Assembly (NCBI RefSeq): GCF_018336915.1
Contig: NZ_CP064923.1
Span: forward strand, 1,530,001 to 1,562,000
Length of the DNA: 32,000 nt
Source: Acaryochloris marina S15
GTDB lineage: Bacteria; Cyanobacteriota; Cyanobacteriia; Thermosynechococcales; Thermosynechococcaceae
Direction of reading: 5' to 3'
Shown here: positions 1 through 32,000 of the stretch, one piece after another
Position numbering within the stretch: position 1 is the first letter of the stretch
Layout of the letters: the number at the start of each line of letters is the position of its first letter
Program-made: the position numbers and the translations under genes
Notes under the pieces: generated by a model
What the model was told of the DNA's origin: nothing
Database searches by the model: none
Seen by the model: the letters and a program-made list of their open reading frames with translations, nothing else

Positions 1-1
1 G

Positions 2-2686
2 TCCCTCAAAATTGAATTACGCAAATCCATCGGCCAGGACTGCGCCATTGAAACAGCTCAGGGGGGTGAAGAAGCCCTAGAGATTGTGGATGAACTCCTA
101 GAAGATGAATATGAAGTGGCGGTGGTGATCTCTGACTACATCATGCCTGGCATGAAGGGGGATCAGGTGCTTCAGCGCATTCATGAGAAATCCCCCGAGA
201 CGATCACGGTGATGCTGACGGGGCAGGCAGACGTAGATGCGATCGCACATGCCGTTACCCATGCCGATCTCTATCGCTACATTGCCAAACCCTGGCAGTC
301 AGACGATTTGAAGTTAACCATTTCCGCTGCGGTCCAGAGTTATCTGACAGATCAGCAGTTAGCCGATCAAAATCAAGAACTACAGTCGGTGAACCAACAG
401 CTGCAGCGACAGACAGCGGAACAAGAACAGGTCATTCAAGAGCGGACTGCTGCCTTAGAGGCCGCCAATCAGAATCTGAATCTGCAAATTCAACGGGTTC
501 TACTGGTTGAGCAGATTACCCAAGACATTCGTCGCAGCCTCGATACCCAGCATATTTTCCAAACCACCGTCGATCAGTTGGGCTATACCCTAGAAACCAA
601 TCGCTGCTTTATTCAAAGCTATTCAATCCAGACTTCTGCAGACTCTGATCTGGCGGAGTATTTAGAGATAGATTATGCCTCCTGCCTGGAACTGGAGATG
701 GGCAATCATCCTTTGCTGTCAGAAATTTTTGGTCATGATCGCGTATGGGCTATTCCTGAACTAGATCGGGACAAGATGACTGAGGGGGAAATCCAGTTTT
801 GTGAACAGGCCCAGCTCAAGTCTTTGATGGCGACTCGCACCTCCTATCAGGGCCAAGCCAATGGGGTAATTGTGCTACATCAGTGCGATCGCAACCGCAA
901 TTGGTCTGCAGCAGATATCGAACTGTTAGAAGCCGTGGCGGGTCAGGTGGGAATTGCCATTGCCCAAGCCCAACTCTTAGAGCAAGAGCAACAGCAGCGC
1001 CAGGCCTTAGAAACCAACAATACGGCCCTGGTACAAGCCAAGCGAGAGGCCGATACGGCCAATCAATCTAAATCCCAGTTCTTAGCCAATATGAGCCATG
1101 AGCTGCGGACTCCCATGAATGCCGTGATTGGCATGACCGGTCTGCTGCTGAATACAGATTTGGATGTGCAGCAAGAAGACTTTGTGGAAACCATCCGCAG
1201 CAGCGGGGATGCATTGTTAAGCCTGATCAACGATATTTTAGATTTCTCCAAAATAGAAGCTGGGAAGCTGGAATTTGAGAATCAGCCCTTTGACCTACGG
1301 ATTTGTATCGAACAGGCCCTCCGCATTGTCGCCCCGAGAGCGGTGGATAAATCCTTAGAGTTGGCGTACCTATTTGAACCCGAGACTCCTGAGTGGATCG
1401 TGGGAGATGTGACCCGGCTGCGGCAAATTATCGTAAACTTGCTCACCAATGGCATCAAGTTTACGGAGACTGGCGAAGTGGTGGTCTATATCGAAGACGT
1501 TACGGCCGATAGTCCCACCCCAGTCCGAGCAGGACACCATATGCTCCAGATTGTGGTTAAAGACACGGGGATTGGCATTCCTGCCGATCGCATGGATCGA
1601 TTGTTTAAATCCTTTAGCCAAGTAGATGCGTCCACCACCCGCAAATATGGCGGTACGGGCTTAGGGTTAGCCATTTGTCATCGACTGTGTGAGCTGATGG
1701 GAGGCCACATGTGGGTCACAAGCAAAGTCGGCCAAGGCTCTTCCTTCTGCTTCACGATTTCCGTCCCCGTGGCTGATCCGGCTCAGCGACCCATGATTTC
1801 CCCTGCCCACCTGGATGGCAAGCATCTGTTGATCGTGGACGATAATCCTACCAACTGTAAAATTTTGACCCTGCAAGCAAAGGCCTGGGGCATGACCAGC
1901 CAGGCCGTCCAGGGAGGTGCCGCCGCCTTAGAACTGCTGACAGCCGATCATTCCTTCGATCTGGCTGTCCTGGATATGCAAATGCCAGAAATGGATGGGT
2001 TAACCTTGGCGGGGCAGATTCGGGAGCAGCTGGCGGACTTTCCCTTGGTGATGTTGAGTTCTTTGGGCAAAGATGAATTGCTTCAACAGCAGAAGAATAT
2101 CAACTTTGCGGCCATCTTAAATAAACCGATTCAGCAATCGCGGCTCCATGATGTTCTGGCCAATATTTTTGGGGAACCGACCGAGCCAGAAGAACAGCAG
2201 CCTGAGATGGAGCGGGTGAGCCCAGACTCCCTGAGCATTTTGCTCGCAGAAGATGTGGCGGTGAACCAGAAAGTCGCCTTACTGATTCTGAAGCAACTGG
2301 GGTATAGCGCTGATGTCGCCAGTGATGGCCATGAAGTCTTGGCGGCCCTAAAGCGCCAAACCTACGACATTGTGTTGATGGATGTCCATATGCCAGAAAT
2401 GGATGGCCTGACAGCAGCAGCCACCATTCAACAGGAATGGGAACCCGAGGATCGCCCCCATATTATTGCCTTGACCGCCAATGCCATGCAGGGGGATCGG
2501 GAACGGTGCCTAGCGGTAGGGATGCAGGACTATGTCAGTAAGCCCATTCGTACCGAAGAATTGCAAGCCGCGTTTGATCGGTATCTAGAGCAGGCTTCGG
2601 TGAAGGTGATGGCCTCAGCTATGACAAGCAGCCGCTCAATTGAGAGAATTGATCCCTCCTTGCATCAAACTGGATCTGATAGGTGA
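2..2686 (+). CDS. Hybrid sensor histidine kinase/response regulator (REC - coiled coil - GAF - HisKA - HATPase_c - REC - REC); 5' end lies outside the window
   Basis: The frame of the tracked ORF (86..2686) stays open back to nt 2 ([29 protein letters not shown]...), so the N-terminal receiver starts upstream of the window. H-box [14 protein letters not shown]-lid motifs DTGIGIP and GGTGLGLAI. Two C-terminal receivers carry DMQMPEMDG and [11 protein letters not shown]-rich coiled coil and a GAF-like segment lie between. Confidence 0.9.
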
Positions 2687-2719
2687 ATCCTATAAGACAG
2701 AGGATTAGCGAGGATCAGC

Positions 2720-4141
2720 ATGGCAGAAGAAAGAACGTATTTAGAGCTGTCAGAAGAAGCAGGGATAGCCCACAAGTTTTATGAAGTGGTGGTGGATGGC
2801 ACTGAGCTAAAAATCCGGTATGGACGGATTGGCAATGCGGGCCAAACCCAGGAAAAGATTTTGGCCACCCCCGAAAAAGCAAAAGCCGAAGCCGATAAAA
2901 AAATTAAAGCAAAGCTGCGCAAAGGCTATGAACCCGCCGTCCAAGGCGTACGAAAGAAACGGGCCATTACCCGACGGGAAATTACCAGTACTCGCTCTTC
3001 GGCCAATCGTGCTCCGGTGTTGTGGAGGTTTGCCTCCGGTGCATCCGCCTTTGGCATCTTTATTGACGAATCCCGGTGCTGGGTGGGCAATCAAAAGGGC
3101 CAAATCTTTACCCTGACTCCTGAGGGCCAAGTCACCCAAGAGTTTAAACTCCCCGATGGCGTTAAATGTATTGTGGCCGATGATGATTGGCTCTATGCCG
3201 GTTGTGACGACGGCAAAGTCTACGACCTGAGCGGTAAAATCCCCCGAGTGGCCTATTCCATTGCCGACGATGTCGATATCTTTTGGCTAGATATCAACGA
3301 CGGTATTTTAGGGGTCTCGGATCGCCAGGGCGTCGTCACCACCATTAACCATGAAGAAGAATCTCAGTGGAATCAACGCAGTAGTGGTGATCATGGCTGG
3401 ATGGTCCGGTGCGATGAGATTGGCGTCTACCATGGCCATGCCGGTGGGGTGACCATGTATGACTGGGAAGATGGTCAGGTGATTTGGGACCAGCATACAG
3501 AGGGAGCAGTCTTGTTTGGTTGGCAGGAAGAGTCCACGGTCTATGCCGGTACCAGCCGAGGCCATATCTACTGTTTCACCAAACAAGGCCAGCGGGAACA
3601 GATCCTCAAGTGCGATACCCAAGTCTATTCCTGTGCAGCGGCGGAAGAAGGCAAATATGTCTTTGCGGGAGACAGCTCCTCTTCTATTTATTGTTTTAAT
3701 GCAGAAGGCAAACGCCTGTGGAAGTTGGGAACGGGCTGTGGTTCTGCCTTCTCCATGCAGTTTATTCAAGATCGTCTGTATATTGTGACGACGGATGGAT
3801 CGTTGGCCTGTATTGACGCTAGCGAAGCTGCCATTCAAGCTGCCCAAGCCGGTACAGTGCCGGATGTGGTGAATGTGAAAGCGCCGAAACTAGATGCGAT
3901 CGCAGCTTCGTCTACCTTAGAAACCACTACTAGTGCGGGGCAAGGTGTGATTCTAGTCTGTATAAAAGACAGCAGCAAACTGCGGGTCCGGGTCGAGTCT
4001 GCGGGCTATCACACGGACTGGAATGTCCAATTCCCCAAGGAAATGCGGGAAGCAGGGGCTCGGTATGTCGTAGAAGACCTACGGGAAGCCGCCCGAGGCG
4101 GATTTTACCGCGCCTACGGTGAAATCAAGAAGCTGGTTTAA
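2720..4141 (+). CDS. WGR domain protein fused to a PQQ/WD-like beta-propeller and a C-terminal ~70-aa domain
   Basis: The N-terminus KFYEVVVDGTELKIRYGRIGNAGQTQEK...KIKAKLRKGYEP is a classic WGR signature. It is followed by repeated beta-strand blades (LYAGCDDGKVYDL, VYAGTSRGHIYCF, VFAGDSSSSIYCF, LYIVTTDGSLACI). The gene starts 33 nt after the kinase stop. Confidence 0.8.
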   Translation: MAEERTYLELSEEAGIAHKFYEVVVDGTELKIRYGRIGNAGQTQEKILATPEKAKAEADKKIKAKLRKGYEPAVQGVRKKRAITRREITSTRSSANRAPVLWRFASGASAFGIFIDESRCWVGNQKGQIFTLTPEGQVTQEFKLPDGVKCIVADDDWLYAGCDDGKVYDLSGKIPRVAYSIADDVDIFWLDINDGILGVSDRQGVVTTINHEEESQWNQRSSGDHGWMVRCDEIGVYHGHAGGVTMYDWEDGQVIWDQHTEGAVLFGWQEESTVYAGTSRGHIYCFTKQGQREQILKCDTQVYSCAAAEEGKYVFAGDSSSSIYCFNAEGKRLWKLGTGCGSAFSMQFIQDRLYIVTTDGSLACIDASEAAIQAAQAGTVPDVVNVKAPKLDAIAASSTLETTTSAGQGVILVCIKDSSKLRVRVESAGYHTDWNVQFPKEMREAGARYVVEDLREAARGGFYRAYGEIKKLV

Positions 4142-5555
4142 AGACTGGAACGCGGGGTGGGTATTTGCGCTTAATTCGCTTGACTTGAGCCTGAAACTGG
4201 GCTCCGCGTTCAGGATTTACCATATCGACAAAATTGGCATAGCCTTGGATGACAGCAAAGGATACCGCCTGCCCCCCCCAATGCTGATCGTCATAGCCTG
4301 ACTGCTCAATTTGGTGAAGCAACGCTCGAAATCGCTTCAGGGTTTTACGGTCAACGTTCAGCTTTTCGTTGACAACCACCCCCGTCACCTCTTGCTGCCG
4401 ACCACTGCGGAGAACCCGCGTTTTCTGGGGATGAATCGTAAATCCTTCGTGGGTAACAATGGCATGGGTCCGCCGCAACAGTTTGCCCACCTGCTGCTGA
4501 GGCTGACCTGTCGTCGAGAAGGTTAGATCATCTGCATAGCGCGTATACAGATATCCCAACTCTGCTGCCATAGCAGTCAATCGACGATCCAGACGGCGAC
4601 AGAGCAGATTGGTGAGGATGGGGCTGGTGGGTGCCCCTTGAGGTAAGTGGCGCTGAGACTGGGCCACATAATAATTCTGGCCATCCAAGTCCACTTCCAC
4701 CACATCGGGTTCCGTACAGAGCAGAGCGAAAATAGTAGCGGCAGCTTCGCTATAGCCAAAGGAACGAAATAAACCTTTGATCCGAGGATAGGAAATAGAC
4801 GGGAAAAAATCTTGGAGATCGAGGTTAATCACCACATCGGCCCCCAAATGGGGCATCGCGTTGGTGACAATAGAGCGACCTGGGCAAAATCCATGGGCAG
4901 CCTCATGGAGGGGGATGGATGCTAACAGTTTTTCTGCGATCCAATATTGGGCCTGCTTCAGACGAGGCATGGGGGCTGAAATCAACCGTTCTCCCCCAGT
5001 TTTCTTCGGAATTTTGAAGCGAACATAGTGGGAGATTTGGGCGGTACGCCGAGAGAAAGCTAAGAAGCGCAACTGTCCAACGCTAATCTGCATGGCCTTG
5101 GCAATCTCTTCCGCAGTCCCATAGGCAGGGAGTCCATATTGCTGGAGTCGTGTCAGATCGCACTCGGTCCGATTAAGTCCCCCAGAAACCCCTGCTCCCA
5201 GATAGACAATATCGCGAGCTTTTCGGTCTCGCCATGCTGTCGCCCGAGCCTGTCGTTCTTGCTCTCGTCGCTCTTTGGTTTCTTGGCGCTTCTTCTTAGA
5301 AGCAGCGAGTCGCTCCCTGTAGAGCTGCTTTTTAATGGCGGCTTCGTTATGTAGTTTGCGGTTCTCGGCCCGCAACGCCGCTAGTTCCCGCTGTATTTCT
5401 CCTTTACGCCGAATCTCATTCGTCGGATCTTGGGGCATCTCGCCTTCGGCGGGCCAAAATCCTAACCGCACCATTTCTTCTAAGATGACCTCATCACGGG
5501 AGCTTTGGCGGATGCGATCGTAGAGTTCTTGGCGGGTACGAGGTTGATTGGACAT
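4125..5555 (-). CDS. Retron-type reverse transcriptase with ~125-aa charged N-terminal extension
   Basis: Block-by-block resemblance to retron Ec86 RT:
- YGLPAYGTAEEIAKAMQISVGQLRFLAF
- KKTGGERLISAP
- SIVTNAMPHLGADVVINLDLQDFFPSI (NAxxH plus motif A)
- LPQGAPTSPILTNL
- YTRYADDLTFS (YADD)
- RQQEVTGVVVNEKLNV (VTG). Confidence 0.9.
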   Translation of the reverse strand: MSNQPRTRQELYDRIRQSSRDEVILEEMVRLGFWPAEGEMPQDPTNEIRRKGEIQRELAALRAENRKLHNEAAIKKQLYRERLAASKKKRQETKERREQERQARATAWRDRKARDIVYLGAGVSGGLNRTECDLTRLQQYGLPAYGTAEEIAKAMQISVGQLRFLAFSRRTAQISHYVRFKIPKKTGGERLISAPMPRLKQAQYWIAEKLLASIPLHEAAHGFCPGRSIVTNAMPHLGADVVINLDLQDFFPSISYPRIKGLFRSFGYSEAAATIFALLCTEPDVVEVDLDGQNYYVAQSQRHLPQGAPTSPILTNLLCRRLDRRLTAMAAELGYLYTRYADDLTFSTTGQPQQQVGKLLRRTHAIVTHEGFTIHPQKTRVLRSGRQQEVTGVVVNEKLNVDRKTLKRFRALLHQIEQSGYDDQHWGGQAVSFAVIQGYANFVDMVNPERGAQFQAQVKRIKRKYPPRVPVFKPAS

Positions 5556-5608
5556 GGAGTCAGGAAGGTGAACTCGATGATATGAATAGCTGTCTATTTT
5601 GAAAAAAA

Positions 5609-5842
5609 TAAACCCGGTCAGTTAAGTGCCTCTTCGTAAACCTCTTAGGACTGGATTGCTCAACTCGAGCGGGGCCGCCCTACTGTGGCTCGTTAGTTTC
5701 ATGGAAACTAAACCGTAACAGCCACAGTAGGGCGAAGCCCCGCACAGTAAAGAGCAAGCCAGTGATGCGCGTTTAGACTAATCACATGAATGGCGATGCA
5801 CCATTCGGGTTGCAAGGGGTAAATCGTAACCGACTGGGTTTT
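5609..5842 (-). ncRNA. Candidate retron msr-msd non-coding RNA
   Basis: Non-coding, on the same strand as the RT and 54 nt upstream of it.
- Long-range inverted repeat 5610-5624 / 5827-5841: 15 positions, 13 Watson-Crick plus 1 wobble. This is a1/a2-like.
- Small hairpin GAATGG-n7-CCATTC at 5788-5806, msr-like.
- Long hairpin at 5669-5743, msd-like.
- TACTAT -10-like hexamer on the minus strand at 5843-5848.
- U7 tract directly after the a2-like arm (plus-strand A-run 5602-5608). Confidence 0.55.
5669..5743 (-). repeat. 75-nt imperfect hairpin (candidate msd stem)
   Basis: Three paired segments:
- GCGGGGC (5669-5675) pairs with GCCCCGC (5737-5743).
- CGCCCTACTGTGGCT (5676-5690) pairs perfectly with AGCCACAGTAGGGCG (5720-5734).
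- The apical TTAGTTTC (5693-5700) pairs with GAAACTAA (5704-5711).
This gives about 30 bp of stem. The structure is certain; the function is inferred. Confidence 0.85.
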
Positions 5843-6035
5843 ATAGTACTTTTGTACTGTTAGTGTATCATAACACTCTGTTCGTAGAATGCCCAATATT
5901 TAGGTCAGGCTTGCAGTTGAAGGGCTTTCTATCAATAGCGAAAAAGTTAGGTGAATATATTAACCCCATCCATCTGACGGTGTCAGTTTTGACGGAGTAT
6001 CCAGGTAAAGCCGATAGGGATATTCCCTCGATGAG

Positions 6036-6545
6036 CTAATTTCCTCTGGGACAGTATATTGACACGATCTGGCATCCTTCGACATGCGGATCAGTATTGC
6101 TTGTTCGCAATAACTCTTGCTGTATCTCCATAACTGTCTGGCAACTCAGGATTAGCGCATTAGGGGACAAGGAACGATTGATGCTGTCTACATCATTTCC
6201 CCAATTGGTCAGCAAGGATACGTCGTAATAACCATCAATTAAATCAAATCCCAAAAAACGTGGATCGCTCTCGTCATGCTCACTAAATTTTAACCCCACT
6301 AAATCGCCCTGACCTATCTGGTAATGCTTTTGGACGGCGTAGTCATAATCCGTTATCAAATGAACTCTGAAATTCTCATGGTCAATATGATTCCAGTCTT
6401 CACCCTCTAGATCACTCAAAAGACTGGGTCTGAGGATGCCATCTATAGAGCCAAATTCTGTGAAGGCTAACCCTCGCCACTGACAGTAGCTTGTCCAGCG
6501 ATCGCCATCACTGGGAGAAAAACTTTCGATAATGGTAAACAGCAT
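6036..6545 (-). CDS. Hypothetical acidic 169-aa protein, no recognisable domain
   Basis: Clean ORF with an ATG start, co-oriented with and directly upstream of the ncRNA/RT. It contains a HIP1 site (6498-6505). I could place no motifs. Confidence 0.55.
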   Translation of the reverse strand: MLFTIIESFSPSDGDRWTSYCQWRGLAFTEFGSIDGILRPSLLSDLEGEDWNHIDHENFRVHLITDYDYAVQKHYQIGQGDLVGLKFSEHDESDPRFLGFDLIDGYYDVSLLTNWGNDVDSINRSLSPNALILSCQTVMEIQQELLRTSNTDPHVEGCQIVSIYCPRGN

Positions 6546-6691
6546 GTTCTTAGACTCATGGCTCGATCAACATTGTTTTGGGCTGGGGTATTGATTGTTA
6601 AACATCTGTTGTGAAGGCTGCGTATAATACCAATTTGTGTTTTGGGATGTAATTTAGATAGGATCTAATCCTATGTTCATTCCATAAGTAT

Positions 6692-7210
6692 ATGAGTCGA
6701 GTTAGTACAGTTAAACCGCATCTAACAGTGGATGAGGTGAAAGACAAAATTGCTACGGCTCCGACTGCCCGCTGTCAGCAAAAATGGATGATTATTTATA
6801 ACGCCCTGGTAGATCCTCGCCCAGCTATCGAAATAGCCACGCATACTGCTACTAGTCTTCGAACGGTCCATCAGGTGATTTCCGCTTACAATCGCCTAGG
6901 AGCAGCAGCAATTGCTCCTAGGGCTAAACGGAAGAAGAATCCCGGTGCTTATCTGAGTATCGAAGAAGAGATTGAATTTTTAGAATCGTTTATTGAACGT
7001 GCTCAACAAGGTCATTTAACAACGGTTCAAGAGATCCAAACGGCCTTTGAGACTAAAGTGGAGACGTCAGTGGCACCCAGTACTATCTATCGTTTGCTAG
7101 ACCGACACGGATGGCGCAAACTCATGCCTCGTCCGTCCCATCCCAATGGAAACAAAGCGGCACGAGAGGCTTTTAAAAAAACTTTCGGGGGCTGGTCCAA
7201 ACCGCTGTAG
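6692..7210 (+). CDS. IS630 transposase OrfA (HTH / winged-helix N-terminal part)
   Basis: The 172-aa ORF ends ...REAFKKTFGGWSKPL*. Its N-terminal region is helix-turn-helix-like (IEIATHTATSLRTVHQVISAYN..., STIYRLLDRHGW). Confidence 0.8.
   Translation: MSRVSTVKPHLTVDEVKDKIATAPTARCQQKWMIIYNALVDPRPAIEIATHTATSLRTVHQVISAYNRLGAAAIAPRAKRKKNPGAYLSIEEEIEFLESFIERAQQGHLTTVQEIQTAFETKVETSVAPSTIYRLLDRHGWRKLMPRPSHPNGNKAAREAFKKTFGGWSKPL
7175..7181 (+). promoter_or_regulatory. A7 slippery run, putative programmed -1 frameshift / transcriptional slippage site
   Basis: In TTT AAA AAA ACT (OrfA frame), a -1 slip on the A-run gives ...EAFKK|NFRGLVQT..., fusing OrfA to OrfB. Confidence 0.6.
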
Positions 7211-7755
7211 CAGATCGCTCAGCTGAAGACCAACGTCCCATTGTGATCATGGCAGCAGACGAAGGGCGCTTTGGTCGTCTAGGGCAAGTAAGAAGAGCTT
7301 GGTGTGCTCCTGGAATTCGACCCGAAAGTGGGCAGCAGCTTGTCCGTGAATATCTCTATGGCTATGTTGCTGTTGCTCCTGCGTTAGGAAAGATGAGTGC
7401 TTTAGTCTTACCCTTTTCCAATACTCAGATGATGAACTTATTCCTAGCACAAGTGGCGGATGAATTTTCAGACTATTTTGTGGTGATGCAGGTCGATGGA
7501 GCGTCTTACCACACCGGAAAGAAGCTCGTCATTCCAGACAATATACGCTTGATTGTTCAGCCTCCTCGAAGTCCACAACTCAATGCTGTAGAGCATATCT
7601 GGGAGGAGGTGAAAGAAAAGCACTTCTACAATCAGGTTTTTGATTCTTTAGATGAGGTATCCGATACCTTGTGCAAGGGACTCAAAGAACTCATGGATTT
7701 ACCCGATAGGCTGACTTCTATGACCAATTTTCCTCATATGAGAATTACGATTTAA
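7177..7755 (+). CDS. IS630 transposase OrfB (DDE catalytic part), reached by -1 frameshift from OrfA
   Basis: The frame is open from 7177 (KNFRGLVQTAVADRSAEDQRPIVIMAADEGRFG...). DDE triad context: AADEGRFG, VVMQVDGASYH, PPRSPQLNAVEHIWEEVK. The tracked start (GTG 7243) is internal to this frame. Confidence 0.8.
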   Translation, partial: KNFRGLVQTAVADRSAEDQRPIVIMAADEGRFGRLGQVRRAWCAPGIRPESGQQLVREYLYGYVAVAPALGKMSALVLPFSNTQMMNLFLAQVADEFSDYFVVMQVDGASYHTGKKLVIPDNIRLIVQPPRSPQLNAVEHIWEEVKEKHFYNQVFDSLDEVSDTLCKGLKELMDLPDRLTSMTNFPHMRITI

Positions 7756-7781
7756 AACGCAAATTGGTATAAGAAGACTCG

Positions 7782-8330
7782 CTAAGATAAACCAGTTTGA
7801 ACAATGCGGGCAATATTTCGAGCATCATCAATACCCCGATGATGGACACCTTCAAGCTCCAGGCCTAGCCTAGTTAAAGCTCCAGCCATACCAAACTTCT
7901 TTATAGAGTTGATCTGGATAGAAAAGGCTTTCTTTAAATTGAGATGCCCTCCTGGAAAGGGATAGCCAACACCATGCAACTGGCAATCCTGCCTGAATTG
8001 ATGTCTGTCATAATCTCCCCAAGAGCAAAACAGATAACTGCCAAAGGGGTAAAACCAAGATTGGAAGTCTTTGAGTGCTATAGGAAAAAGTGGGGCCTTT
8101 TCAATATCTTGTTGAGCAATGGATGTTAGAGATTTACAGAACTCAGTCAGCACAGGATGAAGAATGGGCTTCACGAAGGTCTGATATTCACGCTCTATTT
8201 GAAGCGTTTGTGAGTTGAGAAGCACAGCTCCAATCTCAATCATCTCCATCCTTCGGCGAGGAATGGAATTATCATCTGCACAGGTGGCTTCAAGATCGAC
8301 AATCAAGTAATATTTCTGACTAATTTTCAT
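7782..8330 (-). CDS. DEDDh 3'-5' exonuclease (ERI-1/KapD-like)
   Basis: Motifs:
- YYLIVDLEATC (DxE)
- MIEIGAV
- CSWGDYDRHQF
- HHRGIDDARNIARI (H-x4-D)
The likely start is the MKISQKYY ATG at 8330. The tracked ORF extends to 8354. Confidence 0.8.
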   Translation of the reverse strand: MKISQKYYLIVDLEATCADDNSIPRRRMEMIEIGAVLLNSQTLQIEREYQTFVKPILHPVLTEFCKSLTSIAQQDIEKAPLFPIALKDFQSWFYPFGSYLFCSWGDYDRHQFRQDCQLHGVGYPFPGGHLNLKKAFSIQINSIKKFGMAGALTRLGLELEGVHHRGIDDARNIARIVQTGLS

Positions 8331-8383
8331 TGATGTTGTGGAGGGGGTACCCAAGGCCTCTACAGGAATATGACACTCGGTGT

Positions 8384-8468
8384 CTAGCCAAACATAAGTC
8401 TTTTTGTGGCTTCTAGATATTTCCCTGTCAAAGCAGAGGCAGTTTCTTCGCGCATCATACCAATAGCC
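8384..8468 (-). repeat. Copy A of an 85-bp duplicated gene tail
   Basis: About 67/85 identical to 12670-12754 by hand count (51/58 in the core 8411-8468 versus 12697-12754). Same orientation, and both copies end on a stop codon. Confidence 0.8.
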
Positions 8469-8536
8469 CTAAGGCTTTCGTCATGCCTCCGTTGAATCAG
8501 CTCTGGCAAGAATTGGGCCTCTGTCCCTGCGTCCAT
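8384..8536 (-). CDS. Small 50-aa ORF, possibly the 3' part of a frameshifted ~88-aa gene (alternative ATG at 8649 in another frame)
   Basis: Below the track's size threshold. Translation: MDAGTEAQFLPELIQRRHDESLRAIGMMREETASALTGKYLEATKRLMFG*. Its C-terminal 28 codons are conserved at the protein level in a second copy at 12670-12754. The frame is open upstream only to 8584. Confidence 0.3.
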   Translation of the reverse strand: MDAGTEAQFLPELIQRRHDESLRAIGMMREETASALTGKYLEATKRLMFG

Positions 8537-8702
8537 TAGATGTTCTAAAGAATACCCTGAGGGACCCGTTTGTTGGAGATAGAGCTAGACCCACTTTTTC
8601 TAAAACAATCGGGACAAGCACTTCAGGTATAACACTGTCAGAATTCATAGCGTAAAAAATAATGGCTATATCTAAGGAATGAGGTGAGCCAGAAGAGATC
8701 TA

Positions 8703-10439
8703 CTACCAGCTCTCACCAGCTCCACCGCCACCACTACTACCTCCGCCAAAGTCACTCCCTCCACTGCTGCCACCATAGTCACCACCGCTATAGCTACTGC
8801 CACTGTCATAACTGCTGCTATAGCTTGATGAACTAGAACTGGAATATGAAGTTTTTGAGACTCGCGGGATCGTCACTCGTTCTTCCGTTTTCTGATGACA
8901 GCAAGCACATTCCCGAGTCAAGAGTTCTTCCCCATTAGAAGTGGTTGTCGCTTTCTCCAAGATTTCTGATGTGCTCGTCACCGTAAAAGCATTACAGTCA
9001 TCACAATGCGAGAATTTATAAGGATTCAGAACTTCTTGAAAAAGATGGAGATCAAATCCCATATCTGCTTGGGCAGAACTACAGGTTGGACATTGCCAAC
9101 CTTCAAACTGAGTACTGCCTATTTCTTTGGCAACTTTCTCTGCAGGTTTAAGGTATTCATCTAAGGTTTGATCCCCTAAATACTGCATCAGGCCATTACA
9201 AGATTGACATCGTACATCGATGTTGCAGGAAGGCGATCGCAACAACCGTAGCGTCCCTGCAGAGGCACCCCCCACCGCAGCAAACAAAGCAACAAAAACA
9301 TTTATGCTTCTGATACTGCTGGCCACAATCAGTACAACAGGAACGGCTACAAGGCCAAAAATCAACAGCTTGCTCAAGGTTGTTATGACTGCACTAGCGC
9401 CATTTTCATCACGCTTATTACAGCACCAAATTTCAAACCCAAACCAACCCCAGATCAGTAGTAATTTCAAGGCACTATAGCCTTCAATAATCGAAGATGC
9501 TAGCCAAAGACCGATTGCCAGCCCCAAGAAAGTGCACCAGCTTTGAAACACTTCTGTCGTCGGGTTAAATACGAGTCTGGTTTTAAGAGGCCGTCGTGGT
9601 CCATCATGACTCGTCACATCTCCTGCCAACCACCGTAATACCCAAACCCACAAACCCATCAAATTCAGTGATGTGTCTCTCTTCTCTTCATAAGTCGTGC
9701 GGCCTACTGGAGCGAACTTAAAGGAATGGCTCTTTCTAACGACTTTTACCAGCACAAACGATGTAGCCGTCACCACCCCTGTTGCAATAAAACCAACGAT
9801 TCCCTTAATAATGAGGTCGAAATTTTCAAAGATCCAAATGAGCCAGCCTAAATCAACAGACTCTCCTGACTCTTCACGGGTCGGCGGGGCAATGGTTCCA
9901 CCTTCTAAAACCTGGATGATTGCCTGAGTTCCTTTGACGATACCTGTATCAAAATTGCCTTGCTTAAAGTAAGGAGTAACCTGGGTGCGAAGAATATTGC
10001 CCACTTTCGCATCGGGGAGAATAGACTCTACGCCATATCCAGTCTCAATTTCTGTCCGGCGTTCGTTCTTCGAGACTAGAAATAAAATGCCATTGTCTTC
10101 CCCTTTTTTACCAATGCCCCAGGTATTAAATAGTTCAGTCGTAAACGCTTTGGGGGTTGCAGATGGTTGGGTATCGGGTACAGTTACCACTGCAATTTCG
10201 GCACCATTCCTTGCTTCCAACGCTGTAATCATCTGATTTAGCTGTGCTTCGCTGTCGGGACTGAGCACATCGGCCATATCCATCACCCAGTTATTGTCCT
10301 GGCGAGGGTTAGGAACTTCAGAGACTGGAATGGCCTGACTCGGCATCAGTGAGGATAGGGATAGAAGCAGGCTAAACCCCAGGGCAAAGAGGAAGGTCAG
10401 CGAGGTGCGCTCTCGCTGTCTAAGTCTGTTGGCAAACAT
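8703..10439 (-). CDS. TPM (YgcG-like) domain membrane protein with polytopic TM region, 4xCxxC zinc-ribbon-like module and Gly/Ser-rich tail
   Basis: Domains in order:
- Signal-like N-terminus.
- TPM block VMDMADVLSPDSEAQLNQMITALEARNGAEIAVVTVPD...GILFLVSKNERRTEIETGYG.
- About 5-6 hydrophobic segments.
- Cys pairs CQSC..CPTC..CDDC..CACC (aa 411-514).
- YgcG-type tail ...GGSSGGGGAGESW. Confidence 0.8.
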   Translation of the reverse strand: MFANRLRQRERTSLTFLFALGFSLLLSLSSLMPSQAIPVSEVPNPRQDNNWVMDMADVLSPDSEAQLNQMITALEARNGAEIAVVTVPDTQPSATPKAFTTELFNTWGIGKKGEDNGILFLVSKNERRTEIETGYGVESILPDAKVGNILRTQVTPYFKQGNFDTGIVKGTQAIIQVLEGGTIAPPTREESGESVDLGWLIWIFENFDLIIKGIVGFIATGVVTATSFVLVKVVRKSHSFKFAPVGRTTYEEKRDTSLNLMGLWVWVLRWLAGDVTSHDGPRRPLKTRLVFNPTTEVFQSWCTFLGLAIGLWLASSIIEGYSALKLLLIWGWFGFEIWCCNKRDENGASAVITTLSKLLIFGLVAVPVVLIVASSIRSINVFVALFAAVGGASAGTLRLLRSPSCNIDVRCQSCNGLMQYLGDQTLDEYLKPAEKVAKEIGSTQFEGWQCPTCSSAQADMGFDLHLFQEVLNPYKFSHCDDCNAFTVTSTSEILEKATTTSNGEELLTRECACCHQKTEERVTIPRVSKTSYSSSSSSSYSSSYDSGSSYSGGDYGGSSGGSDFGGGSSGGGGAGESW

Positions 10440-10744
10440 ATGTTGAATTAGCCTGTATTAAGGCTCTTAAGCAGCTATTTCTGGATATCTTTAGCATGCC
10501 CAGGATGGCCCCTATCCTGCTGAATCGTGGTTCAGGCAAGGGTCATCCGTGATACCGATCGCCCCATAAATACCAGAATTTAGCACTCTATCAGATTAGA
10601 ATCATCACCCCAAAATATGATGTAGAGCATTTGCAAATTAGACATCAGTTTTCTTGAAATAATCGGCCCCTCTCTCTGGAGGAATGATTAGATTGGAGTG
10701 CAACTCACCAGAAGACGTTGCAATAGATCTTGGAGGCCAGGAAG

Positions 10745-12376
10745 CTACGGTTTTATGAGTCGGTGTAAGTAGCAGGGTATGCTTACATAAACTTCAGAAG
10801 ACTGGTCACAATAAACGCATCGACCGACGATCAGCTTTTCGCCATCTACAAACCATTGTGCAGGTTGAACCACCCGAGCTTTACGATTTCGAACCGTATA
10901 GGCATCACACTCACTGCAATATCCAAACTTATCGGATTTCACAACTTCACGAAATAGATGAATACTGACATCGGTTTCTGTATGAGCAGGGCGACAAGTT
11001 GGACATTCCCAACCCACATGGCAGGTACTTTTAAGGGTTTTTGCTGCTTTTTCAGCTGGTTTTAAATAGCTCTCTATAGTTTTAGGTTCCAGGCATTGCA
11101 TCAGGCCATTACAGGATTGACAGTGTACTTCGGTGTAACGGGTGAGGGATCGCATCAGCAGTAACGTTCCCGCCCAAGCACCACCGAAAGCAGTGATGAG
11201 GTAAGGGGTTAATGCGGTCCTATAAATAAAAATATTCAGGATGCTAGCCAATATCAAGACTAAAATAATGGCGACTACATTACTGCGAAAAAGTCCACGA
11301 AATAGCGATATGGTTTCGCTGCCACCGTGATCGTCATGTTTAGCCCACCACCACAGTTCATACCCCAACCAAATGACCAGAAAACCCATGACCAATCCAT
11401 GGACATGGCGTACTGCCGTCTGATGGGAGAACACCACCCCTACAGATGAATAGGAGCCAAAGAAAATCCACCAGCTTTGAATGATTGGGCGAGTAAAATG
11501 AATTCCTTTATAGATAGGGAGAGTTTCTTCTCCCCCGACCGCTACCTTGCCTGTCCGCAACCAATGCAGTAGGGACGTCCGTATCCACCATAATCGACTG
11601 CCCTGGTTGGACAAGGTTGTACACCCCACTGGAGCAACCCGAAGCACTTGGCTTTTACGAACAATACTCATCAGCACAACCGCTGGAATCAGAACCAATG
11701 CCGCGAAGGTGAGACTCCACAAAACCAAGGTAGAGATAAAGAAACCGAGAGCCACGACAAACATCATCAGGATGACACCAATGATCGGAACATCGGCTGG
11801 CAGCGAGTAGATCTCTGATGGGTCCTCCTGTTCAAGCACCTCGATTACTGCTTGAGCACCATTAACGATACCTGCCTCAAAGGATCCTTGTTCCAAAGCA
11901 GGATAGATTTGGGTGGTCAGAATTTTATCGATTGTCCTCAGGGAAAGATCTAGGGTTTTTACATCCTTTCCTGTTTTAATGGCTGCATGGGGTTCCTCTT
12001 CAGAGACCAACAACAATATACAATCACTCTTCGCTTGCTCATCTATTTCCCAATGATTCAGCAGTTCATCAGCGAACTCGCTGGATGAAGCTAACGGCTT
12101 TATATCCGGCACCGTTACCACTATCAATTCGGTTCCACGCTTAGCGACTAACCCATCGATCATCTGCTTCAGTTGTTGCTCACTATCCCATCGGAGGATA
12201 TTCGCCTGATCCATGACCCAATTATTATCTTGACGCGGATCAGACACGTCAGATACTGGAATGGCTCGGCTCGGGGAGAGGGAGCCGAGGAATAGCCACA
12301 AGCTTATCCCTACAGCTAAAACAACTGTCCATAAGGGACGATAGTGATGTCCTTGTCTTTTTAAATTCACAATCAC
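10745..12376 (-). CDS. Paralogous TPM domain membrane protein with 4xCxxC module (no Gly/Ser tail)
   Basis: Same architecture as 8703-10439: VMDQANILRWDSEQQLKQMIDGLVAKRGTELIVVTVPD, TM segments, CQSC..CPTC..CSEC..CVYC. GTG start. Confidence 0.8.
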   Translation of the reverse strand: MIVNLKRQGHHYRPLWTVVLAVGISLWLFLGSLSPSRAIPVSDVSDPRQDNNWVMDQANILRWDSEQQLKQMIDGLVAKRGTELIVVTVPDIKPLASSSEFADELLNHWEIDEQAKSDCILLLVSEEEPHAAIKTGKDVKTLDLSLRTIDKILTTQIYPALEQGSFEAGIVNGAQAVIEVLEQEDPSEIYSLPADVPIIGVILMMFVVALGFFISTLVLWSLTFAALVLIPAVVLMSIVRKSQVLRVAPVGCTTLSNQGSRLWWIRTSLLHWLRTGKVAVGGEETLPIYKGIHFTRPIIQSWWIFFGSYSSVGVVFSHQTAVRHVHGLVMGFLVIWLGYELWWWAKHDDHGGSETISLFRGLFRSNVVAIILVLILASILNIFIYRTALTPYLITAFGGAWAGTLLLMRSLTRYTEVHCQSCNGLMQCLEPKTIESYLKPAEKAAKTLKSTCHVGWECPTCRPAHTETDVSIHLFREVVKSDKFGYCSECDAYTVRNRKARVVQPAQWFVDGEKLIVGRCVYCDQSSEVYVSIPCYLHRLIKP

Positions 12377-12669
12377 TAGAGATTTAAGTTACCCAGGAAT
12401 GGCGAGAGAAGTATTTATCGAACAACTCAAGGGATATCCATCAACTTTCCCAAATTCAATGAACGATTCGGCAAAAATAAGGAAGAAAGTTGAAAATTAC
12501 CCACGGACTTTCCCTGGCAATTTGGATGTTAAATTGGCGAACCTACCGATATGGTGAAATCCCCCTCACCAGCTTGAACCATGTCGCAAAGTCGGTTAGC
12601 CACCGTCACCAAACTAGCCCCGTATCATGGCTTTCCATCCCCTCTAGGAACATGACCAAAACAGCACCG

Positions 12670-12754
12670 TTAAGTAAAAATCAGACTTTCTGCCGTTTCT
12701 AGATATTTTTCAGTCAAAGCAGACGCAGTTGCTTGGCGCATCATACCAATAGCG
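12670..12754 (-). repeat. Copy B of the 85-bp duplicated gene tail (truncated small-gene remnant)
   Basis: Encodes ...AIGMMRQATASALTEKYLETAESLIFT*, compared with copy A ...AIGMMREETASALTGKYLEATKRLMFG*. Homology stops exactly at the SWIM gene stop codon (12755-12757). Confidence 0.8.
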
Positions 12755-14398
12755 CTACGAAACTGCCCGACTATGCTGCATCCGTAGAGCCAGAATATGC
12801 TCGCAGGGGCCTTTGAAGAGCTTATTTTGCTGATGCCAATTGCAAGTACATTCGCCGTGAACCATTCGCTCATCCCGATCAATGGCCACAATCGGCTGCA
12901 ATGTCTTATCCCCATGCTGAACCGTGCCTTGTAACAGCAGGGTACCCTTCCCATCCACCGAAGACTGACTAACCCGCACCGCATTTTGATCCAAGAATCG
13001 CGTGGCTTGGGCTTCCCGTTCATTGCTAAAGCGCAGCTTATCCATGGGGAGCGGATCGCGGGAGAGTTCTCGCACTCGGTAGACCTGCTTGTTGAGATCA
13101 TAAATGGCTCGTCCTGCTTGGGTATAGGCACTCAGTGCCCCTAACACCACGGACTGATCCAGCCCTAAACGCCTAGCCAGATCAGCCGGCGACTCCACCC
13201 AATTCTGTTTCAAGGCTTCAAATACCTGGCGCTTTGTCCAATCATCCACCTGGGCACGGGGGGCCATTAGGTCAAAATTTCCTGCTCGTGACCAATCATT
13301 GGCGGTCCATCCCGATAGACCTAACGTAAAGGACATATCGTTGAGGTCTGCCACGTAGAACGAGGGCAGTCCTGTACCCAACAAATGCACCGTAAACTTA
13401 CGGGCGACTGGAATCAGACGTTCTAAAATCATTAATCGTCGTCGTCCCCAAACTCGTACCATTTCTGGTTTATGCCCCTGATAAATAGAGCGGGCACAAA
13501 CAATTTCTTGGTCCCAGGGTTCTAGAACCATCCGAATCGGTTCTCCAGGAGTGAGGTGATAGCGGAGGCTGCGAGGGCCATGCTTTTCCCGGCGTCGGCG
13601 GAGGGCAAAGCAGAGGTTGTAAATATCCATCGGATGCAGGTCGAATTGGATGGCTGGCAGGGCCATGGCCGAACTGACTTGTAAAAAGCCTCGCACCCAA
13701 GTGTCGGGCAAATCAATTTTGACTTCTTTGTAGGCAGCCGTTCCCGTCGTTTCCACCTCAAAGCCAGAGGGATCGACTTCTAAAAGGGTTTGCCGGTAGC
13801 TGCGAATTTTTTGAAATTCGTCGTACAGGGTTGCTGAGTAGTCGACATTGGTGGTGCCACAGGCAAAGTCATTGACCTGATCAAAAACGTTATAGCTGGC
13901 ACCCAAGCGGCCATAACTGGACTCATCCTGGCTAAAACACTCAAAGAAAACCTCATCCGGATGAACCGTAATCACTGGGTCGAGGACAAACCAGGCATCA
14001 TAATCTTTGCGATAGAGATAGTTAAAATACTGTTGTCTAGCCTGATAAAACGGAGCTAACCGATTTGAACTACGGCGATGCAGGTCTGTGAGTTCAGCTT
14101 GAAAGGCTTCGAGTTTTTCGGTGACCTCTTGACGTTGAGCAGCCACCCGTTGCCAATCAATATCATCCCGCTGAGCCGCCCAGGCTTTATAAGCCGTTTT
14201 ATCTTGAGGCTGAAATCGCAAGTCAGAAACCACTACATCATGGAGGGCGCTGATGGCTTCGCGAAAAGCAATATTTTGCTGCAACTGTCCTCGAAAATAG
14301 GTCGGTTCGCGGGTCAAGTCTGGGGAGAAGGACATTTGGGCTTGGTCGCCTTGTCCCGATACCTGGCTATTCCGTTTGTAGTTGTAGTTAAACTCCAT
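12755..14398 (-). CDS. SWIM zinc-finger family protein (YehQ-like)
   Basis: C-terminal CxCx(n)CxH motif: CTCNWHQQNKLFKGPCEHILAL. The likely start is the MEFNYNYK ATG at 14398, 29 nt after the upstream stop. The tracked start at 14554 would overlap the upstream gene by 127 nt. Confidence 0.8.
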   Translation of the reverse strand: MEFNYNYKRNSQVSGQGDQAQMSFSPDLTREPTYFRGQLQQNIAFREAISALHDVVVSDLRFQPQDKTAYKAWAAQRDDIDWQRVAAQRQEVTEKLEAFQAELTDLHRRSSNRLAPFYQARQQYFNYLYRKDYDAWFVLDPVITVHPDEVFFECFSQDESSYGRLGASYNVFDQVNDFACGTTNVDYSATLYDEFQKIRSYRQTLLEVDPSGFEVETTGTAAYKEVKIDLPDTWVRGFLQVSSAMALPAIQFDLHPMDIYNLCFALRRRREKHGPRSLRYHLTPGEPIRMVLEPWDQEIVCARSIYQGHKPEMVRVWGRRRLMILERLIPVARKFTVHLLGTGLPSFYVADLNDMSFTLGLSGWTANDWSRAGNFDLMAPRAQVDDWTKRQVFEALKQNWVESPADLARRLGLDQSVVLGALSAYTQAGRAIYDLNKQVYRVRELSRDPLPMDKLRFSNEREAQATRFLDQNAVRVSQSSVDGKGTLLLQGTVQHGDKTLQPIVAIDRDERMVHGECTCNWHQQNKLFKGPCEHILALRMQHSRAVS

Positions 14399-14427
14399 GC
14401 AAACTCTCTCGACTTCAGGATTGACGG

Positions 14428-17400
14428 TTAAATACTTGAGGACAAGGCAGCAGGCTCTCGCACGGCGACGGGCTTTACCTGTAGAGGCACTGAGATCTGG
14501 GGATAGGCGCTGTGAATTTTTAATAAAATCTCCAATGCCCGAGCGCGATCGCAAATGGCAATCGTCACGGACTGGCGAGTCAGAATCTCGGCAATAATCT
14601 CTGCTGCGGTTAAGCTTTTGGTTGCTTCCGCTTCCAGGAAGGCATAGACCCGCTGCTTGGTCACCCGACCTCGATTTACTTGGGCTAACACCCGAGTAAA
14701 ATACGGCGTTAGCTCTTGCAGTCGCTGGGGATTATCCACCACATAGGTCTGCAGGTATTGGGTGGCAAACAGCTGCATATCGGTAGCAGGATGCTCACTA
14801 AATTTGAGCAAATAACCTTCCCCATCTGCATCACGAAAACATCGACTGACCAGATCTCGCCCCAGTTGGCGAACCTGGGGAAGATTACTATCACAAATAC
14901 TAATAACCACCGCAGGGGTCAGCTCATCGGGCTTCAGATCATCGCGAAACAGCTTAAATCCAAACTGGCGGGTATCTTCCCATGTGGACTCCAATACCCG
15001 GACGATATCCAGCAGATCCGATTCGCTCTGTCGTAACCGAGGCAAGATCGCTTCCAACATCTGCCATCCGGCTGTGCGTACAGACAGCATGTCATGGTGA
15101 GTGAATTGGGCAATATCAGCAGTGGGGAGGGTAGCAGACCAGGGATCGCAATGATGCTGCAACACATAACCCGCAATTTCCTGGGCTGCAGGAGAGTCTG
15201 ATTCTAGGAGTTTGTGAACCTGCTCAGGAGTAATATTGTCCATCCATCCCGGTAGAGCCTGGCGCAGCAGTTCCGTTAAAAAGCGATGAATGCCTTCCGT
15301 TTCTTCTGGCCCTTGCAATACCTCCAGCAGAGGTTGGGCTAGATGCTGACTAAAGCTAAGTTGGGCAGCAGCTATGCGCTGAATCGCTGGACGGATCGCC
15401 AAACGCATTTCGGCAAGGGGATGAGCGATCAGGGTGAGCAATAGCCCTGTTTGCTCCATCAGAACGGTATCGGGTAATTGACTGAGCAGTCGTACCCCAA
15501 CTACCCGCACGGAATCGAAGGGGGAATCAATCAGGGCATCAATCAGCCCCGGTGGGAGTTCTGTCACCGGAGTGGAATGGTTCAGCAGAATCCGCGCCCC
15601 AAAGGTCTGCATCTCAGCAGCGGGGTATCGCAAGATATCCAACACCACTTCCAACCCGAGGGTCCGCAGTTGAGCGCCAAAACTGAGAAAGAGGGTTTCG
15701 CTAATATCCGTGATCCAGTCCTCTGACGGGATGTTTTCGGGCTCCTGGTTTAAGAGAATGGCAATCACCTGACCCAAAATCGCCCGTGCCCTCGTATCTT
15801 CTAGCAAAGCTTTACTCAACAGTCGTCGAGTAAAGGCCCGCATATCGGCGGGTTTGCAGGTTACCAACTGGGCGATTAGCTGACTGTCGTTGAGAAACAC
15901 ATCTCGCTGAGCGGTAATCCAGGCTTGGGCTTGCTGGCGAGCGGGGGCATAGTTACAGGTTGCGATCGCAACCATCAATTCCCGATTCGGTTGGGAGGCA
16001 TCATAACGGGCCTGGGCTATTTCAAATCCCAACTGAGCCGTAATTTCATAGGGGCGCTCCAGCAGAAGAATCACGCTCTCCAAGGGTAGGCTCTCCAGGA
16101 AGGACCGACTAGCCCGAATGGCTTTAACCGCAAACTCATGCACCGGTTGGCAGCCGCTTTCCGACAATAAACGCAGCAAAGCGACCGGCTGTTGGTCCCA
16201 CAAATGGGGAAAGGCCTCTTCCCGTTCAGGGGGAGCTGGATCACCCGGCTTATAGGAGGACTGACAGCGCCAGGCTTTATTCGCAGGCTTAAGAACATAG
16301 CGAGGGCTCTGTTCATAGAGGACATGGTTAAAGGCGAGATACCCGGCAAAGAGATCCCAGTTAACGCGGCCCGTTTCCACCCGGCTATAGCTATTGCGCC
16401 AATCCCAGTGATAGAAAACCGACTCCCGAACCGACCCGGCATCCTCATCGGCATATTGCAATAACAGATCAACCGCAAACGTGACATAGCTTGAGTCTCC
16501 AGCCTGACCCAGCTTACGTAAAGTCCGCCAAACCCTCCGCCGCAGGTAGTCTCGGGTCTTGTCGCTAAAGGCTAACCGAGTGTCTGGACGTCGCTGTTCT
16601 GTCGTGATCGGATTATCAGTGGTCCGCTCATAGCGTCCGGTGCGGGAATTATAGGTATATCCGGCATAGAGGTATTCCCCATCCGGCAGTCGCACACCAT
16701 AGCCTTGGTTACGATATAGCGCTTTTTCTTGCTCAAACCGATAGGCCAGCAGGCCAAAGACTTCGGTATCCTGCCGATATTCAGCCATTTTGAAAATATG
16801 CCGCAGTCGCTGGAAGTAGCTGGGGCGCAGGGGTGCTGTTTGAATTACCTCAAGCACAGCGGGTCGAGTCACCTCACTATCGATCTGATACAGCAGATCG
16901 AGCACGGCCAAGGTCTGGGGAGAGGCATTCGGATCTAAGGTACTTTTGAGGGTTTGCGTCAAAGCGCTGGCTGGACCTTGTCGAGTCAAGGTTCGCAAAT
17001 CCGGTGGTAACTGCACCATTAGCTCTTGCCGCAGGGCATCTCGTTGGGCCGCAGTTCCTAGTTTGAACAGCGCTTCTAGGGTAATACGCTGCACAAACTC
17101 TGCCCCAGGCTGACGGTAACGCTGTTCTAAGGCGGTATAGGTGCTTTGATCGCCACATTGACCTAGGGCCCAGGCGATACAGTAATTTCTCAGATCTTCT
17201 TGTCCCCAAAGTTGCAGCAACAAAGGAGCCGCAGCCTGAATTTTTAATTCCCCTGCTCGCCAGATCACCCGATTCAGGGGCCACTCCTTAGCCACAGGGC
17301 GAGTTGCTGCAGGAGATTGAAGGGCTGCTGCTAAGCGATTTAAGATAGCTTGCGATCGCACATTCGGATCAATCGGTGTCTCGACTGGGGCAGGTGTTGG

Positions 17401-17673
17401 GGAAGCCGTCGTTTCAGGTGGATTAGCTTCTCCCGTACTAACCCGATAGCCTTTCCGCAGCTTGGCATTGATCAGCCGGTCAAAAATACGCTGGGCCATT
17501 TCTAAAGGCACTGCAGAAACCGTTTCTGAACCTTCCTTTAAAGCAGTGCCTTGGCGACCATAGCGAAAATTGACCACATAAGCGCCCTCACTCACCTGGC
17601 ACAGATCCACCTCATACACTTTTTCAGTGCGACCCGCTTGATAAACCAGGGTGGTTCGCTGAATCAGTTGCAT
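14428..17673 (-). CDS. 1081-aa WGR domain protein with HEAT/ARM-like helical repeats (MolR-like)
   Basis: The N-terminal KVYEVDLCQVSEGAYVVNFRYGRQGTALKEG...LINAKLRKGYRV is WGR. HEAT_PBS-like repeats follow (VIWRAGELKIQAAAPLLLQL...CIAWALGQCGD). The remainder is alpha-helical. Confidence 0.75.
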   Translation of the reverse strand: MQLIQRTTLVYQAGRTEKVYEVDLCQVSEGAYVVNFRYGRQGTALKEGSETVSAVPLEMAQRIFDRLINAKLRKGYRVSTGEANPPETTASPTPAPVETPIDPNVRSQAILNRLAAALQSPAATRPVAKEWPLNRVIWRAGELKIQAAAPLLLQLWGQEDLRNYCIAWALGQCGDQSTYTALEQRYRQPGAEFVQRITLEALFKLGTAAQRDALRQELMVQLPPDLRTLTRQGPASALTQTLKSTLDPNASPQTLAVLDLLYQIDSEVTRPAVLEVIQTAPLRPSYFQRLRHIFKMAEYRQDTEVFGLLAYRFEQEKALYRNQGYGVRLPDGEYLYAGYTYNSRTGRYERTTDNPITTEQRRPDTRLAFSDKTRDYLRRRVWRTLRKLGQAGDSSYVTFAVDLLLQYADEDAGSVRESVFYHWDWRNSYSRVETGRVNWDLFAGYLAFNHVLYEQSPRYVLKPANKAWRCQSSYKPGDPAPPEREEAFPHLWDQQPVALLRLLSESGCQPVHEFAVKAIRASRSFLESLPLESVILLLERPYEITAQLGFEIAQARYDASQPNRELMVAIATCNYAPARQQAQAWITAQRDVFLNDSQLIAQLVTCKPADMRAFTRRLLSKALLEDTRARAILGQVIAILLNQEPENIPSEDWITDISETLFLSFGAQLRTLGLEVVLDILRYPAAEMQTFGARILLNHSTPVTELPPGLIDALIDSPFDSVRVVGVRLLSQLPDTVLMEQTGLLLTLIAHPLAEMRLAIRPAIQRIAAAQLSFSQHLAQPLLEVLQGPEETEGIHRFLTELLRQALPGWMDNITPEQVHKLLESDSPAAQEIAGYVLQHHCDPWSATLPTADIAQFTHHDMLSVRTAGWQMLEAILPRLRQSESDLLDIVRVLESTWEDTRQFGFKLFRDDLKPDELTPAVVISICDSNLPQVRQLGRDLVSRCFRDADGEGYLLKFSEHPATDMQLFATQYLQTYVVDNPQRLQELTPYFTRVLAQVNRGRVTKQRVYAFLEAEATKSLTAAEIIAEILTRQSVTIAICDRARALEILLKIHSAYPQISVPLQVKPVAVREPAALSSSI

Positions 17674-17694
17674 GCAAATATTCCTATCGATTCA

Positions 17695-17730
17695 ATCAAC
17701 AAGGGGAGAGGAAGCAAAAGGCTTGTTGAT
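17695..17730 (-). promoter_or_regulatory. 9-bp perfect stem / 18-nt loop hairpin in the 5' leader of the WGR-HEAT gene
   Basis: ATCAACAAG (17695-17703) pairs with CTTGTTGAT (17722-17730). It lies 22 nt upstream of the ATG at 17673. No U-tract follows it. Confidence 0.3.
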
Positions 17731-17875
17731 AGTATTTATGTACTAATTCTATGTCACCTTTATCCCAACAGCAAGTCCATCCTTCCAGGACATAGCCCGT
17801 CAGGGGCCAGATGCAGAAATCATCCCCCTAGGTTTCCCACCGTCACGCTCTAGTCTTGCTTTTTAACCGATCAAT

Positions 17876-19198
17876 CTAGGATTCTTGGGCAAACTCTTCT
17901 GGATCCGTATCCCAATTCACCCAGCGAATGGCTTCTCGGGCCGACTGAATACTAGGGGGTACCCGAGTGGCGTGAATATAGCCGGTACTGGGGCAGGTCA
18001 TTTTCAATAAATAAATCGGTTCCACATCAATCGCGGGGGCAATGCGCAACAGGGTATATTCTCGCCACGTATTGAGGGCTTCGGCCTGCAGTTCCTGACA
18101 CAGGCGGTCATAGCCAATGCCCTGAATCAACACCCGCCGCAGTTCGGCATTCTGTTCATGGATTAGCCAATCTGCCTTCCAGATATGGGGATGGACAGTT
18201 CCGTATCGCTCAGGAATTTGAACCCCATGAAATTGATAGCTGCGATAGCCATCTGCAAACTGGAGGGCTTCCCCTCCTTCGTAGTGAAAGCGTCCTTCTG
18301 GGTCTGCATGGCACTTTAAGGGCCGATCAAACACCACACAAGTTTGCTCAAAGGGAAGGATTAAACCGCAATGGGTCGATAGGGATCGCAACTGGGTCCA
18401 CGCTTCTAGATCATGATCGCAGTCTAAGACCTCAATGCAATAGTCTAAAAGAGCAGGATGTAAGACTTCAGAGGTTTGGGTCAAGGCTTGCCAGCCAATA
18501 CCCACTAGCCCCATAGTTGTCAGCATTTGTTGCATCCCCTGTTCCCAGGCCTGCACCTCTGGCTGTTGACGAAGCGGGTGGATCAAGGCATCTTCTAAGG
18601 CTTGCCCCACAGGCTCTCCCCATTGCCACAGGGTTTCTCCCACCTGTACCAACAAGTCTCCTCCAGGCTGGCTTTGAATCACCTGCCGCCATTCCGTTTG
18701 TTGCTGTTGCCACAGCTGGTCCCAAAGACTGGGTGACCACTCTCCCCAAGGGACAGTGTCTTCTTCTACATTCTGAGTGTTCCAAGCAAACAGCTCGGCC
18801 AAGGGAGTCCAAGTAATCAGGTTCAAATTGTGAGATAGGGTCGCTAATTCGGCAACCTTTAATCGCTCACTCATCTCTAACAGCAATTCCACCCTGAGCT
18901 GAGACCGAATTTGATGACTAAGCTGCCGGGCTAAAGGCAGGGTCAACAAAGGTACCCCCCACTGGTTGAGCAGTTGATCGATCCGGCGCTCTTGTAGGTA
19001 AGCTTGGGCCTCTAAAGGACCTGAAAAACATAGAATTTCAGGTTGTTGCTTCCCCATCAGAGCGTAACTTCGCTGGATGGTTTGCGTTACTTGTTGGGCT
19101 TCAATAGGGGTTGTATTGCAAGTAACTGCTAGCCAACGCTGGAAGAACTCCTCAATTTGCGCATCTTGAACTGGCGTTAAGGTCTCAATCGGCCACAT
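17876..19198 (-). CDS. Hypothetical protein, C-terminal domain resembling what I recall as DUF6745
   Basis: C-terminal block FDRPLKCHADPEGRFHYEGGEALQFADGYRSYQFHGVQIPERYG...IHEQNAELRRVLIQGIGYDRLCQEL...YTLLRI. The MWPIETL ATG at 19198 overlaps the upstream stop by 14 nt. The tracked start is 19270 and an alternative ATG lies at 19219. The family assignment is from memory and unverified. Confidence 0.6.
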   Translation of the reverse strand: MWPIETLTPVQDAQIEEFFQRWLAVTCNTTPIEAQQVTQTIQRSYALMGKQQPEILCFSGPLEAQAYLQERRIDQLLNQWGVPLLTLPLARQLSHQIRSQLRVELLLEMSERLKVAELATLSHNLNLITWTPLAELFAWNTQNVEEDTVPWGEWSPSLWDQLWQQQQTEWRQVIQSQPGGDLLVQVGETLWQWGEPVGQALEDALIHPLRQQPEVQAWEQGMQQMLTTMGLVGIGWQALTQTSEVLHPALLDYCIEVLDCDHDLEAWTQLRSLSTHCGLILPFEQTCVVFDRPLKCHADPEGRFHYEGGEALQFADGYRSYQFHGVQIPERYGTVHPHIWKADWLIHEQNAELRRVLIQGIGYDRLCQELQAEALNTWREYTLLRIAPAIDVEPIYLLKMTCPSTGYIHATRVPPSIQSAREAIRWVNWDTDPEEFAQES

Positions 19199-19496
19199 AA
19201 TGCCAACCTTCTGGCTCATATTCCCGTTGAATACGAACCTGCCAAGTTCCCTGAGGAATGGCGAGGGCATTGTGTTCTTCGTGGATTAGGGTGGCTTCGG
19301 GAGAAAGAACCCGTAAGTAAAGGGTGCCGTCCTTTTCGTACAGCTCGGCTTGTCCTTCACTAATACGATGGCTATGCCCCGTCACTTCACCTTCCGCCAA
19401 CGTTAAATGAGAAAGTTGACGACCTAAGCTGGGCGTCGTTTTGGACAAAGGTCTGAGGATTACATCACCTTGACGAATGGGTTGCATCTTTGTCAT
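19185..19496 (-). CDS. Small beta-rich protein of a phage-associated family (QGDV...GE-TGH-H...HEEH...QREY motif pattern)
   Basis: Sequence: MTKMQPIRQGDVILRPL...LAEGEVTGHSHRI...LIHEEHNALAIPQGTWQVRIQREYEP. A GGAGGAG lies 11 nt upstream of the ATG at 19496. The tracked start at 19526 adds 10 aa. Confidence 0.6.
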   Translation of the reverse strand: MTKMQPIRQGDVILRPLSKTTPSLGRQLSHLTLAEGEVTGHSHRISEGQAELYEKDGTLYLRVLSPEATLIHEEHNALAIPQGTWQVRIQREYEPEGWHYVAD

Positions 19497-19615
19497 CTCT
19501 CTAATGTCTCCTCCATTGTGGCACATGCATTTAAGACATCTTCCCAGCCCCCCTTCTCTATAATGGAGGTCGAGAAATTCCTAGGCTTTGACATTATTCT
19601 CTCAAATCGAAAATT

Positions 19616-19639
19616 GGCATCCATCATAGAACGGATGCC
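19616..19639 (-). terminator. Candidate intrinsic terminator after the NACHT gene
   Basis: On the minus strand: GGCAUCC - 10-nt loop - GGAUGCC, followed by AAUUUUCGAUUU. It starts about 54 nt downstream of the NACHT stop (19693). Confidence 0.45.
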
Positions 19640-19692
19640 TGCTGGGGAAATAGTGGTTTGGGGGCAGTTGGCGATGTGCCTTTTTCCCAGAG

Positions 19693-21993
19693 TTAAGCGG
19701 TCAACACTTTATTAAAACCAAAAAGCTGAGCTTCTAGTTCTGCACGCACTAGAGGAGAAACATAGCAGTCCCCATACAAACACTCCACTAGGGTTTGTAA
19801 CATCCCAAAATAGTCTTTGAGTTTTCCTTGGGTATTTAGGTCACTAAACCATTGAGGTTGGAACCCACGATATTTCACCATCACAGCCTGCAGGGCTGCT
19901 TGCCATTGCTGTCCCTGCTGTTGGTACCAAGCCTGTAAGGTTTCTGCATCCGCTGATTCTTCCGGTAGCTGGTCTTTCAGATCTTGCAGCGATTGCCATA
20001 GTTGTGGATCAGCACAAATACTTTCATCAATCGCTAAGAAAGTGGGCAGAAAGGTAAACGCGGGTAGATCCTGTGTTCCTTGACGCTGCATAGCCCTAAC
20101 CGTTAAGAACAAGGCATAGTCAATGGCTAGATCAGTCGGTAAATTTTGGGTGAAGTTCGGGGCGATACAATTAGCCAAACCTGGATCATCTCGCAGGATA
20201 AGGCTGATATAAAAGGCCGTAATCGGTAAGGGTTGATCTGTTGCCTGCAGTGTACTGACTTTCGTTTGCACAGCCCCCAAAAAGTTTTGTACTTCAGGCT
20301 GAGAACTGGGTATGTCATTGACAGTTGCTAGCAACTGCTGGACAAACGTGTTGGCATTCGGCAGCAAGCTCGCCGTCAGTAAAATCACTTCTCGCCACCG
20401 AGAATCGGTGATCTGAGTCGCGAGCTGACTCAGAGATTCATCGATTGTTTCAGGAGTGGCAATAATTTTCCGAGCCGTTAAATATTCCTGAAAGGTGAGA
20501 TGAGAAAAGGAATAAACTTCCTTGGCCCGCTGAACTAAAAGGCCCGACTGCAGCTCAATACTCTTGAGAATGGCTGCACTGCGAGACCAAAGGGTCTCAA
20601 AATCTTGGGGCTCTGGGGCAATGGATTGGAGATAGTCGGCAATCAGGTTGAGGACTTGGCGTTGCTCAAAGTAATAATTACCCTCGGCAAACGTCGTGGC
20701 GGCAATCTGACAGAGTAATGTAATCGTTTCAGGTTTGGATAGGGAAAATTCATCCGCTTCCCGCTTAATGCCCCGAGCTTGATCCCATCGTTCGAGGAGG
20801 ATTTCTAAACCGGCCTGATAGAGTTTGGCGCGCTTGGTCGGAAAAGCCATGCGCTGTTGAAAGATGGAACAAATCAACCCCAACAGCAGCGGTGAAGCCG
20901 TTAAATTCTGGAGGGCCTGATTTTCGGGCTGGCGCAGCTGCTCTAGAAATTGGGCGGCCTGGGTTAATCCTCCGGTTTTGGAGTTGCGGGCTGTGGCCAC
21001 AAAATAGCGACGGGCAAACACTTCCACCTGACTTTTTTGAAAGTCTGCCAATTCAATATAGTTAAAGCCTTGAAAATGGTAATGCTGAGCCTCGATCCGG
21101 CAGGTAATTAAGATTTGATTTTGGTAATACTCTTCCGAAAACTGCTGGATTTGGGTCAAGATACTTTGGTTGAGGGAAGCCGGGACTTCATCCAAGCCAT
21201 CCAAGAGTAAAAGCACTCGTCCTCGGTCTAATAAGCCCTTGACTTGCTTAATATCTAGACCACACCGCTGCCAGAGTTGGTGTAGATAAGTCAATAAACT
21301 GCTATCTGTGGCATCTTGCGTTTGGGTCGCAAAGGTTCGCAAAGACAGAAAAACAGGAATACATTCAGGTTTATAGCGACCTTCATTACATTCCAAAGCC
21401 ATATGGCGCAGAAATGTGGTTTTTCCAGCCCCTGGTTTACCTAGAATCACTACCTTGTCCTGGTTTTGCAGGATATCGATGCTAGTCAGGGTAGAGCCGT
21501 AAAGGGGAACCTCTTCTTCATTACTGGAGGATTGCCGTTGCTGGAGGTCAGACACTTCTAGCCATTGTTGATGGCTGAGATTAGAAAGGAAGTTGACCCC
21601 CGTATAGACTTGGTTCAGTTGGACGGGCTGGGTGATATCCAGAGAGGATTGTAATGCACCACACTGGGCTTGGATTTGGCCTCGCAGTTGCGATCGCACT
21701 TTCTGTACCCAGGTATCCGCTTCTAAATCCGTCTGTTCTTCCGAGACCGTCGCATTGGGAATCGGGAACTGAGGCAAAATCGCGATTTCTTGCCACTCCA
21801 AATCGAGCTGAAAGCACAGATCAATAAAGATATGCCGTTCAATCGGGCGGCCAGTGAAAAACTTCCAGACAGACTGTCGGGTTTCCAAGCCAACTTGCTC
21901 AGCCAAATAGGCTTGAGTCCAGCCTGTTCGCTGAAACGCTTGTTTTGCTATAACTTGACCCCGTTCCGAGGCATTGAGCGATCGCTTTGCCAT
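19693..21993 (-). CDS. HTH(XRE)-NACHT STAND NTPase with helical C-terminal region
   Basis: N-terminal HTH: GWTQAYLAEQVGLETRQSVWKFFTG. Walker A: ILGKPGAGKTTFLRHMA. Walker B: VLLLLDGLDEV. The ~330-aa C-terminal region is helical with no obvious repeats. Confidence 0.85.
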   Translation of the reverse strand: MAKRSLNASERGQVIAKQAFQRTGWTQAYLAEQVGLETRQSVWKFFTGRPIERHIFIDLCFQLDLEWQEIAILPQFPIPNATVSEEQTDLEADTWVQKVRSQLRGQIQAQCGALQSSLDITQPVQLNQVYTGVNFLSNLSHQQWLEVSDLQQRQSSSNEEEVPLYGSTLTSIDILQNQDKVVILGKPGAGKTTFLRHMALECNEGRYKPECIPVFLSLRTFATQTQDATDSSLLTYLHQLWQRCGLDIKQVKGLLDRGRVLLLLDGLDEVPASLNQSILTQIQQFSEEYYQNQILITCRIEAQHYHFQGFNYIELADFQKSQVEVFARRYFVATARNSKTGGLTQAAQFLEQLRQPENQALQNLTASPLLLGLICSIFQQRMAFPTKRAKLYQAGLEILLERWDQARGIKREADEFSLSKPETITLLCQIAATTFAEGNYYFEQRQVLNLIADYLQSIAPEPQDFETLWSRSAAILKSIELQSGLLVQRAKEVYSFSHLTFQEYLTARKIIATPETIDESLSQLATQITDSRWREVILLTASLLPNANTFVQQLLATVNDIPSSQPEVQNFLGAVQTKVSTLQATDQPLPITAFYISLILRDDPGLANCIAPNFTQNLPTDLAIDYALFLTVRAMQRQGTQDLPAFTFLPTFLAIDESICADPQLWQSLQDLKDQLPEESADAETLQAWYQQQGQQWQAALQAVMVKYRGFQPQWFSDLNTQGKLKDYFGMLQTLVECLYGDCYVSPLVRAELEAQLFGFNKVLTA

Positions 21994-22029
21994 CGATATC
22001 TCTGCCTATTTTTTATCTATTACAACAAT

Positions 22030-22045
22030 GCCCACGAGAGTGGGC
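22030..22045 (-). terminator. GC-rich hairpin between the receiver gene and the NACHT gene (possible terminator or NACHT 5' UTR element)
   Basis: GCCCAC-GAGA-GTGGGC is a perfect 6-bp stem. On the minus strand it is followed by AUUGUUGUAAUAG. It lies 116 nt after the receiver stop and 36 nt before the NACHT ATG. Confidence 0.3.
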
Positions 22046-22160
22046 TGAGGAGACACACTGAATTCTAATTACCCACAGTTCAGATGAAAATGTCTAATAT
22101 TTTCGCCAACACTGTTAACTGAACGCATCTTCCGTGATGCAAACGCAACACGGGATTCAG

Positions 22161-22862
22161 TTAAATCGTCGACTCGACCACTTCCAACTCTTGATAAAGG
22201 GCTGACCCCTCCGGTGTCAATACATTCTCAACATCAGGAATTTGATTTAACAGCGAGATTTCATCGTTACAGGCTTCTTTGAGAATTTGTAGACAACAAT
22301 CTCGGCGAGCGCCAGGTTCTAATTTTGAAAGCATCTGAATCGCAAGATTAAGCTTAGGGATAGACTTTTCTAAGTCTTGTTGCAATTGCTCAATCACATT
22401 ATCTTTGCCTTCCGTATTCTCCTGGATCTTAGAAATTCTTTCCTGTAAATCTTCTGCCCGTTCCCGTTCACGCTTATATTTACTTTGAACGATTTCTCGC
22501 TTAGCCAAACGTGTATTGACTGCTTCCAATAGTTCAGCTCTGGAAAAGGGCTTCGTAAGATAATCATCTGCGCCAGAGGTCATCCCTTGGCGAATCTCTG
22601 TCTTATCGGCCATTGCCGTCAAGAAAATAAAGGGAATCATGGCTGTATCTGAGTTTTCACTCAGGGTTTCTAGCACTTCATAGCCGTTGAGTTCCGGCAT
22701 CATCACATCACAAATGATCAGTTCCGGTAGATGCTCCTGAGCCCAAAGTGCCCCTAAAAAACCATTTTCGGCAGTTACTACGTCATGCTCTTCAGCATCC
22801 AGAAGCTCAGCGATATTGGCTCTCACCAACTCTTCGTCTTCGATTACTAAGATCTTAGCCAT
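22161..22862 (-). CDS. Response regulator: receiver domain plus coiled-coil C-terminal region (no DNA-binding motif seen)
   Basis: Receiver motifs: KILVIEDEELV, LIICDVMMPELNGYEV, YLTKPF. The ATG overlaps the upstream kinase stop by 8 nt (ATGGCTAA). Confidence 0.85.
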   Translation of the reverse strand: MAKILVIEDEELVRANIAELLDAEEHDVVTAENGFLGALWAQEHLPELIICDVMMPELNGYEVLETLSENSDTAMIPFIFLTAMADKTEIRQGMTSGADDYLTKPFSRAELLEAVNTRLAKREIVQSKYKRERERAEDLQERISKIQENTEGKDNVIEQLQQDLEKSIPKLNLAIQMLSKLEPGARRDCCLQILKEACNDEISLLNQIPDVENVLTPEGSALYQELEVVESTI

Positions 22863-25239
22863 CTTGCTCTACCCTTTGGTTAATTGGAAGTCGCACAGTA
22901 AAGGTTGTGCCTACCTTTTCTTGACTGGTGAGCGAGATTTCGCCCCCATGCAAGTCAACGGAACGTTTGACGATGGCCAAACCTAATCCTGTCCCCGAAA
23001 TATTGCCAACATTGCTGGCTCGATTAAAGGAATTAAAAACGCGATCGCATTCCGATTGCGGAATACCTAAGCCATGATCTTGAACCTTGAAAATGGCGTA
23101 ATCATTTTCAAATACCAAATCAAAATCTACTGTTCCCCCCTGAGGAGAGTATTTGATCGCATTGGAAAGTAAATTGGTGAAAATATGCCGCAGCAATTTC
23201 TCATCCATTCGAGTCTCTGCCGGTTGATCTTGAAAACTGCAAACAATCTCATGGGTATTGGTGGTAATTTGCAGCTCCTCCGACAGCCCCGTACAAAACT
23301 CCGTGAGCGGCATTGGAATCGGCTTAAAGGCCAGGTTGCCAGATTCTGCTTTCCCCAGCAAGAGCACATCATTTAGCAAGCCCGTCATATGGTCAACAGA
23401 CTGCTGGATTTGATGCAAATGCTTGAGCTTACGAGTGTCATCCCATTTATGGCCGTAGTGCTCTAGCAATTCTGCAGAGGACAGAATCGTTGCTAAGGGC
23501 GTTCTAAATTCATGGGATGTCATGGCCACAAATCGAGATTTCAGTTCGTTGAGTTCTCGCTCTTTGTTGAGGGCAGTGCGAATATCTTCCTCATAGAGTT
23601 TTCGCTCAGTGATGTCACGAATGACGGCCATCACTTCATTCTCAGCACTCACCGCAATCCGAGCCTCAAACATAAGAGGATTGGCATCATGGTCGAGCTG
23701 ATATTCAAACAGCTGCATCTCGTGACTCTCTAAGGCATTTTTGATGCAGTCCATAAAGGACGTTGCTGTCTCTTGAGGGAAAACCTGGTCCAGAGGTTTC
23801 CCTAAGAATTCTTCCGTCGGTAGAGGCAGGGTTGTGTTAGGAGAATCCTTATAGTTGACAAAAATGCCGTCTGCACTAAATCGGAACATCCAGTCGGGCA
23901 TCGCATTAATCAAGGCCCGATTGGTCGCCACACTAGATTGCAAAGCTGCTTCGGCCCGTTCGCGTTCAACAATTTCGCTGCGCAATTGTTCATTGCTTTG
24001 TTTGAGTTCTGCAGTTCGCTGATGCACGCGTACCTCCAATTCGCTATGCGCTTGCTGTAAAGCTGCTTCCACCTGTTTACGATCGCTAATATCACGACCT
24101 TCAAAAATAAGTAATACGACCTCACCAAGTTCATCACGAACAGGCTTCAAGGAAAAGTCAATGGTGGCAACAATATCTCTTGCCCCTAATACCTCCACTT
24201 CATAACGGATAAATTGGCCCCGAGCAGCTTCCAAGACCGCTGCTTTCAGTCTTCGTTGGGTGTCTGTGGTGGTTGTCCACCATCGAGCTAGCCACACTGG
24301 ACGTTTAATCACGTCTTCCAATTGAAGACCACCAAAATCTAAGGCCGTTTGATTCGCTTCTAGCAAGGTGCCATCGGGCTTGAGCAGTCCAGAGAACTGA
24401 AAGGTTTGATTAAAAATGGCTCGGAACCGCCGCTCACTATCCTGAAGGGCTGCTTCAGTGCGTTTCCGCTCTGTAATGTCAACGATATAGCTCCGAATTA
24501 AATCGCTTTCCGCAATGAAGTGAACCGATTGTTCAAAGACTTGATCGCCAATGATGACTTCCCGCACGAAAAATTTTTCGTTGTCATTGCAAATCAAGGC
24601 AACCAGCCCTGTCAATATGGGGTGCTCAGCTTGTTCCTCTCGTAGATTAGGGAATTGGGCCTGAGCAGCCGGATTCAAGTAGGTGATTCGGCCCGTCAGA
24701 TTGATCTCAATAATGGGGTTTGAGAAGAGTTCAGGAAAAGATGCTAAACGGACAATGGCTGCTTCGTTGGAACTAGTTAGCATCTCATCCGCTGTCGTCA
24801 GCGTTTGCATCGGATTATGAAGATTGGACAGAAAGCCTGTCACGTCTTCAGAGGAGCAAGATTCTAAATAGTGGACATCTGCAATGTTATTGGTCATGTA
24901 ATATCTGGCCCGCACATCATGGCCAAAAATGACTTCATCCCCATGCTTCAAATCATGGGACGTACAGGCTTGTCCATTTACACTCAGACCATTCTTGCTG
25001 CGTTTGCCCTGGAGATTGCCATCAATCAAGCGAAACATATGGCTGTCTGTATCTGGCATAGTCACCCGCATCAGCAGGGCATGTTGCCGAGAGGCCGATG
25101 GGGAATGAATGGCAATGGAATTACTAAGATCTCGACCGATCGAACAAGTTGAATCCATTAAGGGAATCGTTCGCTTTCCCTGTTCATCTTCAACCACTAA
25201 AAAGTGCTGAACCTTTGTAGAAGAACTTGTCAAAACCAT
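22855..25239 (-). CDS. FHA domain - multi-PAS/PAC - HisKA - HATPase_c sensor histidine kinase
   Basis: N-terminal FHA: CSIGRDLSNSIAIHSPSASRQHALL...NGLSVNGQ...LKHGDEVIFG. PAS/PAC repeats are separated by ERKxxEAALQ linkers. H-box: SHEFRTPLATI. G-boxes: DHGLGIP and GTGLGLAIV. Confidence 0.9.
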   Translation of the reverse strand: MVLTSSSTKVQHFLVVEDEQGKRTIPLMDSTCSIGRDLSNSIAIHSPSASRQHALLMRVTMPDTDSHMFRLIDGNLQGKRSKNGLSVNGQACTSHDLKHGDEVIFGHDVRARYYMTNNIADVHYLESCSSEDVTGFLSNLHNPMQTLTTADEMLTSSNEAAIVRLASFPELFSNPIIEINLTGRITYLNPAAQAQFPNLREEQAEHPILTGLVALICNDNEKFFVREVIIGDQVFEQSVHFIAESDLIRSYIVDITERKRTEAALQDSERRFRAIFNQTFQFSGLLKPDGTLLEANQTALDFGGLQLEDVIKRPVWLARWWTTTTDTQRRLKAAVLEAARGQFIRYEVEVLGARDIVATIDFSLKPVRDELGEVVLLIFEGRDISDRKQVEAALQQAHSELEVRVHQRTAELKQSNEQLRSEIVERERAEAALQSSVATNRALINAMPDWMFRFSADGIFVNYKDSPNTTLPLPTEEFLGKPLDQVFPQETATSFMDCIKNALESHEMQLFEYQLDHDANPLMFEARIAVSAENEVMAVIRDITERKLYEEDIRTALNKERELNELKSRFVAMTSHEFRTPLATILSSAELLEHYGHKWDDTRKLKHLHQIQQSVDHMTGLLNDVLLLGKAESGNLAFKPIPMPLTEFCTGLSEELQITTNTHEIVCSFQDQPAETRMDEKLLRHIFTNLLSNAIKYSPQGGTVDFDLVFENDYAIFKVQDHGLGIPQSECDRVFNSFNRASNVGNISGTGLGLAIVKRSVDLHGGEISLTSQEKVGTTFTVRLPINQRVEQDG

Positions 25240-26163
25240 TGAATTAAATTCACGTTGAACGCACTCTCATTTCTAATATGCCCATCACCCAGACGAAGTA
25301 AACCCCAGGAAAATTATTCCTGTAATTCATATAATTTAATTCAGAAAAAATTTTCTATATTTTAAATAATACTATTTATTTTTTTAGGTATGAGCCAATA
25401 AAAATCATTGTATATTTAGAATCGAAAATTATATATTTGCTGCAAATTTAGACTGCCATAAAATATAGGCAACTTAAATAAAAAACTGCTAAATCTAGAT
25501 TAAAATCAGTCTTGTAAGTTTCTGGGTGTCACAAGAATTATTCTTTAAATCTATACTATGTATATCTTTTCGGTTGGAATTTATTGTTAAGGAAGGCAAG
25601 GCTCAAATTGTCAGCATTAGAAAAAGATGGGTTATCTTAAAAGATATATTTCACAAAATAATTTATTAGTTAATAAGAGAAATAGTCAAAAATCTACTCG
25701 AATCAATGCTAGAAATAAATCATAGAGCAAAGTATTTAACTCTTGAACAAGAAAACATTGTCTATTTAGACTAGCCACAAAGAATTTTTCACTAGCTGAT
25801 GTCAGAGTCTAGTCAGTATATTCATCGCCAACAAAATAAAAACACAAAAACTTATACATTTACGATCTTAAAAGAAAAAGTCAATATATGGAGTTTATAT
25901 TTGATTTTTATGCAAAAAAAAGATGGATGTAAGAATGGAAATGTGGATTCCTCTACTAGAGATCCGTCATCAATCATAAGTTGCCATCAGCACAGATATG
26001 AGCGATCAATCTCTAGCCTTCCTGAAGCGATAGATTCAAGGAACTCAATTTACTGGATGGTGTAAGATACACTTCCCACAAACAGATATTCATTTAGTGT
26101 GACGGATTGAGGTTTGCGATCGCATCCCCAATCCTGTCCATCTTGTAGAACTTAGGTGTGACT

Positions 26164-27918
26164 TTACATCCGCTCTAGCACTTCAATCCCCAGTAGGGAT
26201 AGCCCCAGTTTCAGGGTACGGGCAGTCAGATCAGAAATCACCAGCCGGGACGTCCGAGCAGGTTCTTCAGCCTTGAGAACGGGGCACTGATCATAAAATT
26301 GATTAAACTTCTGGCTCAGCTCAAACAGATACTGGCAAAGTCGATTCGGCATAAGATCAGCAGCAACTTCGGCGATGACATCCTGCATTTGCAACAGATG
26401 CTTGACCAATGCCAACTCTGAAGGCTCTCCTAAGGTCAACGAAACATCACCTAATTGGGAAAAATCAATATTTCCTTTGCGGCTTATGCCCTGTACCCGA
26501 ACATAGGCGTAGATCATATAGGGAGCAGTATTACCCTGCAGCGCCAACATTTTGTCATAGCTAAATACATAATTGCTGGTGCGATTCTGACTCAGATCCG
26601 CATATTTTACGGCTCCAAGTCCAATGACTTGGGCAACATTGGCAATAAAATCTGGGGCTTCAGTTCGTTCGTCCTCAGCCAATCTTGACTCAACATCAAG
26701 CTGGGCACGGTTAATAGCCTCATCCAACAGGCCTCGTAAACGAATCGTTTCACCCGAGCGAGTTTTTAGCTTTTTGCCATCTTCGCCCTGGACCATACCA
26801 AAGGGTAAATGGACTACCTGGACAGTATCAGGAATCCATCCTGTCCGAGTTGCAACTTGAAACACCTGAGCAAAGTGATTAATCTGCTCTGCACCGGTTA
26901 CATAAATAATTCGTGTAGCTGACTCAGCGGTAATTCGGTGTCGCAAAGCGGCTAAATCCGTAGTGGCATAGTTAAACCCACCATCAGACTTTTGCACGAT
27001 CAGCGGTTGAGGATCACCTTGTTTATTGGTAAATCCTTCTAGAAAAACGCATTTTGCCCCTTGATCAGTTTCCAGCAGACCTGCTGTAGCCAAATCTGTT
27101 AGTACTTCAGCTAAGAAGGGATTATAAAAAGACTCCCCTCGCTCCTCTAGCTCAATATCCAGATCTCGGTAAATCTTCTCAAATTCGCGGCGAGATTGAT
27201 CACAAAGGAGCTGCCATGCTTGTTTCGCCTCAGGATCTCCCTGCTGTAATTTTACGACTGCCTGCCGGGACTGCACCTGAAATTTTTCATCCTCATCAAA
27301 GCGATGCTTAGATTTTTTATAAAAAGCAACTAAATCGCCTAAATCTAGAGCATCCGATGTCGTTAACGCTGCAGGATGAACCTCAGATAGGTAAGTAATC
27401 AACATGCCAAACTGCGTACCCCAATCCCCGACATGGTTAAGCCGCAGAACATCATTACCCTGAAATTCGAGAATTCGGGCAATACAGTCGCCGATGATCG
27501 TAGACCGCAAATGGCCCACATGCATTTCTTTGGCGATATTGGGACTGGAGAAATCAACCACCACTCGTTGCGGATCAGCAATAGGCTCGATTCCTAGACG
27601 AGGATCGGCCTGGATCTGCTGAAGTTGCTCAGCCAAAAAAGTGGGCTTGAGGGTTAAGTTGATAAAGCCTGGTCCAGCAATGGTGGGGATTTCGCACAGA
27701 TCATCTACCTCCAGTTTCTGCAGAATCTGATCTGCGATCCCACGGGGGGATTGCCCCAAGGGCTTTGCCAAGGCTAAAGAGACATTAGATTGATAGTCAC
27801 CAAACTTGGGATTGCTGGCCACACCAACAACCGGAACAGAAATGACCAACTCAGATCCAAAGGCAGCGTCTAACGCTCGATCGAATCGAGTCTCTAAGGT
27901 TTTTAGGATGGACTTCAT
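26164..27918 (-). CDS. argS: Arginine--tRNA ligase
   Basis: Class I HIGH motif [15 protein letters not shown]. Also [10 protein letters not shown] and [12 protein letters not shown], with the C-terminus ending in ...LERM. The likely start is the [12 protein letters not shown] at 27918. The tracked start at 27978 overlaps the upstream small ORF. Confidence 0.9.
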
Positions 27919-27922
27919 GAGC

Positions 27923-28075
27923 TTAACTGCGTTTTTTCCTAGCGGCACGCTGTTCGCGCTCGCGTCGTCTGCGATCACGCCACTCTGAGACAGTCAGATA
28001 AACAATGCCACCAGAAACGATCACTAACACACCTAAAGCCACCAAGGCCAAGGTATTGGTAATTGAGAAGTCCAC
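27923..28075 (-). CDS. Untracked 50-aa single-TM protein with Arg/Lys-rich tail
   Basis: GTG start. Translation: (M)[49 protein letters not shown]. The stop lies 4 nt before the argS ATG. The frame is open only from 28084, and I saw no clear SD. Confidence 0.35.
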
Positions 28076-28113
28076 AATATTTAGCTAATTACGAATGGAT
28101 TAACAAAGGCAAA

Positions 28114-28203
28114 TTACATGCCGTGGCGACCCCATACCACCATGGCAATGGAGTAAGTGAAGAGAGTAAGAACTGAAACCCAACCCAAGGTCAAGATATC
28201 CAT
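28114..28203 (-). CDS. petN: Cytochrome b6-f complex subunit PetN (29 aa)
   Basis: [29 protein letters not shown] matches the PetN consensus as I recall it ([12 protein letters not shown].....MVVWGR.G.). The tracked 73-aa ORF is an artefactual 5' extension. Confidence 0.85.
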
Positions 28204-28311
28204 TATGCTGTTTGTGAACCAATGACGACGTTTAGCTATTCTATCCTGAAACCCCGCCACCACGGCAAGCATCTGTATCTCACCAGAACTTAAAGTTTTC
28301 ATCCCCCAACC

Positions 28312-29154
28312 ATGCCCGCAACTCTCTCCCAACAAATTCAGCAGTTCTATGACACCTCTTCAGGTTTGTGGGAGCAGGTTTGGGGCGAACATATGCACCA
28401 TGGCTACTACGGCCCGACCGGCAAGCAAGCCAAACCTCGCCGCCAAGCCCAAATTGATCTGATCGAAGAATTACTTGCCTGGGGACAGGTTCAACAGCCT
28501 CAGCAGATTTTGGATGTGGGCTGTGGCATTGGTGGCAGCTCCCTGTACTTGGCCCAAAAATATAATGCCAACGTCACTGGAATTACCCTCAGCCCTGTCC
28601 AGGCCGATCGGGCTCAAGCCCGCGCTAGAGAAGCCGGGTTATCTTCCCAATCAGAATTTAGAGTGGCCGATGCCCAACAAATGCCCTTTCCTGAAGCGTC
28701 CTTTGATCTAGTTTGGTCCTTAGAAAGTGGCGAACATATGCCCGATAAGACTCAATTCTTGCAGGAATGCTGTCGAGTACTCAAACCAGGGGGAATCCTA
28801 TTAGTCGCCACTTGGTGCCATCGCCCCACCCCACCAGCGTTAAGCTGGAGCGAACAGCGGCTGCTCGACGATATTTATCGCGTCTATTATCTGCCCTACG
28901 TCATTTCCTTGCCCGGCTATGCTGACATCGCTCAGACTCTGCCCTTATCAGGTCTACAAACCGCAGACTGGTCCACCGCCGTTGCCCCTTTCTGGAATGA
29001 GGTGATTACGTCTGCATTAGATCTGCAAGTCCTGATCGGCATCCTCAAAGCGGGACTGCAAACCTTGCAAGGGGCTCTGGCCCTCAGCTTTATGTCGCGA
29101 GGATATCGGCAAGGTCTGATTCGCTACGGACTATTGAAGGGAACGAAAACGTGA
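28312..29154 (+). CDS. Gamma-tocopherol C-methyltransferase (Synechocystis slr0089 / VTE4-like)
   Basis: Near-colinear with slr0089 as I recall it: [94 protein letters not shown]. Confidence 0.85.
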
Positions 29155-30122
29155 CTTCCAGCGTTGACGCCAGCCCCATCAAACGGTGGCTGCAGGCCTT
29201 ATGGAAGTTCTCGCGCCCCCATACCATTATCGGTACCAGCCTCAGTGTGATCGGCTTAGCTTTGATTGCTCTGTCCACCCAATATCAGGGCAGTGCTTTA
29301 TTGACTGATCTCCCTGTTCCAGCAACAGTATTTTACCCACAGTTCTTACTTTGGCTCGGTGCTGCCCTCGTGCCGAGTTTGGGTGCTAATGTCTATATCG
29401 TGGGCCTCAATCAGCTCACCGATATCGATATTGATCGAATCAATAAACCTCAGTTACCTTTAGCCTCCGGCGAATTTTCCCCGCACCAAGGTCGATGGAT
29501 TGTAGCGAGTGCTGGACTGTTAGCCCTAGGCTTCTCCTCGATACAAGGCTATCGATTACTCTGGACGGTTGGACTCAGTATGCTCATGGGCACGGTCTAT
29601 TCCATTCCCCCCATTCGTCTCAAACGATTTCCTTTTTGGGCTGCCCTCTGCATTTTTGGTGTTCGGGGGGGAGTGGTTAATGTCGGCTTCTTTCTCCACT
29701 TTCGCCATTTGCTAGGAGGGAGCGGGGAAATTCCATTAAAAGTGTGGGTATTGACAGGGTTTGTGATTCTGTTTGCCTTTGCCATCGCAATCTTCAAAGA
29801 CATCCCTGATCAAGAAGGGGACTTGAAGTTTGACATTCACACCTTAACTGTGCGACTCGGTAGCGAATCAGTCTTTAGACTGTCTTGCTGGGTTCTCAGT
29901 ATGGCCTACCTAGGGATAGCCGGAATGGCCATCTGGGGATTACCCGAGACTCATCAAGGCTTATTGCTATCCACCCACCTGGGTATTCTCTTTCTGTTTT
30001 GGTACCGCAGCCAGCGAGTCAACCTCAAGCATCACCAGCAAGTAACCCAGTTCTACCAATGGATCTGGAAACTCTTTTTTCTGGAATATGTGATATTCCC
30101 TTTTGCTTGTCTGTGGCAATAA
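29151..30122 (+). CDS. Homogentisate phytyltransferase (UbiA family; slr1736 / VTE2-like)
   Basis: Matches: WKFSRPHTIIGT, NVYIVGLNQLTDIDIDRINKPQLPLASGEFS, YSIPPIRLKRF, AIAIFKDIPDQEGD, FYQWIWKLFFLEY. The GTG start overlaps the upstream TGA (GTGA). Confidence 0.85.
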   Translation: MTSSVDASPIKRWLQALWKFSRPHTIIGTSLSVIGLALIALSTQYQGSALLTDLPVPATVFYPQFLLWLGAALVPSLGANVYIVGLNQLTDIDIDRINKPQLPLASGEFSPHQGRWIVASAGLLALGFSSIQGYRLLWTVGLSMLMGTVYSIPPIRLKRFPFWAALCIFGVRGGVVNVGFFLHFRHLLGGSGEIPLKVWVLTGFVILFAFAIAIFKDIPDQEGDLKFDIHTLTVRLGSESVFRLSCWVLSMAYLGIAGMAIWGLPETHQGLLLSTHLGILFLFWYRSQRVNLKHHQQVTQFYQWIWKLFFLEYVIFPFACLWQ

Positions 30123-30151
30123 TTACCTCAGATCCTGCAGCCTATAAGAAT

Positions 30152-31747
30152 CTAGCAGCGCCCTTTCTTGCCTCGCTTGCCGTTAGGGAAAACGGTCAGC
30201 CAGTTGGTTTGTGCAAAAGATAATTGAGAATCCGTCAGCTTGGCACCCGACAAATCTGCTCCACAGAGATTAGCCCCCCGTAGGTTGGCATGGCTGAGAT
30301 AGGCGTCGCTCAAATTAGCCCCTCGCAGATCCGCATTCGCCAAATCAGCATGGCTCATATAGGCCTGCATTAAATTAGCGTTGCGTAAGTTGGCCCCAGT
30401 AAAGTTGGCCCGACCAAAATTCGCATTGATCAGAATGGCATCTCGCAAATCCGTATTTTGGAACTTGCCTTCATGGAAGTTGGCACTGGGCAGTTGAAAC
30501 TTACGAAGATTCAAATTGCGTAAATCTTGTCCGCTAAAGTCTCGCTGGCCCCGGCCATAGGCATGTTGGACTGCATTCGGCGTTAAGCGTGCTTTCTTTG
30601 GACCTCTTGAACTCAGGCTAGAAGAAGAGTCCAAACCTGTATAGCTTGAGCGAGGCGTCGACAGTTGCCCCGAAACTTTGGATAGAGCACCTGAAAGGGG
30701 AGATTGGGCGCGAGAGTTATACCGTCGAATTCCAGAGGCTGCCCGAGAGGAAGGTGAGTTGGAACGCGGTCTTGTGGGGGAATAGGATCGTGATGATGAT
30801 GAAGAACGGAGCGGGGGCTGAGACACTGTGCCAGCCGAAGATCCCTGGGCATTCTTCGCTAGGGCTTGGAGTACTTCTTTTGCTGACCGATAGCGATCAC
30901 GCAGCGAGACCTCCAACATCTTGCCCAGGATCTCTTGTAGTTCAGGACCAATCTGAACATGCTCCCGCCAACTCAATTCTCCCGATACAGGGTTATAGCT
31001 TAAGTCTTTGGGAGATTTACCGGTTAACAAGTAAATACAAGTCACACCCAGGCTATACACATCACTGGCATAGACAGGGCGCATGGCCATCTGTTCCGGT
31101 GGGGCAAAACCAGGGGTTCCTACAGCAAAAGAGGTGAGCGTACTGTTTTCGTCAGGGTTGGCAATTGCCGTTTGGCTCACTTGGTCTTTGACCGCACCAA
31201 AGTCAATCACAACCAGCTTGTCATCAATTTCCCGTCGAATGATGTTGGCAGGTTTAAGATCGCGATGAATCACTTCTACACTGTGCAAATGATCCATCAA
31301 GGGTAAGACTTCTGCCAGCACCTTATAAACCATATCTTCGTCAAAAGGCCCAGATCGACGAACCTCTTGCTGCAGTGTTGCCCCCTGAACATACTCCTGA
31401 ACCAGAAAAAATTCTTGGCCCAGTTCGAAATAGTCCAATAGTCTCGGAAGTTGAGGGTGATTACCGATTTTACCCAGGGTTTCAGCTTCTCGCTGAAACA
31501 GTTCTCGGGACATTTCTAAAATATGGGGAGCAGTGACGACTGGACGCAGCTGCTTAATCACGCAGGTCGGCTTTCCGGGTAACCCTTCGTCTTCAGCCAG
31601 AAATGTTGTTGCAAACCCTCCTCGACCCAAAATTCGAGTCGAACGATAACGATCACGCAATACCAAGTTATTACCACAAGCCTGACAAACCATTTGCCGT
31701 GGTGCGTTACTGGGATTCGTACAAGCTGGATTTAAGCAATAGCTCAT
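30152..31747 (-). CDS. Ser/Thr protein kinase with N-terminal Cys4 zinc-ribbon-like motif, Ser/Pro-rich linker and C-terminal pentapeptide repeats
   Basis: N-terminus: CLNPAC...CQACG. Kinase motifs: GRGGFATTF, VIKQL, HRDLKPANI, DFG, TPGFAPPE. The C-terminus has tandem A(N/D)LxG-type pentapeptides (ANLRNANLMQAYMSHADLANADLRGANLSDAYLSHANLRGANLCGADLSGA). Confidence 0.9.
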   Translation of the reverse strand: MSYCLNPACTNPSNAPRQMVCQACGNNLVLRDRYRSTRILGRGGFATTFLAEDEGLPGKPTCVIKQLRPVVTAPHILEMSRELFQREAETLGKIGNHPQLPRLLDYFELGQEFFLVQEYVQGATLQQEVRRSGPFDEDMVYKVLAEVLPLMDHLHSVEVIHRDLKPANIIRREIDDKLVVIDFGAVKDQVSQTAIANPDENSTLTSFAVGTPGFAPPEQMAMRPVYASDVYSLGVTCIYLLTGKSPKDLSYNPVSGELSWREHVQIGPELQEILGKMLEVSLRDRYRSAKEVLQALAKNAQGSSAGTVSQPPLRSSSSSRSYSPTRPRSNSPSSRAASGIRRYNSRAQSPLSGALSKVSGQLSTPRSSYTGLDSSSSLSSRGPKKARLTPNAVQHAYGRGQRDFSGQDLRNLNLRKFQLPSANFHEGKFQNTDLRDAILINANFGRANFTGANLRNANLMQAYMSHADLANADLRGANLSDAYLSHANLRGANLCGADLSGAKLTDSQLSFAQTNWLTVFPNGKRGKKGRC

Positions 31748-32000
31748 TCAGCGTCTCTCAGATGATTGTGAATCAGGTGTGCTTGTAGAAGGTGCAAACT
31801 CTCCTATAGTCATTCTGCCCGCTTTTGTTCCTTGTGGGAGCATGCCCTATTAATTCGATGAACAAGGTCAAGATAATAGCGATAGTTGTCAACACTAGGA
31901 ATAGATAGTTTTTGATGCTGAAAGGTTTTTCCTACCCATGAAAGTTATAGAGCATACCCCTGCCTTGCTAGTCCTGCAAGAACGGCTACTTGGAATTCGA

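What the first reader, a model, noticed from the sequence alone, without database searches (positions are those of the whole stretch)
4125..6545. Retron-like module (Ec86-like RT plus upstream structured RNA) with no recognisable effector in the canonical position
Seen in the sequence:
- The 476-aa minus-strand ORF matches retron Ec86 RT in every diagnostic block (NAMPH = NAxxH, LDLQDFFPSI, QGAPTSP, YADD, VTG).
- About 54 nt upstream on the same strand lies a ~230-nt non-coding stretch with retron-like architecture.

Established knowledge: retrons are tripartite anti-phage units (RT, msr-msd, effector), and the effector is normally an adjacent co-oriented gene.

Here the position downstream of the RT is taken by a convergent gene that overlaps the RT stop. 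The only adjacent co-oriented ORF is an acidic 169-aa protein (6036-6545) with no motif I can place.

Inference: this is either a retron type with a new effector (ORF169, the RT N-terminal extension, or a displaced neighbour) or an orphaned retron.
Basis: partly seen in the sequence, partly recalled or inferred. Interest (0 to 1): 0.82.

Follow-up and report, generated by a model that had tools for sequence, protein, structure and literature searches.

The report
Split type XIII (Mx162-like) retron
This is a complete retron of the already described type XIII (Mx162 family) in a cyanobacterium; its known partner genes are all in the window but pushed about 7 kb away by inserted genes, so it is neither a retron without an effector nor one with a new effector.

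Summary
ORF 4125-5555(-) is a retron reverse transcriptase, and 5602-5842(-) is a retron msr-msd RNA gene. The interpretation, "no recognisable effector, so a new effector or an orphan", does not hold.

- **Type.** The RT scores 657 bits (E 3.8e-198) on PADLOC RT_XIII. That is the Mx162/Mx65 clade, not the Ec86 type.
- **Partners present.** Both type XIII partner genes are co-oriented upstream in the window: SWIM/DEDE protein 12755-14398 (2e-243) and WGR-HEAT/ARM protein 14428-17673 (1157 bits).
- **Convergent gene.** The gene overlapping the RT stop (WGR + beta-propeller, 2720-4141) is itself linked to these retrons in two other phyla.
- **How the split arose.** Three close relatives show stepwise insertions between SWIM and the ncRNA: a DEDDh exonuclease + ORF169 cassette, then two TPM genes, then an IS630 element.
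- **ORF169.** It is a real, constrained gene family of unknown fold. It is absent from 85 other type XIII loci and occurs elsewhere without retrons.
- **State of the system.** All components are under purifying selection, and the ncRNA is almost invariant between strains.

Verdict: new member of a known kind. The side leads are the WGR-propeller gene and nuclease genes that recur inside cyanobacterial loci.

The parts
4125..5555 (-). Retron reverse transcriptase, type XIII (clade 10, Mx162-like), 476 aa, with the clade's roughly 140-aa N-terminal extension
   Evidence: PADLOC RT_XIII 3.8e-198, 657 bits, residues 2-466. RVT_1. Catalytic YADD and other motifs invariant. 5948 homologues at E<=1e-30, cyanobacterial ones 64-71% identical. 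dN/dS 0.05-0.08 against close strains.
5602..5842 (-). msr-msd non-coding RNA gene. Sub-features: a1 5827-5840; a2 5611-5624; msr hairpin 5785-5808; long msd hairpin 5650-5764; conserved 3' box GTCCTAAGAGGTTTACGAAG 5632-5651; U-run 5601-5612; candidate priming G at 5830 (inferred from alignment with the CAG motif of myxobacterial homologues)
   Evidence: nhmmer 193 bits, E 1e-57, and the only copy in the window even at E<=100. z = -7.3. Covariation: 27 compensatory pairs, 0/500 shuffles. a1/a2 duplex present with different sequences in all 15 homologues. No Rfam family matches.
5843..5901 (-). Conserved block upstream of the ncRNA holding a promoter-like element (TGGGCA-17-TATGAT, 5895-5867); likely the ncRNA's own promoter (inferred)
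   Evidence: Consensus scan. Sharp conservation boundary at about 5901: 5556-5901 differs at only 2 positions from L089, while RT dS is 0.22 and the sequence just upstream is strongly diverged.
2720..4141 (+). WGR domain + beta-propeller + small C-terminal beta domain protein (473 aa), convergent with the RT and overlapping its stop by 17 nt; a conserved retron-linked gene
   Evidence: Pfam WGR 2.9e-16 plus propeller families. AF2 pLDDT 89 with propeller matches. First gene of the operon in 7 myxobacterial loci and a Competibacteraceae locus. Convergent downstream of the RT in Aphanothece, Coleofasciculus and Synechocystis PCC 7509. dN/dS 0.11-0.15.
12755..14398 (-). Type XIII primary partner: DEDE-motif / winged-helix / SWIM zinc-finger protein (547 aa from M53 of the listed ORF)
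   Evidence: PADLOC SWIM_XIII 2e-243. CxCx12CxH at residues 517-534 and a Dx7Dx4Ex30-32Dx37E-compatible stretch from D140. 60-72% identical to the genes directly upstream of the ncRNA/RT in other loci. dN/dS 0.04.
14428..17673 (-). Type XIII accessory partner: WGR + HEAT/ARM repeat protein (1081 aa)
   Evidence: PADLOC WGR_XIII E = 0, 1157 bits, full length. Pfam WGR and HEAT_2. Immediately upstream of SWIM in about 45 loci. dN/dS 0.08-0.11.
6036..6545 (-). ORF169: real gene of an uncharacterised family; lineage-specific passenger, or at most a lineage-specific accessory, not a general retron partner
   Evidence: 217 representative clusters at E<=1e-3. 21 invariant residues in 31 sequences. 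AF2 pLDDT 85 with no PDB or BFVD match. dN/dS 0.13-0.21. No hit in 80 type XIII loci or in five further related loci. Found without retron genes in 13 other loci.
7782..8354 (-). DEDDh (RNase T / KapD-like) 3'-5' exonuclease, paired with ORF169 between SWIM and the ncRNA in this lineage
   Evidence: Pfam RNase_T 9e-17. NCBIfam KapD 1.7e-26, below cut-off. Same position in L088, L089 and L090. dN/dS 0.07-0.10.
6627..7770 (+). IS630-family insertion sequence (HTH ORF 6692-7210, DDE_3 ORF 7243-7755) separating DEDDh from ORF169; specific to this strain
   Evidence: Pfam HTH_33 and DDE_3. 37-nt terminal inverted repeats, 73% complementary. Absent from the relative L088, whose ORF169 is 97% identical and where DEDDh and ORF169 are 91 nt apart.
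8390..12757 (-). Inserted pair of paralogous TPM-domain membrane proteins (8703-10439, 10745-12376), bracketed by an 82-nt direct repeat (8390-8471, 12676-12757)
   Evidence: Pfam TPM_phosphatase. Repeat is 83% identical. Single copy of the repeat and no TPM genes in L090; a different 158-aa ORF at this place in L089.

Best explanation
The window holds one complete type XIII retron (the Mx162/Mx65/Ne144/Sa163 family) of a cyanobacterium, spread over about 15 kb (2720-17673).

**Shown**
- The canonical order in 80 other loci is [WGR-propeller]-WGR-HEAT/ARM-SWIM-ncRNA-RT.
- In this lineage a DEDDh exonuclease + ORF169 cassette sits between SWIM and the ncRNA.
- In this strain two TPM genes and an IS630 element were added at the same place.
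- The WGR-propeller gene lies convergent to the RT.
- Every retron gene is intact and under purifying selection, and the ncRNA is nearly invariant between strains.

**Inferred, by homology with Mx162 and characterised retrons**
- The ncRNA is transcribed from its own promoter, roughly 5860 to 5602, about 255 nt. The Mx162 transcript is 241 nt.
- Its a1/a2 ends pair. The RT primes from the 2'-OH of a conserved G (candidate G5830) and copies the msd hairpin into an msDNA of roughly 150-165 nt.
- The RT-msDNA complex is then bound in trans by the WGR proteins, since WGR domains bind nucleic acids, and by the SWIM/DEDE protein, the predicted nuclease.
- Together they form a sensor-effector complex whose disturbance, for example by phage, releases the effector.

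No partner needs to be adjacent, because all parts act through diffusible products.
For: **Classification**
- RT_XIII 657 bits against 345 for the next model.
- SWIM_XIII 2e-243 and WGR_XIII 1157 bits in the window.
- SWIM and DEDE motifs are present.
- The definition of type XIII comes from Mestre 2020 (PMC7736814).

**Synteny in other loci**
- SWIM lies beside the RT in about 60 of 80 loci and WGR-HEAT in about 45.
- Where found, the ncRNA homologue (about 40 loci) usually starts a few tens of nt after the SWIM stop.

**ncRNA structure**
- Covariation supports the consensus fold.
- a1/a2 pairing is present in all 15 homologues tested.

**Insertion history**
- L090, L089 and L088 show the order of events.
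- Other cyanobacteria also have split loci: insertions of 1-5 kb between ncRNA and RT in L001, L002, L006, L041, L047 and L083, and an RT with no SWIM or ncRNA nearby in PCC 7509, L024 and L040.

**Selection**
- dN/dS is 0.04-0.15 for the four retron genes.
- 5556-5901 is almost identical between strains whose RT dS is 0.22.

**Literature**
- Mx162 transcript and msDNA sizes, the priming-G motif, and the grouping of cyanobacterial RTs with Mx162 are in Simon 2019 (PMC6868368).
Against: - No experiment here shows msDNA production or any phenotype.
- In the literature I could search, type XIII has no demonstrated anti-phage activity. No type XIII partner protein has a solved structure. The effector logic is therefore analogy only.
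- The IS630 element lies between the upstream operon and ORF169-ncRNA-RT. It could reduce expression if the ncRNA depends on read-through.
- The a1/a2 duplex is the weakest of the 15 compared (-19 kcal/mol).
- The strong vertical conservation in cyanobacteria fits a housekeeping role as well as it fits defence.
Confidence: 0.88

Rival explanations
1. In this lineage the DEDDh exonuclease and/or ORF169 have been recruited as extra retron components. They might trim the msDNA or ncRNA, or modulate the effector. This makes it a five- or six-gene variant of type XIII.
For: - The cassette keeps the same place and orientation between SWIM and the ncRNA in four strains whose synonymous divergence reaches 0.87.
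- Both genes are under purifying selection.
- The DEDDh catalytic motifs are intact.
- Nuclease genes recur inside cyanobacterial type XIII loci: RNase III lies directly upstream of the RT in L006, L041, L008 and L024.
- msDNAs are known to be matured by host nucleases (Simon 2019).
Against: - Neither gene is found in 85 other type XIII loci, apart from one DEDDh gene on the opposite strand about 4 kb from the RT in L042.
- ORF169 homologues in 13 loci outside this lineage have no retron gene and no DEDDh neighbour.
- The SWIM-ncRNA-RT junctions are insertion-prone and carry unrelated cargo elsewhere: TPM genes, an IS, a hemolysin-type gene, a hydrolase and others.
- In L089 the cassette is more diverged than its flanks (DEDDh 90% and ORF169 86% identity, against 97-99% for neighbours), which fits exchangeable cargo.
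Confidence: 0.15
2. The system is a type XIII retron by descent but is not an anti-phage module. In cyanobacteria it is a vertically inherited, domesticated RT-msDNA system with a cellular role such as DNA-damage or nucleic-acid sensing. That would explain why its genes can drift apart.
For: - RT, SWIM and WGR-propeller are 64-73% identical across cyanobacterial orders.
- Loci are often split, with housekeeping genes between or beside the parts.
- Mestre 2020 reports a correlation with 16S for type XIII and suggests domestication.
- Myxobacterial retrons are vertically inherited (Simon 2019).
- No phage-defence result for type XIII was found.
Against: - In this lineage the locus sits next to NACHT/STAND and DUF6745 genes, and a PD-T4-6-like kinase lies in the window. 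That is a defence-island-like setting.
- Every retron type characterised so far acts in defence (abstracts listed).
- 59-66% identity between cyanobacterial and myxobacterial proteins could also reflect horizontal transfer.
Confidence: 0.3
3. One reading: an orphaned RT + ncRNA that has lost its effector, or one that uses ORF169 or the RT N-terminal extension as a new effector.
For: - No effector-like gene directly flanks the RT on the same strand.
- ORF169 is the only adjacent co-oriented gene and has no known domain.
Against: - The canonical partners are present, intact and constrained 7.2 kb upstream.
- Relatives L089 and L090 show them much closer to ORF169 and, in L089, to the RT.
- The N-terminal extension is a clade-wide feature.
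- ORF169 is not retron-linked elsewhere.
- The ncRNA and RT show no decay.
Confidence: 0.03

Closest known systems
Type XIII retrons: Retron-Mxa1 (Mx162), Mxa2 (Mx65), Sau1 (Sa163), Nex2 (Ne144); Mestre et al. 2020, clade 10
   Same: - RT clade, including the N-terminal extension.
- ncRNA collinear with myxobacterial homologues: about 230 nt from a1 to a2, a long msd hairpin and conserved boxes.
- SWIM/DEDE partner and WGR-HEAT/ARM partner.
- Vertical-looking conservation.
   Different: - The gene order is interrupted: 7.2 kb of unrelated genes (DEDDh, ORF169, IS630, two TPM genes) lie between SWIM and the ncRNA.
- The WGR-propeller gene is convergent downstream of the RT instead of first in the operon.
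- The host is a cyanobacterium. Cyanobacterial RTs were already known to group with this clade (Simon 2019).
Retron-Eco1 (Ec86), type II-A
   Same: - Same RT fold family; it is the best solved-structure match (1.7e-44).
- Same diagnostic motifs (NAxxH, YADD, VTG).
- Same msr-msd principle with a1/a2 repeats.
   Different: - RT_II-A scores 247 bits against 657 for RT_XIII.
- Ec86 RT has no N-terminal extension.
- Its msd is much shorter (86 nt).
- Its effector is a nucleoside deoxyribosyltransferase-like protein, which is absent here.
Other cyanobacterial type XIII loci (e.g. Aphanothece L083, Coleofasciculus L084, Synechocystis PCC 7509 L085, Scytonema L007)
   Same: - Same four genes at 64-72% identity.
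- WGR-propeller convergent downstream of the RT.
- Frequent insertions within the locus.
   Different: - In those loci the insertions lie between ncRNA and RT, so the ncRNA stays with SWIM. Here the break is between SWIM and the ncRNA.
- Several have a VWA protein directly after the RT, which this window lacks.
- None has DEDDh or ORF169.

Membership tests
Type XIII retron (Mestre 2020) | RT belongs to retron clade 10 / matches the RT_XIII profile better than other retron types | tested here: met
   PADLOC RT_XIII 657 bits, E 3.8e-198, residues 2-466. The next models score 345 bits (RT_other) and 325 bits (outgroup); RT_II-A scores 247.
Type XIII retron (Mestre 2020) | Type XIII-specific msr-msd ncRNA next to the RT, with a1/a2 terminal repeats | tested here: met
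   nhmmer 193 bits against a profile of ncRNAs from 15 loci, myxobacterial ones included. Covariation. a1/a2 duplex.
Type XIII retron (Mestre 2020) | Associated cluster-114 protein: DEDE motif, winged helix, C-terminal SWIM CxCx12CxH | tested here: met
   SWIM_XIII 2e-243. CTCx12CEH at 517-534 and a DEDE-compatible spacing from D140. The gene is 7.2 kb from the ncRNA rather than adjacent.
Type XIII retron (Mestre 2020) | Accessory cluster-216 protein: WGR-like domain + HEAT/ARM repeats, preceding the SWIM gene | tested here: met
   WGR_XIII 1157 bits, full length. WGR and HEAT_2 in Pfam. Its stop is 30 nt before the SWIM start.
Type XIII retron (Mestre 2020) | Components contiguous in one operon (the assumption behind automated callers) | tested here: not met
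   Six ORFs (two TPM genes, DEDDh, two IS630 ORFs, ORF169) separate SWIM from ncRNA-RT. Relatives show these are secondary insertions. This is an operational feature, not a biological defining one.
Type XIII retron (Mestre 2020) | Production of branched msDNA by the RT from the ncRNA | not testable with these tools
   Needs expression and analysis of small nucleic acids.
Anti-phage retron (tripartite toxin-antitoxin-like defence) | Effector toxicity held in check by RT-msDNA; protection against phage | not testable with these tools
   No experimental report for type XIII was found in the searchable literature.
   RT_II-A scores 247 bits against 657 for RT_XIII. No NDT-like gene appears among the window proteins scanned.

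The most novel reading that the evidence does not exclude
The WGR + beta-propeller protein (2720-4141) is an unrecognised fourth core component of the Mx162-like branch of type XIII retrons. It is kept next to the system in three phyla and acts through a small C-terminal domain that it shares with VWA proteins found directly after the RT in other cyanobacteria. In addition, cyanobacterial lineages have repeatedly recruited nucleases into the locus as msDNA or ncRNA processing helpers: the DEDDh exonuclease, perhaps with ORF169, in this lineage, and RNase III in others.
Probability: 0.4. Interest if true: 0.55.

Novelty: new member of a known kind. Interest (0 to 1): 0.33.

Why it matters
- **Classification.** A 'retron without effector' is reclassified as a known type, which removes a false lead.
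- **Detection.** Callers that rely on gene adjacency, and readers who look only at neighbours, can miss type XIII systems, because in cyanobacteria their parts are often separated by inserted genes.
- **Mechanism.** That these split loci stay under purifying selection argues that the parts work in trans. Type XIII is one of the retron types with no known mechanism, no solved partner structure and no proven phenotype.
- **Leads.** The comparative findings are cheap starting points for the first mechanistic study of this type: a fourth conserved WGR-propeller gene, a shared C-terminal domain, nuclease genes inside the loci, and tandem ncRNA copies.

Tried and rejected
- **Rfam, on 4000-18000 at E<=1 and on the whole window at gathering score.** No retron family matched, only a chance miRNA-like hit on the msd hairpin.
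- **A second ncRNA copy or a remnant next to SWIM.** None was found even with nhmmer --max at E<=100. No SWIM 3'-end remnant lies upstream of the ncRNA.
- **ORF169 function.** Pfam, NCBIfam, PADLOC and PHROGs gave nothing. The PDB sequence profile gave nothing. A confident AF2 model had no PDB or BFVD fold match.
- **ORF169 gene neighbourhoods.** Twelve metagenomic loci and one Prosthecobacter locus were uninformative, with no retron and no DEDDh.
- **Source genome.** The exact RT and WGR-propeller proteins occur only on a 4.4-kb Logan contig. The organism is therefore known only as a cyanobacterium: HIP1 occurs 12 times against 0.4 expected, and the best named relatives are cyanobacterial.
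- **Pfam on the shared C-terminal domain and on the 25-aa ORF.** Nothing.
- **Promoter and terminator scan.** Counts were not above shuffled expectation. The promoter call rests on conservation, not on the scan.
- **Priming G.** It could not be fixed with certainty; G5830 is an alignment-based guess.

Full report
**1.

These residues are invariant in an alignment of 24 homologues.

It matches Pfam RVT_1. Among solved structures it is closest to the Ec86 RT (1.7e-44), so the 'Ec86-like' resemblance is genuine.

Upstream on the same strand lies a structured RNA gene.
- A 14-nt a1 arm (5827-5840) pairs with an a2 arm (5611-5624).
- Between them are an msr hairpin (5785-5808) and a roughly 115-nt msd hairpin (5650-5764).
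- A U-run follows (5601-5612).
- The a1-a2 span is 230 nt and ends 55 nt before the RT start.
- The fold has z = -7.3 against dinucleotide shuffles.

The convergent gene 2720-4141 overlaps the RT stop by 17 nt. ORF169 (6036-6545) has no match in Pfam, NCBIfam, PADLOC or PHROGs.

**2. The retron is type XIII, and its partners are in the window**

Against PADLOC the RT scores 657 bits (E 3.8e-198) on RT_XIII over residues 2-466. The next model scores 345 bits and RT_II-A, the Ec86 type, 247 bits.

Mestre et al. 2020 (PMC7736814) define type XIII as RT clade 10 (Mx162, Mx65, Ne144, Sa163) with its own ncRNA type. It has a primary partner carrying a DEDE motif, a winged helix and a C-terminal SWIM finger. 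It also has an accessory WGR + HEAT/ARM protein that co-evolves with the RT.

I scanned the other large ORFs of the window and found both, co-oriented with the RT.
- 12755-14554(-) matches SWIM_XIII at 2e-243. The real start is probably M53, at 14398.
- 14428-17673(-) matches WGR_XIII at 1157 bits over its whole length.
- The SWIM protein has CTCx12CEH at residues 517-534 and a stretch compatible with Dx7Dx4Ex30-32Dx37E from D140.

**3. Comparison with 80 homologous loci**

A scan of one genome per GTDB species returned 80 RT loci with up to 10 kb on each side. A tblastn search with the window's proteins gave the following.
- The canonical co-oriented order is WGR-HEAT/ARM, SWIM, ncRNA, RT.
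- SWIM is present in about 60 loci and WGR-HEAT in about 45.
- In three Bacteroidota-type loci the order is RT, WGR-HEAT, SWIM.
- ORF169, the two TPM proteins, DUF6745 and NACHT have no hit in any locus. The DEDDh exonuclease hits one, on the opposite strand about 4 kb from the RT.

A profile built from 15 ncRNAs finds a homologous RNA in about 40 loci. These span Cyanobacteria, Acidobacteriota, Myxococcota, Bacteroidota, Verrucomicrobiota and Proteobacteria, and the RNA usually starts a few tens of nt after the SWIM stop. The window has exactly one copy, 5602-5842, at 193 bits.

The consensus structure is well supported.
- 92% of cells are paired, against 34-44% when partners are slid.
- 27 of 50 pairs show compensatory changes, against 8-13 when slid.
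- 0 of 500 shuffles reach the observed values.
- The a1/a2 duplex exists in all 15 RNAs with different sequences.

The RNA is collinear with the myxobacterial (Mx162-clade) copies. The Mx162 transcript is 241 nt and gives a 162-nt msDNA primed from a G in a CAGC motif (Simon 2019, PMC6868368). By alignment, the candidate priming G here is G5830 and the msDNA would be about 150-165 nt. Both are inferences.

**4. How the locus became split**

Close relatives recovered through ORF169 homologues show the order of events.
- **L090** (ORF169 81% identical): NACHT, small ORF, DUF6745, WGR-HEAT, SWIM, DEDDh, ORF169, then the contig ends.
- **L089** (86%): the same, with a 158-aa ORF after SWIM, and then ncRNA, RT and the convergent WGR-propeller.
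- **L088** (97%): two TPM genes after SWIM, and no IS.
- **The window**: as L088, plus an IS630 element (6627-7770, 37-nt inverted repeats) between DEDDh and ORF169.

The TPM pair is bracketed by an 82-nt direct repeat (12676-12757 and 8390-8471, 83% identical). That repeat is single-copy in L090.

So the DEDDh-ORF169 cassette is an old insertion between SWIM and the ncRNA in this lineage. The TPM pair and the IS are later additions.

Split loci are common in cyanobacteria.
- 1-5 kb of unrelated genes lie between ncRNA and RT in L001, L002, L006, L041, L047 and L083.
- The RT has no SWIM or ncRNA nearby in Synechocystis PCC 7509, L024 and L040.

**5. The parts are functional**

Between the window and L088-L090, dN/dS values are as follows.

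| Gene | dN/dS |
|---|---|
| RT | 0.05-0.08 |
| SWIM | 0.04 |
| WGR-HEAT | 0.08-0.11 |
| WGR-propeller | 0.11-0.15 |
| DEDDh | 0.07-0.10 |
| ORF169 | 0.13-0.21 |

The segment 5556-5901 covers the ncRNA, 60 nt upstream of it and the spacer to the RT. It differs from L089 at only two positions, although the RT has dS = 0.22. Conservation stops abruptly at about 5901.

The conserved upstream block contains a promoter-like TGGGCA-17-TATGAT (5895-5867). This suggests the ncRNA has its own promoter, which would make the IS insertion upstream harmless. That step is inferred.

**6. The convergent gene is not a bystander**

The 473-aa product of 2720-4141 has three parts: a WGR domain, a 7- to 8-bladed beta-propeller and a small C-terminal beta domain.

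Homologues 61-66% identical are the first gene of the operon, directly upstream of WGR-HEAT. This holds in all seven myxobacterial loci with a closely related RT and enough upstream sequence, and in a Competibacteraceae locus.

In Aphanothece, Coleofasciculus and Synechocystis PCC 7509 the gene lies convergent, 2.5-5.5 kb downstream of the RT. That is the same geometry as in the window.

Of the six contexts of this protein that I examined, counting the window and the Competibacteraceae locus, five have a type XIII RT within about 5.5 kb; the sixth is an actinobacterial locus with none. At least three further homologue pairs appear to share a contig, judged by matching contig lengths and organism names in the hit lists.

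Mestre 2020 does not mention a propeller protein. This is the most interesting lead, but the link is not universal: three acidobacterial loci and several cyanobacterial loci lack the gene within 10 kb.

**7. ORF169**

It is a real family.
- 217 representative clusters at E<=1e-3.
- 21 invariant residues in 31 sequences.
- A confident AF2 model (pLDDT 85) with no PDB or viral fold match and no PDB sequence match.

Outside this lineage it occurs without retron genes or a DEDDh neighbour: in 12 metagenomic loci and in a Prosthecobacter genome among housekeeping genes.

It may be lineage-specific cargo or a lineage-specific accessory. It is not the missing effector.

**8. Mechanism and what is known**

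- No paper in the searchable library reports a phenotype or mechanism for type XIII.
- No solved structure matches its SWIM or WGR-HEAT proteins.
- The mechanism I give therefore rests on homology with Mx162 for the msDNA step and on analogy with other retrons for the rest. In it, RT-msDNA is made from the ncRNA, and the complex is bound in trans by the two WGR proteins and the SWIM/DEDE predicted nuclease.
- A domesticated, non-defence role is a serious alternative. The vertical-looking conservation supports it. The neighbouring NACHT and DUF6745 genes and a PD-T4-6-like kinase in the window give a defence-island flavour.

**9. Verdict**

It is a retron with displaced partners. It is not Ec86-type, not effector-less, and does not use ORF169 as effector.
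- It is a new member of a known kind. Cyanobacterial RTs were already known to group with Mx162.
- Interest is modest. It rests on the split, trans-acting architecture and on the WGR-propeller and nuclease leads in a retron type that is still mechanistically unknown.

Noticed in passing
L003 1006-1253 and 1300-1541; L015 9350-9537 and 9697-9894; L020 7368-8030 (three copies); L033 2260-3061 (three copies); L047 4734-5008 and 9557-9807: Several type XIII loci carry two or three copies of the msr-msd RNA gene between SWIM and the RT. In L047 one copy is next to SWIM and one next to the RT. In L003 the copies differ in the variable part of the msd stem.
   Followed up: partly
L006 9250-9963; L041 9289-9966; L008 129-794; L024 8784-9464: An RNase III gene lies upstream of the type XIII RT and co-oriented with it in four cyanobacterial species. 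It directly abuts the RT in L006 and L041 and lies 0.5-1.4 kb away in L024 and L008. L006 and L024 also have a NYN-like gene. With the DEDDh exonuclease in the window's lineage, nuclease genes recur inside these loci. This could be old synteny or could be functional.
   Followed up: partly
window 3930-4138 (C-terminal about 65 aa of the WGR-propeller protein); L083 13063-14901; L084 14672-16513; L085 12152-13972; L009 1719-1916: A small domain unknown to Pfam (consensus GVxxxCxxxxxKLRxRVxSxGYxxDxNxxFPxxxRxxGxxYxV...GxFYRxxGxIxxL) ends the WGR-propeller protein. It occurs twice at the C-terminus of 606-613-aa VWA proteins that sit directly after the RT in three other cyanobacteria. A short stretch encoding it follows the RT in L009.
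   Followed up: partly
window 12676-12757 and 8390-8471: An 82-nt direct repeat (83% identical) brackets the TPM gene pair. Each copy holds a 25-codon ORF in the same frame and of the same length (MMRQATASALTEKYLETAESLIFT and MMREETASALTGKYLEATKRLMFG). L090 has one copy between SWIM and DEDDh. It may be a small gene or leader, or a recombination footprint.
   Followed up: partly
window 17876-19270 and 19693-21993: A DUF6745 protein and a NACHT/STAND NTPase lie directly upstream of WGR-HEAT on the same strand. They are conserved there in L089 and L090 but absent from the 80 other type XIII loci. This may be a separate defence-type module next to the retron.
   Followed up: partly
window 30152-31747 (-): A 531-aa protein matches the PADLOC PD-T4-6 serine/threonine kinase models (7.8e-118). 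It is another defence-associated gene in the window.
   Followed up: no
window 25001-26000: G+C falls to 0.32 between the FHA-PAS histidine kinase gene (ends 25239) and the arginyl-tRNA synthetase gene (26164-27978). No ORF of 100 aa or more, no tRNA and no Rfam match lies there.
   Followed up: no
window 8703-10439 and 10745-12376: Two paralogous (38% identical) TPM-domain proteins have long membrane and cysteine-rich C-terminal parts and an S/G-rich tail. They are inserted as a pair inside the retron locus in the window and in L088 only.
   Followed up: no
L087 4310-5734 (Longispora urticae): A WGR-propeller homologue 66% identical to the cyanobacterial one sits in an actinobacterium next to a WYL-domain regulator, with no retron gene in the 16-kb contig. 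Such high identity across phyla without the retron is unexplained.
   Followed up: no

Follow-up and report, generated by a model that had tools for sequence, protein, structure and literature searches.

Type XIII retrons

Type XIII retrons, of which Mx162 is the example, are to our knowledge the oldest known retron family, and their biology and effector mechanism are among the least understood. The type is not mentioned in a retron census or in an environmental-retron paper. Its founding members, Mx162, Sa163, Mx65 and Ne144, make branched msDNA (PMC7736814, PMC6868368), and Mestre et al. place the type XIII partner gene only 'linked upstream or downstream'.

Here we analyze a stretch of Acaryochloris marina S15 DNA of 32,000 nt (NZ_CP064923.1, 1,530,001 to 1,562,000), called the window below, to which all positions refer. 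A candidate msr-msd had been proposed in its segment 5602-5850 (the original prediction). We are highly confident that the msr-msd gene of a type XIII (Mx162-like) retron occupies 5841-5610 on the minus strand, upstream of its reverse transcriptase (RT) gene. The msr-msd reading is supported by the RT family, the partner genes, RNA homology and compensatory covariation. The type XIII retron family has already been described, and the A. marina locus is a well-supported cyanobacterial member of it rather than a new kind of element.

The reverse transcriptase and its partner genes

The protein-coding components of the locus are the following:
4125-5555, minus strand: retron RT of 476 aa, about 145 aa of which form an N-terminal extension (PADLOC, Pfam RVT_1)
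12755-14554, minus strand: SWIM Zn-finger protein, a type XIII partner of the Mestre cluster 114 type (PADLOC SWIM_XIII, E 2e-243)
14428-17673, minus strand: WGR and HEAT/ARM repeat protein, a type XIII partner of the Mestre cluster 216 type (PADLOC WGR_XIII, E 0, full length)
2720-4141, plus strand: WGR and beta-propeller protein, encoded convergently to the RT, with a 17-nt overlap at the RT 3' end (Pfam WGR and propeller families)

The RT gene begins 46 nt downstream of the flagged segment, and the structured RNA at 5841-5610 is contiguous with it (RT start at 5555) and lies on the same strand. The RT matches the PADLOC RT_XIII model over residues 2-466 with an E-value of 3.8e-198, the next-best retron model giving 1.7e-103, and retron models make up the bulk of its PADLOC matches. 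It is a clade 10 enzyme with the N-terminal extension of that clade, Pfam RVT_1 beginning at residue 182, and this long extension matches that of myxococcal retron RTs (PMC6868368). Its translation contains NAMPH (a form of NAXXH), VTG and YADD, of which NAXXH and VTG are retron-specific RT motifs (PMC7736814).

The partner encoded at 14428-17673 is matched by Pfam WGR and HEAT_2 and also by PADLOC HEAT-ARM_XIII. The WGR and beta-propeller protein encoded at 2720-4141 is 61-66% identical to the protein encoded first in seven type XIII operons of myxobacteria, and in two cyanobacterial loci, L087 and L088 (homologous loci are designated by L and a number), its gene is likewise convergent and located 4-5 kb beyond the RT. 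It is probable that this gene encodes an additional partner.

A structured RNA conserved beside type XIII genes

The elements of the RNA gene and its flanks, all on the minus strand, are listed in the order of transcription, with the evidence that defines each of them:
5867-5895, minus strand: putative sigma-70-type promoter, -35 TGGGCA (5895-5890), 17-nt spacer, -10 TATGAT (5872-5867) (consensus scan)
5845-5858, minus strand: 5' leader hairpin AGUAC-AAAA-GUACU, the 3' arm of which contains TACTAT (comparison with L082 and L085)
5827-5841, minus strand: a1, 5' arm of the closing inverted repeat, AAACCCAGUCGGUUA (sequence, RNAfold, covariation)
5820-5826, minus strand: 5' linker CGAUUUA with G5825, the sole G in the linker, 2 nt past the a1 end (sequence)
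5814-5819, minus strand: CCCCUU, the 5' strand of an inner helix stacked under a1/a2 and paired with AAGAGG at 5634-5629 (RNAalifold)
5810-5815, minus strand: invariant UUGCAA motif with G5813 (alignment of 43 sequences)
5788-5806, minus strand: msr stem-loop of 8 bp (5806-5799 with 5795-5788), loop CAU (covariation, 43 sequences)
5764-5787, minus strand: conserved stretch that separates msr hairpin and msd stem, ending in GCAUCAC (invariant and near-invariant columns)
5650-5763, minus strand: msd stem-loop of 114 nt with an apical hairpin at 5708-5696 (consensus helices 3-8)
5629-5649, minus strand: conserved 3' segment CCUAAGAGGUUUACGAAGAGG, with the invariant CGA at 5636-5634 and, at 5634-5629, the strand that completes the inner helix (alignment, covariation)
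5610-5624, minus strand: a2, 3' arm of the closing inverted repeat, UAACUGACCGGGUUU, preceded by a variable 3' linker CACU at 5628-5625 (sequence, RNAfold, covariation)
5602-5609, minus strand: A5609 followed by U7 (5608-5602), directly after a2 (sequence, comparison)

A base-by-base reading of the minus strand recovered every sequence feature listed in the original prediction at the position given there, including the A at 5609 and the seven U at 5608-5602. The order a1, msr hairpin, msd stem, a2 and RT, which had been recognized as the canonical retron layout, is borne out by the RT type, the partner genes, the homologs and the covariation.

Searches with nhmmer that used the window element found homologs in 38 loci, and a profile found them in 49 other loci; at least seven phyla are represented. 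All the RNA homologs are on the RT strand, typically between the SWIM and RT genes. When the profile was built without the window sequence, it found the window at an E-value of 1.2e-51, as the sole match in 32 kb. The core of the RNA is about 70% identical in Acidobacteriota, Myxococcota, Bacteroidota, Proteobacteria and Verrucomicrobiota and always adjoins type XIII genes. The assignment of the RNA as type-specific is indirect, being based on this homology to elements between SWIM_XIII and RT_XIII homologs in 49 loci. Tandem arrays of two or three RNA copies are present in L003, L016, L022, L029, L036, L055 and L083; the window has a single copy.

The original prediction had called for folding of the region and for a comparison with homologs. 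With RNAfold, the segment 5850-5595 folds at -104.7 kcal/mol (z = -8.1), none of 200 shuffled sequences folds as well, and the minimum free energy structure is closed by the a1/a2 pairing. The comparison revealed strong compensatory change in the closing arms a1/a2 as well as in the msr hairpin and msd stem, i.e., the opposite of the lack of covariation that had been named as the finding that would speak against a retron. In the core consensus, derived from 43 homologs, 34 of 45 pairs have changed on both sides, 90.9% of cells are paired (shuffles, 73.4%; slid partners, 36-46%), and the covariation score amounts to 0.486 compared to about 0.1. The window itself forms 44 of the 45 consensus pairs. 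Together, the HMM and the pair counts are decisive evidence.

The msr stem-loop had been described as GAATGG-n7-CCATTC at 5806-5788; it is present and extends to 8 bp around a 3-nt loop, with 99.7% of cells paired in the 43 sequences and double-sided changes in five of the eight pairs. A second msr hairpin, AUGUG/CGCAU (5 bp, alignment columns 59-63 with 78-82, in the segment 5764-5787), was considered and rejected, as it has no double-sided changes and does not differ from shuffles. The 75-nt hairpin of the original prediction does occupy 5743-5669, but it is only the variable upper part of the 114-nt stem-loop at 5763-5650. Double-sided changes are found in 27 of the 33 pairs of the msd helices 3-8, all 33 of which the window forms; the lower helices (ACUGG/CCAGU and others) are both conserved and covarying, whereas the upper ones are variable. 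The conserved segment 5764-5787 is likely, by analogy with other retrons, to be the region where msr and msd overlap and where the RT would stop, and the template for cDNA probably starts within the segment 5629-5649.

These data bear on three other explanations of the element. The first is a host repeat of the REP or MITE kind, or a plain terminator, that lies by chance upstream of the RT gene and does not act as a template. A GC-rich palindrome with a T-run behind it does look like a terminator, small palindromic repeats are abundant in cyanobacterial genomes, and there is an IS element nearby. Yet the element is present once in the 32-kb window, its homologs across phyla are always beside type XIII genes and on the RT strand, and covariation extends over eight helices, well beyond what a terminator needs, which makes this explanation, including the REP-like repeat against which the original prediction had cautioned, extremely improbable. 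The second, that the region encodes a protein of 62 aa and no RNA, derives from the presence of such an ORF (5708-5896, minus strand) in a mechanical list of reading frames. We regard its probability as practically negligible: the ORF starts with TTG, has no family match, and runs across the promoter, a1 and one half of the msd stem, and the homologs show indels that are not multiples of three together with paired compensatory changes.

The third explanation concerns the kind of RT. Other defence RTs also have structured RNAs immediately upstream of their genes, and the RT of the window gives weak, sub-threshold NCBIfam matches to Drt2, Drt3a and a group II maturase. Both observations would fit a template or guide RNA of a non-retron defence RT (similar to the DRT2 or DRT9 RNAs), or a group II intron fragment, neither of which would involve priming from a branched G. 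The NCBIfam matches are, however, far under their cut-offs (41.6 against 390 bits and 66.9 against 300), while retron models score 218-657 bits; furthermore, the NAXXH and VTG motifs are present, and an architecture bracketed by a1/a2 and accompanied by SWIM and WGR partners is that of type XIII. We therefore find a non-retron RT very improbable and treat the element as the msr-msd of a type XIII retron. The RNA family is absent from Rfam 15: at gathering thresholds nothing was found in the whole 32-kb window, and at E <= 1 around the element there was only a chance miR-like match on the hairpin and no genuine family.

The closing helix and the candidate branching G

The two arms of the closing repeat, a1 (AAACCCAGTCGGTTA at 5841-5827) and a2 (TAACTGACCGGGTTT at 5624-5610), pair as had been claimed, with 13 Watson-Crick pairs, one G-U pair and one A.C mismatch (5835/5616). 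Their sequences are unrelated between homologs, each homolog having a pair of its own. In an anchored alignment, all 12 scored a1/a2 pairs have changed on both sides, with a covariation score of 0.942 (shuffles, 0.22). The a1 arm of the window pairs with its own a2 at -19.2 kcal/mol, compared to -15.2 kcal/mol for the best non-cognate partner among the a2 flanks of 44 other copies, and a1 pairs best with its cognate a2 in 32 of 45 copies. As a point against the retron reading, the helix is only 15 bp long in the window as opposed to about 34-40 bp in myxobacterial relatives. In L081, the RT of which is 95% identical to that of the window, C5616 is replaced with U and the A.C mismatch becomes an A-U pair. 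Only six positions of the 232-nt element differ between the two loci, all of them in a1/a2, the linkers or the apical loop, whereas the spacer downstream of the T-run has a 17-nt indel and many substitutions.

Inside the closing helix, the inner helix (RNAalifold helix 1, columns 28-31 with 221-224) is 96.5% paired, and one of its pairs changes from C-G to U-A in eight sequences. In the window it consists of 5816-5814 paired with 5632-5634 and 5819-5818 paired with 5629-5630, with a C.A mismatch at 5817/5631. The residues T24, T25, G26 and C27 of the trimmed window sequence, in the UUGCAA motif, are invariant in 43 of 43 sequences; G5813, invariant in all 43, comes directly after the inner helix, opposite the invariant CGA (5636-5634) of the template side.

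The original prediction had placed the branching G just 3' of a1. The position of G5825 does fit, since it resembles the rule that the priming G is at or just past the inner end of the a1 stem (PMC6868368), and this residue may still serve. However, the 5' linker in which it lies varies in length and sequence across homologs and lacks G altogether in about 8 of 43. The UUGC context of G5813, in turn, resembles the common retron context UAGC, and neither G5825 nor G5813 is an exact match to the published priming-G contexts (PMC6868368). From these alignments we infer that the invariant G5813 is an equal or better candidate than G5825. By analogy with characterized retrons, branching would on balance occur at G5813, while G5825 is a possible but less probable site.

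Transcription of the element

The hexamer TGGGCA is invariant in L081, L082 and L085, and exactly 17 nt further on each locus has a -10-like hexamer (TATGAT, TACACT and TATAAT, respectively). In the window, a TG at 5875-5874 precedes TATGAT. Judging from this conservation, TGGGCA-17-TATGAT probably acts as a promoter, with a transcript start near 5860. The palindrome of the leader is also found in L082 and L085; it folds as a hairpin in L082, and in L085 its 3' half pairs instead with UGAGUAC after a2. The GTAC bases of the hairpin are invariant and hence provide no covariation evidence.

A different -10 box, TACTAT at 5848-5843, had been suggested in the original prediction. The sequence is there, but it is not the -10 box, because the transcript would start within a1 and because the site is in the 3' arm of the conserved leader hairpin; the conserved TGGGCA-17-TATGAT is about 25 nt upstream of it. 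TACTAT was not called as a -10 box by the scan, and in relatives it is part of the leader hairpin or of an extended closing helix. An RT-proximal promoter, TTTTCA-17-TATCAT (5605-5577), was also rejected: it matches the consensus but nothing more, and L081, with its scrambled spacer, has not conserved it.

At the other end of the element, a run of at least five T directly follows a2 in 15 of 16 cyanobacterial copies, and such a run is also found in the GC-rich L018 and L035 and in the Bacteroidota loci L024, L030 and L036. In L081 it is kept as T6 although the spacer that follows is scrambled. L082 lacks the run, as do most copies from myxobacteria, alphaproteobacteria and acidobacteria. The outer a1/a2 pairs, CCC/GGG and AAA/UUU, are followed by A and U7, i.e., by the arrangement of a GC-rich stem and a U-tract; a terminator scan for loops of 3-8 nt did not call it, as the helix encloses about 200 nt and is not a compact hairpin. 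The comparison supports the proposal of the original prediction that the U7 run forms a terminator or attenuator, a role that we still only infer. In loci of the L042 type, the RT start codon is about 20 nt past the T-run, so that termination there must be incomplete. From its sequence and its recurrence in cyanobacteria, the a1/a2 helix with A-U7 is probably a leaky intrinsic terminator (attenuator).

A split locus

In canonical loci the SWIM gene ends 30-80 nt before the RNA, whereas in the window the two are about 6.9 kb apart. The gap contains two TPM-domain genes, a DEDDh exonuclease gene, an IS630-type element (6627-7770) and an ORF of unknown function. Homology to canonical loci stops at 12774 and resumes at 5817, and a search of these rearrangement breakpoints for a second RNA copy or a remnant of the SWIM 3' end found neither. 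The contiguous cassette of type XIII is thus split in A. marina. Contiguity is not strictly defining, since Mestre et al. require only linkage of the partner gene, but without a contiguous operon the coordinated expression of the components is uncertain. In L001, L002, L007, L047, L083 and L088 there are genes between the RNA and the RT, and several loci have an RT without the RNA within 8 kb. Separation of the genes seems to be tolerated in cyanobacterial type XIII loci, as split layouts are common there.

The split could also mean that the module is decayed or orphaned, its parts being genuinely of type XIII and the rearrangement having broken a working unit. The broken homology and the insertion of 6.9 kb with an IS630-type element at a junction that is 30-80 nt long in at least 30 canonical loci are in line with such a history. 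We nevertheless consider it unlikely, given that all four proteins match over their full length without frameshifts, that the RNA retains nearly all of its consensus pairs, that the RNA, the promoter and the RT are evidently constrained, judging from the comparison with L081, and that other cyanobacteria have split loci as well.

We tentatively suggest that in cyanobacterial type XIII retrons the a1/a2 helix also serves as an intrinsic terminator stem, that msr-msd is a self-contained transcription unit (with its own promoter in the subclade of the window), and that the WGR and beta-propeller protein is a fourth, unlisted component; the combination is possible, but we would not call it probable. 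If true, an autonomous msr-msd would explain how the RT can be kilobases away from the RNA, or unlinked to it, and act in trans in cyanobacteria, how arrays of two or three different RNAs can serve one RT, and why a scattered layout such as that of the window is tolerated.

Proposed mechanism and implications

The following scheme would account for the features of the locus. Transcription would start near 5860 from the conserved TGGGCA-17-TATGAT promoter; most transcripts would end at A-U7 as free RNA, the remaining minority extending into the RT gene. As in other retrons, the RT would bind the msr part and prime from the 2'-OH of a G located at the closing stem's inner end, copy the msd from about 5635-5625 through the stem-loop, and stop near the conserved GCAUCAC (about 5765-5775). 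The predicted product is a branched RNA-DNA molecule whose single-stranded DNA part is about 130-150 nt long. Together with SWIM and WGR/HEAT, the products of the genes 7 kb upstream, and possibly also with the neighbouring WGR-propeller protein, it would make up a multi-part system, which, as in other retron types, is presumably an anti-phage sensor and effector.

The locus offers predictions at base resolution for a promoter, the a1/a2 helix, an inner helix, an msr hairpin, an msd stem and two candidate priming G residues. The covarying RNAs, at least 43 in number, suffice for a covariance model of about 215 positions with which a class of RNA that has no Rfam family can be annotated. The U-run after a2, the unlinking of RT and RNA in cyanobacteria and the WGR-propeller neighbour lead to hypotheses on RNA and RT dosage and on modularity. 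Retrons with a long msd and a defined variable upper stem are potential donors of longer RT-DNA for genome engineering.

Comparison with known retrons

Retron-Eco1 (Ec86) and the other E. coli retrons of types I and II share with the window the a1/a2 stem, a priming G at its inner end, msr hairpins recognized by the RT and a copied msd, a mechanism that is assumed for the window, as well as the same RT motifs (PMC7736814, PMC6868368). They differ in RT clade, in the structure class of the RNA and in effectors; their RTs lack the N-terminal extension, they make a far shorter msDNA, and both the inner CCUU/AAGG helix and the UUGCAA motif are absent from them. Retron-Nex1 (Ne160) of Nannocystis, where one RT family is accompanied by several msr-msd copies (PMC6868368), is reminiscent of the type XIII tandem arrays and in this respect unlike the single-copy window.

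Retron-Mxa1 (Mx162) and Retron-Sau1 (Sa163) are the type XIII founders from myxobacteria. Like the window, they have a clade 10, type XIII RT with a long N-terminal extension (PMC7736814, PMC6868368), msr-msd followed by the RT, an a1/a2 inverted repeat, SWIM and WGR/HEAT partners, and a long msd stem-loop, with msDNA of 162 and 163 nt compared to the 130-150 nt or so predicted for the window. Their msDNA is known, whereas that of the window is a prediction. The a1/a2 helix is about 34 bp long in them, against 15 bp in the window, and their partner genes are adjacent rather than 7 kb away. The window further differs in its cyanobacterial host, in the conserved promoter of the RNA itself and in the U-run after a2. 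The priming G of Mx162 is reported in a CAGC context, which the window does not have, its candidates being in ACGA (G5825) or UUGC (G5813). The closest myxobacterial loci in our comparison were retrons of Archangiaceae and Hyalangium; a Myxococcaceae RT used as a query returned homologs from these two groups and none from M. xanthus.

Other predicted cyanobacterial type XIII retrons, for example those of the filamentous cyanobacterium LEGE 11480 (L082), Aerosakkonema (L083), Coleofasciculus (L087) and Aetokthonos (L042), have RTs that are 63-70% identical to that of the window and a homologous RNA core with the same helices, and the T-run after a2 is present in nearly all of them; the promoter and the leader hairpin are common to the window, L082 and L085. 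In these relatives the RNA mostly abuts the stop codon of the SWIM gene and, where the system is split, the break falls between the RNA and the RT, while in A. marina S15 the break is between the SWIM gene and the RNA, and the RNA stays with its RT.

The msr-msd element and its reverse transcriptase

The element flagged at 5602-5850 is the msr-msd gene of a type XIII (Mx162-like) retron: the family of the neighbouring reverse transcriptase (RT), the partner genes, the RNA homologs and covariation all agree with the original prediction. Reading the minus strand of 6100-5400 base by base, we found every predicted feature at its coordinates, including the pairing of the a1 and a2 arms by 13 Watson-Crick pairs and one G-U, the remaining position being an A.C mismatch. 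The predicted long hairpin at 5743-5669 is present, but it is only the variable upper part of a 114-nt msd stem-loop. RNAfold gives 5850-5595 a minimum free energy of -104.7 kcal/mol (z = -8.1; 0 of 200 shuffles as stable), with a1/a2 closing the structure.

Parts of the ncRNA element and its leader
5895-5890 and 5872-5867, minus strand: putative promoter called by the scan, TGGGCA and TATGAT 17 nt apart, with TG before the -10
5858-5845, minus strand: conserved leader palindrome AGUAC-N4-GUACU, its 3' arm containing TACTAT
5848-5843, minus strand: TACTAT
5841-5827, minus strand: a1 (AAACCCAGTCGGTTA)
5826-5820, minus strand: variable linker
5819-5814 with 5634-5629, minus strand: inner helix, CCCCUU with AAGAGG
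5815-5810, minus strand: invariant UUGCAA
5806-5788, minus strand: 8-bp msr hairpin holding GAATGG-n7-CCATTC
5787-5764, minus strand: conserved segment with GCAUCAC at its 3' end
5763-5650, minus strand: msd stem-loop, 114 nt
5649-5629, minus strand: conserved segment CCUAAGAGGUUUACGAAGAGG
5628-5625, minus strand: linker CACU
5624-5610, minus strand: a2 (TAACTGACCGGGTTT)
5609-5602, minus strand: A5609, then T7 (U7 in the RNA) at 5608-5602

The RT matches the PADLOC model RT_XIII over its full length with an E-value of 3.8e-198, the next-best retron model giving 1.7e-103, and its translation carries YADD as well as the retron-specific NAXXH (as NAMPH) and VTG. Assignment to Drt2, Drt3a or group II maturases was rejected, since the NCBIfam scores are far under the cut-offs.

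RNA homologs and covariation

Single-sequence nhmmer with 5850-5595 found ncRNA homologs at 38 loci, and a profile built from 43 copies found 49, in cyanobacteria, Acidobacteriota, Myxococcota, Bacteroidota, Alpha-, Beta- and Gammaproteobacteria and Verrucomicrobiota. All matches are on the RT strand and, except for one partial match, upstream of the RT. A profile that left the window out matches it at 5819-5621 (minus strand, E 1.2e-51) and gives no second match in its 32 kb even at E <= 10. Among the loci with type XIII RT homologs (L numbers), seven (L003, L016, L022, L029, L036, L055, L083) have two or three ncRNA copies in tandem upstream of one RT, each copy with its own a1/a2 arms and msd upper stem; a precedent is Retron-Nex1 (Ne160), in which msr-msd is repeated (PMC6868368).

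Compensatory changes were seen both in a1/a2 and in the core helices. Neither a1 nor a2 belongs to the conserved core, which covers query positions of about 33-222; the arms are unrelated in sequence between copies, each copy having its own helix, 14 bp long in the window, 19-30 bp elsewhere in cyanobacteria and, in myxobacterial loci, 34-40 bp. Of the 45 copies, 32 have their own a2 as the strongest partner of a1, and in 44 the cognate a2 is among the six best, with a mean energy of -37.9 kcal/mol versus -16.6 for non-cognate arms. In an anchored alignment, all 12 innermost a1/a2 pairs have double-sided changes, 81.5% of cells are paired (43% in shuffles), and the covariation score is 0.942, versus 0.22 for shuffles and 0.17-0.27 when the partners are slid, with the caveat that the anchors were picked per sequence by energy. 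The RNAalifold consensus of the core has 45 pairs, 34 of them with double-sided changes and 44 made by the window; 90.9% of its cells are paired (73.4% in shuffles, 36-46% with slid partners) and its covariation score is 0.486 versus about 0.1. Eight sequences have U-A in place of C-G at one pair of the inner helix. A second msr hairpin was considered and rejected for want of covariation support.

In the closest relative, the 1.96-kb Logan contig L081 (RT 95% identical), the a1-to-a2 element has only six differences, all in a1/a2, the two linkers or the apical loop, and one of them, C5616 to U, replaces the A.C mismatch by an A-U pair. The sequence is virtually unchanged over roughly 100 nt upstream, and the T-run persists as T6; unlike the conserved ncRNA, the spacer from the T-run to the RT start codon has a 17-nt indel and many substitutions.

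Branching G candidates

Mapped priming Gs lie at or just past the inner end of the a1 stem, in the context CAGC in Mx162 and Sa163 and GAGC in Mx65 (PMC6868368). G5825, 2 nt past a1 and the sole G in the linker, fits this positional rule, and it is a possible, though the less probable, candidate: the surrounding linker lacks conservation, and in about 8 of 43 homologs it contains no G. G5813 is invariant in 43 of 43 sequences, immediately follows the covarying inner helix and lies across from an invariant CGA of the template side; its context, UUGC, is similar to the common UAGC. We lean, by a modest preference, towards G5813 as the branching G.

Putative promoter and U-run

TACTAT, originally noted as a -10-like box, was not called by the scan and would put the transcript start inside a1. 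In L085, the equivalent bases pair with UGAGUAC past a2, lengthening the closing helix. The TGGGCA of the putative promoter is invariant in the nearest relatives having upstream sequence, and exactly 17 nt after it comes a -10-like hexamer, TACACT in L082 and a perfect TATAAT in L085. In the other cyanobacterial clade, the SWIM stop codon precedes a1 by a few nucleotides, and the ncRNA must be expressed from a site further upstream.

At least five T directly follow a2 in 15 of 16 cyanobacterial copies (the window, L081, L001, L002, L007, L008, L042, L047, both copies of L055 and of L083, L085, L087, L088), L082 being the sole exception. Outside the cyanobacteria, the run is found in L018 and L035, both GC-rich, and in three Bacteroidota loci (L024, L030, L036), and is absent from Archangiaceae, alphaproteobacterial and most acidobacterial copies. 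This recurrence favours the predicted terminator or attenuator, but the a1/a2 helix encloses about 200 nt and is, according to the scan, not a canonical terminator hairpin. From comparison only, we read the helix and U-run as a putative leaky terminator; in L042 and L018, where the RT starts about 20 nt past the T-run, termination must be incomplete.

Partner genes and the split locus

Genes and elements around the ncRNA
2720-4141, plus strand: WGR + beta-propeller gene, convergent with the RT
5555-4125, minus strand: RT ORF, 476 aa, RVT_1 domain at residues 182-394
6036-6545, minus strand: 169-aa ORF directly upstream of the ncRNA promoter
6627-7770: IS630-type element with 37-nt imperfect inverted repeats (6627-6663 / 7734-7770)
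8703-12376 and 7782-8354, minus strand: two paralogous TPM-domain genes (38% identical) and a KapD-like DEDDh 3'-5' exonuclease gene, in the SWIM-ncRNA gap
12755-14554, minus strand, as RT: SWIM_XIII (PADLOC E 2e-243)
14428-17673, minus strand, as RT: WGR_XIII/HEAT-ARM (PADLOC E 0)

According to tblastn of the window proteins against 80 loci gathered by RT alignment, the canonical order on one strand is (WGR-propeller) - WGR/HEAT - SWIM - ncRNA - RT, with the ncRNA starting 30-80 nt past SWIM. In the window, homology to this layout breaks at 12774 and resumes at 5817, so that a 6.9-kb gap separates the ncRNA from partners that are not adjacent to it. The IS630-type element is flanked by the exonuclease gene and the 169-aa ORF; its transposase is in two parts (HTH ORF 6692-7210, DDE_3 ORF 7243-7755), suggestive of a frameshift or decay. 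The 169-aa ORF has no match in Pfam, NCBIfam or PADLOC, nor by tblastn in the 80 loci. An 82-nt direct repeat (83% identical) brackets the TPM-domain genes at 8390-8471 and 12676-12757, one copy beginning at the SWIM stop codon and both having an open 24-codon minus-strand frame (MMRQATASALTEKYLETAESLIFT / MMREETASALTGKYLEATKRLMFG); it is possibly a micro-ORF or gene end that was duplicated, and may mark the insertion or duplication that parted SWIM from the ncRNA.

Split loci are frequent in cyanobacteria: other genes separate ncRNA from RT in L001, L002, L007, L047, L083 and L088, and in L005, L009, L026, L046, L051, L057 and L071 neither the ncRNA (within 8 kb of the RT) nor SWIM or WGR/HEAT (within about 8 kb) was found. 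Judging from these gene orders, the cyanobacterial type XIII RT is frequently unlinked from the rest of the system. L083 has a HicA/HicB pair (5954-6402) between WGR/HEAT and SWIM, and a VWA-domain protein of about 612 aa is encoded just downstream of the RT in L087 (14672-16513) and L088 (13063-14901). Immediately upstream of WGR_XIII, genes for a DUF6745 protein and a NACHT/STAND NTPase (weak PADLOC PDC-S60 match) occupy 17876-21993 (minus strand); since they adjoin it on the same strand, the region resembles a defence island.

The WGR + beta-propeller protein is 61-66% identical to the product of the first gene in seven myxobacterial type XIII operons (L012, L014, L015, L018, L020, L023, L035), and in cyanobacterial L087 and L088 the gene is convergent, 4-5 kb past the RT. 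Its PADLOC match is weak (1e-4), and Mestre et al. 2020 do not list it among their partner clusters for type XIII. It is a possible fourth component of the system.

Relation to known retrons

Type XIII corresponds to clade 10 of Mestre et al. 2020, with Mx162, Mx65, Sa163 and Ne144 as members, an ncRNA structure class of its own, and a DEDE/winged-helix/SWIM protein and a WGR + HEAT/ARM protein as partners (PMC7736814). Simon et al. 2019 described an N-terminal extension on type XIII RTs and grouped putative cyanobacterial RTs with them (PMC6868368). Rfam 15 has no family for the type XIII ncRNA. Because this ncRNA class was already described in 2020 and standard defence-system HMMs recognise all its proteins, the locus adds to a known family, to which it brings three modestly new and testable features: the terminator-like U-run with a putative ncRNA-specific promoter, the scattered layout and the recurrent WGR + beta-propeller neighbour.

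Follow-up and report, generated by a model that had tools for sequence, protein, structure and literature searches.

Five adjacent genes at 12755-21993 on the minus strand of a 32,000-nt stretch of the Acaryochloris marina S15 genome (hereafter, the window) raise the question of whether they constitute one composite conflict or defence island, as the original prediction proposed, or several units that happen to adjoin. All five ORFs were confirmed on this strand, and direct reading of the sequence reproduced the junctions of 196, -14, 202, and 29 nt. The domain assignments (NACHT, DUF6745, WGR/HEAT, and SWIM) were correct by Pfam; the SWIM match was weak (0.0088), but the exact CxCx12CxH motif was found. 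The original prediction had also allowed for up to three sub-units whose linkage might be coincidental, and this reservation was borne out, the sub-units being found independently elsewhere. The first unit is the NACHT gene, the second is a small ORF with the DUF6745 gene, and the third is the WGR-HEAT gene with the SWIM gene. We consider it highly probable that these three independent units meet in the flagged block and that WGR-HEAT and SWIM are the accessory half of a type XIII retron. [quoted passage not shown]

The WGR-HEAT gene (14428..17673, minus strand) encodes a WGR plus HEAT/ARM protein of 1081 aa, which matched the PADLOC profile WGR_XIII over its full length (E = 0, 1157 bits) and Pfam WGR (1.1e-4) and HEAT_2. 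It lies 29 nt upstream of the SWIM gene (12755..14398, minus strand), whose 547-aa product matched SWIM_XIII over its full length (2e-243). This product carries a DEDE-type motif (D-x7-D-x4-E-x32-D-x38-E) at residues 140-225 and a C-terminal SWIM motif, CxCx12CxH (CTCNWHQQNKLFKGPCEH), at residues 517-534; its AF2 model (pLDDT 48) was too poor for testing the winged-helix part or a nuclease/transposase fold. Retron type XIII, whose RT belongs to clade 10, was defined by Mestre et al. (2020, NAR; PMC7736814), and the genes analysed here agree with that definition domain for domain, including the CxCx12CxH and DEDE motifs. Judged by these profiles and motifs, the SWIM protein is predicted to be the primary associated protein of a type XIII retron and the WGR-HEAT protein its accessory protein, the two together forming a putative effector half.

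The remaining parts of the retron were found at 4125-5840, outside the flagged coordinates. A type XIII RT of 476 aa is encoded at 4125..5555 (minus strand) and was identified by the PADLOC profile RT_XIII (3.8e-198, as against 1.7e-103 for the second-best profile, RT_other) and Pfam RVT_1. Its active site is intact (YADD at residue 340), and among PDB entries the RT of retron Ec86 was matched at 1.7e-44. An nhmmer profile located an msr-msd ncRNA at 5609..5840 on the minus strand (E = 3.3e-55), the sole copy within the window; no Rfam family covered this interval. Its predicted fold has a minimum free energy of -104.7 kcal/mol (z = -7.8) and is closed by an a1/a2 stem (a1 at ~5841-5827 paired with a2 at ~5624-5610), with an msr hairpin at ~5806-5788 and a long msd hairpin at ~5743-5668, all on the minus strand. 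Compensatory changes were observed in 32 of the 44 pairs. The share of alignment cells able to pair was 91.7% (shuffles, 76.5%; slid controls, 31-42%), and none of 500 shuffles reached the observed values.

A gene at 2720..4141 (plus strand) converges on the RT gene with a 17-nt overlap and encodes a protein with a WGR domain (Pfam, 2.9e-16) and beta-propeller families. The same arrangement with RT was found in A. marina MBIC11017 and in L009, and in 6 of 78 other loci the gene is located within 10 kb of SWIM. Window positions 2687-17875, which include this gene, form a single 15.2-kb indel relative to the Acaryochloris-like genome L091, the only genome that defines it. The WGR-beta-propeller protein may be a fourth retron component.

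The partners of the WGR-HEAT/SWIM pair were sought among 80 related SWIM loci, 78 of which are non-Acaryochloris. The only gene clusters that recurred among the 80 were SWIM (80), WGR-HEAT (66), and RT (46); in the 78, the recurring parts were limited to WGR-HEAT, SWIM, ncRNA, and RT, and homologues of NACHT, the small ORF, and DUF6745 were present in none. WGR-HEAT was found in 58 of the 65 loci with sufficient upstream sequence, and RT in 37 of the 50 with at least 9 kb of downstream sequence. In most loci the ncRNA lies 16-50 nt past the SWIM stop; the distance is at most 200 nt in 56 of 75 loci, and nine loci carry two copies.

These features can be set against what is known of type XIII. 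In common with it, the system here has the RT family, a SWIM protein with the DEDE and CxCx12CxH motifs, a WGR-like plus HEAT/ARM gene ahead of the SWIM gene, a structured msr-msd RNA that combines an a1/a2 stem with a long msd hairpin, and signs of vertical inheritance. It differs in that the accessory genes are separated from ncRNA and RT, by 7 kb in the window and by as much as hundreds of kb in sister strains, in that most cyanobacterial relatives have the ncRNA joined to SWIM and not to RT, in the two ncRNA copies at nine loci, and in the WGR-beta-propeller gene that travels with RT. Production of msDNA by type XIII retrons is known by experiment for Mx162, Mx65, Ne144, and Sa163 (PMC7736814). 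The literature searched contained no demonstration of defence by any type XIII retron, and no experiment showing msDNA or a phenotype for a cyanobacterial one.

A retron RT primes from the 2'-OH of a branching G and yields msDNA with a 2'-5' branch, and WGR domains bind nucleic acids. From general retron biology, the RT here would use the 2'-OH of a branching G beside the a1/a2 stem and convert the msd hairpin into msDNA. By the same analogy, the RT-msDNA complex would then join the WGR-HEAT scaffold and also the DEDE/SWIM protein, which is a candidate for a nuclease or transposase-derived effector. Action in trans may be possible, given that the parts are intact though hundreds of kb apart and that purifying selection acts on the accessory genes compared. 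The system could either serve in defence against phages or have been domesticated for a function in the cell.

Strong purifying selection was evident in the accessory genes compared; dN/dS was 0.04-0.08 for the five flagged genes, to which this comparison was confined, RT lying outside it.

In the window, the distance from the SWIM stop is 6.9 kb to the ncRNA and 7.2 kb to the RT start, both of which lie downstream on that strand. Between the halves are five to six unrelated genes and an insertion sequence, and the retron is not linked in a single locus here, whereas linkage of ncRNA and RT with the associated genes is the norm in other cyanobacteria. Part of the intervening DNA is a direct-repeat-flanked segment (8483..12696, minus strand) that does not belong to the retron. 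It carries two TPM-domain paralogues, one at 10745-12376, the one scanned with Pfam (TPM_phosphatase), and one at 8703-10439, which was assigned by sequence similarity. The segment is absent from the 78 other loci and from the RT locus of MBIC11017, where homology ends at window position 8482. The truncated duplicated gene that the original prediction placed at the distal boundary was confirmed at 12697..12753 (minus strand), directly 3' of the SWIM stop; it is 89% identical to 8411-8467 and derives from the 3' end of a ~50-codon ORF at 8384-8535 (minus strand). Homology to L001 and L002 stops at 12764/12765, and the truncated copy marks a rearrangement junction. An IS630-like element (6627..7770, plus strand) with 37-nt terminal inverted repeats lies between a DEDDh exonuclease gene and orf169, and is precisely missing in MBIC11017. 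The TPM-gene segment, the exonuclease gene, and the IS630-like element were placed between the retron halves by rearrangement. The RT locus of MBIC11017 (CP000828, ~4.83 Mb) retains the ncRNA and is collinear with window positions 1-6615 and 7775-8482, and its SWIM locus is at ~4.55 Mb. In five other Acaryochloris genomes, the accession spacing from RT to the accessory genes ranged from 7 to more than 3000.

The small ORF and the DUF6745 gene, which precede the retron half, were examined as to whether they belong with it. The small ORF (19185..19496, minus strand) encodes a conserved 103-aa protein with GEVTGHSHRI and HEEH motifs, and the DUF6745 gene (17876..19198, minus strand) encodes 440 aa (PF20530, 3.1e-23). 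They overlap by 14 nt, the ATG being at 19198 and the TGA at 19185-19187, and this overlap, which is usual for the gene pair, is repeated in L081, L083, L090, and L091. In six distant cyanobacteria, DUF6745 is preceded by an ORF 72-78% identical to the small protein, immediately in L081, L083, L085, L094, and L096, and at ~1.1 kb in L095. Within the Acaryochloris lineage the small protein is 84-95% identical in L001, L002, L090, and L091, and degraded in L092. DUF6745 has 1270 homologues, mostly cyanobacterial, and its AF2 model (pLDDT 81) had no fold match in the PDB. The two genes are a translationally coupled, independent two-gene cassette that is widespread in cyanobacteria.

It is conceivable, though improbable, that the small ORF, DUF6745, WGR-HEAT, and SWIM form one functional transferable module of Acaryochloris, in which the phage-shared cassette would supply the effector half with a new sensor or regulator. 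The four genes share one orientation, similar dS values (0.4-0.76), and purifying selection, and in MBIC11017 they moved as one block, homology spanning exactly 12765-19543 with unrelated DNA on either side. Given this joint move, the cassette and the retron half may have a link peculiar to the lineage; a single shared rearrangement is, however, weak evidence in an often-rearranging genus. Against such a module, L090 and L091 carry small-DUF6745 without WGR-HEAT/SWIM, the homology of L091 ending at the DUF6745 stop. Besides, the two units were never found together in the 78 SWIM loci or in seven non-Acaryochloris DUF6745 contexts, the latter having no homologue of WGR, SWIM, RT, or NACHT. The 202-nt gap between the two pairs also argues against it and contains a promoter-like site at 17757-17729; the hairpin that had been reported there was not supported, the gap being no more stable in folding than its shuffles (z = +1.4).

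Slightly less probable still is that WGR-HEAT and SWIM are a stand-alone nucleic-acid-sensing pair that functions without RT or msDNA, the linkage to RT being historical only. The distance between the halves would fit this reading (~275 kb in MBIC11017; in CCMEE 5410 and Moss Beach, hundreds to thousands of loci), as would the 13 of 50 related loci with no RT within 10 kb. However, RT is kept at 90% identity or more in every NCBI Acaryochloris genome listed, and in Cyanosarcina it is located in the same genome, though on a different contig. The RT within 10 kb in the other 37 of the 50 loci and the attachment of the ncRNA to the SWIM gene described above also speak for a retron, as does the co-evolution of RT with the WGR-HEAT cluster (Mestre et al., PMC7736814).

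The NACHT gene (19693..21993, minus strand) encodes a STAND NTPase of 766 aa with a NACHT domain (Pfam, 1.8e-19), a C-terminal NCH2 domain (6.9e-23), a Walker A motif (GKPGAGKT) at residue 185, and a Walker B motif (LLLLDG) at residue 261; no Pfam family matched residues 1-170. It is present in L001, L090, and L091, and absent beside the block in L002. The gene is syntenic with an upstream response regulator and histidine kinase, and is a separate unit of this conserved Acaryochloris neighbourhood, which L090 and L091, two divergent Acaryochloris-like genomes, keep in the order histidine kinase, response regulator, NACHT, small ORF, and DUF6745 with no adjoining WGR-HEAT/SWIM. The terminator-like hairpin that had been predicted in the gap between NACHT and the small ORF was recovered at 19616..19639 (minus strand) as a 10-bp stem (19639-19616) followed by a U-containing tail (AATTTTCGAT); terminator-like matches over the whole region numbered 10, compared with 10.3 in shuffles, and were thus not in excess. 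Like antiphage bacterial NACHT proteins (bNACHT/NLR-related), the protein has a NACHT module, intact Walker motifs, and an NCH2 helical domain. Unlike them, it has neither an effector domain nor a repeat sensor domain that could be recognised, its gene is in synteny with two-component genes throughout Acaryochloris and is subject to purifying selection, and its scores fell far below the curated NCBIfam equivalog cut-offs (EruA, 34 bits against 1000; DS8, 26 against 790), which places it outside these families.

It is very unlikely that the five genes together make up one conflict island, with the NACHT STAND NTPase standing in for the MoxR-vWA module of a Yeh-like WGR/SWIM system. In favour of an island, all five share one orientation and adjoin each other both in the window and in L001, the domains WGR and SWIM occur, and NACHT proteins can serve in defence (the sole PADLOC match here was a weak one, PDC-S60 at 1e-10, and phrog_18297 matched at 7e-35). 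However, the absence of NACHT from the 78 loci and from beside the block in MBIC11017, its separation from the rest by the terminator-like hairpin, the two genomes with NACHT-small-DUF6745 alone, a dS of 1.78 as against 0.4-0.76 in the other four genes, and RT and ncRNA as the recurrent partners of the pair all contradict it. The original prediction had itself named independent occurrence of the sub-units as evidence against an island, and that is what was found.

Yeh-like neighbourhoods (the E. coli yeh genes) combine MoxR-vWA with WGR/SWIM genes. The locus is similar to them in pairing a WGR plus alpha-helical repeat protein with a SWIM zinc-finger protein. It is dissimilar in that the MoxR/vWA gene is absent from the window (ten proteins scanned with Pfam) and from the related loci, and in that retron RT and ncRNA recur while NACHT does not; clustering of the ORFs of 81 loci gave no recurrent NTPase. 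WGR proteins of the MolR/YehI type combine WGR with DUF4132; the Pfam search of the WGR-HEAT protein gave WGR, and no DUF4132 at E <= 0.01.

The small ORF-DUF6745 cassette is also carried by Ma-LMM01-type cyanophages, and the small protein matched phrog_27831 (1.8e-16). In Microcystis phage Ma-LMM01, gp175 and gp174 (39% and 31% identical to the cassette proteins, respectively) have the arrangement seen in the window, that is, a small GEVTGHxH protein preceding a protein with the PF20530 C-terminal domain. Unlike the cyanobacterial pair, phage gp174 is without the N-terminal half of the DUF6745 protein, and the phage genes are located among DNA-metabolism genes (uracil-DNA glycosylase and DNA polymerase).

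Five consecutive ORFs on the minus strand, encoding a NACHT protein (19693-21993), a small protein (19185-19496), a DUF6745 protein (17876-19198), a WGR-HEAT protein (14428-17673), and a SWIM protein (12755-14398), were present in the window. When the ORF starts were set to 19496, 19198, 17673, and 14398, the junction sequences matched all four predicted spacings, namely 196 nt, a 14-nt overlap, 202 nt, and 29 nt. The domain assignments were upheld by Pfam (NACHT with an NCH2 helical domain, DUF6745, WGR with HEAT, and SWIM), and the weak SWIM match was supported by an exact CxCx12CxH motif. A terminator-like hairpin of 10 bp was found in the gap between the NACHT gene and the small ORF (19639-19616), while the hairpin proposed for the 202-nt gap between the DUF6745 and WGR-HEAT genes folded no better than shuffled controls (z = +1.4). 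The truncated duplicated gene proposed at the distal boundary was located at 12697-12753, immediately past the SWIM stop codon, and showed 89% identity to 8411-8467, the 3' end of an ORF of ca. 50 codons.

The original prediction grouped these genes into a five-gene conflict/defence island with a STAND NTPase. This grouping has to be abandoned because its sub-units were found apart in other genomes, the finding named beforehand as telling against it, and the accompanying caution that there might be three sub-units was correct. What is actually present is a split type XIII retron beside two unrelated units. A STAND/WGR/SWIM island is a tempting but wrong grouping; a pipeline or a reader that clusters genes by adjacency would produce it and would overlook that two genes of the block make up half of a retron, the reverse transcriptase (RT) and RNA of which are encoded beyond the flagged region. 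The retron in the window may also escape tools that demand contiguous genes.

The WGR-HEAT protein gave a full-length match to the PADLOC profile WGR_XIII (E = 0, 1157 bits), and the SWIM protein matched SWIM_XIII (2e-243). Outside the flagged region, an ORF on the same strand (4125-5555) matched RT_XIII (3.8e-198). These three families make up the protein side of retron type XIII (Mestre et al. 2020, PMC7736814), whose RTs form clade 10, which includes Mx162, Mx65, Ne144, and Sa163. In the same study, the primary protein of type XIII was described as combining a winged helix with a DEDE motif and as carrying a SWIM finger (CxCx12CxH) at its C terminus; a WGR-like HEAT/ARM protein usually preceded it. 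Both the DEDE motif and the CxCx12CxH finger are present in the window SWIM protein, and YADD is present in the RT, whose nearest solved relative is the retron Ec86 RT. Sequence searches of the PDB found no relatives of the SWIM and WGR-HEAT proteins, and an AF2 model of the SWIM protein, for which the 37 available homologues were all at least 70% identical, reached a pLDDT of only 48, too low to bear on a candidate nuclease or transposase fold.

The fourth part of the retron, its RNA, was identified by aligning the sequences upstream of RT genes, which revealed a conserved element of ca. 230 nt. A profile built from 60 copies had a single match in the window (minus strand, 5840-5609; E = 3.3e-55). 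RNAalifold predicted 44 pairs with compensatory changes in 32 of them; 91.7% of cells in the named structure could pair, compared with 76.5% in shuffles and 31-42% with slid partners, and the covariation was 0.435 vs 0.164, with none of 500 shuffles reaching the observed values. For the window copy, the fold has a free energy of -104.7 kcal/mol (z = -7.8) and comprises a long msd hairpin and an msr hairpin together with a closing a1/a2 stem. This element is the msr-msd RNA of the retron. A search of the whole window at the Rfam gathering thresholds gave no match, and an E-value search of 5400-6100 gave only sub-threshold matches of miRNA hairpins to the msd stem, so that no curated family covers this ncRNA.

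A scan with the SWIM protein, taking one genome per species, yielded 80 loci, mostly cyanobacterial, the nearest being those of Acaryochloris (94-95% identity). These loci were analysed by tblastn with all window proteins and by all-against-all ORF clustering. Only three gene families were recurrent, SWIM (80 loci), WGR-HEAT (66), and RT (46), usually in the order WGR-HEAT, SWIM, RT on a single strand. Among the 78 non-Acaryochloris loci, WGR-HEAT was found in 58 of the 65 that had enough upstream sequence, and RT in 37 of the 50 that had at least 9 kb downstream. The NACHT, small ORF, DUF6745, TPM, and exonuclease genes were found in none of the 78. The ncRNA starts no more than 200 nt past the SWIM stop codon in 56 of 75 loci, usually 16-50 nt past it (among L003-L080, for example L024:6679-6909 and L034:11653-11878); the window ncRNA adjoins RT instead of SWIM. 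The position next to SWIM is also kept at loci where RT is kilobases away or was not found within 10 kb or the fetched flank. Nine loci (L027, L030, L041, L050, L058, L059, L073, L075, and L080) carry two ncRNA copies, typically one after SWIM and one before RT, and their msd stems differ in sequence. That SWIM genes throughout the cyanobacteria have a template RNA tethered to them deserves specialist attention.

The relatives of the S15 strain revealed where the units of the block separate. In A. marina MBIC11017, the homologous stretch at the SWIM locus is exactly 12765-19543 (SWIM through the small ORF), and the DNA flanking it is unrelated on both sides; in Acaryochloris sp. IP29b_bin.137 (L001), it extends further, through the NACHT, response regulator, and kinase genes. 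Two divergent Acaryochloris-like genomes (L090 and L091) keep the order kinase, regulator, NACHT, small ORF, DUF6745, and nothing retron-like follows DUF6745 in either of them. In L091 (10324-10397), a metagenome contig, the DUF6745 stop codon is followed after 47 nt by a convergent homologue of the window kinase encoded at 86-2686. Since these genes are only 47 nt apart there, 2687-17875 of the window (15.2 kb) corresponds to a single indel relative to L091, containing the WGR-beta-propeller, RT, ncRNA, orf169, an IS630-like element, the exonuclease gene, two TPM genes, SWIM, and WGR-HEAT. Its boundary lies at the DUF6745 stop codon; therefore, the 202-nt gap belongs to the retron block.

In MBIC11017, the RT locus (exonuclease, orf169, ncRNA, RT, WGR-beta-propeller, kinase) is collinear with 1-6615 and 7775-8482 of the window and lies ca. 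275 kb from the SWIM locus. Judging by accession spacing, SWIM and RT seem to stand seven genes apart in two further A. marina strains, which matches the window, and hundreds to thousands of genes apart in CCMEE 5410, Moss Beach, and one more A. marina strain. RT is present in MBIC11017, CCMEE 5410, Moss Beach, NIES-2412, and others among the cluster members listed, with at least 90% identity across the listed strains. None of the five flagged genes is disrupted in the compared relatives, and all are under purifying selection (dN/dS 0.04-0.08). Acaryochloris offers natural variants for tests of action in trans, with the two halves seven genes apart, hundreds of kilobases apart, or, as a 15-kb block, missing from this position, and these split and absent variants are worth specialist attention.

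From general knowledge of retrons and Mestre et al., the RT would make msDNA from the msd hairpin, and the RT-msDNA complex would bind WGR-HEAT and control the DEDE/SWIM protein as an effector. For type XIII, WGR-HEAT was reported to co-evolve with RT, and vertical inheritance and possible domestication were suggested (Mestre et al. 2020, PMC7736814). Because both halves are retained when unlinked, we infer that they act in trans. A broader and rather speculative reading is that the type XIII retrons of cyanobacteria have been domesticated and are passed on vertically, as systems of four parts (RT, ncRNA, WGR-HEAT, and SWIM), perhaps five with the WGR-beta-propeller. In this reading, the gene to which the template RNA is normally tethered is that of the SWIM effector, not RT, and the parts act in trans wherever they lie on the chromosome. 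Such systems would more likely serve housekeeping or stress than phage defence of the classical mobile kind, and Acaryochloris would be a natural split-retron model for testing this.

The first of the two units beside the retron is the small ORF with DUF6745. DUF6745 has 1270 homologues, mostly cyanobacterial, and seven non-Acaryochloris contexts (L081, L083, L085, L092, L094, L095, and L096) were studied. A gene of ca. 100 codons with 72-78% identity to the window small ORF lies upstream in six of the seven, directly so in five, and the 14-nt overlap is identical in L081 and L083; in L092, the small-protein gene is reduced to degraded fragments. On a metagenomic cyanobacterial contig (L095:6001-8403), two DUF6745 genes stand in tandem, and the small-protein gene is 1.1 kb upstream, not adjacent. 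No WGR, SWIM, RT, or NACHT homologue was found near DUF6745 in any of the seven contexts. The same pair in the same order is gp175-gp174 of Microcystis phage Ma-LMM01 (NC_008562.1, 154027-155558), where it adjoins a uracil-DNA glycosylase gene near the DNA polymerase gene, and it also occurs in at least eight Ma-LMM01 relatives. Since the pair recurs without retron or NACHT homologues, and in these phages, it is an independent cassette and a separate, uncharacterised lead that is worth specialist attention. The AF2 model of DUF6745 was confident (pLDDT 81), and no PDB fold matched it in Foldseek (no hit below E = 1.4). A link between STAND genes and DUF6745 outside Acaryochloris was considered, as NB-ARC genes lie near DUF6745 in L092 and L094, yet their families, orientations, and distances differ, and STAND genes are common in cyanobacteria, which counts against such a link.

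The second unit, the NACHT protein, has intact Walker motifs, and its scores fell well short of those of the curated antiphage NACHT families. In a comparison of the window with L001 (2406-4703), its gene had a dS of 1.78, compared with 0.4-0.76 in four adjacent genes, at similar dN/dS, which suggests a different history or a faster rate. Farther along, between the histidine kinase gene and argS, 25001-26000 has a GC content of 0.32 against ca. 0.47 around it and contains no ORF of at least 100 aa.

Within the 15.2-kb segment, a gene encoding WGR and a beta-propeller (2720-4141, plus strand) is convergent with RT, with a 17-nt overlap, an arrangement that L009 and MBIC11017 share. Of the 78 other loci, 6 have a homologue (60-71% identity) no more than 10 kb from SWIM, at positions that vary. 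This recurrent neighbour may be a fourth protein of the retron system and is worth specialist attention. The IS630-like element (6627-7770), which has terminal inverted repeats of 37 nt and a transposase encoded by two ORFs (6692-7210 and 7243-7755), is precisely missing from the otherwise collinear MBIC11017 locus and is a window-specific insertion. A 4.2-kb segment bracketed by direct repeats of ca. 57 nt (8411-8467 and 12697-12753, 89% identical) contains two paralogues that have TPM domains and Cys-rich C-termini (8703-10439 and 10745-12376). Excision of the segment between these repeats would set SWIM directly upstream of the exonuclease-orf169-ncRNA-RT block.
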